This document shows, one piece after another, positions 1-64,000 of a stretch of 64,000 bases of DNA. The stretch is from Thermoplasmata archaeon. Lineage in GTDB: Archaea > Thermoplasmatota > Thermoplasmata > Lutacidiplasmatales > UBA184. The position numbers were made by a program, and so were the translations under genes. Under the pieces are notes generated by a model. The model was not told the origin of the DNA and made no database searches. It saw only the letters and a list, made by a program, of their open reading frames with translations. The stretch is taken from contig DAHXNZ010000001.1 in the NCBI GenBank assembly GCA_027365105.1, positions 35,290-99,289 on the forward strand, given 5' to 3'. Numbering within the stretch: position 1 is the first letter of the stretch; every line of letters starts with the position of its first letter.

Positions 1-867
1 GGCCCGGGCGACGTGGTCGGCCACGCGATGATCGACGACCCTCGGGTCCGGACCGTCTCCTTCACGGGCGGGGTCGACACCGGTCGGGAAGTCTACCTTC
101 GGGGCGCGAAGTCGCTCAAGATGGTCCACCTCGAGCTGGGGGGGAAAAACCCGGTGATCCTGCTCGAGGACGCGGCGATCCCGCTCGCGGTGGACGGGGT
201 TCTCTTCGGGGCGTTCGGAACTTCGGGCCAGCGGTGCACGGCGACCAGCCGGCTCATCGTCCATGAGAAGATCTACGACCAGGTCCTGGAGGAACTGGAC
301 CGGCGCCTCGACCACTTCCCGGTCGGCGACCCGCTCGACCCGGCGACCGGCATGGGTCCGGTCGCCAGCGCGAGCCAGGAGCGCCGGATCTTGGACTACA
401 TCGAGATTGGCCGGACGGAAGCCCGGCTCCGGCGCGGGGGCCGAAAGCTCACCGGCGGCCTCTACGACCGGGGGTTCTTCATCGAGCCGACCATCTTCGA
501 GACGGCCCACGGGACCCGCATTTCCAAGGAGGAGATCTTCGGGCCGGTGCTCTCGGTCCTCAAGGTGGGGAGCTACGAGGAGGCGGTCCGGATCGCCAAC
601 GACGTCGACTACGGGCTCTCCTCCGCCCTCTATACACGCGACGTGAACCGGGCGTTCCGGGCGATCCAGGATCTCGAGGCCGGCATCACCTACATCAACG
701 CTCCTACCATCGGGGCCGAAGTCCAGTTGCCGTTCGGGGGAATCAAGCAGACCGGCAACGGCGGCCGGGAGGCCGGGTCCGCGGCCATCGAGGAGTTCAC
801 CGAGATCAAGACGGTCTTCGTTGACTTCTCCGAGCGGCTCCAGAAGGCCCAGATCGACGTGGAGTAG
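1..867 (+). CDS. NAD(P)-dependent aldehyde dehydrogenase, 5'-truncated by the window edge
   Basis: SFTGG, LELGGKNP, GQRCTA (catalytic Cys), EEIFGP and PFGG motifs; frame open from base 1. Confidence 0.95.
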   Translation, partial: GPGDVVGHAMIDDPRVRTVSFTGGVDTGREVYLRGAKSLKMVHLELGGKNPVILLEDAAIPLAVDGVLFGAFGTSGQRCTATSRLIVHEKIYDQVLEELDRRLDHFPVGDPLDPATGMGPVASASQERRILDYIEIGRTEARLRRGGRKLTGGLYDRGFFIEPTIFETAHGTRISKEEIFGPVLSVLKVGSYEEAVRIANDVDYGLSSALYTRDVNRAFRAIQDLEAGITYINAPTIGAEVQLPFGGIKQTGNGGREAGSAAIEEFTEIKTVFVDFSERLQKAQIDVE

Positions 868-870
868 CCG

Positions 871-1086
871 ATGGGGGGGGGCTACCGGGCCTCCGACGAG
901 GCGCTCGAACGCGAGATCGCGACACTCGAGGGCCTCGCCCGCCTCCGGCTGCGACGGTACAACCGGGAGTTCCGCGACCTCGACCGGGACCTCCGGGAGC
1001 TCCGCCGGGAGCGGGCCCGACGCAAGGCCGAGGGCCGGGTCCCCGCGACCGGCTCGAGCGCATCGACCGAAGAGTCGTCGGCCTAA
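871..1086 (+). CDS. small coiled-coil hypothetical protein (71 aa)
   Basis: ATG 3 nt after the ALDH stop; heptad-like charged sequence (ALEREIATLEGLARLRL...DLDRDLRELRRE). Confidence 0.65.
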   Translation: MGGGYRASDEALEREIATLEGLARLRLRRYNREFRDLDRDLRELRRERARRKAEGRVPATGSSASTEESSA

Positions 1087-1487
1087 CCCGCCACCTGCCC
1101 CGGAGGCATGGGCGGTGGCCTTCCCGCCCCCCGTGTGATCACCGAAGGGAGAGGCGGCGGGGGCGTCTCGACCGAGATCGGGCGTTGGAGTTCCCGTCGC
1201 GGCCGACGTCGCCTTCCCGGTGCCCCCGGGTCCCCCGCCGAGCGCGCGGACGGGCTCCCGTCGCGGCGACCGCCGCGCATCCCCGCGCGCCGTGGGCCCC
1301 CCGTACTCCGCATCGGCCGAAGGGTACCCCTTCGGATTCGGGCATCGACGGAGAAGGAGGTGAGCGGGCGATCGATCTTCTCCGATCGCGCCCGGCGCAT
1401 GCTCTCAGCCCGGACCGGTCCCCCTGCCCCCGGCCGGTGGGTCGCCAATCCCTCCGGGAATGGGAAGGGCCGCGCGCGCCGACATCG

Positions 1488-2897
1488 TTACTGGAGCGAA
1501 CGGGCCGGGTTGTCGAAGTTGGTGAGGAGCGTCTGGTTGCGCATTCGCGGACGGGCGATCGGCCGGAGGAAGGGGTCGTCCTCGAGCGCGGGCAGCGTCT
1601 CGTGCAGCGGCACGTCGAGCAGGATCTCCCGGCTCCGGCCGCCTCGGCCCTTGGAGACGATCGTCGCCCGGACGAGGCCCAGCGACTCCAGTTCGGAGAT
1701 GTGGTTGCTGATGCTGCGGGCGTGGAGGGGCTGAAGCCCCAGCCGGACGATCAGCTTGGAGTAGCTCTCGTAGACCTCGCCCGTGAGCACGCTGGTCCTC
1801 CGCTTCTCGTAGGCGAGGAGGATCGCATAGAGGAGGACCTTGCAGTGCTGCGGCAGGGTCCGGCAGCATTCGAGGATCAGGTCCTGTTCGAGCCGGTTCT
1901 TCGCCTTGATGACGTGGTCCTGCGTGATCCGCTTCGCCCGGTCCCGCTCGGCCATCTCGGCCGACAGGCGGAGGAGCGCCAGCGCCCGGCGGGCGTCGCC
2001 GTTCTCGAGCGCGGCGTAGGCGGCGCACCGTTCCACGACCCCCGCGTCGAGCACGTTCTCCCGGAACGCCATCTGGGCCCGGTCCCGCAGGATATCCTGC
2101 AGCTGGAGGGCGTTGTACGGAGGGAAGAGGATCTTCTCCTCGTTGAGTCGGCTGCGGACCCGCGCGTCGAGGCCGTTGGTGAACTTGAGGTCGTTCGAGA
2201 TGCCGACGAGGGCGATCCGGGCCCGTTCGAGCTCGGTATTGAGCTGGCTCAGGGAGTAGAGCACCCCGTCCCCGCTGCGGGCCACGAGCCGGTCGACCTC
2301 GTCCAAAACGAGGACCACCGTGCCGCCCCGGACATCCATGAGCCGCCGCATCGCGAGCTCGACGCGGTCGAGCGCCCAGCCGGTCGGGATCCGGTCCGCC
2401 TCGGCGGCGGCGAACGAGTTGCCGATCGTCTGGAGGAGGCTGTAGGGGGTGTCGATCGTGCCGCAGTTGACGGTCACGAAGGTGATCTGGGCGGCCAGTT
2501 CGCCCCGCCGCTGGATCTCCTGGCGGACCTGGGCGACCACCGCCGTCTTTCCGGTGCCGATCTTCCCGTAGATGAGGAGGTTCGACGGGAGGTCGCCGTG
2601 GAGGGCCGGGGCGAGGATCTCGGCCACGAGCCGGGTCTGCTCCTCCCGATGAGGGAGACGGGCCGGAACGAACGACTCGCGCAGCACCTCGCGGCTTCCC
2701 CGGAACAGTTCGCTCTTCGAGGCCAGGTACGCATCGACGAACTCGGTGGCAGTTCCCGAGGCCGGGGGCGGAGGTGTCGGGGCGGAAGCGTTCGAGGCCG
2801 GAGGGCCCCCGCGCTCGACCGGAGGGGGGAGCCCGTCCGTGGCGCCCCGGCTGGTCTCCCGCTCATCGGCGGGCCGGCCCGCGGAGGCGTCGGGCAT
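1488..2897 (-). CDS. cdc6: Orc1/Cdc6 replication initiator
   Basis: LPHRE, Walker A GKIGTGKT, Walker B LDEVD, FPPY, GDARRAL and C-terminal wHTH (ELESLGLV, GRGGRSR); start ATG 2897 or GTG 2906. Confidence 0.95.
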   Translation of the reverse strand: MPDASAGRPADERETSRGATDGLPPPVERGGPPASNASAPTPPPPASGTATEFVDAYLASKSELFRGSREVLRESFVPARLPHREEQTRLVAEILAPALHGDLPSNLLIYGKIGTGKTAVVAQVRQEIQRRGELAAQITFVTVNCGTIDTPYSLLQTIGNSFAAAEADRIPTGWALDRVELAMRRLMDVRGGTVVLVLDEVDRLVARSGDGVLYSLSQLNTELERARIALVGISNDLKFTNGLDARVRSRLNEEKILFPPYNALQLQDILRDRAQMAFRENVLDAGVVERCAAYAALENGDARRALALLRLSAEMAERDRAKRITQDHVIKAKNRLEQDLILECCRTLPQHCKVLLYAILLAYEKRRTSVLTGEVYESYSKLIVRLGLQPLHARSISNHISELESLGLVRATIVSKGRGGRSREILLDVPLHETLPALEDDPFLRPIARPRMRNQTLLTNFDNPARSLQ

Positions 2898-3042
2898 GGA
2901 GGACACTGCAACAACCTGCCCGGGTCGCGGGCCCCTGTCGCAGGGGGGGTGGCCATATGTAGCTTTTCACTGCGCGACGGCCATAATCGGGCCGTCCGAC
3001 CGAACCGAAGCCATTTGAAGGGGCGACGCGCTCCCGGGGAGA

Positions 3043-3279
3043 ATGTCCGGCTACGGAAGCCCGGCCCGGGCCCATGGAGCCCACCCCAAGACCCCCCTCT
3101 CGGTGCTGTGGATCGTCACCGCGGCCGTCCTGATCGGGATCGGCCTGACGGTGATGTCGTACTTCCTGACCTACATCACCACCACCGCCGACTGGACGCT
3201 GATCCCGGGCGCGGCTCTCCTCGCCGTCGGCTTTTTGATGCTGATGGACCGGCGGGCCGGCCTCGACTCCGGGAGCTAG
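3043..3279 (+). CDS. small 2-TM membrane protein
   Basis: two hydrophobic segments; first gene of the ipk-fni-elp3 run; TTTGAA box about 25 nt upstream. Confidence 0.7.
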   Translation: MSGYGSPARAHGAHPKTPLSVLWIVTAAVLIGIGLTVMSYFLTYITTTADWTLIPGAALLAVGFLMLMDRRAGLDSGS

Positions 3280-3287
3280 GCCTCCGG

Positions 3288-4109
3288 ATGAGCCGACACG
3301 CCCCCCTCAACGGGCCGGGGATCCGGCCGTGGGCGGTCGTCAAACTCGGCGGAAGCGTCCTCACCCGAAAACGGGGGATCGAAGCGCTCCGCCCCAAGAT
3401 CCTGGCCCGGCTGGCCGCCGAAATCGCCCGAGCGAGCGGCCGACCTTTGATCGTGCTCCATGGAGCCGGCTCGTTCGGCCACCCCGGGGCTCGCCGGTTC
3501 GGCCTTGCGGGCCCCCCGGACCCGCGGACCGACCGGCTCCGGGGCGCGGCGATCGTCGGGACCGAAGTCCGTCGGCTTCACCTCGCGGTCCTGCGCGCGC
3601 TGGTGGCGGCGGGCGCGAATCCGGTCTCGGTTCCGATGGCGACCCATACGCTCCAGCGGGAGGGACGCCCGGTCGAAATGGATCTGAAACCGTTCACGAC
3701 CGCCCTGGACCGGGGGGCGATCCCGGTCGGATTCGGCGACGTCGTCCCCGACGAGGCCTGGGGGTTCTCCATCCTCTCGGCCGACACGCTCGCCGTGGCG
3801 CTCGCGACCGAACTGCGTCCGGAGCGGGTCCTCTTCGTGAGCGACGTCCCGGGACTGATTGCGCCGGCCCGCTCGGGCCCGCCGCGGATCTATCCCGAGT
3901 TGTCCGACGCGACCCTCCTCCATCTCCGCCCCGGGGCGAGCGGGATTGACGTCACCGGGGGGATCGCGGGCAAGATTACGGCGATGCAGGCGATTGCACG
4001 GGCCGGGATCGACGCAGGTCTTATTAGCGGGCTCTCGGATGGCCGGCTCGCCCGGGCGCTGGCGGGAGAACGAGTCTATGGGAGCTGGTGGAGCGCCGGA
4101 TCCCGCTGA
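3288..4109 (+). CDS. ipk: isopentenyl phosphate kinase
   Basis: KLGGSVLT, HGAGSFGH, GDVV, DVTGGI motifs in the 3' part of track ORF 1185..4109; ATG at 3288; adjacent to IDI-2. Confidence 0.92.
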   Translation: MSRHAPLNGPGIRPWAVVKLGGSVLTRKRGIEALRPKILARLAAEIARASGRPLIVLHGAGSFGHPGARRFGLAGPPDPRTDRLRGAAIVGTEVRRLHLAVLRALVAAGANPVSVPMATHTLQREGRPVEMDLKPFTTALDRGAIPVGFGDVVPDEAWGFSILSADTLAVALATELRPERVLFVSDVPGLIAPARSGPPRIYPELSDATLLHLRPGASGIDVTGGIAGKITAMQAIARAGIDAGLISGLSDGRLARALAGERVYGSWWSAGSR

Positions 4110-5184
4110 CCCCCCGAACGGGGCCGGGATCGACCTGAGCCACCGGAAGGCCGAGCATGTGAAGCTCGTGCTGGATCGCCCGGTCGAGACCCGCTACCGA
4201 TACTGGAACGACGTGGAGCTGATCCATCACGCCCTGCCCGGCTTCGATTTCGAGGAGGTCGACCCGCGGGTCACCCTCCTGGGCCGGGACCTGGAGGCCC
4301 CCCTGGTGATCACCGGCATGACCGGCGGCTACCCGGGCGCCACCGAGATCAACTCCAACCTGGCTCGGGCCGCGGCCGAACTCGGGATCGCGATGGGGGT
4401 GGGCAGCGAGCGGGCCGCCATCCAGAAGGGGCAGTTCCCTTCGAGCTTCAGTTGTGTCGCAAAGTTCCCGGTGCCCCTCAAGCTCGCCAACGTCGGCGCG
4501 CCCCAGCTCGTCCCCCAGTCGGGTGGAGAGGCGGCCCTCGGACTCCCCGAGGCCCGGTCGGCGATGGACCTCATCGGGGCCCATGCGCTCGCGGTCCACC
4601 TCAACTACCTCCAAGAGATGGTGCAGCCGGAGGGGGACCGGCGGGCCCGCGGCGCGCTCGAGCGGATCGGTGCGCTGGCGGCGGAACTTCCCGTGCTGGT
4701 CAAGGAGACCGGGGCCGGCCTGTCCGCGCGGGTCGCAGAGCCGCTGCGGGACCGGGGGGTCCGGGCCTTCGACGTGAGCGGCACGGGCGGGACCAGCTTC
4801 GCCGCCGTCGAGCACTACCGGGCGCTCGACCGGGGCGCGGCCCGCGAGGCGCGGGTGGGGTTGACGTTCTGGAACTGGGGAATCCCGTCCCCCGTTTCGG
4901 TCCTGGAGGTCGCCCCGCTCGGCCGCCCCGTCATCGCGAGCGGCGGGATCCGTTCCGGCCTCGATATCGCCCGGGCGATCGCCCTCGGCGCGACGGCCGC
5001 CGGCATCGCCGGCGGCGTCCTCCGTGCCGCGGCCACCTCGTTCGAAGCCACCCGGACCGAGATCGCCCAGTGGATTCACGAACTCAAGGTGGCGATGTTC
5101 CTCTGCGGCGCCCGGACCATCCCCGAGCTCCAGCGATCCCGCTACGTTCTTCTCGGGGAGACCCGATCATGGGTCCAGCGCTGA
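4078..5184 (+). CDS. fni: type 2 isopentenyl-diphosphate delta-isomerase
   Basis: RKAEH, ITGMTGG, GVGSER, HLNYLQE, VKETG, GGTSFAAVE, SGGIRSG. Confidence 0.95.
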   Translation: MGAGGAPDPADPPNGAGIDLSHRKAEHVKLVLDRPVETRYRYWNDVELIHHALPGFDFEEVDPRVTLLGRDLEAPLVITGMTGGYPGATEINSNLARAAAELGIAMGVGSERAAIQKGQFPSSFSCVAKFPVPLKLANVGAPQLVPQSGGEAALGLPEARSAMDLIGAHALAVHLNYLQEMVQPEGDRRARGALERIGALAAELPVLVKETGAGLSARVAEPLRDRGVRAFDVSGTGGTSFAAVEHYRALDRGAAREARVGLTFWNWGIPSPVSVLEVAPLGRPVIASGGIRSGLDIARAIALGATAAGIAGGVLRAAATSFEATRTEIAQWIHELKVAMFLCGARTIPELQRSRYVLLGETRSWVQR

Positions 5185-6743
5185 GCCCGGAGACGGGCCG
5201 TCGGAGTCCTGCCGGGGACTCCCTGCACCGGGCCAAGCTGGCCTGGGCGAAGGCGCACGGCGGCGCGGCGCTCCCCTCGAACGTTGAGTTCCTCAACACC
5301 CTGCCCGACGCGGAGCGGGCCCGGTTCTCGGGCGGGGTCTACCGCAAGCCCAGCCGGACCCTTTCCGGACTCGCGGTGGTGGCGGTGATGACCGCGCCCG
5401 CCCCGTGCCCGCACGGACAGTGCAGCTACTGCCCCGGCGGGGTGGCGCTGGGGTCGCCGCAGAGCTACACCGGCGAGGAGCCGTCCGCCCTGCGAGGAGC
5501 CGAGTTCCACTGGGATTCGGAGGCGATCACACGGCACCGGCTCGAGTCGCTCGAGGCGATCGGCCACGCGACGAGCAAGGTCGAGGCGATCGTCATGGGC
5601 GGCACCTTTCCGGCCCGGCCGGTACCCTACATCCGGTCGACCATCCGCGGCATCTACGACGGGCTGAACGGAGTGAAATCCTCGACCCTGTCGGAGGCCC
5701 AGGAGCGCAACGAGACCGCGGCCCGCCGTCTCGTGGGACTCACCGTCGAGACCCGGCCCGACTGGTGTGACGAACGGATTCTGCCGACGCTGCTGGACGC
5801 CGGGGTCACGCGGGTGGAGATCGGAGTGGAGTGCCTGCGTCCCGAGGTCCTGGAACGGACCGGCCGGGCGCACGGCGTCGGCGACGTCGCCCGGGCCACC
5901 CGGGCGGCCCGATCGCAGGGGCTGAAGGTCGCCTACCATCTGATGCTCGGCCTGCCCGGCGCGACCCCGGCCACCGATCTCGAGGACTTCGTTCGGATCA
6001 CCCGGGATCCGGCGTTCGTGCCGGACATGCTCAAGATCTACCCCACGCTGGTCGTCCCGATGACCCGCCTCCATGCCGAATGGGCCCGGGGCGAGTACAC
6101 GCCGTACGATACCGAAACCGCCGTGGCGCTGCTCGCGGAGATGAAGCGTCGGATCCCGCCTTGGATCCGGATCCAGCGGATCCAGCGCGACATCCCCTCC
6201 CGCAACCTCGCCGCCGGGGTCCGCGCGAGCAATCTGCGCGAACGGGTCCGCGACCGGCTCCGCGAGACCGGCGAATACTGCCGCTGCCTGAGGTGCCGGG
6301 AGGTCGGCCGGCGGGCGACCCCCCCGATCTCGGAGTTCGTGATGGTGCGGCAGGGCTACCGCTCGTCCGGCGGCGTCGAACTCCTCCTTTCGTGGGAGGC
6401 CCCCCGGGAGGATGCGGTCGCCGGGTTCCTCCGCCTGCGGATCCCCGACGACGGGGCCGAGAACCCGCTCCCCGCACCGATCATCCGGGAGCTCAAGGTC
6501 CTCGGTGCGGAGGTCCCGGTGGGCCGGGCCGGTGACGGCCCCGGTGACTACCAGCACCACGGCCTGGGCCGACAGCTCGTGGCGGCCGCGGAGGCGGAGG
6601 CCCGGGACCGGGGATTCGACCGGCTCTTCGTGCTGAGCGCCGTGGGCACCCGCCGGTACTACGAGCGACTGGGCTTCGTCCGGGCCGACCCCCACATGGT
6701 GAAAGCCCTTTTCGCGGGACGTAACCCTACCCCGCGCGCGTAG
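5169..6743 (+). CDS. elp3: Elp3 radical-SAM/KAT tRNA wobble-uridine modification enzyme
   Basis: RTLSG..VVAVM, CPHGQCSYCPGG, QSYTGEEP, ETRPD, KIYPTLV, RIQRDIP, QHHGLG, SAVGTRRYY. Confidence 0.95.
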   Translation: MGPALSPETGRRSPAGDSLHRAKLAWAKAHGGAALPSNVEFLNTLPDAERARFSGGVYRKPSRTLSGLAVVAVMTAPAPCPHGQCSYCPGGVALGSPQSYTGEEPSALRGAEFHWDSEAITRHRLESLEAIGHATSKVEAIVMGGTFPARPVPYIRSTIRGIYDGLNGVKSSTLSEAQERNETAARRLVGLTVETRPDWCDERILPTLLDAGVTRVEIGVECLRPEVLERTGRAHGVGDVARATRAARSQGLKVAYHLMLGLPGATPATDLEDFVRITRDPAFVPDMLKIYPTLVVPMTRLHAEWARGEYTPYDTETAVALLAEMKRRIPPWIRIQRIQRDIPSRNLAAGVRASNLRERVRDRLRETGEYCRCLRCREVGRRATPPISEFVMVRQGYRSSGGVELLLSWEAPREDAVAGFLRLRIPDDGAENPLPAPIIRELKVLGAEVPVGRAGDGPGDYQHHGLGRQLVAAAEAEARDRGFDRLFVLSAVGTRRYYERLGFVRADPHMVKALFAGRNPTPRA

Positions 6744-6793
6744 TTTCAGCAAGTTTTATGCCCCCTTCCGACTCGGGCGACTCCGAGTGCACC

Positions 6794-7990
6794 ATGGCCC
6801 GGAACCTGAAGGTTGAACCGCTCCGAACGGTCCATATCGAGAAGCAGGACGTCGAACTCGTCGAACGCAAGGGACTGGGCCACCCCGACTCCATTGCCGA
6901 CGGCGTCTCCGAGTCGGTGAGCCGGGCGCTCTGCCGGATGTACCTTGACGAGTTCGGAAAGATCCTGCACCACAACACCGACGAGACTCAGGTCGTGGGC
7001 GGCGCGTCGGTGCCGAAGTTCGGCGGGGGGCGCGTCACCCAGCCGATCTACGTGCTCCTGGTCGGCCGGGCGACAACCGAGGTCAACGGGGAGAAACTGC
7101 CGTTCCGCTCGGTGGCCATCGAGGCGGCCCAAAAGTACATCGGATCGGTCTGCGCCCACCTGGACGTGGCGAAGCAGGTCGAGTTCGACTGCAAGATCGG
7201 CAGCGGGTCGATCGATCTCCGGGGCGTCTTCGACCAGTCGGCGGTCCTGGCCAACGACACCTCCTTCGGGGTCGGGTTCGCGCCCTTCTCCGAGACCGAA
7301 CGGCTGGTCCTTGAGACCGAGCGGTTCCTCACCTTGAAACTCAAGAAGCGGCTCCCGGCCCTCGGCGAGGACGTCAAGGTCATGGGCTACCGGTCCGGCA
7401 ACGAGATCCGGCTCACCGTCGCCGCCGCGCTCGTCGACTCCGAGATCAAGGATGGCGACGAGTACCAGTCGGTCTGTGAGGAGATCCACGACCGGATCGC
7501 CGACCTTGCTCCGAAGATCACCCCCCGGAAGGTCTCGATCGATGTGAACACCGCCGACGACCCGGAGCTGGGCCGTTACTACCTCACGGTCACCGGCCTC
7601 TCGATGGAGGCGGGCGACGACGGATCGGTCGGCCGCGGAAACCGGGCGAACGGTCTCATCACTCCCTGCCGCCCGATGAGCCTGGAGGCCTCGGCCGGAA
7701 AGAACCCGATCAACCACGTCGGGAAGATCTACAACATCCTCGGCAACCTGATCGCCAACGACATCGTGAAGGAGACCGGGGGCAATGTGAAGGAGGTCCA
7801 TGTCCGGATCCTCTCCCAGATTGGAAAACCGGTCGACGAGCCCCAGGTGGCGAGCCTGCAGATCCTGCCGGCCGATGGCGTGAAGCTCGCTCAGGTCCGG
7901 GCCGACGCGGAAGCGGTCGCCAACGGCTGGTTCGAGAAGATCGACACGATCCCCCAGAAGCTCCTGACCGACAAGATCACGGTCTTCTGA
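6794..7990 (+). CDS. mat: archaeal S-adenosylmethionine synthetase
   Basis: [52 protein letters not shown]; TTTTATG box about 35 nt upstream of ATG 6794. Confidence 0.95.
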
Positions 7991-8000
7991 ACCGGGTCGG

Positions 8001-9335
8001 CTACTCGGGCCGGGGCGTCGGGAGCTCCGGCGCCCCGAGGAAGGCGTCGAGGGTGCGCTGGTGTCTCAGCCGGTGCAGGAACTCGCTCGCCCCCAGCCAC
8101 CGGGCGAGCGGGATCTCGAAGCCGGTCCGGACGATCTCGAGGAACTCGGCGATGCTGGCCGCGACGACGGGCCGCTGGCCCAGGGCCGCCCGGACATGCT
8201 CCCGGACGTTCCAGACCCCGAGGGGAAGGATCTCTCCGGGATGGACCTCCCGCAGGACCAGGACCCCGGCTTTCCGACCCATCCGGAGCAGGGCCTCGGA
8301 AGCCGCCAGCCGGGCCGCGTAGTAGCAACCGCCCATCCCGGCGTAGGTGCTCCGGCCCCGATCCCCCTCAAAGTCTCCGAGCAGGAGCACATCCCGGGGG
8401 TTCGGGTTCCAGAGTGTGGCCGGATACCACGCCTCGATCGATTCGTACCGGAACGCCCCGGGCCAGAGGGAGATGATCCAACGGTTGTCGAGCGCGGTCA
8501 ATCGGTAGACCTGGATCTCGTTGATCTCGGGGAGGTCGCGGACCCGTTCCAGATTCGCCTTGGAGAGCAGATCGTCCACGGCCGTGATGCTCCATCGGGT
8601 CGGAACGAGCCGGCGATGGCGGCGCCGGCCCAGGGCCCCGACACTGAAGGCGCGCTGGATTCGGCTCACCCGCACGCCGGCACGATACAGCTCGCCGACC
8701 GCGACCCGGGCCCCGGCATGGATGTCCGAGGCGAGGCGATCCAGTCGGGCGTCCACCCGTCGGACGTCCCACCGTGCCCGGTCGATCGGGGCCGACGGGC
8801 CGTAGGGCGGGGTGGTGTCGGAGAGCGCGATCGTCCCCCGCGGAGGTCGTCGGAAGGTCACGGACGACTCGACCGACTCGCTGGCCAGCGTCAGGAGCTG
8901 GAGCTCCTCCAGGGTGCGGGACGGCTGGGCGGCCTCGGCGACCTTGAGACGGGTGGTCCCGCGGACCAGTCCGGCCCGAAACCCCACGACCTCCCCCACC
9001 GAGCGTCCGACCCACTCCTCCGGGGTATCGTAGAGCATCGTGTCGCCGTGGGTCGGGCTCAGCAGCGGCCCGATGGAGACCGAGGGATATCCGAACCGCC
9101 CGACGAACACGCCCGGAGGCGTGGTTCCCTCGAAATCGCGGTCGGCCGCCCGGACGAGCGTCGAGCGGACCGCTTCGTAGCGCAACAGGAGGGGGCAGAC
9201 CGGCTTCCCGCAGAGCCTCTGGGCCGATCGGCACCGAAGGCACATCATCGGATCCTCCTTGAGCCCCGGAATCGACCAAGCCAGGGCCGGGTGGGACGGG
9301 GCCACGTCCGCCATCGGGGAGTCGAACCGGTCCAT
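8001..9335 (-). CDS. nreA: Nre-family DNA repair protein
   Basis: N-terminal CxxC...CGKPVCP, PPGVFVGRFGYP, LVPTRWSITAVD, GGCYYAARL, GVWNVRE; C-terminal PIP box QRTLDAFL. Confidence 0.9.
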   Translation of the reverse strand: MDRFDSPMADVAPSHPALAWSIPGLKEDPMMCLRCRSAQRLCGKPVCPLLLRYEAVRSTLVRAADRDFEGTTPPGVFVGRFGYPSVSIGPLLSPTHGDTMLYDTPEEWVGRSVGEVVGFRAGLVRGTTRLKVAEAAQPSRTLEELQLLTLASESVESSVTFRRPPRGTIALSDTTPPYGPSAPIDRARWDVRRVDARLDRLASDIHAGARVAVGELYRAGVRVSRIQRAFSVGALGRRRHRRLVPTRWSITAVDDLLSKANLERVRDLPEINEIQVYRLTALDNRWIISLWPGAFRYESIEAWYPATLWNPNPRDVLLLGDFEGDRGRSTYAGMGGCYYAARLAASEALLRMGRKAGVLVLREVHPGEILPLGVWNVREHVRAALGQRPVVAASIAEFLEIVRTGFEIPLARWLGASEFLHRLRHQRTLDAFLGAPELPTPRPE

Positions 9336-9456
9336 CGATCCTCGGCCGGCCGAGCGGCGCGGGAGACTTTAATCGACCGGGGAGGTCGTGGAACACCCCC
9401 GGCGGTCCCGCACGCTCAAATATCGCATCACCGTCCCGCGCCCAGCACACCGCGGT

Positions 9457-9531
9457 GGGACTGTGGGGTAGCTTGGTCCATCCTTCGGGGTTCGGGACTC
9501 CGAGACGCCAGTTCAAATCTGGCCAGTCCCA
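9457..9531 (+). tRNA. tRNA-Pro(CGG)
   Basis: GGGACTG/CAGTCCC-A acceptor stem, anticodon arm CGGGG-TTCGGGA-CTCCG, GTTCAAATC T-loop. Confidence 0.93.
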
Positions 9532-9873
9532 TCGTCCGCCGCCTTCTCTCGGTCCGTTCGCGGGCCTCACCTGGGACTAACGGCGCGGGGCGGGGTCGGG
9601 GACCAACACACCTCTCAGAACGCGCTTCCATTCATTGGTATTCAAACCGACGAAACCGCTCGGGACTTCAACTACGCATGATCACCGGGGAGGATTCCCG
9701 CGCTCAGGTCGCCCCCATGATGCAAGTGTCACGGAATGCAGGTGAAGGGGCGACGGGAATCGAGACCGGAAAGTTGTTGCAGTCGACAGGAACCAGCCGG
9801 AGGCTGCCCAAAGTCCTGAACGACTGCCGCAAACTTTTTACTTCAGTCCAACCATGCCTTCAACCGGCGGCCC

Positions 9874-10839
9874 ATGGCAGAGCGTGGCGTGACTGGGACC
9901 AATACGGGGGGGGTAGAAACAAGAGTTGTAGACCGGGTCCCGACCAAACTACGCTGGCGTCGGGGCAGGGCGGTCCGAGTTTCTCGGGTCCGGTGGGCGG
10001 GAGTACTTGGTGTTTTGGCTATTGGTGGGATGATGATTATAGCCACGCTCCTGCCGACGGCCTTGGCAACACCGGCCCCTGGAGGGCCAGGCCCGTTTTA
10101 CCCCCCCATATCGATTCCCTCGGGAGGGTTGTTTCAGGTGCAGTATACCGGGACCCCGATTATTTCGGGAAGCGTCCAGTACACGACCATCTGGGTGTCC
10201 TCGGCCGGTTCCACTGCGGCGTCGACCCCGGTGGAGTTGTTCATGAATGCCTCGGCTGCGGGAGTTTCAGGCACCGGCAATAGCATCAATGAGACCATGT
10301 GGGGAGGATACACATCGCCACAAAATTTTACTCTCAATGCATCTAGCCAGTACGTAGTGAATGTAGCATGGGAGTTGAACGGATCCTGGGGCGACTCGCT
10401 GAGCTGCCCCGGCAGCTCAATGTCAACTGGAATAAGTAGCTACAGCATCAAGATCTTTGCCAATGTCGCGTTGTCTTCTACGATTATCCCTGCAAGCAAT
10501 TCAACTAGAATACCCGTTCGGGGTTCGCTGGTCTCCAACCCGGTTCCTCTCTTCACCACAGGAGGCAGTCTCTCCACCTGCAACACGTTCGTCACGGGCT
10601 CTGTCGGCGGAAAGGTCTTCTCCAACCCCTATTTTTTCAATATTACCACGACGGGCGTTTACTATCTCGAAGCGTATTGGAGCGCCGACCTGACCTCCTA
10701 TGAGTCTTTCATGCTACCCGCCCCAACCAACACAGTTTGTATCAACCTTCAAGGAAGTTCAACGTTGTCGACCACCTATTGCCCAGCATTTACCAGTCCC
10801 CGACCAGGAGCCACGATTAGTCGGGTTCAGGTCCTGTGA
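9874..10839 (+). CDS. secreted Ser/Thr-rich hypothetical protein (start uncertain)
   Basis: signal-peptide-like hydrophobic stretch (WAGVLGVLAIGGMMIIATLL), N-x-S/T sequons, Cys pairs, lower GC than flanks. Confidence 0.7.
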   Translation: MAERGVTGTNTGGVETRVVDRVPTKLRWRRGRAVRVSRVRWAGVLGVLAIGGMMIIATLLPTALATPAPGGPGPFYPPISIPSGGLFQVQYTGTPIISGSVQYTTIWVSSAGSTAASTPVELFMNASAAGVSGTGNSINETMWGGYTSPQNFTLNASSQYVVNVAWELNGSWGDSLSCPGSSMSTGISSYSIKIFANVALSSTIIPASNSTRIPVRGSLVSNPVPLFTTGGSLSTCNTFVTGSVGGKVFSNPYFFNITTTGVYYLEAYWSADLTSYESFMLPAPTNTVCINLQGSSTLSTTYCPAFTSPRPGATISRVQVL

Positions 10840-10846
10840 GGTGGGC

Positions 10847-13195
10847 ATGCCTTCGGGGAGGGCGCCAGTTGCTTTCGGGCGGTGCCAAGTAGTTCTCATC
10901 TCGGCATTGGTTGCCGTCGCCTTGCTTTCTGGGGCGGGAATCTTTGGAGGGACCTCCCACCTCCCAGTAGGGGTCGTTGCCCACGGGTCTCTCCGGACTT
11001 CCAATGAGAGCGGGAGTGCGTTACCCCAACCGTCTGGCACCAACCCGATTCAATCGTATGGATGGCAAAACCTCACCACACCCCTTCCCAACAACACGAT
11101 CTGGGCCAGTGCCTATGATCCGGCCCTCGGGGGCGTAGTGGCACTGAGTGACGGGACTGTGGCGCAGAACGACGGAAGTCCTACGCTCAACTTTAGCTGC
11201 ACATTTCATAGCACCAATTCTACGTGGGTCTATGCCGCAGGCAAGTGGACCCGCCTCCCTGTAGCTGGCCCCACCCCCGGGCTCTATCGAAGCTTGGCAT
11301 TCGATTCGAGCTCCGACACGCTCCTTGCCTTCCAAGGGACCGGGCCGCCCTTGTCAAATGTATCATCTTACTGGTCTTGGCCTGTGTGTGACCTCAATGA
11401 ATACGTTCACATGGGGGAAGTCCCACCGTCGTCAGTCTATTTTGAAGGGCTCGTTCCTTCGCAACACCCTGAGACTTGGGAGTTCACGGGCGGAAGTTGG
11501 AGTCTCATATCCACCGGCGAGCCGCTCAATGCCATCACCAACATCGTGTACGACCCGGCCTTGTCGCGAGTTGTGATGTTCACGACGATCAACAATGTCT
11601 CGAACGCTCTGGACCTGTGGGAGTTCGCGAATGGAACGTGGATCAATGGAGGCCAGGAAACCCTCCCTTCGAGCATCTCCCCATCACAGCTCAACTTCTC
11701 GAATACCGAGGTTCCACCAAACGTCTCTCTCCTCAATTCGAACTATACTGGCCCTCTTTACATGGGACTTGGGTGGGTGCTAGAAAACTCGCAACTAGTC
11801 TATGATCCAAATTCCCGCCAGTTGCTTTGGGAGGTTATGAATACCAGCTTCGGGATACCCTTTGTGTTAGGGTTCAACGGGAGTTGGCATGTTGTATCGG
11901 ACCGTGAATCTCAAGGGACTTTCGCCACGGCCTTGACGTACGACGGGGCCACATCCAGCCTTATCGGGGCGGCGAATCTATGGAACGGACATCCGTACAC
12001 CCGTGCCTACACTCAAACTAAGATTTTGTATCCGAACTGGAACGCTACCGGCATCTTTTCGAATGGCAGCTATAGCTACCTTAATGTGTCGCCCCAGCCC
12101 GCCCTCATTATTCCCGGGTATGTGCAAGACCTGTGGCCGGAATCTATCACCATGGTATATGATCCCAGTGACGGGTATCTGATCATGTTCGGTATGGCGG
12201 AGTATACCGGGCCCCCCGATTCTCTCGAACTCGGCTCGAACGCCACTTATTTTTCCCCGAGCACCATGTGGATCTTCGGTCCGCCAAGTGAATTACGTCT
12301 GAGTGTCTCCGTCACTCCGAGCACCATCTGCAGCCTGGAATCTGTCGCGTGCAATTCGGCGGAGACCACCGCCGAAGTGACGGCATCGGTAAGCATGTTC
12401 CTCATGAACGCTTCGGCGTCGTTGCCAGCGCCCCGGGCAAATGTGGTGGAGTATGGCCCGACCTTCTGGGATGTCGGACCCGAGTTGCAATTCGTCCCGG
12501 CCCCCGACATCGAAATGGACTGGTCGGCAGGCTTTGCCGCGAGTTGTTCCTCCCTTTCGGGACCGGTAACCCCGTGTGCGAGTGTTCCGAGTGTCGATCG
12601 CACCGGCACCGGTCCCCCGGAGTATCTCTGGTCTTGGGGCAATATGAGTTCGGCCCTCGAAGCCGGAGGGGTATGGTCGGTCACGTTTGGAATCGAATCG
12701 AACTTGGCTGGAAACGCCACGATTCCGGTCGATCGATGCGCTTCGTGGCTCTGCGGAGGAGCGGCGACGGGGGACTTCTCCTCGCTGATCTCGAGAGCCC
12801 CGAACGGAACGGGGAGTTCTCCGTATTCGTGGCCGATAGCCAAGGTGTCGGTATTGGATCCGACAGCCCCGGCGGTTCCGCCCAGCCCCCCCCCCACTCC
12901 CACCCCCGCCCCTCCTCCTCCCGTCCCCCCGGCGATCCCGCCCGTTCCCACACCCATCTCTCTCCCGGTAGGCCCCACCCCCATCCTGATCGGATCCCTG
13001 GGAAGCGCGGTATCGTTCGTCGCGATCGCCGCGGGTGCCGTGGCTGCAGGGCTGACTCGGGCTCGGCTCAGCCGGCCGATAGCCCAGCGGGCGATGGCCC
13101 TGGCGGTCCGATCGCGAGGGTCCCCGTCGGGCTCTCGGCGGCCCGTCTCGGATTGGGACAAGCGTCCATACCTGCGTTCCACGCCGATTACGTAA
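10847..13195 (+). CDS. membrane-anchored surface protein with kelch-like beta-propeller repeats and a Pro-rich linker
   Basis: GAGGTG RBS before ATG 10847; repeated YDP...TWEF..GSW blades (YDPALGG, YDPALSR, YDPSDGYLIMFG); PT/PP linker and C-terminal TM. Confidence 0.8.
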   Translation: MPSGRAPVAFGRCQVVLISALVAVALLSGAGIFGGTSHLPVGVVAHGSLRTSNESGSALPQPSGTNPIQSYGWQNLTTPLPNNTIWASAYDPALGGVVALSDGTVAQNDGSPTLNFSCTFHSTNSTWVYAAGKWTRLPVAGPTPGLYRSLAFDSSSDTLLAFQGTGPPLSNVSSYWSWPVCDLNEYVHMGEVPPSSVYFEGLVPSQHPETWEFTGGSWSLISTGEPLNAITNIVYDPALSRVVMFTTINNVSNALDLWEFANGTWINGGQETLPSSISPSQLNFSNTEVPPNVSLLNSNYTGPLYMGLGWVLENSQLVYDPNSRQLLWEVMNTSFGIPFVLGFNGSWHVVSDRESQGTFATALTYDGATSSLIGAANLWNGHPYTRAYTQTKILYPNWNATGIFSNGSYSYLNVSPQPALIIPGYVQDLWPESITMVYDPSDGYLIMFGMAEYTGPPDSLELGSNATYFSPSTMWIFGPPSELRLSVSVTPSTICSLESVACNSAETTAEVTASVSMFLMNASASLPAPRANVVEYGPTFWDVGPELQFVPAPDIEMDWSAGFAASCSSLSGPVTPCASVPSVDRTGTGPPEYLWSWGNMSSALEAGGVWSVTFGIESNLAGNATIPVDRCASWLCGGAATGDFSSLISRAPNGTGSSPYSWPIAKVSVLDPTAPAVPPSPPPTPTPAPPPPVPPAIPPVPTPISLPVGPTPILIGSLGSAVSFVAIAAGAVAAGLTRARLSRPIAQRAMALAVRSRGSPSGSRRPVSDWDKRPYLRSTPIT

Positions 13196-14941
13196 CTGGT
13201 AGCAGGCGGGTCACGCCGAGAGCACGGTAGAGCGTCTCTTGGTCACCGTTGAGCTGGGTCGTCCAGTCCCGAATCCTTTTCCCGGAGGTAAACCGCACCC
13301 AGGAGATTCCATCGAGGAGACGCAGAGCCTCCCACAGCGTCAGGGACGGGTATTTCTTCCGGAACTTCTGCGGCATGCGCGGTAGCGCCTCCGCCAGCCG
13401 CCTCTCGCCCCACGTCCACAACAGCAGGGCCAGGTAGACCACCGTGGCATACGCCTCCAGACGGTCCTCGCGACGAACACGGATCGGTCCCAGGTCCAGC
13501 TCGCCCTTGGCCGTCTGGAAGCATTTCTCGACCACATCCCTCTCGAAGTACATCCGGAACATCTCCGGGGCGTCCAACGAAAGGTCCGTACTGAACATCA
13601 AGAACCTCCCGTCCCGAGCCTCCTCCTCTCCCACCGCCTTCCGGTCCACCTCGAACCCCCACCGACCCCGCGCCTTCCTCACCACCGGCTTGAGCAGCTG
13701 GCGGAGGTAGGGCCTCCGCTCGTCCGGCACACTTCCCCCCTCCAGTTCCCAGAGGAGCAGGTCCCGGGCGCTCTTCTCCTCGGCCCGCCAATCCGGGGCC
13801 TCGACCACCGCCAGTCGCAGTGGCCGCGCGTAGAGCGGCGCCGTGAAGGCGCGCGCATAGAGCCCCTCCCCGGTGGGACGCTTCACCAGCCACCGCGATC
13901 GCGCCAACTCCTTCCCGGGCCACCGAGCCAGATACTCCCACGCCCCCTTCGGCTTCTCCCGGTCGATGGCCCGCACGATCCCCACCTGGTGGTAGCCCGC
14001 CCCTACCACGTCGTTCACGTTCTCCTCCGACACCATCCCCCGGTCCATGATCATGGTCAACCCCCGGAAGTCCATGGCCTCCAGTTCCTTCACCGTCTCT
14101 CGCACGGTGATGACATCGTTCCTTCCCCCCGGCAAGGGTCGGCAGAACAAGGGGTGGTGGTGCTCTCGGGAGACCACCAGGCCGAACCCCACCACGGTGG
14201 AGAGCCCCCGCTCGCTGTCGTGCCCCATCTGAGCAAGGGAGCAGTGGGTCCCGTAGTACCGTTGCTTGGTGATGTCGTAGTAGGCTGCGGCCGGCTCCCG
14301 GGAGCTCCCCCGCCAGGCCCGGTTCCACGCGTCTTGGAGAACGGGGCCGCGGTTGTCCATGTGCCGGGAGATCCGGTCGTGATGACAGACGGCGGAGAGA
14401 ACCCCATCGTAGGTCGTGGGAGTGAGGGTGTCCGAGGGGATGGAGAGCCAGACCGGCAGCGGACTGGCTCGGACCCACGAGGCCAACCGTCGGCGCGCGA
14501 GGCGCTCGATCATCTGGTTGAGGGCGAGGCAGAGGAGGTGGCGGACCACGAGTCCGTCCAAGCCCAACTCCTCGGCGCGCTCCACGATGCGGAGCTCCTG
14601 GGCGATGGCCGTGAAGAGGGCGAGGCGGCCCATGGGGAAGGCGGACTGGACATGGTCGACACGAGGTCGAGGCTCGGCGAGGAGGTTTCCCTTCTTGTCG
14701 CAGGGTCCGAGGTAACGGACCACGCGCTGCTTGCGGGAACGGGACGTCGCATCCCGATAGGACTCCTTCTCGTAGAGGTAGTGCCGTTCGCGAATGTGGG
14801 TGATGCTACGGAACGTCACGTCAATCGATTACGTAATTACGTAAGTCAGTAGATGAGCTTTCCTCTCGACCGGACAAACCGCCTCTGACGGGGAAAGGGC
14901 GATCAGCGAGCAGAAGTTACGTAACAGGCCCGAAACTCAGG
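13171..14941 (-). mobile_element. IS1634-like insertion sequence, apparently complete (1771 bp)
   Basis: 27-bp imperfect TIRs (13171-13197 vs 14915-14941, 21/27 match) flanked by direct repeat GTCCATA (13164-13170 and 14942-14948). Confidence 0.9.
13188..14819 (-). CDS. IS1634-family DDE transposase
   Basis: N-terminal YLYEKESYRD...VVRYLG; YYDIT, MDRG and YFERDVVEKCFQTAK..L..PIR motifs. Confidence 0.88.
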   Translation of the reverse strand: MTFRSITHIRERHYLYEKESYRDATSRSRKQRVVRYLGPCDKKGNLLAEPRPRVDHVQSAFPMGRLALFTAIAQELRIVERAEELGLDGLVVRHLLCLALNQMIERLARRRLASWVRASPLPVWLSIPSDTLTPTTYDGVLSAVCHHDRISRHMDNRGPVLQDAWNRAWRGSSREPAAAYYDITKQRYYGTHCSLAQMGHDSERGLSTVVGFGLVVSREHHHPLFCRPLPGGRNDVITVRETVKELEAMDFRGLTMIMDRGMVSEENVNDVVGAGYHQVGIVRAIDREKPKGAWEYLARWPGKELARSRWLVKRPTGEGLYARAFTAPLYARPLRLAVVEAPDWRAEEKSARDLLLWELEGGSVPDERRPYLRQLLKPVVRKARGRWGFEVDRKAVGEEEARDGRFLMFSTDLSLDAPEMFRMYFERDVVEKCFQTAKGELDLGPIRVRREDRLEAYATVVYLALLLWTWGERRLAEALPRMPQKFRKKYPSLTLWEALRLLDGISWVRFTSGKRIRDWTTQLNGDQETLYRALGVTRLLPVT

Positions 14942-14944
14942 GTC

Positions 14945-15301
14945 CATAGTGAGCTTGAACTTCTCCCCGTCGGTTCCTCCAATCGATAGGAACATCGCCT
15001 TGCCTTCGACGTTCACCTTGTCGAAGATCCGCTATAGGATCGCTCGGAGGCTGTTCCCGTTGGTCGGCGCGTCCAAGCCGAGCTCCTCCGCCAGATGGAG
15101 CGCAGGAAGCCCGACGTCACGAGCGCTCAACTGCTTCAGTGACGGCTGTGCGGCGCTCCACCGCTCGAACAGCTTCTTCAGCTGCTCCACGCCGACCTTC
15201 GTTCGTGTCGATCGCGTTCGGCGTGCATTCCCGACTTCCAGGAACGGCAGTCCCGGAACGGTGGGTCGCTTCCCAGTCGCTTGGGGCGCTACTTTGGTCA
15301 T
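14945..15301 (-). pseudogene. small hypothetical gene with an in-frame amber stop
   Basis: GGAGG RBS before ATG 15301; TAG at 15032-15034 is followed by protein-like RIFDKVNVEGKAMFLSIGGTDGEKFKLTMD up to the IS junction. Confidence 0.45.
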
Positions 15302-15319
15302 GTTTTCCTCCGTTTTTTC

Positions 15320-15960
15320 GTAAGGACTCAGCTCGCTGGCCCGGCTGACGGAGGACCTGCCGCGGTCTGAGGAAGCGCGCCGAGACGGTCTGCCACCACT
15401 CCCCAGAACGGCTGCTTTCGCTTGCCGAACGTCCGCCCTACGGTCAATAACCGCTCGAGGACCTGCGCCCCCCGCGCCGTCCTTCGACCCCCGCTGATCT
15501 TCCGGTGAACGACCGCGACTCGTACCTCGCGCTCCACCTCGTTCGAGTTCCACGACACCCCGGGTCGTCGGACAAAGGTGAACAGCGTCGCGAGCCGCTG
15601 ATCCAGCTCGTCCGCGATCCGCGCCGCATCCACATCTCGCCACCTCTTCGCCAGGAACCGTCCCATCGATCGCGACGCCCGAGCATACCGACGCTCCCGG
15701 GCCACGGACGAGGCCTTCGGATACCGCTCGACCCACCGAACCTCGGCTCGCAGCCGGGACCGCACCCCCGCCGCGAACCGCAGGAACTCTGTCGAGGGGT
15801 GCCCCGCCCGCTCGTGGGTCGGCCTCCGTCCCCCCAAGGGTGGACCGTTTCGGGGACCCCTCAGTGACGAGCTGCACGAGAACCCTCGCGGCGCTCGGGT
15901 CCCGGTCCATCGCCCCGCCGCTGCCTCCGCAGTACGGATCCGCTCGGCCAGCGCGAGCAT
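15320..15960 (-). pseudogene. IS66-family (ISBst12-like) transposase C-terminal remnant with one IS end
   Basis: LFTFVRRPGVSWNSNEVEREVR..VVHRKISGGRRTARG motif; GTAAGGACTCAGC terminus at 15320; N-terminal part missing or degraded. Confidence 0.75.
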
Positions 15961-16405
15961 CTCCGGAACCCGCCCCGGCTCCGGGCGGGCCGGGATCGTT
16001 CCGATGCTTCGGGGCGTGACGACCCGTCGCGAGCCATTCCCGGTGGCCTTCGCTTCTGGCTTCTGTCGAACTCTGACGCATCGGCAGGCGGAGGGGCGGG
16101 CGAGACGCCGGTCCCGTACCGGGTTTTCGCCCGTCTGCCGTGGCCGGGGGAAGGGAGTCAGGGCGGCGGCCGAGCACCCGATTATTGAGGCGGACGAGGG
16201 AGCGGTCGCCGCGCGGTCGATTTTTCGCCCCGCGGGGCTTTCGACTGCGTGGACGGCCCCGATGCTGCAGGCGACGCCGGGCCGAAGCCCGCGTCGTGGA
16301 AAGGACAAGGCATATCAGCCTGCGCGCCGATGGCCGAGACCGAGCCGTGAGGCCGACCGCCGTCGCCGATTCCCCCGGTCCGGCCGCGCTCACCTTGGAG
16401 TCCTC

Positions 16406-17236
16406 ATGAGCCCAACACCGAACGCCGTCCCCGAGGGAGGCCCCCGAACGGGGGGGCCGGAGTCGGCCGACCCTCGGCCCTCCGAGGGACCCGCCACGGC
16501 TCGCCAGCCCCGGCGACGGGCGGTAACCGCCACGGCCAACGTGCCGTTGACGCCCACGATCCACGTACTGACGTTTTCTCTCCCGCCGAACGACTCAATG
16601 GAGTTCGTCCCCGGCCAGTATGTGACCTTCTTCTTTCGTCGGGACGGGAAGTCAGTGACGCGTTCGTATTCGATCTACTCTTCGGCCAACCTCCATGACC
16701 GGTTCTCGCTCCTCATCAAGCGGGTTCCTCAGGGATTTGCGTCCAATCGACTCTGTGACCTCACACCATCTCCGGCCGCCACGGAAACCATTCTCGGTCC
16801 GCTGGGGAAGTTCCTGTATCGCCCTCCCGGGGATCGGCACGTGGTGATGGTGGCCACCGGGGTGGGGCTCGCGCCCTTCATCCCCATGCTCGAACGTCTC
16901 CAAGCGGAGAGCCCGGCAACTCCGACGTGGCTCGTGTGGGGAAACCGGTTTATGGAGGATCTGGTCGGGCGCAGCGATCTCGAACGGAAAGAACGATCCT
17001 GGCCGAACTTTCATTTCGTCCCGGTGCTCTCGCGCCCCCCTCCGGATGGAAGCTGGTCGGGGGCGGTAGGTCATGTTCAAGCCCAGGTCAGGGCCCGGTT
17101 CCCGGACCTCAGTCATGCGGATGTCTACCTGTGCGGCGCTACCCCGATGGTGAACGAGATGCAGGATCTGTCGCTCGAACTCGGCTGCCCCAGGGACCAA
17201 ATCTATGTGGACCGCTGGGGGGAACACTCGGGCTGA
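16406..17236 (+). CDS. FAD/NAD(P)-binding oxidoreductase (FNR-like)
   Basis: FVPGQY, RSYSI, GFASNRL, GPLGKF, VATGVGLAPF, YLCG motifs. Confidence 0.92.
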   Translation: MSPTPNAVPEGGPRTGGPESADPRPSEGPATARQPRRRAVTATANVPLTPTIHVLTFSLPPNDSMEFVPGQYVTFFFRRDGKSVTRSYSIYSSANLHDRFSLLIKRVPQGFASNRLCDLTPSPAATETILGPLGKFLYRPPGDRHVVMVATGVGLAPFIPMLERLQAESPATPTWLVWGNRFMEDLVGRSDLERKERSWPNFHFVPVLSRPPPDGSWSGAVGHVQAQVRARFPDLSHADVYLCGATPMVNEMQDLSLELGCPRDQIYVDRWGEHSG

Positions 17237-17602
17237 AGCGGCACCATCCGTCTCGGGCCGGCGGGCGGCACCGCCCTGACGGGGCCATACGCCCAGGCCG
17301 AGCCCCCGGGATTGCGCGGGCCTCCCTCCGAGGGCTCAGGGAGTTTCACCTGGGCCGGGAAGACCCGGCCGGTCGAATGATGGGGATGGAAGGGACCCTG
17401 GGGGGCTCGCGGGGGGTCGAGGGTCGAGCCTCCCGGGGGAACCGGGGGCTGGGCGCGACGGGGACCGCCGCGGCGGGGTCCGGCCGGGGACCGCGCCCCG
17501 AGAGGGCCGGCGGGGGTGGACCGCGAACGCACAGCGGGCGATCCCGAAGCCGCGCACGACCACCTGACCGAGCAGTTCCGGCCAGTGCCGGACCCCTTCA
17601 GC

Positions 17603-17609
17603 CTTAAAT
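17603..17609 (+). promoter_or_regulatory. TATA box of the S53 protease gene (probably leaderless)
   Basis: CTTAAAT about 25 nt upstream of ATG 17632 in a very GC-rich context. Confidence 0.5.
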
Positions 17610-17631
17610 CATCCGGAGCAACGTTCCCGGT

Positions 17632-20600
17632 ATGCGATCCCCGAAGACGTCCCGGACTGCACGCCCGCGCTGGAGTACGACCGGGTGGCTGGTCGTGGCT
17701 GTGGCGTTCTTGATGCTCCTCCCGTCCGCCTCGGTCTTCGCTTCCGCTCCTGCGGCGCGGTCGCCGACCGGGGCTCCGGGCGCCGTGGCCGCCGCCGTGA
17801 GTGGCCCCCGGATCTCGGTCCCGACCCTCGCCGACGGCGCCGCACCGCGCTCGGGGGGGACCCCGTTCCGAGGGAATCTCTCGGTCTTTGTCAGCTTCCG
17901 ACTCCAGAATCAGAGCGCCCTCGACCGGCTCCTCTCCGGGCTCAACAATCCGCGCAGCCCTGACTACCGACATTACCTCACGGCCGGCGAATTTACCCGG
18001 TGGTTCTCCCCGTCGACCGAGACCTACAATCAGGCCCAGCAGTATTTTTCCGGGCTGCCGGGACTTTCCCTCTCGACCTATTCGGACCGGGTGGGCCTCA
18101 TGGTCCACGGGCCGGCCGCCTCGATCGGGCGCGCCTTCGGGGTCAGCCTCGATCGTTATGCTTCCCGAACCTCGGCGCCGTTTGTCGCGCCGATCGGGAG
18201 CGCCACCCTGCCGGAGTCGTTCGGCCTCCAGGTCCTGCAGGTGACCGGGCTCGACAGCCGGCCGACCGCCCAGTCGGACCTCCAGATCGGGGAACATGCG
18301 GTCGTTTCCGGGGCCGTCGCCGGGATCCGCACGGCCGGCTATCCGGCCCCCTCGACCTGCTACTCCGGCGGCCAGTGCCTTTGGGGCAGCGATCTCCAGG
18401 TGGCCTACGATGAGCTCGCCCTGTTCAACGTGACGTACCCCACCCACGAGGTGGTGGCCACGATCCTCTGGTCCGGAAGCAACAGTTCCGGGCAGTCGGT
18501 CGGTCCGTTCGTGCCGTCGGACATCTCGGCCTACTTCAACCAGACGATTCCGGCGGGGGAGCCCCATCCCCACTTCTACGGGGTCCCGGTCAACGGCGCC
18601 CCGAAACCCGGGATCTCGGCCAGCTACGACCAGAGCGGCGCGAACATCGAGAACACCCTCGACCTCGAGATGGTCGGATCGACGGCCCCGGGAGCCTCCA
18701 TCTACAATGTCTACGGGCCGTCGGCCACCTACGCCAACCTCGACAACGCCTTCGCCTACATCCTGAACCCGAACGCCTCCGTCCCGGGGCTCAAGAATGT
18801 GAGCGTCATCACCAACTCCTGGGGCGGAAGCGACCAGAACGACTCGTCGTGGTACCAGTACCTCCAGGAGGCCCAGACTCGGGGGATCACGGTACTCGCC
18901 TCCTCCGGCGACTCCGGCGACAACCCCAACAGCAGCAAGTGGACCGGCACCGGCCCCGAGTTTCCTTCGACGATGGCCTACGATGACTTCGGCGTCACCG
19001 CAGTCGGCGGAACCACGCTGGTCGTCCATGACCACCCGAACACCGACCCCGCCCAGTACCTCCATATCCAGAGCCAGATCGCCTGGAACGTCTCGGCGAC
19101 CGATACTTCGGACAACGGCCCGGCCGGGAGTTCGGGGGGGATCAGCACCGTCTTTTCCGAGCCGTCCTGGCAGAACTCGACCGAAGCCAACTCGGTGATC
19201 CAAGGGAAGGGGCGGGGAGTCCCGGACATCGCCGCAACGGCCAACAATACCTGGATGTACGCGAGCTCCGCCGGGAGTCTCCTCCAGTACGAGGTCGCCG
19301 GCACCTCGATCGCCTCTCCCCTGGTGGCCGGCCTCGTGGCGGAGGTGGATGCCCTCCTCGCCCACACGGGCCAAGGCGCCCTCGGATTCGCCGATCCGGC
19401 GATCTACACGTGGGCCAACCAGATGATTGCCCCGATGAACAGCACAGCGACCACCGGATTCCTGCCCACCGGATCGTACAACTCGACCCTCCCGACCCTG
19501 CCCTTCTACGATGTGACCCAGGGGCAGAACTTTGTGGACCATGCCCTGTACGGCTACGACCTGGTCACCGGTTGGGGAAGCCTGGACGCCTACAACTTCA
19601 CGATGTATGTCCTCCACCAAAACTACTCGGGCGCCGCGTTCTCCCTCCAAGGCATCCGCGACCGGCTCGATCTGGCCGCGCTCAATGTCACCTCCTACCT
19701 TTCCGGGGGCAGCGTCAATACCGCCTACAACGCCTCCATCCAGCAGAACTTCTTCCTGGGCAACAGTCTGGGCGCCCCGGTGTATTGGGTCCAGAACGTC
19801 GTCTACATCAACGGGAGCCAGGCGACGGGGTGGACCCTCAACTACACCGGATGGGTCGTCTTCCCGTTCTACGGACTCTATCCGACCCAGTCGGTCTACG
19901 AATACAACTTCCCGGCCGGCACCGTCCTCCAGATGCCGCAGACGTTCACCATGACCAGTTGGATCTCCAACAACTCGACCGGGGCGGCAACGATGAATTT
20001 TGAGGTCGACAGCCAGCACCTGACCCTGCCCGTCCCGGGCGCCGAGTACATCATCGGCGGGCTCAACAACAGCTTCTTCTGGCAAGGCACCCAGTACACC
20101 AACGGGCCCTACCCTCCGGGCCGCCCCGGTGGCCTCGCCCCCCAGTTCGGACTGGTCGGCGGCCCCTCGGGGGGTCAGGGGCAGTTCGGAGCCCCGACCC
20201 AAGGTTCACTGACCATTTCCATCGAACCGACCGGGAGTTCAGTCTACACGACACCGTTGGGGGCCGAAACGATCGCGGCCGGCACCTCCCAGACCGGGGA
20301 GACCGCCCGGAACCTTGCCTGGCAGGGCTCCGGGGCGAACTGGACCCTGGGAATCCAGTCCGGCTCCACCGAGCAGGGCGTGCTGGCCTTCGCCGTCTTC
20401 CAGGGGGGCAACCCCGCCGCCGGCCCGAGCTTCCCGGTCAACTTCCAGGAGACCGGGCTTCCGCCCGGCCAGACCTGGTCGGTCCTGCTCGCCGGGGGCC
20501 TCGGGACCTCCAACTCCTCGACCATCCAGTTCCTGGAGGGGAACGGGAACTATTCGTTCGTCGTCCGGCCGTTGCCGGGGTACCGCGTTTCGCCTTCGTC

Positions 20601-21711
20601 GGGGACCGTCACCGTCAACGGGAACTCCGTCACCGTGTCGATCGTCTGGACCGCCGTGACCTATCCGGTCGCGTTCCAGGAGACCGGACTCCCCACGGGA
20701 GCCGCGTGGAACGTTTCGGTCTCCAGTGGGGGTTCGGCGGAAGGGAGCGGCGCGATCCTGACAGTGGCGGTTCCGAACGGGACCTTCAACTATACCTTCA
20801 CCCCTCTCCTGAACGGGTACGCGACCGGACACGGGGTCCTGGTCGTGAACGGGAGCGGCGTCAACCGGACCGTCGTCTTTGTTCCGGTCCGGTATGTGAT
20901 CACCTTCCGGGCCCTCAACCTCACCCCGGGGGTCGAATGGTCGGTGACCCTGGGCGGCACTCCCGAGTCGACGACCAACGTGAGCCTGCGCTTCTCCGAG
21001 CCGAACGGGAGCTACCCCTATGTGATCGGCGAGGTCCCCGGATGGGCGACGACCGCCTATTCGGGTCAGCTCCGGGTGCTGGGAAGCTCCGTCGAGGTCA
21101 GTCGGACCTGGAGTCGGTTCGTCTATGAGGCCACCTTCACCGAGACCGGCCTCCCGGTCGGAGCCTCCTGGTGGGTGGTCGTGAACGGGACCCGGTCCAA
21201 CGCCTCCGGCGACCAGGCGGTCCTGCCCCTGGCCAACGGGACGTACCGATACTCGGTCGGGGTCGAGGACTCACGGTATGCCGCGGCGGGAGGACTCCTC
21301 CCGGTCCAAGGGTCGGCTCCGGTCGTAGAGGTTCCCTTTCGGCTGGTGACCTACCTCGTGACGGTGGTCACCGCCGGGGGACCCGCGGGCGCCGCCTGGT
21401 CGGTGACGATCAATGGGACCACCCAGCGGTCGACCGGCACGACCGCGGCCCTCGCCGAAGCGAACGGGAGCCACCCCTATCGGATCACGCCCCCGTCGGG
21501 CTACGACGCCCGACCCTCGTCCGGGACCCTCATCGTGAACGGGACCCCCACCGATCTCCCGGTCGAGTTCTCGAGCGGTTCGTCCGCCGGGGGCCTCTTC
21601 GCGGGAAGTGGAGCGGTCATCCTGATCTCCGGATTCGTTGCGGCGGCGGTCATCCTGGTCGCCTTCGGGATCTCGTACGGGCTCCGCCGCCGAGGTTCGG
21701 GCCGACCCTGA
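17632..21711 (+). CDS. membrane-anchored S53 (sedolisin/kumamolisin) protease fused to a thermopsin-like domain and FxETGLP surface repeats
   Basis: prodomain (PDYRHYLT), ENTLDLE, SSGDSG, RGVPD, GTSIASP, YDLVTGWG; then ASIQQN...YWVQNV; FQETGLP..WSV repeats; C-terminal TM followed by RRR. Confidence 0.92.
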   Translation: MRSPKTSRTARPRWSTTGWLVVAVAFLMLLPSASVFASAPAARSPTGAPGAVAAAVSGPRISVPTLADGAAPRSGGTPFRGNLSVFVSFRLQNQSALDRLLSGLNNPRSPDYRHYLTAGEFTRWFSPSTETYNQAQQYFSGLPGLSLSTYSDRVGLMVHGPAASIGRAFGVSLDRYASRTSAPFVAPIGSATLPESFGLQVLQVTGLDSRPTAQSDLQIGEHAVVSGAVAGIRTAGYPAPSTCYSGGQCLWGSDLQVAYDELALFNVTYPTHEVVATILWSGSNSSGQSVGPFVPSDISAYFNQTIPAGEPHPHFYGVPVNGAPKPGISASYDQSGANIENTLDLEMVGSTAPGASIYNVYGPSATYANLDNAFAYILNPNASVPGLKNVSVITNSWGGSDQNDSSWYQYLQEAQTRGITVLASSGDSGDNPNSSKWTGTGPEFPSTMAYDDFGVTAVGGTTLVVHDHPNTDPAQYLHIQSQIAWNVSATDTSDNGPAGSSGGISTVFSEPSWQNSTEANSVIQGKGRGVPDIAATANNTWMYASSAGSLLQYEVAGTSIASPLVAGLVAEVDALLAHTGQGALGFADPAIYTWANQMIAPMNSTATTGFLPTGSYNSTLPTLPFYDVTQGQNFVDHALYGYDLVTGWGSLDAYNFTMYVLHQNYSGAAFSLQGIRDRLDLAALNVTSYLSGGSVNTAYNASIQQNFFLGNSLGAPVYWVQNVVYINGSQATGWTLNYTGWVVFPFYGLYPTQSVYEYNFPAGTVLQMPQTFTMTSWISNNSTGAATMNFEVDSQHLTLPVPGAEYIIGGLNNSFFWQGTQYTNGPYPPGRPGGLAPQFGLVGGPSGGQGQFGAPTQGSLTISIEPTGSSVYTTPLGAETIAAGTSQTGETARNLAWQGSGANWTLGIQSGSTEQGVLAFAVFQGGNPAAGPSFPVNFQETGLPPGQTWSVLLAGGLGTSNSSTIQFLEGNGNYSFVVRPLPGYRVSPSSGTVTVNGNSVTVSIVWTAVTYPVAFQETGLPTGAAWNVSVSSGGSAEGSGAILTVAVPNGTFNYTFTPLLNGYATGHGVLVVNGSGVNRTVVFVPVRYVITFRALNLTPGVEWSVTLGGTPESTTNVSLRFSEPNGSYPYVIGEVPGWATTAYSGQLRVLGSSVEVSRTWSRFVYEATFTETGLPVGASWWVVVNGTRSNASGDQAVLPLANGTYRYSVGVEDSRYAAAGGLLPVQGSAPVVEVPFRLVTYLVTVVTAGGPAGAAWSVTINGTTQRSTGTTAALAEANGSHPYRITPPSGYDARPSSGTLIVNGTPTDLPVEFSSGSSAGGLFAGSGAVILISGFVAAAVILVAFGISYGLRRRGSGRP

Positions 21712-21745
21712 CGAGCCGCTTCGGCGGCCGACGGAACTCGTCGGT

Positions 21746-24259
21746 TCAGTTCGAGGGCGGTGCGGGAGGGGAATCCGACTCGGGCGGCTCTGCCGGCGCC
21801 TCCGGCGGGGCGGACGTCGAGACCGGACCGGCCTCGGGAGGGGGCGCCGCGGCTTGGGCGGCCTCCCGCTCCAGCCGCTCGACCTCGGCCCGGGCCCGTC
21901 GCACCCGGGACCGTTCGACAAGGCTGCTCACGGCCGAAGCGACGATGATCCCGGCGATCAGCAGGAGGACGTAGGGCGTGTACGGAGCGAGATACCCGTT
22001 GAGGAAATCGTAGCCCCGGTGCAGGAGGTCGATCACCTGCTGGACGAGCCCCTTCGAGGGCGCGGCAGTGAAGTTGACCGGGACCGGGGGAGGCGATGCC
22101 GAGGCGACCGTGAAGTTCCCTCGCCCCGGCGAGCCGGTGTAACCGGAGGGGGCCAGGGCCACGTAGGCGTAGAGGCCGCTCGACAGGTTGACCGTCAGGT
22201 TCCCTTGGGTGGTCGTGAAGCTCTGGCCGATGATCACAACCCCCCAACGGGCGCCGCCGGGGAGGCCATGGGAGACGAACGTGACCGCGTAGACCGGGCC
22301 GGTCACCGTCAGGGCATAGATGATCGGGGCCCCCCAGCCGGTGACCAGATCGTAGCCCGGGAGGGCCGAATAGACGAGGTTGCGGCCGGAGGTGATGTCG
22401 TAGAAGGAGGGAGTCGGCGAGAGTCCGCTGAACTGGGAGTTGCCCCGCTGATAGAGGAGGGGATTCAGGAATCCCTCCCACGGATGGCCCAAGGCCGAGT
22501 TGTACGCATCCATCTCCGCCACGAACCCCCCGAGCACCGGAGCCGCGATCGAGGTGCCCCAGACCTCGTAGAAGGGGGCCCCGGCCACGGAGGCGTTGGT
22601 GGCCAAGTAGAGCCGCCCGTCGACGGTGATCGTGATGAGGGTGTTGTTCGCCACCAGGGCGAGGTCCGGGACTCCCCGCCCCTTGCCCTGGATGACCGCA
22701 TTGGCTTCGGTCGTCCGCTGCCAGATCGGGGTCGGGAACGAGCTGCTGATCCCGCCGGTGGTGCCCGCCGGCCCGCCGTTTCCCGTCCCGGTCGAGATGT
22801 TCCAGACGACCTCGCTGGTCCGTTCGAGGTAGGCCGGGCTCGCCGGGTCGGACGCGACGGTCAGGGTCGTGCCGCCGACGGCCGTGTCTCCGAAGCCATC
22901 GTAGGCCATGGTGGCGGGAAACTCGACGCCGGAGTCGATCCACTTGCTGCTGGCCGGGTTGTTGCCGGAGTCGCCGGAGGAGGCAAGCACGGTGATCCCG
23001 CGGGCCTGGGCCTCCATGAGGTCGGCGTACCAGACCGAGTTGTTGCCGTCGCTGGCGCCCCAGGAGTTGGAGATCACGCTCACATTGGCGAGGGCCGGGT
23101 CGCTGAGGATCGTGGTGAACGCCTCGTCCAGGTACGTGACCGCGCTCGAAGGCCCGTAGACGTTGTAGATGGAGGCCCCCGGGGCGGTCGATCCGATCAT
23201 TTCCAGGTCGATGGTGTTCTCGGTCGACGCGCCGGTGACGTCGTAGCTCGCCGAGGCCCCGGGCGGTGGTGCCCCTCCGATCGGGATCCCGAAAACCTGG
23301 GACGCCGGCTCACCGGCGGGCAACGTTTCGTTGAGGTAGCTCTCGATGTCCGACGGGACGAAGGGGCCCACCGGAGTCCCGGACTCGTTGCTCCCCGACC
23401 AGAGGATGGTCGCGACCACCGCATGGACCGGGAGCACCTGATCCAGGAGCGGAAGCTCGTCGTACGCCACCTGGAACTCGGGGGCGTAGAGCATCTGGTT
23501 CTGACCAATCTGAACCGGGGGCAGGATTGTCCCGACCGGCGCTCCCGCCGCGCCGACAGTGCCTCCCGAGGGAGCCGCTCGAGCGGCGGCGCCGCCCAGC
23601 AGGTGCCCCTCCGCATAGTCGTTCAACCCGACCACCCCCGCGATTGCGCCGGCCAGGGAGCCGGGCAGGGTGGGAACTCCCGATACGGAGTAGTACGTCC
23701 CGCGGACGGGGTCGGTGCGTTCCTCGAACGTGGTGGCGAAGGCGGCGCCGACCTGCGAGGAGCTACCGGTCAGGGCGAGGGCGGTGCGCCCCGAAAAGGT
23801 CGTCACGTGGAGGCCGAACGACCGGAAGTAGCCGATTGCCGCCTGGTAGGTGGCCGCCGAAGGGCCGTAGAGCGCGTTGAACTGGGCACGGGTCAAGTAG
23901 CGATGGTACTGCGAGCTCGAGGGGTTTTGAAGGTCGGCCAGCAGCGCCGAGAGGCCGGCCGCATGGGCGAACTGAAGCTGGACCATCGCGGTGACCGTAC
24001 CCCGGTAGGGTCCCAGGACCGGATCGGACGCCGGGCCGGGATTCGCGATGGGCAGAGCCACTCGGCCGGTAGGGACAAGGATCGCGGCGACGGCTCCCCC
24101 GGTGCTCCGGGGTCCCGCCGAGGCGAGGGCGGGGCTCGTGACAATCACCACGGTGACGAGGAGGACGGGCAGGATCGAGGCGATGCGCCACCGTCGCGTC
24201 GAGGAATCTTCGGGGTTCGCCGAACCGGCGCCGCGGCGGGTCTCCTTCGGGCTACCCAC
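21746..24259 (-). CDS. S53 protease paralog, membrane anchored
   Basis: QYHRYLT, ENTIDLE, SSGDSG, RGVPD, GTSIAAP, YDLVTGWG; likely GTG start at 24259 before the signal peptide. Confidence 0.9.
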   Translation of the reverse strand: MGSPKETRRGAGSANPEDSSTRRWRIASILPVLLVTVVIVTSPALASAGPRSTGGAVAAILVPTGRVALPIANPGPASDPVLGPYRGTVTAMVQLQFAHAAGLSALLADLQNPSSSQYHRYLTRAQFNALYGPSAATYQAAIGYFRSFGLHVTTFSGRTALALTGSSSQVGAAFATTFEERTDPVRGTYYSVSGVPTLPGSLAGAIAGVVGLNDYAEGHLLGGAAARAAPSGGTVGAAGAPVGTILPPVQIGQNQMLYAPEFQVAYDELPLLDQVLPVHAVVATILWSGSNESGTPVGPFVPSDIESYLNETLPAGEPASQVFGIPIGGAPPPGASASYDVTGASTENTIDLEMIGSTAPGASIYNVYGPSSAVTYLDEAFTTILSDPALANVSVISNSWGASDGNNSVWYADLMEAQARGITVLASSGDSGNNPASSKWIDSGVEFPATMAYDGFGDTAVGGTTLTVASDPASPAYLERTSEVVWNISTGTGNGGPAGTTGGISSSFPTPIWQRTTEANAVIQGKGRGVPDLALVANNTLITITVDGRLYLATNASVAGAPFYEVWGTSIAAPVLGGFVAEMDAYNSALGHPWEGFLNPLLYQRGNSQFSGLSPTPSFYDITSGRNLVYSALPGYDLVTGWGAPIIYALTVTGPVYAVTFVSHGLPGGARWGVVIIGQSFTTTQGNLTVNLSSGLYAYVALAPSGYTGSPGRGNFTVASASPPPVPVNFTAAPSKGLVQQVIDLLHRGYDFLNGYLAPYTPYVLLLIAGIIVASAVSSLVERSRVRRARAEVERLEREAAQAAAPPPEAGPVSTSAPPEAPAEPPESDSPPAPPSN

Positions 24260-24951
24260 GGTAGGTCTGTGAGCGTGCCCGCATGATAAGGGTGTCGTGT
24301 CCCGGAGCCCTCGCCTCGACGCCTCGGGAAACCGACCGGAGCCACGGATCGCCGGAGCGCCGCGGTCGGGTCTGTCGCCTCCGGTAAAGCCCGTTCGGAA
24401 ATCGGCGGGAAGCTGGGCGGCCCGACGGACGCTCACGATCGCGGCCGGGGAGTCGATCATGGACCTCATTGGGATCGGTCCGGCCACGGCCTCCCGGGTA
24501 GAGAAGGGGCCCCTCGCGGAGTGCCGCCGGCCCTCGCGGACCGATATCGCTTCGCAGAGCGCTGCAGGGGGTCCTCCGGTAGGGCGAATCCCCGTGCCCG
24601 GGAGCGGACCCGGCCCAGGACGCGTAGCTCCCGGACCGACTTCAACCCCGAGGACCCCCCGGCCCCGAGGGATCGGGCGGGATGAGGGGAGTCGGGCCCT
24701 CATGGCCAAGGTGGGCGGATCCCTCGCCTTCGTCATCGCCCGCCGGAGTTCTCGGTCAACCCGATGACGCCAAGACCGGTCCAGGCGAGGGCCGGCGCGC
24801 AGTCGTTCACCCCGATCGACGTGCGGCATGCCAGGTTCGGGGCGCCGCTTCGACCCCGTCAACGCGGGGATGCGGCCCGCCCCATCCCCAGCCTGGGACC
24901 GTATGGCCAGCCCTTCACCCCCCGTGGGCCAAGCTCCCGAAGCGGAGCCGC

Positions 24952-25959
24952 TTACCCGGGAGCCGGGGCGGCCTCGGGGGATCGGATTCGACCGTAGCCC
25001 CGGATTGAAGCGTCCACCTCCGGAGGCGGCAGCCCGCCGAAGTCCAGGATGCCGAGAATCTCATCGACCCCCAAGGCTTCGTACTCGTCGAGGCGTCGCC
25101 GGACCTCCTCGGATGAACCGAGGAGGGCGAGGCCGGTCTCCTCGATCTGGCGGGCCGATGCCGCCGTCGGATCGGCGTTCACCTTCTGCCGATAGAACGT
25201 GCTGTAGGTCGCGAGCCGTCCGTCAAGGTACCGCTGGAGGGCCGTGCGGGCCAGGGCCGGTCGATCCCCCACATAGATGTGGACGGCCACCGCCACCTCC
25301 CCGTGAGGGGCGGGTCCCGAACGGCGGTACTCCCGGATCGCCTCCCCCAGCTCCCCGAGCGACCCGACCGTGGCGTAGGGGATCAAGGCGGCCGACGCGC
25401 CGGCCCGGGCCACGTACGGGATGGCCGCCTTCCGCTGGACGGCAATCCAGATCGGTGGGTGCGGCCGCTGGACGGGTTGCACGTTCAGTCGGACGGCGGA
25501 CGCGCCGGGCACCGGCGACCGGACCTCCTCCCCCCGCCACGCGGCCAGGATGGTGGCGAGGCCGGCATCGAACCGTTCGCGCTTCGACTTCGGGTCGACC
25601 CCGAACCCTTCGAGCTCGGTCGGGATGTAGCCGCTCCCGACGCCGAAGTTGAGCCGCCCCCCGAGAAGCTGGTCGACGACCGCGTACTGCTCGGCGATGG
25701 CGACCGGGTCATGCAGGGGCAGGACCGAGACCATCGACCCAAGCCGGAGCTTCCGGGTGACCTCCCCACAGGCGGCCAGCAGCGCCGGCGGGTGGGGGCA
25801 GAGCCCGCTCGGCTGGAAGTGATGCTCGGCCGTCCATAACCCGTGGAGGCCGGCGCGCTCGGCGGCCCGGGCGAGGTCCACCACCTCCCGCAGCCGGGAG
25901 CGGGCCGGGTCGGTCCCCGGGGGAAAGCCGTCTACGATGGTGAACGCGCTGAGCTTCAC
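24952..25959 (-). CDS. LLM-class flavin-dependent oxidoreductase
   Basis: WTAEHHF, LPLHDPVAIAEQYAVVDQLLGGRLNFGVGSG, PVQRPHPPIWIA. Confidence 0.92.
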   Translation of the reverse strand: MKLSAFTIVDGFPPGTDPARSRLREVVDLARAAERAGLHGLWTAEHHFQPSGLCPHPPALLAACGEVTRKLRLGSMVSVLPLHDPVAIAEQYAVVDQLLGGRLNFGVGSGYIPTELEGFGVDPKSKRERFDAGLATILAAWRGEEVRSPVPGASAVRLNVQPVQRPHPPIWIAVQRKAAIPYVARAGASAALIPYATVGSLGELGEAIREYRRSGPAPHGEVAVAVHIYVGDRPALARTALQRYLDGRLATYSTFYRQKVNADPTAASARQIEETGLALLGSSEEVRRRLDEYEALGVDEILGILDFGGLPPPEVDASIRGYGRIRSPEAAPAPG

Positions 25960-26062
25960 GGCCTCGGGAGCCGGGGAACCCCTAAATCGGCTCCGACTCC
26001 CAGCGGCCCGGTCCGGCTGCGGGCGGGGTCGCCCCGGCCGAGACCCGGGTCGACGGGGTCCC

Positions 26063-26072
26063 AAAGTATAAG
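26063..26072 (+). promoter_or_regulatory. BRE/TATA of tRNA-Ala
   Basis: AAAGTATAAG about 26-35 nt upstream of the tRNA 5' end. Confidence 0.6.
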
Positions 26073-26097
26073 GCCCGAGAGACTCCGGCCGGTCGGC

Positions 26098-26170
26098 GGG
26101 CTGGTAGATCAGTTGGAAGATCGCCGGTTTTGCAAACCGGAGGCCTCGGGTTCAAATCCCGACCAGTCCA
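26098..26170 (+). tRNA. tRNA-Ala(TGC)
   Basis: GGGCTGG/CCAGTCC-A acceptor with G3:U70, anticodon arm CCGGT-TTTGCAA-ACCGG, GGTTCAAATCCC. Confidence 0.95.
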
Positions 26171-26425
26171 TCGACCCCGATGGGCGGATGCCCCGAGCGG
26201 CCGGCGGACTCTGAAGGGGCTGGATCGCATGAACCCCCGAGGACGAGCCGACTCAGGGCCCCACCGAAGCCGCTCCCCGAACAGTGGACCCCGGTCCATC
26301 GCCCAAGCCCCCGAGGCATCCCGACCCCGCGGCTCGCAGGCGGGCCCTCGGTGCACCCGGCCCTCGGAACGGGCGGAGTTCCAACCCCCGGTAAAGCCTT
26401 TAGCCCGAACCGCTGCGGGAGGACC

Positions 26426-26881
26426 GTGGACGAGCCCCTCGATCCGATCCTCATCCAGGTGACGGTCCCCCTGCCGATCCCGATGATTTTCGCCGCCTTC
26501 ATCGATCCGGAGAAGGTCCAGGGCTGGCTCGCCGACCGGGCCGAGATCGTCCCCGAGGTCGGGGGCCGCTACCTGCTCGAATGGACCGGGGAGACCGGGT
26601 TCGTGAGCCGGGGATTGATCCGGGCGCTGACCGCGGATCTCGACCTCGACTTCACCTGGGAGGCCCCGCCCCCCTTTGCCGACCTCCTACGCTCGGCCCC
26701 CTCACCGAGCCATGTCTACGTCCGCCTCCAGGAATCCCCGGAAGGTATCGACGTGACGCTGGAGCACGATGGCTGGGGCGCGGGGGAGGACTGGGAGGAG
26801 GCCCGTTCGTGGCACTTCCACTTCTGGGATGAGCGGCTCCACCGGCTGAAGGTGTACCTGATCCGGGCCGCCTACGGCTGA
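26426..26881 (+). CDS. SRPBCC/AHSA1-like domain protein
   Basis: FAAFIDPEKVQGW, PEVGGRYLLEW, FTW, VTLEHDGW, W..RL..L pattern; GGAGG RBS before GTG. Confidence 0.8.
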   Translation: MDEPLDPILIQVTVPLPIPMIFAAFIDPEKVQGWLADRAEIVPEVGGRYLLEWTGETGFVSRGLIRALTADLDLDFTWEAPPPFADLLRSAPSPSHVYVRLQESPEGIDVTLEHDGWGAGEDWEEARSWHFHFWDERLHRLKVYLIRAAYG

Positions 26882-27069
26882 CCGGGCCCGGGAGCATACC
26901 GCGCGCAGGCGGCGGGGCCGCACAGGGCGCAAGGGCCGGTCGGGTCGAGCCGAAAACCCCCCGTGGGGCGGAGGGGGGCCACGACCATGTGGTGGGTGGG
27001 CAGATGGCCGCACCGGCAACGGACGGAGCGGTTCTCGATGGAGGGGGGAGGCGCGGACCGGACCGCCAT
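26872..27069 (-). CDS. small Cys/His zinc-finger-like protein
   Basis: CRCGH...HH...CALC...C pattern in 65 aa. Confidence 0.55.
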   Translation of the reverse strand: MAVRSAPPPSIENRSVRCRCGHLPTHHMVVAPLRPTGGFRLDPTGPCALCGPAACARYAPGPGQP

Positions 27070-27140
27070 GTCCGGGTCGTACGACCCGTCGGCCAAAAGG
27101 GTATCTGCGCGAGCCCCGTGCGACCGGTACGGGGGCCCCC

Positions 27141-27860
27141 ATGGAGGTCGAAGACTGCCCGCTGCCGGAGGACCGCTGGTACGATCGGAACTTGGAGCTC
27201 TGGCTCCGACCCGAGCCCGATGGAACGGCCCGGATCGGGATGACCGCCTCCTGGTCGGCGTTCCTGGGGCGGATCCTGCGGGTTGAATTCCGGACCCCGC
27301 GCGGGGTCCAGAGCCGGGGGTGGAGCCTCGCCACGGTGGAGTCGGCGCGGACCGCCGTTCCGTTCCGGCTGCCCCTGGATGCCGAGATCATCGCCCCGAA
27401 CCCGGTCCTGGCGGAGCGCCCCCGACGCATCAACGAGGATCCGTACGGCGACGGGTGGATCGGCCACCTCCGTCTGCCTCGCCCGGTCGAGCCGGAGATC
27501 GGCCTCGCGACCGCCGCGGAAATCCGGGAACCCCTCATCGACCAGATCCGCCGGCGGCACATCCAGTGCTGGCCGCTGCCCCCCGAGCAGGAGATGGTCG
27601 AGATCGGCCTCGAGTGCTCGGCGATCTTCGCCAAGCTCGACGAGGCGTTGGCCCGAATCGCCCCGGGCGAGGCGATCGTGCTCGTCACCGACGATCCGAC
27701 CAGCCCGATCGAGATCGCCCGTTGGACCGACCGGACCGGTCACCGGGTCCGGGCCGCCCGGCGCGGTCAGGGGCTCTTCAAGTTCCTGGTCGAGAGGGTC
27801 GAGCGGCCGGCGCCGCGGCGCCGATCGGCCTCGGGCGAACTCGAGCCCGACCCGGGATAG
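27141..27860 (+). CDS. GcvH/LbpA-like domain (lipoyl Lys replaced by Arg) fused to a TusA/SirA-like domain
   Basis: CPLPEDRWY, RIGMT, LATVESART, INEDPYGDGWI; C-terminal IGLECSAI...PGEAIVLVTDDPTSPIEIARW..RTGH. Confidence 0.8.
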   Translation: MEVEDCPLPEDRWYDRNLELWLRPEPDGTARIGMTASWSAFLGRILRVEFRTPRGVQSRGWSLATVESARTAVPFRLPLDAEIIAPNPVLAERPRRINEDPYGDGWIGHLRLPRPVEPEIGLATAAEIREPLIDQIRRRHIQCWPLPPEQEMVEIGLECSAIFAKLDEALARIAPGEAIVLVTDDPTSPIEIARWTDRTGHRVRAARRGQGLFKFLVERVERPAPRRRSASGELEPDPG

Positions 27861-27874
27861 TCGCCGATCGCCGC

Positions 27875-28732
27875 CTACGGCTTTTCGATCGGACTTCTCA
27901 CCTGGTTGCCCCACTCGGTCCAGGAGCCGTCGTAGTTCCGAACGTCGGGGTAGCCGAGGAGGTACTTGAGCACGAACCAGGTGTGGCTGGAACGCTCCCC
28001 GATCCGGCAGTAGGTGATCACCGGCCGTTCCGGCACGATCCCCCGGGACCGATACAGCTCCTCCAGCTCGGCCCGCGGCTTGAAGGTCCCGTCGTCGCGG
28101 ACCGCTTGAGCCCATGGGATGTTCCGGGCGCCGGGGATGTGACCCGCCCGCTGGGCGTGCTCGGTCGGGTACTCCGGCGGGGTGGATATCTCCCCGGAGA
28201 ACTCCTTCGGGCCGCGGACATCCACGAGCCCGATCCGGCCGCTCCGAACCTCCTCGAGCGCCCGCCGGACATCGTCGTAGTAGGCCCGCAACCGGGGATC
28301 CGGTGCCGAGGCGGTGAACCGCCCGGCTCCGACCGGCGGGATCTCCTGGCTGACCGGCCGGTCCTCGGCGATCCACTTTTTCCGGCCCCCGTTCATCAGT
28401 GCCAGGTGCTCGGCCCCGTAGTAGCGGAACGCCCAGAAGGCGAACGCCGCGAACCAGTTGTTGAAGTCACCGTAGAGCACGACCCGGGTATCCGGGTCGA
28501 TCCCGCAGCGTCGGAACAGCGCCGTGAGCGCTTCGGGGCTCAGGATGTCCCGACTGACCGGCGCGTTGACGTCCCGCTTCCAGTCGACCAGGTACGCCCC
28601 CGGGAGGTGGCTCAACTCGTAGTTGGCCGCCGGGTCATAGTCGACCTCGAGAATCCGGACCTTGGGATCCGTCAGATGCTCGGCGACCCACGCTGTCTCG
28701 ACCACGGCCTCAGGATGTGCGTACTCCGACAT
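27875..28732 (-). CDS. tandem-domain rhodanese (thiosulfate sulfurtransferase, TssA/CysA type)
   Basis: HLPGA, GHIPGA, active site YCRIGERSSH, NYDGSWTEWGN. Confidence 0.95.
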   Translation of the reverse strand: MSEYAHPEAVVETAWVAEHLTDPKVRILEVDYDPAANYELSHLPGAYLVDWKRDVNAPVSRDILSPEALTALFRRCGIDPDTRVVLYGDFNNWFAAFAFWAFRYYGAEHLALMNGGRKKWIAEDRPVSQEIPPVGAGRFTASAPDPRLRAYYDDVRRALEEVRSGRIGLVDVRGPKEFSGEISTPPEYPTEHAQRAGHIPGARNIPWAQAVRDDGTFKPRAELEELYRSRGIVPERPVITYCRIGERSSHTWFVLKYLLGYPDVRNYDGSWTEWGNQVRSPIEKP

Positions 28733-29278
28733 GGGCGATTCCACCGGCCGGAAGGCTTTCGGAATATAAGCTCGTCGATGTATCTAAATCCAGATGCCGA
28801 GGCCGGCCCGGGAGCCCGGCGGACCGGCGAGGGAAGCCCTCCGGGCACCCGGTCTCAAAGGGTCTGGGCCAGGGTCGGCCCGGCCCGTAAACGGGGTCGT
28901 CCGCGTCGGGGATCGCCGAGGGGAGAGGAGTCGGGCTCAGCGGATCCCCAGCTCAGCTCCGGGCTCCGCAGGAAGGGCAGAGGGTCATCGCCCGGATGGG
29001 CGAAGCCGGCGGGCGCATGCCCACCCCGGCGCTCGACCGGCACGGCTTCCAGATGCTCCGCCGACCAGGGGCCCCGACCATCCCACCGGATTCGCGGAGG
29101 CACCGCGCAAGGAGTTCGGGACGGACGGGGGGTCTGCGGAGGCTGAGCGCCGCCGTCCACGGTCTTGGGACGGGATCCTTCGGACCCGATGCGCGGCTGG
29201 GAGGCGGGAGTTCCTGGAGGCGGAGCGGTCGAAATTTCCCCTCAATCCGAGGGGTCAGTTCATCCAGGACGGGTCCGG

Positions 29279-29596
29279 CTATCCCCGACGGCCACGCTTC
29301 GGGAGCGGGGCATCGGAGATCTCGATCATTTCCGGATCGAAACCGAGTCGACCGAGTTCGGCCCGGATCCGGGTCCGGTGGTCGCCCTGGAGGTAGACCT
29401 CCCCGTCGACGACCGATCCCCCGGTCGCGAGCCGGTTCTTCAGCGCCCGGGTGGTCTCGGCGAGATCGACCCCCGGGGGGAAGCCGGAGATGACGGTCGC
29501 GGGCTTGTTGTACCGTCGCGGTTCGGCGCGCACCCGGATGCGGGCGCTCTCGCGATCCAACGCCGAGAGAATCTCATCAAATTCGTTGTTGCTCAT
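29279..29596 (-). CDS. SUI1-family translation initiation factor (aIF1)
   Basis: RRYNKPATVISG, LKNRLATGGSV, LQGDHR. Confidence 0.88.
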   Translation of the reverse strand: MSNNEFDEILSALDRESARIRVRAEPRRYNKPATVISGFPPGVDLAETTRALKNRLATGGSVVDGEVYLQGDHRTRIRAELGRLGFDPEMIEISDAPLPKRGRRG

Positions 29597-29765
29597 GGAC
29601 GGTTCGCCCGCCGGTTTCGACCGAGGAAATGGCGGACTGGAACCGACCCCACCCGCGCGGGGCGACGGCCTTCGAGGAGTTCGGGGCTCGACCGGAAAGG
29701 GGTGGGGTGCGGACGCACTGGAGAAGCTAGGCCACGCCCCCCTTTAGGCGTTGTGCTCGGTCGGC

Positions 29766-30557
29766 TCACCCGGTCCTCCAGCGGTAGAGCCCCAGGGCGA
29801 GGCCGATCCCGAGGCAGGCACTCAACCCCAGGAGGGCCGCGTATCCGGCCATCGTGACCGGGCTCGCCGGAGTGATCCCGAGCGCCGCCTGGATCAGGAG
29901 GGCGGCGTAGGTGGTGGGCACGAAGCGGGCCATCTCCTGCCAGACCGGCGGGAGGTAGGAGATCGGGTAGTAGAGGGGAGCGAGCATCCCGAGCAGCGTG
30001 AACGAGAGGCTGCCGACCGGCCAGATCTCCCGCTGGGTCGTGACCCGGCTCGAGATCGCGATGCCGATCGACGAAAAGAGGACCCAAAGCACGCCCAGGC
30101 AGGCCACGATGATCCCCCAGGCGGAGAGCGGCACCGGGATCCCGCGGCTGTACTGGGTCCAGGCCAGCAGACCGGAGAGCACCGCGAGCGCCGGGAGCAT
30201 GGCGATGAGGTTGCTGAACGCGATCCCGAAGAGGTAGCGGAACCGCCCCATCGGGCTCGCCACGAACAGGTCCTGGATCGAGCACTCGATCCGCCAGGTG
30301 GCGCTGTCCCCGAGGACCCAGCTGCCGATGTTCTGCATCGTGAAGAGCATCGCGCCGGCGATCTCGAGGGGGAGCAGGCTCGGGGGCGAGATGAGGCTCA
30401 GGAAGTAGAGGAAGATGAACGGCAGCAGGATCGGGGCGACCGCCACGGCGGGGTTCCGGCCGATCCACCGCCAGCCGATGATCGCAAAGGCCGGCAGCGC
30501 ACGACCGTGGGGCGGAGTCTCCGGGAGGGGGCTCAGGTTCCGGATCGCCACCGTCAC
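29766..30557 (-). CDS. ABC-2 type permease
   Basis: multiple TM segments, APLYYPISYLP...PTTYAA; GTGA overlap with the upstream permease. Confidence 0.85.
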   Translation of the reverse strand: MTVAIRNLSPLPETPPHGRALPAFAIIGWRWIGRNPAVAVAPILLPFIFLYFLSLISPPSLLPLEIAGAMLFTMQNIGSWVLGDSATWRIECSIQDLFVASPMGRFRYLFGIAFSNLIAMLPALAVLSGLLAWTQYSRGIPVPLSAWGIIVACLGVLWVLFSSIGIAISSRVTTQREIWPVGSLSFTLLGMLAPLYYPISYLPPVWQEMARFVPTTYAALLIQAALGITPASPVTMAGYAALLGLSACLGIGLALGLYRWRTG

Positions 30558-31318
30558 GCCTCCCGGGAGGTCCGGCGGGCCCAGAGGATCGCCCCGAGCA
30601 GGATGAGGGTCACCTCGACCGCGAGGCCCCCGGCGGCGAGGGCGATCTGGGCTTCGGAAAGCGAGGTGGCCCCGATCGACGACTGGAGGAGGGCGGCGGC
30701 CGCGCTCGGGGGCAGGAGCAGGGCGACCGATCGCAGGTCGGCGGGGAAGAGGCTCAGCGGGTAGAAGACCGGGAAGAGGACCCCGAAGAGGTTGAAGAAG
30801 AGACTCGAGTACGCCCAGATCGCCCGGTTGTCCCGGAAGAAGGTCGAGAAAATGTAGCCGGTCGACGCCGAGAAGAGCCAGACCGCGAGCGCGAGCAGAA
30901 ACAGCAGGAGCACGATCGCGGGGGTGTACGGCACCACCCAGATCGAGAGGAGGCCGATGACCAGGACCGGCCCGACGTAGACCACCAGGATGCCGATCGC
31001 CATGCCCAGGAAGTACCCCTCGGGGGTCATCGGCGAGGCGAGGTAGAGATCGTTTGCCTTGTGGTCGATCCTCAGGTACGCGGCCTCGTTGAGCACCCGC
31101 TGGCCCATCGTGAACATCGAAAACAGGATCGCCCCCAGGAAGGAGACCGGGAGGAGCGACGGGTCGAGGATCCAGACGAAGACCAGGAGGACCCCCTGGA
31201 CGACCATCGAGGTGCCCATGGCGAGCCACTCGTGGGCCTGGACCAGGATTTCGGTCCAGAGGAAGGAGCCGAGCCCCCGGAACGCCCGGGACGGGGCCAG
31301 GGCGAGCTCACTCCGCAT
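30554..31318 (-). CDS. ABC-2 type permease
   Basis: multiple TM segments, YLASPMT, FPVFYPLSLFP; paralog of its neighbour. Confidence 0.85.
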   Translation of the reverse strand: MRSELALAPSRAFRGLGSFLWTEILVQAHEWLAMGTSMVVQGVLLVFVWILDPSLLPVSFLGAILFSMFTMGQRVLNEAAYLRIDHKANDLYLASPMTPEGYFLGMAIGILVVYVGPVLVIGLLSIWVVPYTPAIVLLLFLLALAVWLFSASTGYIFSTFFRDNRAIWAYSSLFFNLFGVLFPVFYPLSLFPADLRSVALLLPPSAAAALLQSSIGATSLSEAQIALAAGGLAVEVTLILLGAILWARRTSREA

Positions 31319-32234
31319 TGATCGATCGTCCCACGACGCGCAGGAACGCCTCCTCGAGGGTCACCGGCCCGACCCCGGCGGTCAGCTTCCGCTGGACGGC
31401 GATCTGAAGGAGCTCGGCGAGCCGCGGGGGGTCGACGATCACCGTGAGCGCCGAACCGTCGGAGACGCAGGCGCCGAAGCTCTGGAATTCGTCGGCGACG
31501 ATCCCCGGCCCCTGGAGGGTGACTTTGAGCGTTCCGCCGACGCTCCGCTTGAGTTCCTCGGCGGTGCCCTGGACCAGCACCCGGCCGCCTTCGACGATGT
31601 AGAGCCGGTCGCTGAGCACCTCGGCCTCATCGAGGTAATGGGTCGTGAGGAGCAGCGTCGACCCCTTGCGGGTCAGCCCCCGAAGGGAGTCCCAGACGTC
31701 CCGACGGGCGAACGGGTCCATTCCGATTGACGGTTCATCGAGGAACAGGAGCGGGGCCTCGGTGGCGATCACGGTCGCCACCATCGTCCGTTGCCGCTGC
31801 CCCCCCGAGAGGGTGATCGCGAGCCGGTCGGCGACCGACTCGAGCCCCATCTGCTCGATCGCCGACTCGGTCCGCGCGCGCGCGGTCTCCCGCGCCAGCC
31901 CCCGGGCGCGCAGGTAGGTGTAGACCTGTTCGCGCGGGGTCAGATGGAAGAACGGCTTCCCCTCCTGGGGGACCACCGCGATGTAGGGCCGGACCCGGTC
32001 CGGTCGTCGGTCGACGTCCTCCCCGAAGATCTCGATGCGGCCGGAGGTCGGCCGGAGGAGGGTCGAGGCGATCTTGAGAAAGGTCGTCTTCCCGGCGCCG
32101 TTGCGCCCGAGCAGCGCGACGCGCTCGCCGCGATGAACCTCGAGCGAGACCCCGCGCAGCGCCTCGACCGGGGGCGCCCCCCGGGTCTCGTAGACCTTTC
32201 GGAGCCGATCGCTCCACAGGGCCTCGCCGGTCAC
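31308..32234 (-). CDS. ABC transporter ATP-binding protein (DrrA-like)
   Basis: GRNGAGKTT, LSGGQRQR, FLDEP, TTHYLDEAE. Confidence 0.95.
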   Translation of the reverse strand: MTGEALWSDRLRKVYETRGAPPVEALRGVSLEVHRGERVALLGRNGAGKTTFLKIASTLLRPTSGRIEIFGEDVDRRPDRVRPYIAVVPQEGKPFFHLTPREQVYTYLRARGLARETARARTESAIEQMGLESVADRLAITLSGGQRQRTMVATVIATEAPLLFLDEPSIGMDPFARRDVWDSLRGLTRKGSTLLLTTHYLDEAEVLSDRLYIVEGGRVLVQGTAEELKRSVGGTLKVTLQGPGIVADEFQSFGACVSDGSALTVIVDPPRLAELLQIAVQRKLTAGVGPVTLEEAFLRVVGRSINAE

Positions 32235-32327
32235 CGGTGATGTGGTCCTATGGGGCCGGCCGGCTGCCGGCCACCCGGCGGCCCCGACCGGCCGCGCCCG
32301 GGGCTGGGGGGAGCGTCCCGGAAGACC

Positions 32328-32726
32328 TCAGTTCCCGCCGCACCCACAGCCGCCGCCGTTGCCCGAACTCTCCCCGCAGGAGCCGCAGCCCCCGGCCATC
32401 CCCGCCGCGTCCGGGGTCGGGAGGTGGGGGTTGGTGATCTTGAAACCGGACTCCTCCAGGTTCTCCACGTAATCGACGACCGCCCCGTCGACCATCGGCA
32501 CGCTGCCGGGATCGACGATCACGGAGAGGCCCTGGACCTGGACCACGACGTCGTCCGCGCGGGGCTTGGCGAACGCCATCCCGAACTCGACCATCCCCGA
32601 GCCGCCGCCGCAGCAGCCTCCGCCGCCGGCCTGGGCATAGACCCGGACCCCGACATCGGGCTTCTGTCCGCGGATGAGCGTCTTGATCTGGTCGAGCGCC
32701 GCCGGCCGAACCTCGAGTTCCACCAT
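32328..32726 (-). CDS. IscA/HesB A-type Fe-S carrier with a Gly/Cys-rich tail
   Basis: GGGCCG, DGAVVDYVE..EESGFKITNP, CGSCG...CGCG. Confidence 0.88.
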   Translation of the reverse strand: MVELEVRPAALDQIKTLIRGQKPDVGVRVYAQAGGGGCCGGGSGMVEFGMAFAKPRADDVVVQVQGLSVIVDPGSVPMVDGAVVDYVENLEESGFKITNPHLPTPDAAGMAGGCGSCGESSGNGGGCGCGGN

Positions 32727-32898
32727 GGGATTCTCCGAAACGTACTAGTTCGAGCCGGTCTTTAAGCTATCCGCACCGCGGAGCGCGACAGAATCGGGAC
32801 CCCGGGGGCCCGCGCCACGCGCTCGCATAGGCCTGGGCGCCGAGGTTCATACCACGCCGCATATAGCTCCCGGGACTCCCCCCCAGCGGTACCTGACC

Positions 32899-34179
32899 GT
32901 GGCGGCCACCGAACCTACGGGCATTGTCGTAGCCTCATGGGCGCCCGCTGCCGGTGTTGTCCCCGTGGCCGGCACCCCTCCCCCTCTCGAGCCGCTCCGG
33001 CTGGTCGGCTTTGAACTCAGCCTGCGGACCGCGCGGATCGAGACCCTGGAGGCGGCCGCCCGGAGCCTCGACCCGGCCTGGGCGGAACGGGAGTTCAGGG
33101 AGCGACCCGATCTCGAGGAGATCGTCCTGCTCAAGACCTGCCACCGGGTCGAGGTGTTCCTCCTGCTGCGCTCGGCCGCGACCGTCCCGCTCTGGCGGTC
33201 CGAGCTCGAGCTTCGGGGAGGCGGATGGACGGAGCGGACCGGGCTCGAGGCCGTACGCCACCTTTTCTCCGTGGCGAGTGGGCTCGAATCGCTCGCCGTC
33301 GGGGAGCGGGAGGTGCGGCAGCAGATCCGTTCGGCGATCGGCACCGTCCAGAGCCGGCACCCGAGGCCGGTCCTCCGGGAGCTCCTCGGCGCCGCCGTGG
33401 CCGCGGCCGACCGGGAGTTCCCCCGGGTCGATCCCAGCCGTTCGATCGCCGCGGTCGCCGTGAGCCGACTCCAGCAGCTCGTCGGGCCGCCGTTCCCCCG
33501 GGTCGTCGTCGTCGGGAGCGGCATCGTCGGACGTGAGATCGCCGAGCTGCTCGCCCCGAGCGCCCGGGTCACCCTCGTCTACCATCGCCGGCCGCCCGAC
33601 CCCGGCTTCCTGCGCTCGATCGGGGCGCGCGCCGCTCCGATCGTCCGGTTGGTCGAGGAGCTGGCCGTCTGCGATGCCGTCGTGGCCGCGGCCAAATCGG
33701 GTCGCGCCGTCATCACCCCCCCGGCGATCCCCCGGGACCGACCGGTCGTCCTCATCGATCTGGGGGTGCCGCGCAATATCGCGCCGGAGGTCCGGCAGCT
33801 CCCTCGGGCCCGCCTCCTCGACCTTGGCGATCTCTACGGCGACATGCCCCCTCCAGCCCACCAGGCCCCCCCCGGCGTCGAGGCCGCGGCCCGGGAGGCC
33901 GCCCAGGTGCTCGAACGGCGGGCGCTCGAGCCCTGGGTCGCCTTCCTCCGCCGGGAGGTTGAACGGGTCCGACAGGCCGAGCTGGCCTCGGCCCGGCCGT
34001 ATCTGGGTGACCTGACCGAGGCACAGTCGCAGGCGGTCGAGCGGCTGACCCGGCGGCTCGTCGGCCGGCTGCTCGACGGTCCGACCGAACGGATCCGGGC
34101 ACTCTCCTCCTCCCCGGAGGACGAACGGATCCGCCGCTGGGCGCTCGAGCTGCTGACCCCGGACTCGCCCGAGCCGTGA
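32899..34179 (+). CDS. hemA: glutamyl-tRNA reductase (start uncertain)
   Basis: LKTCHRVE, HLFSVASGLES..VGEREV..Q, VGSGIVG, IDLGVPRNI. Confidence 0.88.
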   Translation: MAATEPTGIVVASWAPAAGVVPVAGTPPPLEPLRLVGFELSLRTARIETLEAAARSLDPAWAEREFRERPDLEEIVLLKTCHRVEVFLLLRSAATVPLWRSELELRGGGWTERTGLEAVRHLFSVASGLESLAVGEREVRQQIRSAIGTVQSRHPRPVLRELLGAAVAAADREFPRVDPSRSIAAVAVSRLQQLVGPPFPRVVVVGSGIVGREIAELLAPSARVTLVYHRRPPDPGFLRSIGARAAPIVRLVEELAVCDAVVAAAKSGRAVITPPAIPRDRPVVLIDLGVPRNIAPEVRQLPRARLLDLGDLYGDMPPPAHQAPPGVEAAAREAAQVLERRALEPWVAFLRREVERVRQAELASARPYLGDLTEAQSQAVERLTRRLVGRLLDGPTERIRALSSSPEDERIRRWALELLTPDSPEP

Positions 34180-35072
34180 CCGTCCCGTCGTTGCGGGTCG
34201 GGAGCCGTCGGAGTCCGCTCGCCCGGCGCCAGGCCGCGGAGATCGTCCGGCGCCTGACCGCCCACGTCTCGACCTCCCGCGCGCTCGAGATCGTCTACCT
34301 GACCCCCAGCGGCGACCGGGACCGCCGCCGACGTCAGTCCCCGGACTTTGCCGATGCGCTCGAGTCGGCGCTTCGGGGCCGGGAAATCGATCTTGCCGTC
34401 CACAGCGCCAAGGACCTGCCGGCGCCCGTCGACCGCGATTTCGTGCTCATCGCCGGCGCCCGGCGGGCCGACCCGCATGAGGCCCTAGTTGTCGGCCGGG
34501 ATCGATCCGGGGAACCGCTGCCCATCGGGAGCCGGGTCGGGACCAGCAGCGTCCGCCGCCGGGCGCAGCTGCTGCGCTGGCGGCCGGACCTCAACGTCGT
34601 GGAGATCCGGGGCAACGTGGAGCGTCGGGTCGCTCAGGTACTCGATGGGCGACTCGACGCGGCGGTCCTGGCCGCCGCCGGCCTCCTCCGCCTCGGCCAC
34701 CGCGACTGGATCGGTCGGCTCCTCCCCCTGGACGGTTTCCTCCCGGCGCCGGGCCAGGGGATCCTCGGTCTCGAGATCCGCCGGGCCGATCGCGCGCTCG
34801 GCCGGATGCTCCACCGCCTCGAGCATCCCGCGACCGCGCGGGCCCTCGCGGCCGAGCGGGCGGTCCTCGAAGCGTTCGGGGGCGGCTGCGAGCAGCCCCT
34901 CGGGGCCCTGGCGACCGAGCGGGGGGGAAGGTTCACGGTCCGGGCGGAACTGCTCGATGCCGACGGGCGTCGGACCGTCCGTTCCCGGCGGGTCGGGTCC
35001 CCTCGGGACGCGAGGCGGATCGGCGCGGCCGTCGGCCGGGACCTGGTCCGGATCTCGGGACGGGTCGGCTGA
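34176..35072 (+). CDS. hemC: hydroxymethylbilane synthase
   Basis: GSRRSPLA..Q, DLAVHSAKDLP, GTSSVRR, IRGNVERR, PAPGQG, GGGC. Confidence 0.95.
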   Translation: MTVPSLRVGSRRSPLARRQAAEIVRRLTAHVSTSRALEIVYLTPSGDRDRRRRQSPDFADALESALRGREIDLAVHSAKDLPAPVDRDFVLIAGARRADPHEALVVGRDRSGEPLPIGSRVGTSSVRRRAQLLRWRPDLNVVEIRGNVERRVAQVLDGRLDAAVLAAAGLLRLGHRDWIGRLLPLDGFLPAPGQGILGLEIRRADRALGRMLHRLEHPATARALAAERAVLEAFGGGCEQPLGALATERGGRFTVRAELLDADGRRTVRSRRVGSPRDARRIGAAVGRDLVRISGRVG

Positions 35073-35075
35073 TCC

Positions 35076-35843
35076 ATGGACGCCGCCGCCCGACGCCCGA
35101 GGATCCTGCTGGCGGGGTCCGACCGCGCGCTCTCGGAGATCGAGGCCGCCCTCGGACGATCCGCCGATCTCCGTCGATGGGTCACGGTCCGATGGCGTCC
35201 GGTGGCCGTCCGGAGCCTCCGCCGCCGCCTCGCCGGAGTCCGTCCGGTGGACGGGGTGATCCTGACCAGCCCCGCGGCGGTGGAAAGCTTCCTCGCCCCG
35301 GTGCTGCCCTACGTCTGGCCCTCCGAGTGGCGCCGGCTCCGCTACTGGGCGAGCGGCCCGGCCACCGCCCGGGCGCTCCGCCGTCGGGGGGGACCCCGCG
35401 CGACGGTCGGATCGCCCGAAGGCGCCGAAGGCATCGCGCGGGCGATCGCCGGCTCGCCGCCGCTGCGCCTCCTCTATCCCCGGTCCGACCGGGCCGGCCC
35501 CGGCCTGGCCCGTCGCCTCCGTCGCGCCGGCCACCGGGTCGTCGAGGTGATCGCCTACCGACATCGTCCGGCCCGCCGGGCGAGCGACCGCGATCGCCGG
35601 TGGGCGCAGCGGGCCGATCTGGTCGTCGTGACGAGCCCTTCCGCCTGGGAGGGCCTTCGCCGGGCACTCGGGCCGGGCGGCATCGCGGCGCTCCGGCGCT
35701 CGGCCCGGTTCGTGGCGCTCGGGCCGACCACCGCCCGGTCGCTGCGAGCGGCCGGCCTCCGGGCCCTGACCGTGGCGCCGGGGAGCTCCGCACAACGCTT
35801 TACGCGGTTTTTGCTCCGGAGGCTCGACCATGTCCGAGGCTGA
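35076..35843 (+). CDS. hemD: uroporphyrinogen-III synthase
   Basis: ILTSPAAV, GPATARAL, EVIAY, VTSPS, LGPTTA; position in the operon. Confidence 0.8.
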   Translation: MDAAARRPRILLAGSDRALSEIEAALGRSADLRRWVTVRWRPVAVRSLRRRLAGVRPVDGVILTSPAAVESFLAPVLPYVWPSEWRRLRYWASGPATARALRRRGGPRATVGSPEGAEGIARAIAGSPPLRLLYPRSDRAGPGLARRLRRAGHRVVEVIAYRHRPARRASDRDRRWAQRADLVVVTSPSAWEGLRRALGPGGIAALRRSARFVALGPTTARSLRAAGLRALTVAPGSSAQRFTRFLLRRLDHVRG

Positions 35844-36831
35844 CTCCGAGGTTCCTCCGAGCCTGCGGCTGCGTCGCCTCCGGCGGACGGAGGATCTGAG
35901 GGCCTCGCTCCGGGAGACCCGCGTCGATCCCGAGCGGCTCGTCTATCCGGTCTTCGTCCGGCCGGGCGGCGGCACTCCCGACCCGATCGAGAGCCTGCCG
36001 GGAATCGACCGGTACCCGCTCGAGGGCCTCGGCGACCGGGCCCGGGGGTGGGCCCAGGACGGGGTGCGGGCGGTCCTCCTGTTCGGGGTGCCCCGGGTCA
36101 AGGACCCGGAGGGCTCGGATGCGGTCGACGATCGCGGCCTGATTCCCCAGGCGATCCGGTCGATCCGCCGCACGGTCCCGACGCTGCGGATCCTGACGGA
36201 CGTCTGTCTGTGCGCCTACACCGACCACGGCCAGTGCGGGCTCCTGCGCGACGGGGAGGTCGACAATGACGCCACGGTGGAGCGGCTGGCCCGGATGGCC
36301 CTCGCCCACGCCCGGGCCGGCGCCGATATCGTCGCCCCGAGCGCGATGATGGACCACCAGGTCCGGGCGATCCGCACCGGCCTCGATCGCGCCGGATTCA
36401 CCGCCACGGCGATCCTGGCGTATGCGGCGAAGTTCGCGAGCGCGCTCTACGGCCCCTTCCGGGAGGCCGCCGGTTCGGCGCCGAAAGGCGGCGATCGGGC
36501 CAGCTACCAGCTTTCCCCCGCCAACGCCCGGGAGGCGCTCATGGAAATGGCGGCCGACGCGGCCGAAGGCGCCGACCTGCTGATGGTGAAGCCGGGGCTC
36601 CCGTACCTGGACATCCTCGCGCGGGCCCGCCGGCGGTTCGACCATCCCCTCGTCGCCTACCAGGTGAGCGGGGAGTACGCGATGATCCGGGCCGCCGCCG
36701 CCCGGGGATGGATCGACGAGGCCGCCGTGATCGACGAGAGCCTGCTGGCGATGCGCCGCGCCGGCGCCGACTGGATCATCACCTACTTCGCCCGGGAAGT
36801 GGCCGCCCGCGCCCGGGGGCTCCGTCCGTGA
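35830..36831 (+). CDS. hemB: porphobilinogen synthase
   Basis: DVCLCAYTDHGQCG, APSAMMD, SALYGPFREA, MVKPG, AYQVSGEY. Confidence 0.96.
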   Translation: MSEADSEVPPSLRLRRLRRTEDLRASLRETRVDPERLVYPVFVRPGGGTPDPIESLPGIDRYPLEGLGDRARGWAQDGVRAVLLFGVPRVKDPEGSDAVDDRGLIPQAIRSIRRTVPTLRILTDVCLCAYTDHGQCGLLRDGEVDNDATVERLARMALAHARAGADIVAPSAMMDHQVRAIRTGLDRAGFTATAILAYAAKFASALYGPFREAAGSAPKGGDRASYQLSPANAREALMEMAADAAEGADLLMVKPGLPYLDILARARRRFDHPLVAYQVSGEYAMIRAAAARGWIDEAAVIDESLLAMRRAGADWIITYFAREVAARARGLRP

Positions 36832-37571
36832 GCGATCCGGCCCCCGATCCGCCCCGGGTGGTCTCGACCCAGGCGGAGGAGCTCCAGGATTTCGTCAAGT
36901 ACACCTTCTTCCACCTGCGTCCCGAGTGGCGTCGGCTCGGCGACGCGACCCGCCGGGCGGGTCGGGAGGAGTTCGCGGACCGGCTCGACCACCCGGCGGC
37001 CGGCACGCTGGTGCGCACGTACTCCCTGGTGGGGCTCAAGGCCGACACCGAGATGCTGGTCTGGTCGATCTCCCCACGGATCGAAGGGATCCAGGAGCTC
37101 CACGCCCGGCTCCTCGGGACCAAGATGGGGGGGTACCTGGACACCGCCTACTCCTACCTCGGCCTCGGCCGCCGGAGCGAATACCTTGCCGGCCACACCC
37201 ACACCGACGGGGAAGGGCGATCGTCCCGGCGTCGGCCGTTCGATCTCCCGTACCTCTTCGTCTACCCGTTCGTCAAGAAGCGGGAGTGGTACGGCCTCCC
37301 GTTCGAGACCCGACGCAAGATGATGGGGGAACACTTCCGGGTGGGCCACCGGTATCCCGGGGTCCAGATCCACACCGGCTACTCCTTCGGCCTCGACGAC
37401 ATGGAGTTCATCCTGGCCTTCGAGGGCGACTCGCCGGCCGAGTTCCTGGAACTCGTGGCCGACCTTCGGCCCTCCGAGGCCAGCCGGTTCACCCAGCTGG
37501 AGACCCCCATCTTCACCTGCCGGCGTACCGACGCGCGAGAGATGCTGAGGCTCGCCGACGGCCTTCCATGA
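36828..37571 (+). CDS. chdC: chlorite dismutase-family protein, probable coproheme decarboxylase
   Basis: YSLVGLKAD, FVYPFVKKREWY.LP...R..MM.EH..VG, YSFGLDDMEF; embedded in the hem operon. Confidence 0.82.
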   Translation: MSDPAPDPPRVVSTQAEELQDFVKYTFFHLRPEWRRLGDATRRAGREEFADRLDHPAAGTLVRTYSLVGLKADTEMLVWSISPRIEGIQELHARLLGTKMGGYLDTAYSYLGLGRRSEYLAGHTHTDGEGRSSRRRPFDLPYLFVYPFVKKREWYGLPFETRRKMMGEHFRVGHRYPGVQIHTGYSFGLDDMEFILAFEGDSPAEFLELVADLRPSEASRFTQLETPIFTCRRTDAREMLRLADGLP

Positions 37572-38875
37572 CCTTCGACTCGGCCGGGCCCCGCTCCCGG
37601 GCCCTCTTCCGTCGGGCAGAACGGGTCCTCGTCGGCGGCGTCGACAGCCCGGTCCGGTCGTTCGCCCAGGTCGGCGGGACCCCGCCCTTCATCGTCCGGG
37701 GCGAAGGGGCCTGGATCGTCGACGCCGACGGCCGCCGCTACCTCGACCTGGTCAACTCGTGGGGCGCGAACCTCCTGGGGCACGCTCCACCGGCGGTCGT
37801 GGCCGCCGTCCGGGCCGCGGCCGGAGACGGCCTCAGCTTCGGCGCGCCGACCGAGCGGGAGCACCGGCTCGCGGAACGGATCCGACGCGAAGTCCCGACG
37901 ATGGAGCGGATGCGGTTCGTGACCTCCGGAACCGAGGCGGTCATGAGCGCGATCCGCGTGGCCCGGGGCGCGACCGGACGGCGCCGGATCGTCAAGTTCG
38001 CAGGGGGCTACCACGGCCACCTGGATGGACTCCTGGTGCGGGCGGGTTCCGGCGTCGCCTCGGCCGGCCGGGCGGCCTCCGGGGGGGTGAGCCCGGCCAC
38101 GGCCCGGGAGACTTCGGTCCTGCCCTACAACGACCCGGCGGCCGCGGAGCGGTTCTTCCGGCGCCACGGATCCGAGGTCGCGGCGGTGATCGTCGAGCCG
38201 ATCGCCGGCAACATGGGGCTCGTGCCCCCCCGCGACGGCTTCCTTCCGACGCTCGACCGGCTCTGCCATGGGGCCGGCGCGCTCCTCATCGCCGACGAGG
38301 TCATCACCGGCTTCCGCCTGAGGCGGGGGGCAATCCACCCGACGCTCGGGGCCCGGGCCGATCTCGTGACCCTCGGCAAGGTCATCGGGGCCGGACTTCC
38401 CGTCGGCGCGTACGGCGGCCCCCGGCGCTGGATGGACCAGGTGGCTCCGCTCGGGCCGATCTACCAGGCCGGCACGCTCGCGGGGAACCCGGTCGCGATG
38501 GCCGCCGGCGAGGCGCTGCTCGCGGCCCGGACCGCCCGCACCTACCCGGCCCTGGATGCGGCCGGGGCGACGCTGGCGGGCCTTCTCGAGAGCGAGGCGG
38601 CTCGGGCCCGGGTGCCGGTCACCGTCCATCGCCGAGGATCGATGGTCGGCCTCTTCTTTACCCAGGGTCCGGTCACGGATTTCGCCAGCGCCCAGGCCGC
38701 CGATTCCGCCCGGTACGCCCGGTTCTTCCACGCCGCGCTGAGGGCCGGCATCTACCTGCCGCCCTCCCCCATGGAAACCCTCTTCGCCTCCACGGAGACC
38801 ACGCCCGAGATCCTCGAGCAGCAGCGCGTCGCCTTCCGCCGGGCCTTTGCCGCCGTGGCGGGGGAGAACGACTGA
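37568..38875 (+). CDS. hemL: glutamate-1-semialdehyde 2,1-aminomutase
   Basis: GGVDSPVR, SGTEAVMSAIR, GGYHGH, DEVITGFR, GKVIGAGLP, YQAGTLAGNP. Confidence 0.96.
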   Translation: MTFDSAGPRSRALFRRAERVLVGGVDSPVRSFAQVGGTPPFIVRGEGAWIVDADGRRYLDLVNSWGANLLGHAPPAVVAAVRAAAGDGLSFGAPTEREHRLAERIRREVPTMERMRFVTSGTEAVMSAIRVARGATGRRRIVKFAGGYHGHLDGLLVRAGSGVASAGRAASGGVSPATARETSVLPYNDPAAAERFFRRHGSEVAAVIVEPIAGNMGLVPPRDGFLPTLDRLCHGAGALLIADEVITGFRLRRGAIHPTLGARADLVTLGKVIGAGLPVGAYGGPRRWMDQVAPLGPIYQAGTLAGNPVAMAAGEALLAARTARTYPALDAAGATLAGLLESEAARARVPVTVHRRGSMVGLFFTQGPVTDFASAQAADSARYARFFHAALRAGIYLPPSPMETLFASTETTPEILEQQRVAFRRAFAAVAGEND

Positions 38876-39903
38876 TGCGGGATCGGATCCTGCGGGCCCT
38901 CCGGGGAGAACCGGTCGACACCCGGCCGATCTGGCTGATGCGCCAGGCCGGCCGGTACCTACCGGGGTACCGGGCCCTTCGGGCCCGCCATGCGATCCTC
39001 GAGCTGGCCCGCACTCCCGAGCTGGCCGCCGAGGTGACCCTCGAGCCGGTCCGCCGGTTCGACGTCGACGCCGGTGTCGTTTTCGCCGACATTACGCTCC
39101 CGTTCGCCGGCCTCGGGATCGACTTCTCGATCGATCCCGGGGTCGGCCCAATCATTCCGACTCCGATCCGGAGCCGGGAGCAGGTCGACGCGCTCCCCCC
39201 CTTCGACCCGCAGGCATCGGTGCCGTTCGTCGGGGAGGCGATCCGGCGGTTCTGCGACGCCTCCGATCGCCCGCTGATCGGGTTCGCCGGAGCGCCGTTC
39301 ACTCTCGCCGCCTACCTGGTCGAGGGGGGCCCCTCCCGGGAGTACGCGAACGTCAAGGGCTGGATGTACCGGGACCCGGAGGGATTCGGCCGGCTCCTGG
39401 ACCGGCTGACCGAAATGACCGGGCAGTACCTGCGGATGCAGGCCGAGGCCGGCGCCTCGATCCTCCAACTCTTCGACACCTGGGCCGGAGTGCTCGGGCG
39501 GGCGAGCTACGAGCGGCACATCGCCCCCCGGCTGGTCCGGCTCTTCGAGCAGCTCGCGGAGCTCCGTCGGCCGACGATCTACTTCTCGACCGGATCGTCC
39601 CACCTGCTCGATGCGATCGCCCGCCTCGGGGCGACCGCCGTCGGGGTCGACTGGAGGGAACCGCTCGGCTCGGTCCGGAGCCGGATCGGGCCCGGGCTCC
39701 CGCTGCAGGGCAACCTCGACCCGGGCGCCCTCCTCGGGAGCCAGGAGCTCCTCGAGGCGGAGGCCGCGCGGGTGCTCCGGGAGATCCCGGACGGAAGTTC
39801 GCACGTCTTCAATTTAGGCCATGGGGTCCTCCCCGGGACCGATCCGGACCGGGTGGGACAGTTGGTCGACTTCGTGCACTCGGCCGGGGAGGCCCGACGG
39901 TGA
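38875..39903 (+). CDS. hemE: uroporphyrinogen decarboxylase
   Basis: PIWLMRQAGRYLP, FADI, LIGFAGAPFTLAAY, LQGNLDP, FNLGHG. Confidence 0.96.
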   Translation: MRDRILRALRGEPVDTRPIWLMRQAGRYLPGYRALRARHAILELARTPELAAEVTLEPVRRFDVDAGVVFADITLPFAGLGIDFSIDPGVGPIIPTPIRSREQVDALPPFDPQASVPFVGEAIRRFCDASDRPLIGFAGAPFTLAAYLVEGGPSREYANVKGWMYRDPEGFGRLLDRLTEMTGQYLRMQAEAGASILQLFDTWAGVLGRASYERHIAPRLVRLFEQLAELRRPTIYFSTGSSHLLDAIARLGATAVGVDWREPLGSVRSRIGPGLPLQGNLDPGALLGSQELLEAEAARVLREIPDGSSHVFNLGHGVLPGTDPDRVGQLVDFVHSAGEARR

Positions 39904-40829
39904 GCGGCCGAACGCCCCCGGACGCCGTGCTGCTGCTCGGCTATGGGAGCCCCCAGAGTGCGGAGGATCTGCCGGGGTATCTGGCGGAGGTCCTGCACGG
40001 GCGGACGCCGAGCCCCGAGATGGTGGCCGACTACGTCGCCCGGTACGCCCGGATCGGCGGCTCCCCGCAGCCCCGCATCCTGCGGTCGATCCGGGAGAAG
40101 CTCGAACGGCGTCTGGCGTCGGAGGGCCGGCCGCTGCCCGTCTACCTCGCCACGAAGCACTGGCACCCCAGCATCGCGGAGGTGCTGCCGCGCGCGGTTT
40201 CCGAGGGCCACCGGTCGTTCGTCGCGGTGCCGGTCTCCCCCTATGCCTCGACCTGGATCACCGAGCCCTACCGGGCCGGAATTGCCGAGGGCCTCCGGGC
40301 GGTTCCCGCGGGGGTCCAGGTCGACCTCCAGGTCGGATGGCACCTCGACCCCGACTGGATCGGCTACTGGGCTGACGCCGTGCGCTCCGAGCTCGACCGC
40401 CTGAACGATCCGACCGCGTGGACCCACCTCTCTGCCCACAGCCTCCCTCAGCGGTTCCTCGACCGGGGCGACCCCTACCCCGGGCTCCTCGACGCGACCG
40501 CCCGGAAAATCGCCGACGCCGCGGGGCTCTCCCGCTGGTCGTTCAGCTTCCAGAGCCCGGGCAACACCACCGAACCGTGGCTGGGGCCGGCGATCGAGGA
40601 TCAGATGCTGGCTGCCCGGGAGAAGGCGGGGGCCGGCCCCCAGCTGATCGCCTCGTTCGGCTTCGTCTTCGACCATCTCGAGGTGCTCTACGACCTCGAC
40701 GTGGTGGTCCGGGAGTTCGCCCAGTCCCGGGGCCTCGACTACCATCGGGTCCCGATGCCCAACGACGACGACCGGGTCGTCGCGGCGCTGGCGCGTACGG
40801 CGGGGCGCGGGTTCCCGCCCCGCCCCTAG
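39900..40829 (+). CDS. hemH: ferrochelatase (coproporphyrin ferrochelatase type)
   Basis: LLGYGSP, Y..IGGSP, KHWHP, SAHSLP, GDPY, FQS..T.EPWLGP, GFVFDHLEVLYDLD. Confidence 0.93.
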   Translation: MSGRTPPDAVLLLGYGSPQSAEDLPGYLAEVLHGRTPSPEMVADYVARYARIGGSPQPRILRSIREKLERRLASEGRPLPVYLATKHWHPSIAEVLPRAVSEGHRSFVAVPVSPYASTWITEPYRAGIAEGLRAVPAGVQVDLQVGWHLDPDWIGYWADAVRSELDRLNDPTAWTHLSAHSLPQRFLDRGDPYPGLLDATARKIADAAGLSRWSFSFQSPGNTTEPWLGPAIEDQMLAAREKAGAGPQLIASFGFVFDHLEVLYDLDVVVREFAQSRGLDYHRVPMPNDDDRVVAALARTAGRGFPPRP

Positions 40830-42550
40830 CGGTTCGGCGGCGGGGCCTCTTCGAGCGGTTCCGGGGAGGGGCTGTCGATCGCCGGAAGTTCGGCGATGCC
40901 CGAGAAGGTCTCGGGCAGCTCGGTCTGCCGGAGCCGGGCCGCTTGGAGGGGCGGGATCGACTCGATCTCCGGGTGGGATCGCCGCCAGCAGATCCGGGCG
41001 ATCCGATCGATCCAGGCCCCCCGGAGCCCGACGGAACCGGCGAGCGTCCGCACGTCGTCCTGGGAGAACTCTCCGAGGAGGGCCAGGACGAGGAAGTAGA
41101 CCAGGAACCCCATCCCGACCCCGAAGAGCAGCTGGTAGTAGCGGTTGATCGGGAGGACGTCGTTGATCTGGGAGATCGCGAAGAAGGAGGCGGCGGCACT
41201 CAGCCCGATCGTGCCGATCGGCCGGAGCCGGATCCGCACCGCCATGATGCTCCAGAGGAAGTAGGCGTTGATCGCGAGCGCCATGATCGACGAGGCGAAG
41301 ACCGCGAGGGCCGCCGAGGTGAGGCCGTCGGACGCCGGAAGGACCGAGACCGGCGGCATCAGGAGGAAGGCGGTGCCGAAGAGGGCGGCGGTCTGAAACG
41401 CGGTGATATAGAGCTCGAGCCGTCGGTACCCGACGGCCGTGAGCGCCGTGAAGATGATCGTGCTGAGCGACGCCGGAATCACGCTCAGGACCAGGATCGC
41501 GAGCGGAGTGGCCCCGGAGAGATAGCTCGCATTCGCCAGGATATAGAGGAAATTGACGCGGTAGATCGCGAGCGCGAGGACGCCGGGCACGACGATCATG
41601 GCCGTGAAGCGCAGGGTCCGCCAGGTGCTGGCCCGCACCTGATCGTACGCCGCCTTCTTGTGGAGCCCGGAGAGGAGCGGGAAGAGCGGGGTCGACACGG
41701 CGGCCGCAAAGCTGAGGGCAAGGATGCGGAACCCGTTCGCCGCGTTGAAGATGTTGAGCTGCTCGACGCCGAGGATCCCGCTCACGATGAACGGGATCGA
41801 GTTCGTGACCAGGTAGGCGAGGGCGAGGCTCCCCATCAGCGGCCAGGCAAACCGGAACATCTCGACCGCTTCCGGCTTCCGGAACCGCTTCAACTTCGGC
41901 AGCAGGGCCGGCAGGCAGAACGCGGCCCCGGCGATCGCCCCGAGGGCGTAGGCGAACGTGATCCCCCCGATCGTCGGCAGGAGGAGCGCCGCGACGATCA
42001 GGAGCGGGGTGCGCACCAGCGACTCGATCAGCAGAGGCGACTGGGCCTTGACCGAGTTGCCCAGCGCGATGTGCATCTGATTGTAGACCGCCTCGACCGA
42101 CCAGAGGAACGGCAGCAGCAGGAAGATCCCGAGGATGGTGAGGACCGGCCCGGTCGCCAGCTGGTGGCCGAAGATCGGGACGGGAGCGATCCCGAAGAGG
42201 ATCGCGCTCGCCCCCCCGACCATGAGCAGCCGCAGGAGGAAGTACGTGCCGGTCGAGATCCGGGGATCCTTCCCGCGGGCGACGAAGTAGGTGTAGGCCG
42301 ATCCGATCCTGAGGTCGGCGACCCCGTTGATCGAGGAGCCGATCAGAAGAAAGAGCTGGACCGTACCGAGCAGGGCCCGCCCGTCGTTGGAGATCCCGAC
42401 GTACTTGTACAGAAAGAGGCTCGCGACGAACCCGATGAGCTGGGTCAGGACGCTGGCGATGAAGACCCCGGCCGAGTTGATCGTCAGCGAGTGCTGGGCC
42501 ACCGGTACGGGACCCTCCGATGCCTGGGCCCCGGGATCTGACCGCGCCAC
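40826..42550 (-). CDS. oligosaccharide flippase (Wzx/MOP superfamily)
   Basis: about 14 TM segments, FRFAWPL, LFPLLS, typical MOP topology. Confidence 0.8.
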   Translation of the reverse strand: MARSDPGAQASEGPVPVAQHSLTINSAGVFIASVLTQLIGFVASLFLYKYVGISNDGRALLGTVQLFLLIGSSINGVADLRIGSAYTYFVARGKDPRISTGTYFLLRLLMVGGASAILFGIAPVPIFGHQLATGPVLTILGIFLLLPFLWSVEAVYNQMHIALGNSVKAQSPLLIESLVRTPLLIVAALLLPTIGGITFAYALGAIAGAAFCLPALLPKLKRFRKPEAVEMFRFAWPLMGSLALAYLVTNSIPFIVSGILGVEQLNIFNAANGFRILALSFAAAVSTPLFPLLSGLHKKAAYDQVRASTWRTLRFTAMIVVPGVLALAIYRVNFLYILANASYLSGATPLAILVLSVIPASLSTIIFTALTAVGYRRLELYITAFQTAALFGTAFLLMPPVSVLPASDGLTSAALAVFASSIMALAINAYFLWSIMAVRIRLRPIGTIGLSAAASFFAISQINDVLPINRYYQLLFGVGMGFLVYFLVLALLGEFSQDDVRTLAGSVGLRGAWIDRIARICWRRSHPEIESIPPLQAARLRQTELPETFSGIAELPAIDSPSPEPLEEAPPPNR

Positions 42551-42617
42551 GCCTGCCCGCCAACCCCACGCCGGGAGGCGGCCCCCTCTTCTTATCTCCG
42601 TCGTTGGAGGGCGCCGG

Positions 42618-43022
42618 TCAACCGACGGCTTGGGAGGTGGGGGGGTCGTCGCCGCCCGGCTCCCCTTCGAGAAGCTCGATCCAGACCCCGTCGGGATCGG
42701 AGAGGAAGGCGATCCTCAGTGGGCCCTCCTTGAAGGGAGGGATCCGGAGTCTCGCCCCGAGAGCGGTCAGCCGGGGGATGAGGGCGTCCATCCCGCGAAT
42801 CCGGAATCCGAGGTGATCGAGCTCGTCGCCTTCCCGGTACGGGGGGCTGTCGGGATAGAAGTTGAGCTCCAGGATCGCCCCCGACTCGGGATCCTTGAGC
42901 CACTGCCAGACCCCGCCGGATGCCATCCGCCCGGTCGGTCCGACCGTCAGTCCGAGCCCCCGGGTGTAGAAGACCCGGGCCCGTTCGAGATCCCGCACCC
43001 GGATCCCGGTATACTTCAGCAT
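42618..43022 (-). CDS. VOC/glyoxalase family protein
   Basis: YTGIRVRDLERARVFY..GLG, LELNFY, LDHLGF, DPDGVWIEL. Confidence 0.9.
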   Translation of the reverse strand: MLKYTGIRVRDLERARVFYTRGLGLTVGPTGRMASGGVWQWLKDPESGAILELNFYPDSPPYREGDELDHLGFRIRGMDALIPRLTALGARLRIPPFKEGPLRIAFLSDPDGVWIELLEGEPGGDDPPTSQAVG

Positions 43023-43122
43023 CGACCCCACGAAGGGGACGTCTATTTCCCGTTTCCGCCCGGACTAGATCTGGACATCGCGCCGTTAGATTCATCTACT
43101 CGGCCCCTCCCCGTCCCTTCCC

Positions 43123-43710
43123 ATGGGATCGACGCTCCCGGCCCCGAACCACCGCCCCTTCCCCTGGCGGACGGCGTTCTTCGGGTTGGTGGCCGCTCTG
43201 GTCGTGCTCGTCCTCGTCAGCCAGGCCAGCGCGTTGGGATTCCAACCCGGATCGGTCTCCCAGACCGCCAACTGGTACCAGGTGAACTTTCCCGGCACTC
43301 CGGCGTTCCCGACCTTCCCGACGGTCGCTCCGAAGCTGCCCGCCGCCGCGGCCACCACCTGCACCTCCGGAACGCAGACCGTCGCCAGCGGAAGCACCTC
43401 GACGTTTTACCTGAACGCGACCAGCCCGACGAGCACGGTCTGCGGGAGTTCCACGCTCAAGACATTCTATATCGACGTGGCGCTGACGACGAGCGCCAAG
43501 GCCGCGGCCGGAACCTACACCGTGACCTTCACGGGTCGCTACACCCCCTTCGGATCGACCTCGTCATCCCCGTATTCGGTCACCCTGACCCTCACGTGGA
43601 CCTCCACGTTCACCTCGTCCGCGAAGATCAACATCTACCTCGACTTCGGGGTCGCCAAGAACGCCGCCAGCGAACCCACGGTTTCCCTCGTCAACGCGCA
43701 GATCAGCTGA
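43123..43710 (+). CDS. secreted Ser/Thr-rich protein, paralog 1
   Basis: signal peptide; FQPGSVSQ, two Cys, IYLDFG. Confidence 0.8.
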   Translation: MGSTLPAPNHRPFPWRTAFFGLVAALVVLVLVSQASALGFQPGSVSQTANWYQVNFPGTPAFPTFPTVAPKLPAAAATTCTSGTQTVASGSTSTFYLNATSPTSTVCGSSTLKTFYIDVALTTSAKAAAGTYTVTFTGRYTPFGSTSSSPYSVTLTLTWTSTFTSSAKINIYLDFGVAKNAASEPTVSLVNAQIS

Positions 43711-43920
43711 TCCCGCCGCGATCCTGAGCCGTCGCGTTTGGGAGGGGTTTCATGCCGTACAAGCATCCAACCCGGGGATGTACGCCCGGCGGCGCCCGGG
43801 CCCCTTGATCTCGGCCATGCTCAAGGCCCGGTCCCCGCCTCTACAGACCGGGCATCCGCATGGGAGGACGTCACACGGGACGAATATGTCTTTATACTCG
43901 ACGTGACCAAAACAAAACCC

Positions 43921-44538
43921 ATGGCGGTTGCGCGGCACTCTCGGCAGAGGCTTCGGTTCCTCATGTGGGCCGTCCCGACGGTGGTGATCGTGACCGCGAT
44001 GATCGGGACCGCGGTCGCCTCCGGCTTCGTCCCAATCTCCGTTTCTCAACTCGCGTCCTGGTACCAGGTCTCGACCCAGAATCCCTCCGATTGGCCGAAC
44101 GCTCCCACCGTTCAATTGGCAACCAACAACATCACCGCAACGGGGAGCACATCCTGTACCGCTTTGTCCGGTGGAACGGTGGTTGGCTCCCCGTTCAGCG
44201 GCGGTAGTTTCTACTGGGTCTTCAATGCCACCCAGACAACCAGTAGCACCGGCACGACGGGGACCCACTGCTACCCGGGCGATTTCGCGGAGGAGTTCAT
44301 TATTGTCTCCAACAGCACCCTACCGGTCGCCCACACCGTCACCATCACCATCCTCGACGCGTACGCCCCCGGAGCGAGCCCCACCACCTACATCTCGGGC
44401 TCGACGGTCTTCTCTTTCGGCACCACCACGAATGCGCCCACCTTCACCTTGCACATCTACATCGACTTTGGGACCCAGGGCGCCAGCCCGCCTCTCAACG
44501 GCATCGCCACGCTGAGCGTGCTGCTGGATGAGCATTAG
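43921..44538 (+). CDS. secreted Ser/Thr-rich protein, paralog 2
   Basis: TTTATA box at 43891-43896 supports ATG 43921; FVPISVSQ, two Cys, IYIDFG. Confidence 0.8.
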   Translation: MAVARHSRQRLRFLMWAVPTVVIVTAMIGTAVASGFVPISVSQLASWYQVSTQNPSDWPNAPTVQLATNNITATGSTSCTALSGGTVVGSPFSGGSFYWVFNATQTTSSTGTTGTHCYPGDFAEEFIIVSNSTLPVAHTVTITILDAYAPGASPTTYISGSTVFSFGTTTNAPTFTLHIYIDFGTQGASPPLNGIATLSVLLDEH

Positions 44539-44602
44539 GGGTTAGGCGGGCGCCTGAACGACCGGGCCAGGCCTGCCGGTGGCGGAGACGAGATTCCCGA
44601 GT

Positions 44603-45322
44603 TCAATCGGCTGCCGGGGTCTCCTCGCCTTGAGCGTCGGGTCCTTCGCGACCGCCCGGACGGAGGTCGTACCGGGCCCACAGGATCACCAGGACCAGGA
44701 GGGCTCCGGCAGCCAGCAGCAGGATCCAACCCGGCCCGGGGCCCCACTGGGTCCCGACCCCTCCCGACTGGACGGAGCCCGCGAAGGAGGCCCAGGGCCC
44801 CGGCCCGCTCCCGGAGTTGGGGAAGGCCAGACGATCGGCGTTGACGTCCCGGGGAAGGAAGAAGAAGGTAAGCACCAGGGGTAGCAGCAGGGCCACCGCC
44901 CCGACGACGCCCGCGAACCACTCGCCCCGGTGGGCACGAGGGGAGTCGGAAGCCACCCGAACCCCATCGACCACCAGCGCCCCGCCCAGGGCGACGATTC
45001 CGGCCAACCAGAGGGAGGCCGACAGCAGCATGAGACTGCCGACATGCGGCATCCGCCCTGAACTGTAGGATTGCGTGAGAGAGGAGTTGATGCATTGGAT
45101 CGGGCCGGAACACCGGGTACTGTTCTGGAAATTGTTCCCCAACAGGTAGTGCCAGGCCATGTGCTGGGAGATCGAACCGGCCGAGACCGAGGCCGTGATG
45201 GTATAGATCGGGAACACGAGGGCCAGCACGGCCATGACAATGGCCAGGATGTACCACGGCCCTCGGCCCCGTAGCCATCGATGGCCGAAGCTCCGCATCT
45301 CCTCGGGTCCCCGAAGACCCAT
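44603..45322 (-). CDS. 4-TM membrane protein
   Basis: four hydrophobic segments, Cys pair in loop 1, WGPGPGW before the last TM; start uncertain. Confidence 0.7.
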   Translation of the reverse strand: MGLRGPEEMRSFGHRWLRGRGPWYILAIVMAVLALVFPIYTITASVSAGSISQHMAWHYLLGNNFQNSTRCSGPIQCINSSLTQSYSSGRMPHVGSLMLLSASLWLAGIVALGGALVVDGVRVASDSPRAHRGEWFAGVVGAVALLLPLVLTFFFLPRDVNADRLAFPNSGSGPGPWASFAGSVQSGGVGTQWGPGPGWILLLAAGALLVLVILWARYDLRPGGREGPDAQGEETPAAD

Positions 45323-45599
45323 GCGCTCGGACCTTATGCCTGTTCGGACAACGGCCATCTCGGAACCCCGCCAGTCGCCGGGGTGGGCCAGAAGATCCTC
45401 CAGAGCATTGGCGAGCCCCGAACCGTGCTCGAAGGGTTCGCAGGGTCCCTGGCCTTCAACAGATCCCCCGGCCCGGTTCACTTCGGGCCCACCTTCTCAC
45501 TCGGGCAGGGGGCTCCCAAGCTGTTAGGAGGAGCTGGATGGCGATCGTGAAAAGTCCCTGATTGTAGCGCCGACCCTCTAAGCAGGGTCCCCGCCGAAG

Positions 45600-46457
45600 G
45601 GAACCGGCGCGCCCCGAAAGGAGCCACGGTCGACGTGCCTACCGGCCTCTTTACCGTCGGTCAGATGGCGATTTCGGCGAGCCTGCCCCCGGACAGAACT
45701 GGAGGGACGACCTGCCGATATTGATCGGCGGCAGGTGAGGAATGAGAGCGGAAAAGCCCGGTAGCCCTCCCCGGCACGCTCTGCAGGTTCCGCACCGCCT
45801 CCTGGCCAACTCCGATATTCGCCAGGTCGTCGGTGAGGATCTCCACCTGGCACTTATAGAGCGCCCCCTCCTCGAGCAGAAGCGCCATCCGCTGCTGCTC
45901 CGATTGGTTCCGTGAACTCGACACTCTTCAACCACCGCAGCGCCTGCGCGCCAGACAGGTCGTCGTACTTGGTCGCCTCGCGGTTGAGGTGGTGACCGAC
46001 CAGCAGGCCTCTCAGCTGGTTCGTGGTCCGCCGGAACTTGTCGACCTGCTCCTCGCGCATCCGCACCACGTCGCGCAGACGCTCGATCTCCTCGGAGGGG
46101 AGGTAGGCCCTCGGGAAGTAGTCGAGTCGCACGAGGTGGGCGAGCGTCCGGGCCTCATTGCGGTCGGTCTTGGTCTCGGAGGCGGTGATCGCCCTCAGCG
46201 CGCGGGGATGGGCCATCCAGATTTCCCAGCCCCCATCCCGCAGCTGGCGGGCTACCGCGTTCCCCGCGGTCGACGCTTCGAGGCCGACCGGGACCTTCCG
46301 AGCTCCGAGCCGCCTCCACTCGCGCGCCTTGAGGTCGAGTCCGTCGGAGTCGGTGCGCACCTAAGCCCTCGCCGACCACGGCCCCCGCGACATCCGCGGG
46401 ACACCAGGCGCATTTGCCCTGGTGGACATTGATCCCGACGTAGTGGTCCCCGCCCAT
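45600..46457 (-). pseudogene. IS110-family transposase pseudogene
   Basis: YVGINVH (normally GIDxH), LEAST, KTDRNEARTLA, AYLP...LRD.VR.R, LQSVPG; split over at least 3 frames, C-terminus lost. Confidence 0.85.
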
Positions 46458-47071
46458 CGTCTCAACTCCCCGTCGTCACGTTCATCTGTCTCCGCATGCT
46501 CTCCCTCGCCTGGCCACGGGTCCCGGCGGGAGGGGCGAGCCGAAGAGCTCTCCAAGCTCCTCGACAGGTGTCCGCGCTCAGGGGAGTGCGTTCCCAGAAT
46601 CTCTCGCCGGTGAGCGGCGCCCAGTCTTGGGTACGAGCTCCTGTCAAGGGGCCCAAAGAGTGTACCGGGCGCCGCGGACTCGGGGCCATACCCCAGCCAG
46701 AGGGCGAGCCCATTGACGATGAACTACCTCGCACCCTTGGTTCTTTGACCCGGCTCCGTGCCCCAACAGCCGCCTGTCCCTACTGGCCGGCCGATGAGGT
46801 CCATTGCGCTGACGGACCCGCCGTCCGTGCGACGACATTGAAGGCCGTGTCCGGGGTCGCAGTCCGTTCGATCACCCGGCCCTTTTCAGGACCCGGGGAG
46901 CACATCACAGGAGATGACACCCTCTGCGTCTGCCAGTTGGGATCCGAAGTCATGCATGATGACCCCCCATCGGGACCGTTCGATGGCACGGACTCAAGTC
47001 GTAGGGCCGGTTCCGAGGGAGGTGCCGGCGGAAACCCGGGTCGGTTCGCCGCAACACGGATTAGTTACGAT

Positions 47072-47127
47072 TATTAAGCTTAATATGGACGTGTCAAACC
47101 CAGACACTGATGGGTCGAATATAAATA
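47072..47127 (+). promoter_or_regulatory. palindromic operator plus TATA box upstream of paralog 3
   Basis: perfect 14-bp palindrome TATTAAGCTTAATA at 47072-47085; AATATAAATA at 47118-47127. Confidence 0.55.
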
Positions 47128-47157
47128 CTGGAACAAACCAGCGGTGCTCGAGCATCC

Positions 47158-47748
47158 ATGCGGAAAACACATCGGCTCGCCTCAAGGAATCCTGCCCGAC
47201 TGTGGTTCGTTGCGACTGTGGTTGCCATGATAGGCATCACCATCGGCGCCGTATTTGCCGCAAGCGCCTTGGTCCCGCACACAGTCAGCCAGCAGACGTC
47301 GGGCTTCCAGAGTAAATTTGTGGACGTACCGGCCTTTAATTCCAGTTCCGCCGCTTTGTCAGCGGCCTTCGCCCCGTCCGGGAGCACCAGTTGCACCACC
47401 CCGGGAACTTCGAGCGCCCCAATCGCCATCGGAACGACAGCCATTGTAAACTATTACAACGGCACGGCGAGCACCGGAAAGTGCCATGCTGGCAATTTCA
47501 GCGAGGTGTTCAACGTCACCACCGTGGCCGGTGTGGCCGGTTCCTGGAACTTCACATTCTTAATCAACGTGAGCTCTTCAAGCAGTGGGTCTCCGGCCCA
47601 GCCGGTGTATACGGTGTACACGTTTTCGACCGTCTACTCGACATCATCATCTACCACCAAGGTCGACCTCACCATTTACCTGGAGTTTGGAACCTTCATC
47701 CCGGCGAATGGAATCCAGTCCATCAACCTCCTGGTGAGCCCGGCTTAA
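47158..47748 (+). CDS. secreted Ser/Thr-rich protein, paralog 3
   Basis: signal peptide; LVPHTVSQ, GSTSC, CHAGNFSEVF, IYLEFG. Confidence 0.8.
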   Translation: MRKTHRLASRNPARLWFVATVVAMIGITIGAVFAASALVPHTVSQQTSGFQSKFVDVPAFNSSSAALSAAFAPSGSTSCTTPGTSSAPIAIGTTAIVNYYNGTASTGKCHAGNFSEVFNVTTVAGVAGSWNFTFLINVSSSSSGSPAQPVYTVYTFSTVYSTSSSTTKVDLTIYLEFGTFIPANGIQSINLLVSPA

Positions 47749-47843
47749 GCCGGGTTTCTTGTCCATCAGCGGACCGGATTTCGGTCGGACGGTTGGACCG
47801 CCGGTGCCCGATGTTCGGGACTTGGGTCCGTCTCGGGGGCCCC

Positions 47844-48143
47844 ATGGAAGGTCATGGGCGGCCGATCCCGGCCGTCAAAAGGGACCGGCTGACCTTCGGC
47901 GCGGCACTGGAGCGCTTCGTCCGGGTGGCGCCTGTGTCCACCTTGGCACTCCTTGGGGCCGGCCTGGTCCTCTCCGGGCTGACAGTCCTGACCTGGATTT
48001 GGAGAACCCCATTCGGATTCTCGAGTTTTCCGGTCTGGGTCATCTTTGCCATTAACGCCGGCGTGTCGCTGGCGGGGGGCCTGATGCAGATGGCGGGGTC
48101 GGGTCCTCGGGTTAGGGCTCGAGCGAGACGGGCCGGCCGTTGA
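47844..48143 (+). CDS. small 2-TM membrane protein
   Basis: two hydrophobic segments, basic C-terminus. Confidence 0.55.
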   Translation: MEGHGRPIPAVKRDRLTFGAALERFVRVAPVSTLALLGAGLVLSGLTVLTWIWRTPFGFSSFPVWVIFAINAGVSLAGGLMQMAGSGPRVRARARRAGR

Positions 48144-49209
48144 CGACCGCAGGCGGGTTCCAGCGGCTGCGGGCGAGCCCCACCAAAAGAGCCGTGACCG
48201 CGCCGATGAGCCCGCCGATAAGGGTGTCGACCACCCGATCGATAGCCACGGTGATCCCGGCCGGGGCCAGCAGGTTGAGCAGTACGACGACAAACGGGGT
48301 CAGGAACAAGGCATAGAGAAGATAGTTGGCCCTTTGCATGACGATCGCCGCACTGATGAACACCCCGAGTATCGGAAGACTGAACGAGGCCGGCAGGAGC
48401 AGGGAGGTGATGATTCCACCCAGCCCAGCGCCCAGAATCGTTCCCGTGATCCGAGATCCCATCCGCTCCAGTGTGGCGTTCAGCGAGGATCGCATCACGA
48501 CGATGATGGTGAGGAGAACCCAGTAATCTCGGGGAAGCCCCAGGACGACCCCGACCAGCAACCCGATCGAAACCGCCGCACCCGTCGCAACCGCGGAGGC
48601 CCACTGGGACCGGGTGATCGCTCCGGTCAAGGCCTCCCCCCCGGCGTCTGGAGGCGGGAAGGAGGCGGGCCGGACGCGACGCCAGCGGGTCGCGATCGCC
48701 ACCAGTACGAGAGCCCAGGCGCCCCCCAGAAGGAACAAGGCGAAGACGACCGAAAGGGAGGGGGATCCGCTACTGCGGAGGCCCAGACCGATGACAAAAC
48801 AGGCCGACACAACGATCATCAACTCCGGGAGCGCCGCCCGGTAGCTCATCACCTCGATACCCAGGATCGCGACGCCAGAGAGAGGTACCGCCCAAAAGAC
48901 GGGGGCCATCCCGAGTCCCGCCCCCGCGGTGAACGCGAGCGCGTTCAGGATCGCGGCGAGGCCCAGCACTTTCCACCACCGACCGGGATCGGCGGTCAGC
49001 AGGACCAGCAGCACGTTGAGGGCGCCGATCGACGCCAGGACCGACTCCCCCAGCTCGCCGAGGAGGACTCCAACGCCCAGCGGTAGGACAATCCAGGCCC
49101 CCACCGCAACGGCGGGTCCGACGGAAATCAACTCCCGACGAATCGAGAGGGATGGGAGGAGGCTCCGGAGACCGACACCACCAGGTCGGTGAGGGGACGC
49201 CGGTTCCAT
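48112..49209 (-). CDS. FUSC-family membrane protein
   Basis: YWVLLTIIVVMR....T..R...RITGTILG and RVVDTLIG motifs; ATG 49209. Confidence 0.85.
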   Translation of the reverse strand: MEPASPHRPGGVGLRSLLPSLSIRRELISVGPAVAVGAWIVLPLGVGVLLGELGESVLASIGALNVLLVLLTADPGRWWKVLGLAAILNALAFTAGAGLGMAPVFWAVPLSGVAILGIEVMSYRAALPELMIVVSACFVIGLGLRSSGSPSLSVVFALFLLGGAWALVLVAIATRWRRVRPASFPPPDAGGEALTGAITRSQWASAVATGAAVSIGLLVGVVLGLPRDYWVLLTIIVVMRSSLNATLERMGSRITGTILGAGLGGIITSLLLPASFSLPILGVFISAAIVMQRANYLLYALFLTPFVVVLLNLLAPAGITVAIDRVVDTLIGGLIGAVTALLVGLARSRWNPPAVVNGRPVSLEP

Positions 49210-49771
49210 CGCGTCCTCAATCCCGCCCGGGTGATAGCCCCTTGCGCGGAGCCACGGGTCTACCCGGCCTGGTTCTCGCCATCCAATCACCCATGGTGAC
49301 CGACGGAGCCGTGGTCGGGAACGCGGCGTCGGGAACCCCCGGGCCTTACTCGGACCCCGCGGATCAGGGCGACCCCGGCGGTCCCGAGATGAAGACAGAG
49401 GGGGGCTGCACCTCACCGGCACGCCCGGTAGAACGCCCGGCGCTGGCCTCTGCTCGATCGGCGCTCTCGACCTGCGGGACCACCGGGAACGCGGCCTTCT
49501 TTCTGCCCTCGACCTGGGGCGTCCTCGGATCGCCTCCCCAACCGAGGCTCGGGTCAACCCCTGGGCGGGTGGATCACGGTGAGGAGGATCGAACGCGGCA
49601 GCGCATATTTTCCGTCACCATGGGGAACCCTCTCGGCCCGTCAGTCCTTGGCGATCCTCCCCTCCGACCGAAGGGAGGGTGGGAAGGGGTGGGAGCACGG
49701 GGGTTCAGGGAACACCCGTGGCAAGCCTGTGCCCTCCCCTGCTGGATTTGGCCGTGTGGGGGCGTGGCTAG

Positions 49772-49981
49772 ATGGCAGCCGCGTCTCGATCCATCGAGCG
49801 TCAGCGTGTAACTGGCTCGCTGACTGATCAGGCCCGGGAGAATCTGGAGGCTCAATGGCTCGGTCTTAATCGACGGCCGTCGGACTTCCCCATCCTGTGG
49901 GACCTCTACTGGCGCGTTCTCGGCCCGCTAGCGCCAGTACCCACAGACATCCACGTCCTCGAGGAGGTGCTCCTGAGATGA
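49772..49981 (+). CDS. hypothetical protein (69 aa)
   Basis: ATGA overlap with the next ORF; protein-like composition. Confidence 0.5.
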   Translation: MAAASRSIERQRVTGSLTDQARENLEAQWLGLNRRPSDFPILWDLYWRVLGPLAPVPTDIHVLEEVLLR

Positions 49982-50223
49982 GGGCCTCACTGTCGCCCCG
50001 GATCCACGCACGAGAGGAGCGGGCACTCCCGTTAGGTCAGGCAGATGCGCGAAAGGTAACTCCGGCCCCATCAGGGATCTGTCTGACGCCCGCCATTACA
50101 GCCCTTTGCGGGTCGTGTCACTCGAGAATCCGCGTCAACGAGATACTGGGGATCTCGTTCTGCGAGATCCACGGTCTCGGCGTTGCATTCGCATTCCCCA
50201 GTTTGGCTATTCGGGGGGCCTAA
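49978..50223 (+). CDS. small zinc-finger protein
   Basis: CGSC...FCEIHG (CxxC-x-CxxH). Confidence 0.55.
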   Translation: MRASLSPRIHAREERALPLGQADARKVTPAPSGICLTPAITALCGSCHSRIRVNEILGISFCEIHGLGVAFAFPSLAIRGA

Positions 50224-50388
50224 CCCCATGCTTTGCGCTTTTCCTTCCACCTCTGCCGCTCTCGCCCCCCAACCCATCCCATCCCATCCCCGGTCCGCCC
50301 CGCGTACACCACACCACCACCCACCCACCGCAACGGCACCGCACCTAACCACCCCAGCTAGCTCACGTCAGAGAAGCCGAAAGACATG

Positions 50389-50500
50389 GTCCCAACCGGG
50401 GTTGAACCCCGGTTCCCCAACCCCGGTTGCGAACCGGGGTTCACGTCAGACGGAGGGCTTCCTTGGACGCTGAATCCATGGCCCCAACCCCGGTTGGGAC
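50389..50500. repeat. five AACCCCGGTT iteron/operator-like copies bounded by a 16-bp inverted repeat
   Basis: copies at 50394(-), 50405(+), 50419(+), 50432(-), 50486(+); GTCCCAACCGGGGTTG (50389-50404) is the exact reverse complement of 50485-50500. Confidence 0.85.
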
Positions 50501-51044
50501 AGTGCCTAAGGGGCTAAAGGGACACGTTCCCCACGGCCGAGAGAAGGAGTGGGAAAAGGTCGGCCGGACGGTCTCAGTTCAGCTGACAGCACCGGTAGAG
50601 TTGATCCAATGGCTCCGCTCTAACGGCTACGTCCTGTCGAGGGTGTTCCAGGAGGCTGGGTCTCGCCTCATGAACGGCGGGGATCTGGACCGTATCGGCA
50701 AGCAGATCGAGTTTCACCGCGAGCAGGTAACGATCCTTGAGGCCGCGCTATCGAAGCTGAAGGAGCGGCGTGATGAGATGGATGCCGTCGCGTCAGCGGA
50801 GAGGGCTCGCCTCGCCGAAATCCAGGAGTTGACGGCGTTATTTTGGGAGGAGGGCCGCGGCGACTCCCGCCATTACAGCAGGCGAGCGAACCTCGCATGG
50901 TTGGAGGGGCGGGTCTCGAGTTCTAAGTCGCTGAGGGGGTCGAGTGCGGAAGACATTCTCGACCTCGTGCTGGCCGGTGGGGATCGCCCCGACGGGAACG
51001 TCCGCAGCGGCCAATGCTCCAGGGCAGCGGAGGGATCGCGATGA
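50478..51044 (+). CDS. ribbon-helix-helix-like DNA-binding protein with a coiled coil
   Basis: TVSVQLTAPVELIQWLRSNGYVLSRVFQEA (strand-helix-G-helix) followed by heptads. Confidence 0.6.
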   Translation: MAPTPVGTVPKGLKGHVPHGREKEWEKVGRTVSVQLTAPVELIQWLRSNGYVLSRVFQEAGSRLMNGGDLDRIGKQIEFHREQVTILEAALSKLKERRDEMDAVASAERARLAEIQELTALFWEEGRGDSRHYSRRANLAWLEGRVSSSKSLRGSSAEDILDLVLAGGDRPDGNVRSGQCSRAAEGSR

Positions 51045-51604
51045 CCAACGGCACTCTGGGAGACATCGTGCCTGTTTCTGGCAGGGGGTCGAGGGAGTGG
51101 GTAAACGGCTGGCTCCGCCGGTACCACTACCTCGGGGCTCTCCCTGGATGGCGGTACGCAGCTGCCCTGCGAAAACCCGAAAACGACCTCCTATGGGACG
51201 GTGTGGTCGTCGTCGGAACGCCTGCCAGCTGGGTGCTCGCCAGTAGAGATTTCCTCGAGGTGCGCCGACTCGCACTTCATCCGGGTGCCCCGAAGAACGC
51301 GGGATCCTACCTACTCGGTCACGTCAAGCGGTGGGCAGCGCGCAATGGGGTCCCTCGCCTGGTCTCCTATGCCGACCCTGCGGCGCGGGGCCCGACGAAC
51401 TGCCCGGGGAACGAGCACCGAGGAATGGTGTATCTCGCGGCGGGGTTCCGTTCCGATGGGCCATCGAGCGACCACTCTCGGGAGAAGATCTCGGGATCCC
51501 GAGCCGGGCGTCGGGGAGCGGCTTACCTCACGGGTCACTTGGGCCCGAAGCTTCGGTTTGTCTGGGAAGCAGCCCCAAACGGGCAGGATGGCGGTGCCCC
51601 ATGA
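51041..51604 (+). CDS. Mom-family (GNAT-fold) DNA adenine modification protein
   Basis: YHYLG, GVVVVGTP, LEVRRL, PKNAGSYLL, LVSYADP, HRGMVYLAAGF motifs characteristic of Mu Mom-like proteins. Confidence 0.8.
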   Translation: MTNGTLGDIVPVSGRGSREWVNGWLRRYHYLGALPGWRYAAALRKPENDLLWDGVVVVGTPASWVLASRDFLEVRRLALHPGAPKNAGSYLLGHVKRWAARNGVPRLVSYADPAARGPTNCPGNEHRGMVYLAAGFRSDGPSSDHSREKISGSRAGRRGAAYLTGHLGPKLRFVWEAAPNGQDGGAP

Positions 51605-51894
51605 CACGCACGGTCTGCCTCTCCGATCTGACCGATAGGGAGAAGGACAACACTATCCTCGTCCTTGCCGGATACGCCAGAGCCCTGAAGGCCCTCGTGG
51701 AGGAGGCAGCCGCGACAAACGGACGGCTTGAGCGCCAATTGGACCAGCTGCTCGAGGACTACGGGCCGCGTCTGGCGTTCCTCGAGACCAGCTACCGTCG
51801 ATCCGTACTCAGCAAGCAGGACGCGGCCGCTGAGGCGACGCGGAATGACCGCTTCTGGGGGCGGTTGCGAGGGCCAGGAGGGGGGCAGTCATGA
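51601..51894 (+). CDS. coiled-coil hypothetical protein (97 aa)
   Basis: ATGA overlaps at both ends; heptad pattern. Confidence 0.65.
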   Translation: MTRTVCLSDLTDREKDNTILVLAGYARALKALVEEAAATNGRLERQLDQLLEDYGPRLAFLETSYRRSVLSKQDAAAEATRNDRFWGRLRGPGGGQS

Positions 51895-52058
51895 GCCTCG
51901 AGTGGATCCTCGCGGCCTTCGAAGGCGTAGCCCGGGGCGGCATCAGCGACTGGGCGGCCATCCTGGCCGTGGATGGAGCTCTCCTCTTAGGGGTCTGGGC
52001 CGGGTATCTGTTGGGTCGGAACGGCTCGGGACGGAACTACTGGAGGCCGGGGGCATGA
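51891..52058 (+). CDS. small single-TM protein (55 aa; below the ORF-track cutoff)
   Basis: MSLEWILAAFEGVARGGISDWAAILAVDGALLLGVWAGYLLGRNGSGRNYWRPGA; ATGA overlaps on both sides. Confidence 0.65.
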   Translation: MSLEWILAAFEGVARGGISDWAAILAVDGALLLGVWAGYLLGRNGSGRNYWRPGA

Positions 52059-52507
52059 GTCGCCGCACCGTGACCGCCGTGGACGCGTTCTGCGGAGCCG
52101 GTGGTGGAGAACCCCGACCCCGCCGCGACCCGATCCCCTTCCACCCGCGATTCAACGAGGCGATCCTTCGGGGCGAGAAAACGGTAACTCGCCGCTTCCG
52201 GCCTCGACACGTAGATCAATGGCTGCGAGCGAAGAACCCGGTCGAGGGGAGGCGCCCCGACAAGTGGCCGGGGTTTGCGGATCTGGTTGTCACCGACTGC
52301 AGATCCGTTCGGCTCCAGTCGATCGACAAGCAGGAGGCGAGGCTTGAGGGTCTCGGCTCGGTCTACGAGTTTGAGCAGGTATGGCGCCAGCTCTACGAAA
52401 GGGACCCGTACCGCCGGTGGGAGCGTAACCCGCCGGTCTTCCGGATCGAGTTCAGGTGCGTTTCGCCCCCGGCAGTGCGGTTCGTGCCGCTGGAAGTCGA
52501 GGCGTGA
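52055..52507 (+). CDS. ASCH-domain protein with an N-terminal C5-MTase motif I remnant
   Basis: AVDAFCGAGG, then F...F.EAILRGEKTVTRR, RLQSI...EA..EG, NPPVFRIEF. Confidence 0.8.
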   Translation: MSRRTVTAVDAFCGAGGGEPRPRRDPIPFHPRFNEAILRGEKTVTRRFRPRHVDQWLRAKNPVEGRRPDKWPGFADLVVTDCRSVRLQSIDKQEARLEGLGSVYEFEQVWRQLYERDPYRRWERNPPVFRIEFRCVSPPAVRFVPLEVEA

Positions 52508-52787
52508 AGCCTCTAAGACAACCCGATGTGTAGAGAGCTGGACGGGGCGCCAATCGGCCCGAACGAATCGCGAAAGCGAGGTCTTGGCGGACGTAGGCGG
52601 CGTTCCTCCTCTCACGCTGTTCTGAGCCGCCCCGGCGCCCCGCCCCTAGGCATCCACTCCATGCGGAGAGTTTTTCCCTACGAGTTTCATCAACAGGACG
52701 TGTGTGGCGGGCGGATACGCCACACACACCGCCCGCCCCGCACCCAGAGAGAACGATGCGGGAACGAGAGTTGAGCGGGGGCCTGCG

Positions 52788-53504
52788 GTGAGTGAGAAGG
52801 GGAAATCGAAGGGGCAGCGGCTGTTCATCTTCGCTTTCGCGGCGGTGATCGTGGCGTTGGTCATGGTCCCGGTCGCCGCGTCGATCGGGAGCTCGCTGGC
52901 GGCCCCGTTCGACAACAGCGTCGTGCTCAGCGGGCAGAGCGGTGTCACATCGATCTGGGCCAACGATACCTATCAGATTCCCTTCACGCAGAACACCACC
53001 AGCCACGCCTACGAGTTCTCGTACCCTGCCACCTACTACTCGGCCTACCTTGTGACGAATCTCACTGTCGAGGAGCTCCAGGCCTACTCCGTGGGTTCTC
53101 TCGTCCTGGACACCTCGGACAGCGGTGCAGGTAACGTCACATTCGGTCTCGGAACCAACGCGGCCACATTCACGCCGTATGCCCTGGTTCCCGCCAGCAA
53201 GATGTCATCGGTTACGATCGCGCTCTCTCCTGCGTGGCTGCTCGGGAACCAAAGCGAGCACGTGATGCTCGAGGTGGCCACCTCCGTGGTGACCCTTTCC
53301 GTATCCGTTGCCGCCCACGGTAACACTGGGCTCTCCTCGTGGTTTGGACCCGCGCTCGCCGAGAATGTCGGCTACATTCTGGGAGGTATCGCGATCTTCG
53401 GGTTCGGGCTGCTCGCGATGCCCTGGGCTGACATCGACATCCGCAAGATCAGGGGGACGGCCAGCATGCTCACGCGTCGGCGCGCCACCCGGAGGTCCCG
53501 CTGA
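52788..53504 (+). CDS. membrane glycoprotein (N-terminal signal/TM, beta-rich domain, C-terminal TM, basic tail)
   Basis: GTG start; sequons NDT, NTT, NLT, NVT, NQS; C-terminal TM followed by RRRATRRSR. Confidence 0.75.
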   Translation: MSEKGKSKGQRLFIFAFAAVIVALVMVPVAASIGSSLAAPFDNSVVLSGQSGVTSIWANDTYQIPFTQNTTSHAYEFSYPATYYSAYLVTNLTVEELQAYSVGSLVLDTSDSGAGNVTFGLGTNAATFTPYALVPASKMSSVTIALSPAWLLGNQSEHVMLEVATSVVTLSVSVAAHGNTGLSSWFGPALAENVGYILGGIAIFGFGLLAMPWADIDIRKIRGTASMLTRRRATRRSR

Positions 53505-53950
53505 TGGCTCGGATCCGCATTGCAGGAGCCGCCCGGAACTGGGACCTTGGGGCGATCATCGTTGCCGTGATCGCCAGTCTCCTGTTCGCGGTCTCACTGC
53601 TCTCGCGCCCCCAGGTGGTCATTCTGAACCACACGGTCGTGATCAGTCAGGGTCTCGTTGTTCCCGCCATCCTAGTCGGGGCGCTCTTCTGGGCCGCGAT
53701 AGAAGTGATGACGCCCCCGGGGAAGGGGATCGCCGACCTGCTGATCCGGTCGTTGGTGGGGTTCATCATCGGTGGGATTGTCGGTGGTATCCTAGGCTAT
53801 TCGTTCAGCTTCGGCGATTACCTCCTCGCCCCGGCCTTCGCCGGGAATGCGGGCGCGATCTTCGAGCTCGTCGCGATCCTGTTCCTCGGCATGGTGGTGA
53901 TCTGGGACGCGGCCTGGTCTCATCGCCGCCAATACGTGAGGTGGCAGTAG
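53504..53950 (+). CDS. 4-TM membrane protein
   Basis: highly hydrophobic; GxxxG motifs (GFIIGGIVGGILG); TGATG overlap. Confidence 0.75.
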   Translation: MARIRIAGAARNWDLGAIIVAVIASLLFAVSLLSRPQVVILNHTVVISQGLVVPAILVGALFWAAIEVMTPPGKGIADLLIRSLVGFIIGGIVGGILGYSFSFGDYLLAPAFAGNAGAIFELVAILFLGMVVIWDAAWSHRRQYVRWQ

Positions 53951-53951
53951 G

Positions 53952-54242
53952 ATGTCCAGCAACATCGGCCAGACGATCTTCAACTCGATCTGGCAGCTCC
54001 TGCTGGGGTTTCTGCAGACGATCCTCGGCGGGGTTGCGAACGCGTTCACCGGCGTCTTTGGAGCGTTCGCCGGGGGCCTGGACACCATGTTCGAGGGCTG
54101 GGGCTACGCCCTCGGGGCATACGGGATCTGGGGCCCCCTGATGACGGTAGTGAGCCTCGCGATCGCCGGCCTCGTGGGCTACCTTTTCCTCGATTTCATG
54201 GACGCGGAGAAGGACCTCTCGGAAGACGAAGAAGAGGCATAG
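53952..54242 (+). CDS. small amphipathic/TM protein, tandem paralog A
   Basis: amphipathic helix, WGYALGAYGIWGP, TM, LD, acidic tail. Confidence 0.75.
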   Translation: MSSNIGQTIFNSIWQLLLGFLQTILGGVANAFTGVFGAFAGGLDTMFEGWGYALGAYGIWGPLMTVVSLAIAGLVGYLFLDFMDAEKDLSEDEEEA

Positions 54243-54251
54243 GGGAGGTCC

Positions 54252-54512
54252 GTGAGCTTCGTCTACGAGCTACTGCAGCTGCTCTACGGGTTCGCCAGCT
54301 CGTTCATGGCACTCGTAGCCGACACGTTCAATGGGACCCTCTACGCGGTCGACGGAGCGCTGAGCGCCATCCTGTACCAGTGGGGCTACACTGTCGGGCA
54401 GTATGGATTCTGGGTCCCGATCCTGATCGTGGCGGGACTCGGCGTCACAGCGACGGCTTCGTACGCGGTGCTCGACCTTACTGACGGAGCGCGGACCGCC
54501 TTGGGGTACTGA
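54252..54512 (+). CDS. small amphipathic/TM protein, tandem paralog B
   Basis: GGAGG RBS; WGYTVGQYGFWVP, TM, LD. Confidence 0.75.
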   Translation: MSFVYELLQLLYGFASSFMALVADTFNGTLYAVDGALSAILYQWGYTVGQYGFWVPILIVAGLGVTATASYAVLDLTDGARTALGY

Positions 54513-54514
54513 CA

Positions 54515-54838
54515 ATGTCGTGCGACCCTTCCAACCCCTTCACGTGGCTCCAGTGCGTTACCGGGGGGGTTACCCAGGCCTTTCTCACCGAGTTCGAGAA
54601 CGCGGCCCTCTACGTCACCGCGAGCCTGCTGAGCACGATCCTTGGGGTGATGCAGTCTCTCTCCACAGTATGGTTGGGAATGATGTCGGAGCTCCTGGGG
54701 CTGTGGGAGAGCATCGCGGAAGTTCTCGGGCCTCTCTCTGCCCCGGTGTTTCTGGTCTTCCTCGTGATCACGTCTGCGGGGCTGATCCTGGCACTGGATC
54801 TCGCGAAGGACACTCCCGTCCTGGACATGTTCGTGTGA
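54515..54838 (+). CDS. small amphipathic/TM protein, tandem paralog C
   Basis: N-terminal Cys pair, amphipathic helix, LGPLSAP, TM, LD. Confidence 0.7.
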   Translation: MSCDPSNPFTWLQCVTGGVTQAFLTEFENAALYVTASLLSTILGVMQSLSTVWLGMMSELLGLWESIAEVLGPLSAPVFLVFLVITSAGLILALDLAKDTPVLDMFV

Positions 54839-54848
54839 GGGTGTCAAG

Positions 54849-57800
54849 ATGCGCGTTCGGCTGCTCGCCCTTCTCCTGGCTTCCTCCGCGGTTCTGATGG
54901 GTCTCGTGGTAGTGCCAAGCGCCTCGGGGGCGACTGGGCCATGTTCTGGGGCGACCCCGCCGGTGTTTGCCGTCTACGCGTCGCCGAATCCGGTGCACGT
55001 GGGCGCCACGACAGTCCTCTCGTTGGACCTCACCGGCCTTGGGAGCAGCACCCCGGACACCGTAACGTGGTACGTCCAGAACGGAGGCAACGGATCTCTG
55101 ACCGAGGTCCAGACTAAGACGGTCGCAAGGGCCGCCAATTACACGTACAACTGGACGGCTCTGGGAGGTTATCCGGACTGGGAGGGCACCGTGGTCGGCG
55201 CCACGGGATGCGCGGTAACCCATCTGACCGGTATCACGGAGATCGGGGGCATCTCCGTCTCGCTTTCGCAGTCCAAGGACCAGGTAGACGAGGGAGCCAC
55301 CGTTAGTTACAGCGCAACAGTCTCTGGCGGGTCGTCCTATACGTATCGCTGGACCGGGTGCTCGTCGAGCACGGCGACCTGCAGCCATACCTTCACCTCT
55401 ACTGGGTCCTTCTCGGTCACTGTCCAAGCGACTGACTCGGCGGGGAGCACCAACGCCTCGAGTGTGACTACCCGAGTGTTCCCGGCCCTGTCGCTGCGCC
55501 TCTCTGCGATCCCCAACTCCGCCGACGTGTCGACAGTCATCGAATGGACGGCCGCCGCCACCGGTGGCAGCGGAGCCTACGAATTCGGAGGTGCCCCGGG
55601 GGGAGGGGCGATCAGCTACGCCGGTACGCAGGGCGCGGTCACCGTATGCGGTTCCCAGTCCTCCTACACCGCGCCGAGCGAGCTCAACTGCAGCGCGGTC
55701 ATGGGATCCAATGTCCAACCGGGAACCATCCAGTCCACGGCATGCGTGACGGACGCGACAGGTGAATCGGCCTGTGGGAGCGCCTATGTGGACATCCATG
55801 CCGACCCGTCTGCGGTCATCGGTGGCCCGATGTACGTCGACGTCGGGACCCCGGCGACCTGGCAAGGATTTGCGATCAACGGAACGGCCCCATTCAATTA
55901 CACCTGGTCCGCGGGGGCCGGGACAATCGGGACTGCCGAGAACCTGACCTATTCTTTCGCGAGCCCGGGCCAATATACGCTCAGGCTTCAGGTCGCCGAT
56001 TCGGCAACCAGGACGGCTGAGGCGAACCTCTCGGTTACCGTCTTCTCCGATCCGGTCGTGTCGGCAACCAACAACCTCACCTCGACCGGCGGGAAGGCCG
56101 ACATAGGGTTCCCAGTCGGGTTCTCCTCGACAGCGAGTGGCGGGGTCGGCGGCTACACGTATCGGTGGGTCCTCAACGGGGTGGTCGTCGGCAACTCGTC
56201 CAGCCTTTCGCGGAGCTTTGGGTCCCCGGGGACCTACACGCTCATCGCTCGAGTAACTGATTCTGCGGGGACGGTAGAGTCAGCGGATACCACCGTCACG
56301 ATTGTCGCCAACCCATCCGTTACCGCTTCGTCGACTCCTTCGGTGGTCGACAGCGGCTCGACAGCGCAGATTCAGGCCACCGTCACCGGCGGGACCGGGG
56401 CGGTGAGCTATTCGTGGTCCATCGCAGGCGTAGAAGTTTCCACGAGCCCGTCCTTTTCTCACGCGTTCGGCAGTGTCGGGAACTACTCCGTCAGCGTTAC
56501 AGTCACCGATCAGGACGGCCACACCGCGTCCTCGCAGATCACCGTCCAAGTGGTACCGGACCCTTCCGTTACGATCGGGATCACACCCGACCCTGCGGAT
56601 GTTGGGATTGCCGTCGTGTTCGTCGGTAACGCCTCCGGCGGTGTCGGCCCCTACAACTGGACTTGGACCATTGGGAGCCATACCCGATACGGGCAGCGCG
56701 TGGTCGTGGCCTTCAACGCGTCCGGAGCCCACTCGGTCCGCCTCGAGCTGTCTGACTCCGAGAGTGTTACCGCGACCTCCAGCACCAGCCTCGCCGTAAA
56801 CGCGGACCCGCAAGTGCAGGTGTCGGCAGAGTTCGGAACTGTCGACCAAGGGGTCAACGACACATTCAGCGCCGAAACGCTGGGCGGCTCTCCACCGATC
56901 AACTACACCTGGTCGGTCAACGGATCAGTTCGGGGCTGGGGATCCCAGTTCGTAGCGGCCTTCGGAGCGGTCGGGCATTACAACGTGTCGGTAGTGGCCA
57001 CGGACGGTCTCGGACTGGTTTCCCGAGGGTATCAGGTCGTTACCGTCACGGCAGCCCCCGAGGTGGAGATCATCGGACCCACCAAGGTCGACTACGGAGT
57101 GGCCGCGAGCTGGATCGCCAACGGATCTCTCGGGACTGCGCCCTACAACTACACGTGGGAGGTCCAGCAATCGGTGGCGGGCTACGGGGCCATCTTCCGC
57201 CACTCGTTCTCCGCGGTGGGCTCCCTGACACTCGGCCTCGTCCTCACGGACTCCCAGGGCGGGAGGGCCTGGGCGAACGTCACAGTCGTCGTGGCGGCGT
57301 TCCCGACTGCGGTGGTAACCGCCAATGTGACAGCCACGGATCTCGGGATACCGGTCGCGGCCACATGTCAGGTATCCGGGGGGAGCGCGCCCTACCAATA
57401 CGAGTGGATCGTTGGCGGATCCACTGCCGGGAGCGAGTCTTCTGTGACGTTCACCGGATCCCGAGCCGGCAGCATCGTGGCGGAATGCATCGTCACGGAC
57501 GCAGCCGGTGCCCGCGCTACAGCGAACGACACCACGCAGATCAATCCCTCCCCCTCGGTGTCGTTTGCGATTCCATCTCCCAACCTCGACCCCAACACCA
57601 CCGTTACGCTCACCGCCAGCGCCTCCAACGGGACACCGGCGTACTCGTACGTCTGGATGGTAGATGGTTCCGTAGTCTCCCGATCTCGGACCGCGAACCT
57701 CACGTTCGGCGCCCCGGGATCCTACACGGTCGAGCTCGAGGTAATCGACGCCGTCGGAGCAATCGCGACGGAGACTCGGTCGGTTGCGGTGCAGCCCTAC

Positions 57801-59570
57801 CCGACAGTGGCCATAGAGCCGTCCTCGACGCACATTGACGTAGGCATCAACGAGTCCCTGAGAGCCCAGCTGCGGGGAGGAGTGGGGCCGTACTCCTACT
57901 CGTGGTTGGTGGGAGGGACCGCCTACAACAGCACCGCTGTCTCGTTCGCTTGGGCGGCCGCTGGAAACTACACAGTCACGCTCGTGGTCGGGGACGTATT
58001 CGGGCACGACGCCAGCGCCACCGTCCAGATCAGCGTGTACCCGGACCCCACGATCGGAGTCGAGCACGCATCGTCGCTGCCGGTGGTTTCGGTGCCCTAC
58101 ACCCTTACGGCAGTGGTGTCCGGTGGCTATGGCCCGTACCAGTATCTCTGGACCTTCGGAAGCGGTCAACAGGCCAACGGCAGCCAGATTTCGCACGTGT
58201 TCGAGACCGGAGGTCCTCGGACCTACCAGGTGAGGATTACCGACGCGGGCGGCTTCACCGGGGTCACCTCCTTCGACGTCTTGGTGCGGCTCTTCGTCTC
58301 GGCGTCTGAGACCGCTGGCAGCGGCTCGGCGCCGCTTACCGAGTTCTTTCTGGCATCGGCGCTGGGCGGAGCCGGCTACGCCTACAATTGGTCCTTCGGC
58401 AACGGAAACTACTCCGTCTCGCCGAGCCCCCAGGAGACCTTCGGCGCCGGGAACTGGACCGTAGAACTCGAGGTCCGTGCCGCTAACGGAGCGGTGGGAT
58501 TCGCCAACCTGACGGTGATCTCACTTCCGCCTCCGGTGGTCGTCACGTGGACGCCCGCACAGAACATCACGGTAGAGACTGAGGTGAACTTCACCGCCGC
58601 CCCCAGCTGGGTCGCGGGCCAGAACCACACGTCCACGTGGGTGTTCCCGAACGGGGTCCAAGCCACTGGGGATAGGGTCCAGCACGAGTTCAGGCAGTAT
58701 GGAGAGTTCCAGACCGTACTGTTCACCTTCAGCTATTCGGGGGGCAACTACTCCCTAGACATCACCGTGGAAATGCGCCCAGGGGCCCCTACTGCGGTGA
58801 TCGGGGGACTCGCTTCGGATGAGCCCTCAGGCACCCTGTTGGCCCTCAACGGCGCAAAGTCGAGCTCGCCAGACGCGAACATCACTACCTGGCAGTGGTC
58901 GGTCGATAGCCCGACTGCGTCACTGGCCTACTCTGGCACGACCGTATACCTCTACGCGAACGCGACCGGGCGCTGGAATGTGTCTCTGACGGTCCTGGAC
59001 TCGCTGGGCGCCACGGGAACGGCCTCTGTGACGTTCCTCGTGGAGATTCCCGGGAGCTCCCAGAACATCTCGATCCTGGTGCAATCGCACGCCTTCGCGG
59101 ACTCGATGCGGTACAATGTGACCGTAAGGTCCGCCTCCTCCCCGATTAGCGCGGTCGATGCCCTACTCGGTGGGTCCGTCCTGCCGATCACTCGAGTCAA
59201 CGGATCTGGGAACTGGCAGAACTATAGCCTGACGCTCAGCTTCGGTTCCTACAACGCTGGAACGTACTCCCTGGAGATAGTCGCGTTCACCCAGAACGGC
59301 GGCTCGAACTCCACCACTCTCTCGCTCACCATCTCTCCCGTGTCCGGGGTCGGAGGGTTCGACCTTGTCTCCTTCCTCGGAGGACCGACCAACTTCCTGG
59401 TCATCGTCCTGACAGCAATGGGATCCATCGCTGCTGTCGTGGGTCTACGACAGCGGGACACCACGAACATCGACATCGACGGGACCGTACTCACAGGCCG
59501 GCCGGGCGGCGAGTTGCGCCTCAGCAGGCGCAGTAGCACCCCGGGATCAACAAGGAAGGGAGAACAGTAG
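54849..59570 (+). CDS. large PKD/Ig-repeat surface protein with a C-terminal membrane anchor
   Basis: many GG.xPY.Y.W...SF.xxG.Y.V.L.VTDxxG repeats; signal peptide; C-terminal TM. Confidence 0.9.
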   Translation: MRVRLLALLLASSAVLMGLVVVPSASGATGPCSGATPPVFAVYASPNPVHVGATTVLSLDLTGLGSSTPDTVTWYVQNGGNGSLTEVQTKTVARAANYTYNWTALGGYPDWEGTVVGATGCAVTHLTGITEIGGISVSLSQSKDQVDEGATVSYSATVSGGSSYTYRWTGCSSSTATCSHTFTSTGSFSVTVQATDSAGSTNASSVTTRVFPALSLRLSAIPNSADVSTVIEWTAAATGGSGAYEFGGAPGGGAISYAGTQGAVTVCGSQSSYTAPSELNCSAVMGSNVQPGTIQSTACVTDATGESACGSAYVDIHADPSAVIGGPMYVDVGTPATWQGFAINGTAPFNYTWSAGAGTIGTAENLTYSFASPGQYTLRLQVADSATRTAEANLSVTVFSDPVVSATNNLTSTGGKADIGFPVGFSSTASGGVGGYTYRWVLNGVVVGNSSSLSRSFGSPGTYTLIARVTDSAGTVESADTTVTIVANPSVTASSTPSVVDSGSTAQIQATVTGGTGAVSYSWSIAGVEVSTSPSFSHAFGSVGNYSVSVTVTDQDGHTASSQITVQVVPDPSVTIGITPDPADVGIAVVFVGNASGGVGPYNWTWTIGSHTRYGQRVVVAFNASGAHSVRLELSDSESVTATSSTSLAVNADPQVQVSAEFGTVDQGVNDTFSAETLGGSPPINYTWSVNGSVRGWGSQFVAAFGAVGHYNVSVVATDGLGLVSRGYQVVTVTAAPEVEIIGPTKVDYGVAASWIANGSLGTAPYNYTWEVQQSVAGYGAIFRHSFSAVGSLTLGLVLTDSQGGRAWANVTVVVAAFPTAVVTANVTATDLGIPVAATCQVSGGSAPYQYEWIVGGSTAGSESSVTFTGSRAGSIVAECIVTDAAGARATANDTTQINPSPSVSFAIPSPNLDPNTTVTLTASASNGTPAYSYVWMVDGSVVSRSRTANLTFGAPGSYTVELEVIDAVGAIATETRSVAVQPYPTVAIEPSSTHIDVGINESLRAQLRGGVGPYSYSWLVGGTAYNSTAVSFAWAAAGNYTVTLVVGDVFGHDASATVQISVYPDPTIGVEHASSLPVVSVPYTLTAVVSGGYGPYQYLWTFGSGQQANGSQISHVFETGGPRTYQVRITDAGGFTGVTSFDVLVRLFVSASETAGSGSAPLTEFFLASALGGAGYAYNWSFGNGNYSVSPSPQETFGAGNWTVELEVRAANGAVGFANLTVISLPPPVVVTWTPAQNITVETEVNFTAAPSWVAGQNHTSTWVFPNGVQATGDRVQHEFRQYGEFQTVLFTFSYSGGNYSLDITVEMRPGAPTAVIGGLASDEPSGTLLALNGAKSSSPDANITTWQWSVDSPTASLAYSGTTVYLYANATGRWNVSLTVLDSLGATGTASVTFLVEIPGSSQNISILVQSHAFADSMRYNVTVRSASSPISAVDALLGGSVLPITRVNGSGNWQNYSLTLSFGSYNAGTYSLEIVAFTQNGGSNSTTLSLTISPVSGVGGFDLVSFLGGPTNFLVIVLTAMGSIAAVVGLRQRDTTNIDIDGTVLTGRPGGELRLSRRSSTPGSTRKGEQ

Positions 59571-59963
59571 ATGGGGCTATTCGGAGGACCGGGAAGCCGA
59601 AACAAGGTACGCAGCGCAGACAAGAGGACAGCGGAAAGGGACACCCGGCAGATCATGACCGAATCGAAGGAGCTGCGTCGGCAGATCAGCAGGGATATGT
59701 TCCAGCCCGGGCGTGTCACTGCCCGTCAGATTTCCGCGAACCTCGGCAGAATCGATCGGCAGCTCACCGCGCTTGAGAAGCTTCGAGGCGCCGTGACTTC
59801 GAACCACGACAAGTATGCCGAGATCAGCGCGGAGAAGGCCAGGCTCAAGGAGCAGGGCCGAGCTCTCAAGCTCGCGAAGAAGGCGGAGCGCCTTGGCGCC
59901 TCCCCGAAAGAAGTCGCGAAGAGCGGCGGCATTCTCTCGCTGCTGGCGCGGAGGAAGAGGTAG
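59571..59963 (+). CDS. basic all-helical protein (130 aa)
   Basis: TAGATG junctions at both ends; Lys/Arg-rich coiled coil; MGLFG N-terminus. Confidence 0.7.
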   Translation: MGLFGGPGSRNKVRSADKRTAERDTRQIMTESKELRRQISRDMFQPGRVTARQISANLGRIDRQLTALEKLRGAVTSNHDKYAEISAEKARLKEQGRALKLAKKAERLGASPKEVAKSGGILSLLARRKR

Positions 59964-60095
59964 ATGGGCTGGCTGTCCGATCTGACTGGGGCGATCCTGC
60001 TCATCGGGGCGGCGGTGGTGGTAGCCGCGTACTTCGGGATCACTTGGACGACTGTCGTGCACTCGGCATCACAGTTCTGGGGAGGGCTGCCATGA
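59964..60095 (+). CDS. small single-TM protein (43 aa; not in track)
   Basis: MGWLSDLTGAILLIGAAVVVAAYFGITWTTVVHSASQFWGRLP; coupled start and stop. Confidence 0.65.
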   Translation: MGWLSDLTGAILLIGAAVVVAAYFGITWTTVVHSASQFWGGLP

Positions 60096-63000
60096 GGCGT
60101 TATCCGGACTGGATTGCACTCGGCCTTGTAGCCGTCATCCTGGTGAGCGGCGTCTATGTCGCTGCCGCGAACCAGTCACCTCCAAACGATCCCCACGGGG
60201 GTCATCCCATTCCCGCGGGGGTCGCGCTTCCTACTGTGACGGGGCCATTCGAAGGATTGGTGAAATACAACCTCACTGCCGAACCCCAACGGGTCGCCTA
60301 TGACCCAACGACTGGAGAGGCCTTCGTCTCCACTTATGGCCGACTGGAGGTTCTCAACACGAGCAACGGATCGGTAGCGGGGTCTATCACCACTGCTGGA
60401 TCCGCCCCGCAGCACTCCGCTGACTATCCGGTAGTTTACGACCCCCGGGATGGCATAGTGTACGAGGGGATCTACGGGAACGCGACGATCGAGTACGTCT
60501 ATCCCTCCAATCTCACCCACGGCACAATCCCGGTGTACGGGGCTGACTACGCGATGCAGCTACTGTACGATCCGATCGCCGGCAAGGTCATGATAGTGGG
60601 GCCAGCTGGGCACGGATTCTGGACACTCGACGGCCTCACCGCGACTAACACGACGACCCAGTTTGGAGTCGCGGCGAATGCTACCCTGGGCGACCTCTAC
60701 GCAGCATACTTTGGAGCGGCGGGAATGGTATACGTGGCGTCAGCCAATGCGATCGCATCCGGCCATCCGGTCTGGGGACTGAATGCCTCGACATTATCCG
60801 AAGTGTCTTACACGGTCGTCCCTCTTACCTGGCAATGGGGAGATTTCATCCCGGGGAATGGAACCGAGGTTGGTGTAAGTTATGAGGGCTACTTTTCGGC
60901 AGTCAACCTGACATCAGGAAAGGAGACCAATTGGACCTGGACCGCCTCAAGCGTCGGGTCTCCCTACTACTCGCTGGCATACTCTCCCGCGTCTAAGACT
61001 TTTGCATTGGCCTCGAAGCATGATTACGTTCGGCTCTTCTCGCTGACGAATGGGACAGTTTGGGAGGCGGACGTCTCTGGGGCCGTACCCCAGGTGGGCT
61101 ACTTGGGGGGCGCGATCAATGAGTTTGCCGCGAGTTCCTGGAACCCTCCCCAATCCCCTGGAATCGCACTGTTCCTCATCAGTACCGCGGGAAAGGTCCA
61201 ATCAGTGACCACCGGCATGGACACATTCAGCCTGACAGTAGTCGGCAACACGGTTTGGGTCGGAGGATCACAATACGGGAGCTATCCCGATGCTGATGCC
61301 ATTGAGTCATACACACTTAGTGCTCAGACAAGGGAAGTGGTATGGTCGATCATCGGCCAACTACCGCAGTTCGGTTGGGGCATAACCGTGGGTGGGGCGA
61401 ACCATCCGGCGCCGATCGGCAATCGCTCTCTCACAGTAGAGGTGACGTCCAACTATGCTTACAATTGGACTGCGACGGCCAAAGACTACCGCCTCAGCCC
61501 TTCAGAAGGGATGATCCCGGCATCCAATCAGACCCCACCTCTTCTCATCAATCTGACGGCAACCTTGAGCCGGCCGATTGACTTTGCCCAGTCTGGGGGG
61601 AACGCGTCAGGGGCCGACCTGAAGTGGGTCACTCCACCCGGTACAGTGAATGTGACCCTGTTAGAAGGGACCAAGACTGGAAGTGGTGTCGGGTGCAGCG
61701 TTGTATCGAGGGTATCCATCGGGAATGTCTCGTCTGGATTGGATGCTGCATTTGGTTGCGTGGCGGTAGAAACCTGGAACTCGTCAGGAGTTTCCGGGCA
61801 GACTCCTTTCATAAACACAACCCAGTTCCTCCCGGACATGACCTACTTTCAGCTCCCCGGGTGGAACAACCTGTCTGCCTATGCGTACGACAACGCCTGT
61901 GCGTCTAACGCGACCTGTGGCGCGCAGCATCCCCCGGGAGGGATCCAGCAACCACTAATCTCCTGGACGTCGGACGGCGTCTATTATGTCAACGCCACCA
62001 ACCGACTGGTGTACTATTCCTTCCTCAACCGATCAGTCACTCACCACTGGCCATGGATTCCTCTCTACCAGCAGATCATGACCTATCCCGGGATCGAGAA
62101 CACCGAATGGATTACTCCTAACGGGGAGTGGGTCTACACGTTTGGGACGATTAGCCCCGGTGGCACTACGATCACATTCTTCGGCGTGAACATATCCTCG
62201 GGAAAGACTGCAGAACACAATTTCTCGGGGCCGTTCAACCTCTCCTCCAGCGGTCTTTCCACGAACATCCAAGTGAATGTCATCGGCATAGACGGGGAGT
62301 ACAACACAGTAGCCATGCTGTGGGCTCCGGGGCCGTCATTCGTGTTGTGGTCGCTGGTCAATGGCTCTCAGTGGGTGGCGGGGAACGGGGCCATGTTCGG
62401 CCACCTCGGGACCGCGGGTGTTGAGGCCAACAACATCTACTGGGTCCCCGAACTCAATTCTCTGATCGAAATTTACGCCGATGGAGTTCCCACGTCGGGT
62501 TGGACTCAGTTCCTCTGGAATGGCAGTGGATTCCAGAACATATCGTGGGGGCTGATACCCTCACTCTCCAATGGGGTCCAGGGTCTATTCTTCAACCTGA
62601 CGTCCCATCGGCTGTACTCCGATGTTCAGGCGAGCCCAACTACGCAGTATACCTTCTTTTGGGACATCAACGGAACTGCGCTGGGTTCGATCCACCTCGT
62701 GTCGCGATCAATAGAGGTGACGGCTCCTGTGCACCGAATGATGGAGTCTGCCGGGGGCGAAGCAGTAGGCGGAGACAATGTCCCGGGCTATCCTGATGGG
62801 ACAGGGCACTGGGCGACAGCATTCACCGCCAATGGCTCCGTGGAGGCGGCCTCCCCGTACACTATGCTCGGGAGTTGGACATGGACGCCCCAGTCGTTAG
62901 AAGGCCTTGGGTTCGATTCGTCGTACCAGCTGTATCCGCTTCTCAGCGACTGCTATCGCAATCCCTGTGCAATTAGCGGAACGAACGCAAACTGGAGTGG

Positions 63001-64000
63001 AGCGGGCAATGTGGCCCTGGTGGGGGCTGACTCGTTCCCCGCTGGTGCGCCGCTTGTCCTCGGCCCCCCAGCCCCTCCGCTTCTCACCGTCAAACTAACC
63101 GCGTACACGGCGAATCTATCTTGGTCCGAGCCGGCATCCAGTGAGGCCCTGAACTATACCATTTGGTGGGGTGTGGCGGGGAAGCCATTCACACATTCCG
63201 TTTCGCTTCTCCCCACTAACAACTCCTACACCATCGCAGGGCTCAACTCATCCACCCACTACGAGTTTGAGGTCATCGCTCACAACCTCGATTGGTACGG
63301 CAACGGATCTATCTCGGGGCAAACCGCGAACACGTATTCTGTTACCTTCAAAGAATCCGGCCTGCCCGCCGGGAAAAGCTGGTCCATCACCTGGAACGGT
63401 GCAAATTACACGTCTCAGAACGAGACGCTGGCCTTGAGCGCGACGAATGGATCCTACTCGTGGGATATCCCCGCCGAGGGGTCCCTAACACCGAGTCCCT
63501 CTGCAGGTATCACGAACGTCTCGGGAACTGACGTCAGTATCACGGTGACATTCTCCTCATGGTCACCGCCAGCGACACCGAACAGCATCTCCTCCTCCGT
63601 CGTAGGGTCGACCTACGCGATACTTCAATGGGGGGCAGTAGCTGGTGCGCGGAACTACAGCATCTCGGAGGGAGGAACCTGCTCGAGCTTAGGAGCCTCC
63701 CAATCTCTGGGCAACGTTCTCCAGGACAATCTGTCTGGATTGACCCCTGGAACGGGATACTGCATCGGGATTCGCGCCTGGAACGGGACAGTAGGGGTCA
63801 ACCTCACCGACGACACCCAAATCTTTACTGGTGCACCCGTGGTTGCCTCGGTCAATGCCGAGTCTATTGATGTGGACGTCAACTGGCAGAACCCAACCGG
63901 CGAACCGGCAGTGGTGGTAGACGCGGTCTACCTCTACGCGGCAGATGGCTCCTATCTGGGATCTTCTGGTACCGGTGGACCAGCGACCTCGATCATTCTT
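60092..64000 (+). CDS. large secreted adhesin/spike (>1300 aa, runs off the window): YVTN-like propeller, FxESGLP repeat, FnIII domains
   Basis: ATG 60092 (MRRYPDWIALGLVAVILVSG...AYDPTTGEAFVS); the same frame gives VTFKESGLPAGKSWSITWNG at 63341 and GLTPGTGYCIGIRAWNG; absent from the track, consistent with no stop in the window (frame spot-checked, not read end to end). Confidence 0.85.
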   Translation, partial: MRRYPDWIALGLVAVILVSGVYVAAANQSPPNDPHGGHPIPAGVALPTVTGPFEGLVKYNLTAEPQRVAYDPTTGEAFVSTYGRLEVLNTSNGSVAGSITTAGSAPQHSADYPVVYDPRDGIVYEGIYGNATIEYVYPSNLTHGTIPVYGADYAMQLLYDPIAGKVMIVGPAGHGFWTLDGLTATNTTTQFGVAANATLGDLYAAYFGAAGMVYVASANAIASGHPVWGLNASTLSEVSYTVVPLTWQWGDFIPGNGTEVGVSYEGYFSAVNLTSGKETNWTWTASSVGSPYYSLAYSPASKTFALASKHDYVRLFSLTNGTVWEADVSGAVPQVGYLGGAINEFAASSWNPPQSPGIALFLISTAGKVQSVTTGMDTFSLTVVGNTVWVGGSQYGSYPDADAIESYTLSAQTREVVWSIIGQLPQFGWGITVGGANHPAPIGNRSLTVEVTSNYAYNWTATAKDYRLSPSEGMIPASNQTPPLLINLTATLSRPIDFAQSGGNASGADLKWVTPPGTVNVTLLEGTKTGSGVGCSVVSRVSIGNVSSGLDAAFGCVAVETWNSSGVSGQTPFINTTQFLPDMTYFQLPGWNNLSAYAYDNACASNATCGAQHPPGGIQQPLISWTSDGVYYVNATNRLVYYSFLNRSVTHHWPWIPLYQQIMTYPGIENTEWITPNGEWVYTFGTISPGGTTITFFGVNISSGKTAEHNFSGPFNLSSSGLSTNIQVNVIGIDGEYNTVAMLWAPGPSFVLWSLVNGSQWVAGNGAMFGHLGTAGVEANNIYWVPELNSLIEIYADGVPTSGWTQFLWNGSGFQNISWGLIPSLSNGVQGLFFNLTSHRLYSDVQASPTTQYTFFWDINGTALGSIHLVSRSIEVTAPVHRMMESAGGEAVGGDNVPGYPDGTGHWATAFTANGSVEAASPYTMLGSWTWTPQSLEGLGFDSSYQLYPLLSDCYRNPCAISGTNANWSGAGNVALVGADSFPAGAPLVLGPPAPPLLTVKLTAYTANLSWSEPASSEALNYTIWWGVAGKPFTHSVSLLPTNNSYTIAGLNSSTHYEFEVIAHNLDWYGNGSISGQTANTYSVTFKESGLPAGKSWSITWNGANYTSQNETLALSATNGSYSWDIPAEGSLTPSPSAGITNVSGTDVSITVTFSSWSPPATPNSISSSVVGSTYAILQWGAVAGARNYSISEGGTCSSLGASQSLGNVLQDNLSGLTPGTGYCIGIRAWNGTVGVNLTDDTQIFTGAPVVASVNAESIDVDVNWQNPTGEPAVVVDAVYLYAADGSYLGSSGTGGPATSIIL

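Follow-up and report, generated by a model that had tools for sequence, protein, structure and literature searches.

A 32.7-kb element at a tRNA gene of a Thermoplasmata archaeon is probably a large, unusual relative of the pleolipoviruses

What kind of mobile element is built around a block of membrane proteins and giant surface proteins? This question is raised by the right-hand part of a 64,000-nucleotide stretch (hereafter the window) of contig DAHXNZ010000001.1, assembly GCA_027365105.1. An original prediction, made from the letters alone, had placed at 49640-64000 a provirus-like element of an enveloped virus, with a conjugative or vesicle-borne element as the alternative. The host, a member of the Thermoplasmata, is uncultured and comes from mine drainage.

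We find that the element spans positions 49688-82361 (32.7 kb), with 18 kb of it past the window end; the predicted start thus fell within 48 nt of the true one, whereas the predicted end was the edge of the window. The 15-bp direct repeat GGTGGGAGCACGGGG brackets the element in two exact copies, and the left copy is the only one in the window when up to two mismatches are allowed. The right copy and a tRNA gene overlap at the tRNA 3' end; the anticodon of this tRNA reads by eye as Trp. The integrase and att sites that the original prediction had proposed to look for downstream are both present; the integrase gene keeps an open frame throughout its Pfam domain and has not been split by integration (Table 1). 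This layout is that of tRNA-integrating tyrosine-recombinase elements, in which the integrase adjoins the tRNA gene and the 3' end of the tRNA is repeated at the far end. We read the locus as a 32.7-kb provirus or provirus-like temperate element that a tyrosine integrase has placed at the tRNA 3' end.

Table 1. Features of the element in window numbering; positions above 64000 continue this numbering beyond the window.
Feature	Position	Strand	Basis or remark
attL, left copy of GGTGGGAGCACGGGG	49688-49702	+	exact repeat search
10-bp repeat array, five copies of AACCCCGGTT or its complement	50394-50495		
First early gene, putative regulator	50427-51044	+	ATG 50478; RHH-like N-terminal stretch and coiled coil
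Mom-like protein	51014-51604	+	PF25680, 8.8e-8, above cutoff
ASCH-domain protein	51728-52507	+	PF04266, 3.3e-6; likely start ATG 52055
m266, putative type-I-like envelope protein, 266 aa	52704-53504	+	5 sequons
m148, small membrane protein, 148 aa	53504-53950	+	4 hydrophobic segments
Three small hydrophobic proteins, 96, 86 and 107 aa (the first, m96)	53952-54838	+	
PKD-repeat protein, 1573 aa, putative spike or adhesin	54849-59570	+	PKD_4, 3.3e-72
p130, basic coiled-coil protein, 130 aa	59571-59963	+	32 K+R vs 14 D+E
Second giant, fn3 protein, 1405 aa from 60044	60092-64000, end 64261	+	fn3, 3.1e-17
m202, 202-aa membrane protein, ORF6-like build	64258-64866		
m270, 270-aa membrane protein, ORF7-like	64863-65675		
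P-loop ATPase/NTPase, 454 aa	65678-67042		VP8 homologue by profile comparison
Serine recombinase	67035-67595		
Type II methyltransferase and Mrr_cat endonuclease	72850-75219	-	
Tyrosine integrase	81357-82367		Pfam; overlaps tRNA gene
attR, right copy of GGTGGGAGCACGGGG	82347-82361 (L001:18347-18361)		beyond window
Intron-containing tRNA gene	82349-82513	-	Rfam RF00005, 41.7 bits

One contig of the source run (X1) tracks the left flank to 49702 and continues with 15 letters equal to the sequence past the right repeat; as it thereby links the left flank with the tRNA side, an empty site is indicated. Contigs from four runs start at 49688-49700, and in runs X2, X3 and X5, which come from three further studies, the region at 49.7-60 kb is present with depth nearly absent over 42.7-49.3 kb. 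The pieces listed for these three runs show few differences (e.g. 1 of 1955 letters and 33 of 2808 letters). Other signs that the original prediction had proposed to look for did not appear: contig depth was similar for element and flank in the source run, no circular form was seen, and no CRISPR spacer match was seen, with none of the six examined short DNA matches lying inside a repeat array.

The element is absent from same-genus relatives and is not part of their syntenic core. In four of them (G002, G003, G032 and G008), the genes found here at 40.9-43.0 kb and the one at 82.5 kb are separated by only 0.5-4.5 kb. Among 36 other genomes of the genus, one has the ATPase gene, and an ATPase protein search matched 2 of 61 genomes, the source genome (G000) included. 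Element DNA compared with 100 same-genus genomes gave short patches only, and an IS-like remnant at ~72.05-72.36 kb is common to many genomes of the genus. This remnant, the similar depth of element and flank, and the failure to recognise a replication protein among the ORFs of the source element, compared with an MCM encoded by the relative in genome G176, would suit a decaying or domesticated island that has lost transfer and whose surface-protein genes now serve the host. Such an island is very improbable, as the late genes are all open and tightly packed, the integrase is open across its domain, the att repeats are identical, an empty-site junction exists in the source run, and three other studies contain near-identical copies that lack the same flank.

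The late block is kept in three other Thermoplasmata genomes (G176, G338 and G014). By tblastn, m266, m148, m96, the PKD giant, m202, m270 and the ATPase form one block in G176 and G338, in the order of the source element except that m266 and m148 are swapped in G176; a p130 counterpart was also detected in G338, and m202, m270 and the ATPase were also found in G014. As in the source element, the integrase overlaps a tRNA 3' end in G176 (tRNA-Met) and G338 (tRNA-Ala). The G176 element is ~32 kb long, with a 13-bp repeat 32 kb away, and the far-end repeat of the tRNA was not found in G338.

Between 52704 and 67595, 13 consecutive + strand genes are spaced at -8 to +10 nt, which bears out the tightly coupled run of the original prediction, and the late block indeed holds m266, m148, the three small hydrophobic proteins, the two giants and the basic p130. 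Hydrophobic segments lie at about residues 35 and 221 of m266. The PKD giant has an N-terminal signal, a C-terminal anchor and 47 N-x-S/T sequons, and is 36-38% identical to its G176 and G338 counterparts over about 1400 residues. The fn3 giant, with an anchor at each end, fn3 domains and 49 sequons, is missing from the related elements. Between the two giants, p130 is a putative genome-binding protein, and its positional counterpart in G176 belongs to the Fusello_VP2 family. No HK97 or jelly-roll capsid, terminase or portal was found by Pfam on nearly all ORFs or by PHROGs on 10 late-block proteins, in keeping with what had been predicted. Weak tape-measure or tail PHROG matches (E 0.0035 to 0.00046) fell on hydrophobic or fn3 stretches. 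On these scans a member of the Caudoviricetes or another capsid-bearing virus finds no support, and the genes downstream form neither a tailed-virus set nor a known type IV secretion system (T4SS).

Upstream of this block, the AACCCCGGTT array lies where the first early ORF begins; placed before and over the start of that gene, it is a putative operator or origin. The iterons, Mom-like protein and ASCH domain named by the original prediction all hold. For the ribbon-helix-helix (RHH) assignment of the first early gene, an RHH-like N-terminal stretch can be read by eye, and no Pfam family matched. The predicted Zn finger found no support, with 0 families for the ORF at 49897-50223.

We compared the late proteins with those of pleolipoviruses. 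Aligned by hhalign, the ATPase family (23 sequences) matched six pleolipovirus NTPases at 97.4% (E 9.9e-12, 227 columns), the sole pair above 1% among 40 family pairs, and matched HRPV-1 VP8 alone at 93.7%. Consistent with this, the only PHROG match of the ATPase was phrog_1979 (1.2e-5), which also takes the NTPases of HRPV-1, His2, HRPV-10 and HRPV-9 (4 of 4 tested, E below 1e-92), and a pleolipovirus NTPase HMM matched the source genome at 2.3e-5. The fold is a generic RecA/Zot/DnaB-like P-loop, and 2 of 22 ATPase family members matched Zot. On these profile comparisons, we take the ATPase as a homologue of the pleolipovirus NTPase.

Support for m270 is moderate. It aligned with ORF7 at 45.9% by hhalign (E 2.1e-4, 104 collinear columns; controls 0.2-0.7%), and a shallower local profile of m270 gave 0.5%. 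The Foldseek search proposed by the original prediction, run with an m270 model, returned one BFVD match at E <=0.001, a 294-aa His2 protein (E 1.3e-4; next best 0.16); the model has a pLDDT of 63.3 and TM-scores of 0.25 and 0.23 to this protein. Only ORF31, the ORF7 counterpart, has that length in the His2 record, and m270 and ORF31 both carry two internal hydrophobic segments. Thus, m270 is probably homologous to pleolipovirus ORF7 and His2 ORF31. m202 resembles ORF6 in position and in its signal-plus-anchor build, with 0.2% by hhalign and no HMM match, and m148 is VP3-like in build only; neither VP3 nor ORF6 has sequence similarity to any module protein. For the VP4 fusogen, HMMs of six VP4s against all six-frame ORFs of three elements gave a best E of 2.1, and hhalign gave at most 0.6%. 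The VP5 entries 6qgi, 6j7v and 6qgl, present in the PDB set searched, were not among the sequence matches of m266, the fn3 giant or an m202 profile.

That no fusogen was found by sequence also fits an integrative plasmid-like element moved by membrane vesicles or a cell-contact apparatus, in which DNA would be pumped by the ATPase and contact between cells made by the membrane proteins and adhesins, as might be compared with vesicle-forming plasmids and the pT26-2 family of Thermococcales and Methanococcales. The latter elements, as described in PMC6972569, are alike in build: 17-38 kb long and integrated, with an integrase beside a tRNA gene, a variable region, and a conserved transmembrane-rich block with large surface proteins and an ATPase, without a capsid gene or an agreed function. 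The size of 32.7 kb with cargo, the serine recombinase besides the integrase, and a weak TrbC/VirB2 match below cutoff in the G338 m266 homologue (E 0.011) likewise point this way. However, the pT26-2 ATPase is described as a HerA/VirB4-like AAA+ protein (PMC6972569; compared by description), whereas phrog_1979 as the only PHROG match places the ATPase here in the pleolipovirus NTPase family. In a PDB profile search HerA reached E 0.071, and no VirB4 stood among the best 60 of 129 matches. None of the scanned ORFs matched a relaxase, coupling-protein or VirB4 family, and within the module of one relative lies a homologue of a virion protein, of the Fusello_VP2 family. The ATPase had no match in IMG/VR, where a search had been proposed, in phage records or in 72,556 plasmid records, the last of these speaking against a plasmid. 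We consider a plasmid-like element unlikely, though it is the main rival. Of the proteins sought downstream, a pleolipovirus-type NTPase was found, but a VirB4-like ATPase and a replication protein were not, and no T4SS gene was detected either. An enveloped virus is favoured over the conjugative alternative because of the integrase and att sites at the tRNA, the pleolipovirus-type NTPase and the empty-site junction.

A second viral reading is a spindle-shaped, fusellovirus-like virus, with the three small hydrophobic proteins as major capsid proteins and the giants as tail fibres. Like SSV1 and other Fuselloviridae, the element has small hydrophobic proteins, here three in tandem (86-107 aa), just upstream of one very large surface protein. 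Directly after the PKD giant, G176 encodes a PF25632 Fusello_VP2_Capsid protein (1.7e-8, above cutoff), and G338 gives a weak Fusello_VP2 match (E 0.22) at the same place. However, VP2 was not found in the source genome, the three small proteins stay without a Pfam match when E values up to 10 are admitted, and the ORF7-NTPase pair points to pleolipoviruses. In addition, SSV-type integration splits the integrase gene, in contrast with the intact gene here. On balance, a spindle-shaped virus appears improbable.

The closest known systems are the Pleolipoviridae (HRPV-1, His2, HRPV-9/-10) and the related 'Thalassapleoviridae' (AvPV1), with which the element shares the homologous NTPase and, directly upstream of it, the two-segment protein that is probably the ORF7 counterpart. 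Also shared are a signal-plus-anchor protein before the latter, as ORF6; the order small membrane protein, spike, ORF6-like, ORF7-like, NTPase; and a temperate lifestyle with a tyrosine integrase and no capsid gene. Unlike pleolipoviruses, the element has no VP4-type fusogen or VP3 detectable by sequence, carries at the spike position the PKD protein and, in this copy, the second giant, and has extra small hydrophobic proteins and the basic 130-aa protein. At 32.7 kb it is two to four times larger than their 7-17 kb (PMC10919331), and its host is a non-halophilic, high-GC Thermoplasmata archaeon of mine drainage, in contrast with the salt-loving archaea that pleolipoviruses infect. The element is probably a large, unusual relative of this group.

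The claim that the system is undescribed has to be tempered because VP4-bearing pleolipovirus-like proviruses have already been reported in Methanomassiliicoccales, an order of Thermoplasmatota (PMC10919331, citing Medvedeva 2023). As far as that description goes, those proviruses are likewise integrated, pleolipovirus-related and hosted by Thermoplasmatota, but they are recognised by a VP4-like fusogen, which was not found in the element.

Taken together, these data support the enveloped, pleomorphic virus of the original prediction, and we regard it as fairly likely that the element is a temperate, enveloped, pleolipovirus-related virus. Counting against this reading, the VP4 fusogen went undetected, VP3 and ORF6 have no similar sequence in the module, the m270 model is weak, the element exceeds known pleolipoviruses in size, the ATPase has a generic P-loop fold and no match in IMG/VR, phage or plasmid records, and no replication protein, particle, circular form or spacer match was seen. 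The late operon is conserved and tightly packed, and its m270-ATPase pair appears homologous to ORF7-NTPase of the pleolipovirus morphogenetic module. We propose that it would yield an enveloped, capsid-less particle. The PKD and fn3 giants, heavily glycosylated, would serve on its envelope as spikes that bind the host, together with the four-segment m148 and the small hydrophobic proteins as further envelope components. Inside the particle, p130 would coat the element DNA. As in the model put forward for pleolipoviruses, the ORF6-like and ORF7-like membrane proteins would act with the NTPase in genome loading and in non-lytic budding. The early block, with its regulator acting on the 10-bp repeat array and its Mom-like and ASCH proteins, may provide switch control and DNA modification, and the right arm may be cargo, such as the type II restriction-modification pair.

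More tentatively, and with some doubt, the ~32-kb Thermoplasmata elements could form a new group of large, enveloped viruses of archaea, at family rank or above, in which only the ORF7-NTPase core has been kept, VP4 has been replaced by giant PKD spikes, and a basic genome-coating protein is present, which in one member belongs to the fusellovirus VP2 family. If this is true, these elements would link the pleomorphic and spindle-shaped archaeal viruses, and the element described here would be the first non-tailed virus for the acidophilic Thermoplasmata of mine drainage.

Since the drop in GC content from ~0.70-0.75 to 0.57-0.66 that begins at 42 kb of the window extends to about 82 kb, we read contig C111 (224 kb, with the window at 35290-99289; part of the 1.83-Mb, 68.6% GC, 201-contig source genome) for a further 30 kb beyond the window end, keeping the window numbering. 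The integrase and attachment repeat sought downstream were both found there, as a tyrosine integrase and a 15-mer direct repeat, GGTGGGAGCACGGGG, which is the longest repeat between the two border regions. The repeat alone is weak, with a second 15-mer also found between the borders and 64 of 100 shuffled windows matching its pattern (≤2 mismatches). We accepted the pair as the ends of a 32.7-kb element because the right copy forms the 3′ terminus of a tRNA gene and because run contigs break at the left copy: when public contigs were aligned to 42000-61999, contigs of all four runs started at 49688-49700. This tRNA gene was missed by ARAGORN and detected by Rfam; it carries a ~96-nt insertion in the anticodon loop, and its anticodon, read by eye, is CCA (Trp). 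Other tRNA-targeted islands of this genome may therefore escape searches by ARAGORN alone, and a second low-GC stretch (0.555-0.58) that begins directly after tRNA-Pro may likewise be an island linked to a tRNA gene.

One contig of the probable source run tracks the left flank as far as 49702 and ends in 15 further letters, ATTTGAACCCCGATA, that match the sequence following the right repeat. We read this tail as a flank-repeat-flank joint because a 31-mer graph, which we presume underlies the public contigs, would leave 15 letters there, and we take this single contig as the empty-site or excised form. The element is probably still able to excise, and we consider it very improbable that it is a decayed island.

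We rejected a single insertion spanning the whole low-GC stretch (43.1-82.5 kb). The first two genes of the 43.1-49.6 kb interval, covering 43.1-44.5 kb, are conserved at 80-85% in G028, the nearest relative, an assembly with contig breaks near 44.7 kb and at 82.6 kb. In runs from three other studies, 49.7-60 kb is present and 42.7-49.3 kb is almost entirely missing; the pieces listed from them show, for example, 1 difference from the window in 1955 letters and 33 in 2808. From this run coverage and the conservation in G028, the element starts at 49688 and the preceding 43.1-49.6 kb lie outside it. Three paralogous Thr/Ser-rich secreted proteins with similar N-termini are encoded in the interval that separates the host VOC gene from the element, the first two being those conserved in G028; beyond these two, the stretch is a variable region that also encodes membrane proteins of 292 and 481 aa and what looks by eye like part of an IS110-like transposase. 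The block is not syntenic core, since tblastx against four same-genus genomes placed the host genes at 40.9-43.0 kb only 0.5-4.5 kb from the gene at 82.5 kb, an ABC-transporter binding-protein gene that 36 of 41 same-genus genomes carry.

Features of the element and its surroundings, in window numbering extended along contig C111 unless another contig is named
Feature	Position	Strand	Description
tRNA-Pro	9456-9533
Second low-GC stretch	9456-13000
Secreted paralogue 1	43123-43710		195 aa
Secreted paralogue 2	43738-44538		266 aa
IS110-like fragment	45854-46360
Secreted paralogue 3	47158-47748		196 aa
Element	49688-82361
Left repeat	49688		GGTGGGAGCACGGGG
Iteron-like repeats	50394-50495		five AACCCCGGTT or complement
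13-gene run	52704-67595	+	spacing -8 to +10 nt
m266 (first)		+	266 aa, anchor at each end
m148		+	148 aa, 4 hydrophobic segments
Three small proteins		+	hydrophobic
PKD giant		+	1573 aa, 47 sequons
p130		+	130 aa, basic
Peptide		+	43 aa, hydrophobic
fn3 giant	ends 64261	+	1405 aa, 49 sequons
m202		+	202 aa, signal-plus-anchor
m270		+	270 aa, two internal hydrophobic segments
ATPase		+	454 aa, P-loop
Serine recombinase (last)	ends 67595	+
Cargo candidate	68768-69340		190 aa, weak PADLOC matches (PDC-M19A 2e-7, DarG 4e-4)
IS-like remnant	72055-72362		DNA matches in many genomes of the genus, 66-82% identity
Cargo candidate	80278-80721		147 aa, Imm5-like (PF21805, 2.8e-6)
Tyrosine integrase	81357-82367
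Right repeat	82347		GGTGGGAGCACGGGG
tRNA gene	82349-82513 (L001:18349-18513)	-	Rfam 41.7 bits, E 1.8e-7
G176 element	G176:C1 517.6-549.6 kb (L024-L026)
G119 element	G119:C7 about 12.4-24.0 kb (L029/L030)

The gene content partly bears out the original prediction. The tightly coupled run exists as 13 consecutive genes whose content agrees with a late block of membrane and amphipathic proteins plus two giants, and none of the HK97 or jelly-roll capsid, terminase and portal families said to be absent was matched in the ORFs scanned. In the early block, Mom (PF25680, 8.8e-8) and ASCH (PF04266, 3.3e-6) were recovered, while family searches gave no support for a Zn finger. The repeats described as iterons are real and are located where the first early ORF begins; the RHH assignment was simply read from the N-terminus of this ORF and has no family match. 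PADLOC returned no match for the 388-aa protein, the 291-aa protein or the Mrr-like endonuclease.

The late block recurs in two genomes from another family of the class, G338 and the one-contig G176 (about 38% GC), where tblastn located m266, m148, m96 (one of the small hydrophobic proteins, 96 aa), the PKD giant, m202, m270 and the ATPase as a single block. Except that m266 and m148 have changed places in G176, their order is that of the source genome, and the PKD giant is 36-38% identical across about 1400 residues; a p130 homologue is also present in G338, and the fn3 giant is limited to the source-genome copy. In both relatives a downstream tyrosine integrase has its 3′ end overlapping a tRNA gene (Met in G176, Ala in G338), and in G176 the tRNA end is repeated (13 bp) 32 kb away and the early region encodes an MCM helicase. 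In a same-genus genome (G014), a 3.9-kb contig encodes m202, m270 and the ATPase. Taken together, these data show an integrated element with a conserved membrane-protein operon. In the G176 element, some ORFs resemble IS200/IS605-type transposase pairs by eye, and an integrase-like fragment lies directly past its far repeat.

In G176 the PKD giant is followed by a small gene of the Fusello_VP2_Capsid family (1.7e-8, above cutoff), with a weak match at the same position in G338 (E 0.22) and none in the source genome, where the basic p130 occupies that position. That the element is a spindle-shaped virus appears improbable to us.

We compared the element with six pleolipovirus genomes, whose module comprises VP3, the VP4 spike, a ~180-aa signal-plus-anchor protein, a 255-294-aa protein (ORF7; annotated with two internal transmembrane regions in the 294-aa His2 protein) and an NTPase. 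The element's 202-, 270- and 454-aa genes match the last three of these in order and build. The search for the type of the ATPase was answered by hhalign, which aligned its family to the six NTPases with 97.4% probability (E 9.9e-12, 227 columns), the only pair above 1% among 40 (8 element by 5 pleolipovirus families); HRPV-1 VP8 alone gave 93.7%. Its sole PHROG match, phrog_1979, is the top match of all three homologues tested and the family of all four pleolipovirus NTPases tested. In a PDB profile search, similarity to RecA was confined to the surroundings of Walker A, and the folds that Foldseek matched to the ATPase model in BFVD and PDB were all generic (RecA, DnaB, Zot and packaging ATPases; TM 0.2-0.3).

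For m270, a 7-sequence profile aligned to six ORF7 proteins with 45.9% probability (E 2.1e-4, 104 collinear columns), compared with 0.2-0.7% for three control pairs and only 0.5% in a shallower run. Its AlphaFold model, of moderate quality (pLDDT 63.3), had one BFVD match at E ≤ 0.001, the 294-aa His2 protein (1.3e-4; next best 0.16), a length unique to ORF31 within the His2 record. A homologue search with m270 returned only 3 near-identical proteins; in the ESM Atlas its nearest neighbour was a Thermoplasmatota cluster that carries no name (0.90), archaeal clusters of DUF8125/8126 scored 0.80-0.85 and are leads only, and m266 had nothing above 0.77. By these comparisons, the last two genes of the operon are homologous to the pleolipovirus ORF7-NTPase pair, and in its comparable parts the element works like a pleolipovirus.

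No counterpart of VP3, VP4 or ORF6 was found in the element by HMM or hhalign. The Pfam version used contains no family for pleolipovirus core proteins, and PDB sequence searches did not reach the VP5 spike entries, although the database searched includes them. Baquero et al. 2024 describe VP4 as the hallmark of the group and note that VP4-like proviruses are on record for Methanomassiliicoccales. Because VP4 was not found and the element falls outside the genome-size range of the group, we do not class it as a pleolipovirus. In another family of the class, a compact ~11.5-kb element (G119) encodes a pair of anchored surface proteins (292 and 234 aa) and a 250-aa protein whose two hydrophobic segments are internal; its 378-aa ATPase falls into the family described here, and an ORF of 319 aa was taken by eye as an integrase. 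Having the size of a classical pleolipovirus, this element could bridge both groups.

Only 23 relatives of the ATPase (E ≤ 0.001) occur among 1.84 billion representative proteins, those that are named all being labelled hypothetical, and tblastn gave no match in 50,697 phage or 72,556 plasmid records. The protein matched 2 of 61 genomes including its own (1 of 36 other genomes of the genus), while its profile matched 13 of 401 genomes of the class, again including its own. In 100 same-genus genomes, element DNA matched in short patches only, and runs containing it are mostly mine-drainage metagenomes. ATPase pattern scans of IMG/VR and of genome and metagenome contigs yielded no confirmed relative. 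None of six short high-identity DNA matches inspected as CRISPR spacers lay within a repeat array, in a search of the 100 same-genus genomes that scored 2 candidates per genome and so may well have missed spacers. The 41-genome tally and the same-genus DNA searches include three genomes flagged as unpublished (G019, G136, G245), on which no specific claim depends. In the literature searched, no description of a pleolipovirus-type NTPase element with PKD spikes was found for Thermoplasmata; elements of the G176/G338 type may already be listed in Medvedeva et al. 2023 or in supplements.

We consider it reasonably likely that the element is a virus. Its operon would then produce an enveloped, capsid-less particle with the giant glycoproteins as putative spikes, which would leave the cell by budding. 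The chief competing explanation is a plasmid-like element that spreads by vesicles or through cell contact, and the build of the element recalls the pT26-2 family (PMC6972569); the ATPase family points away from this explanation, as do the VP2-family gene in a relative and the lack of any T4SS family among the matches of the ORFs scanned, and we regard it as rather unlikely.

Few viruses of Thermoplasmata are known: one provirus survey (PMC13573593) gives only 30 provirus regions for Thermoplasmatota and Nanobdellota combined, among 5041 and 2275 genomes. As a practical probe, the ATPase profile recovers related elements in the class, compared with none from standard resources. Were the element a plasmid transferred by vesicles or contact, it would bear on the plasmid-virus continuum proposed around pleolipoviruses. 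If it is a virus, the pleolipovirus lineage would reach mine-drainage archaea, its known genome size would be roughly doubled, and the ORF7-NTPase pair would function with wholly different spikes, so that this pair, not VP4, would be the deepest marker of the lineage.
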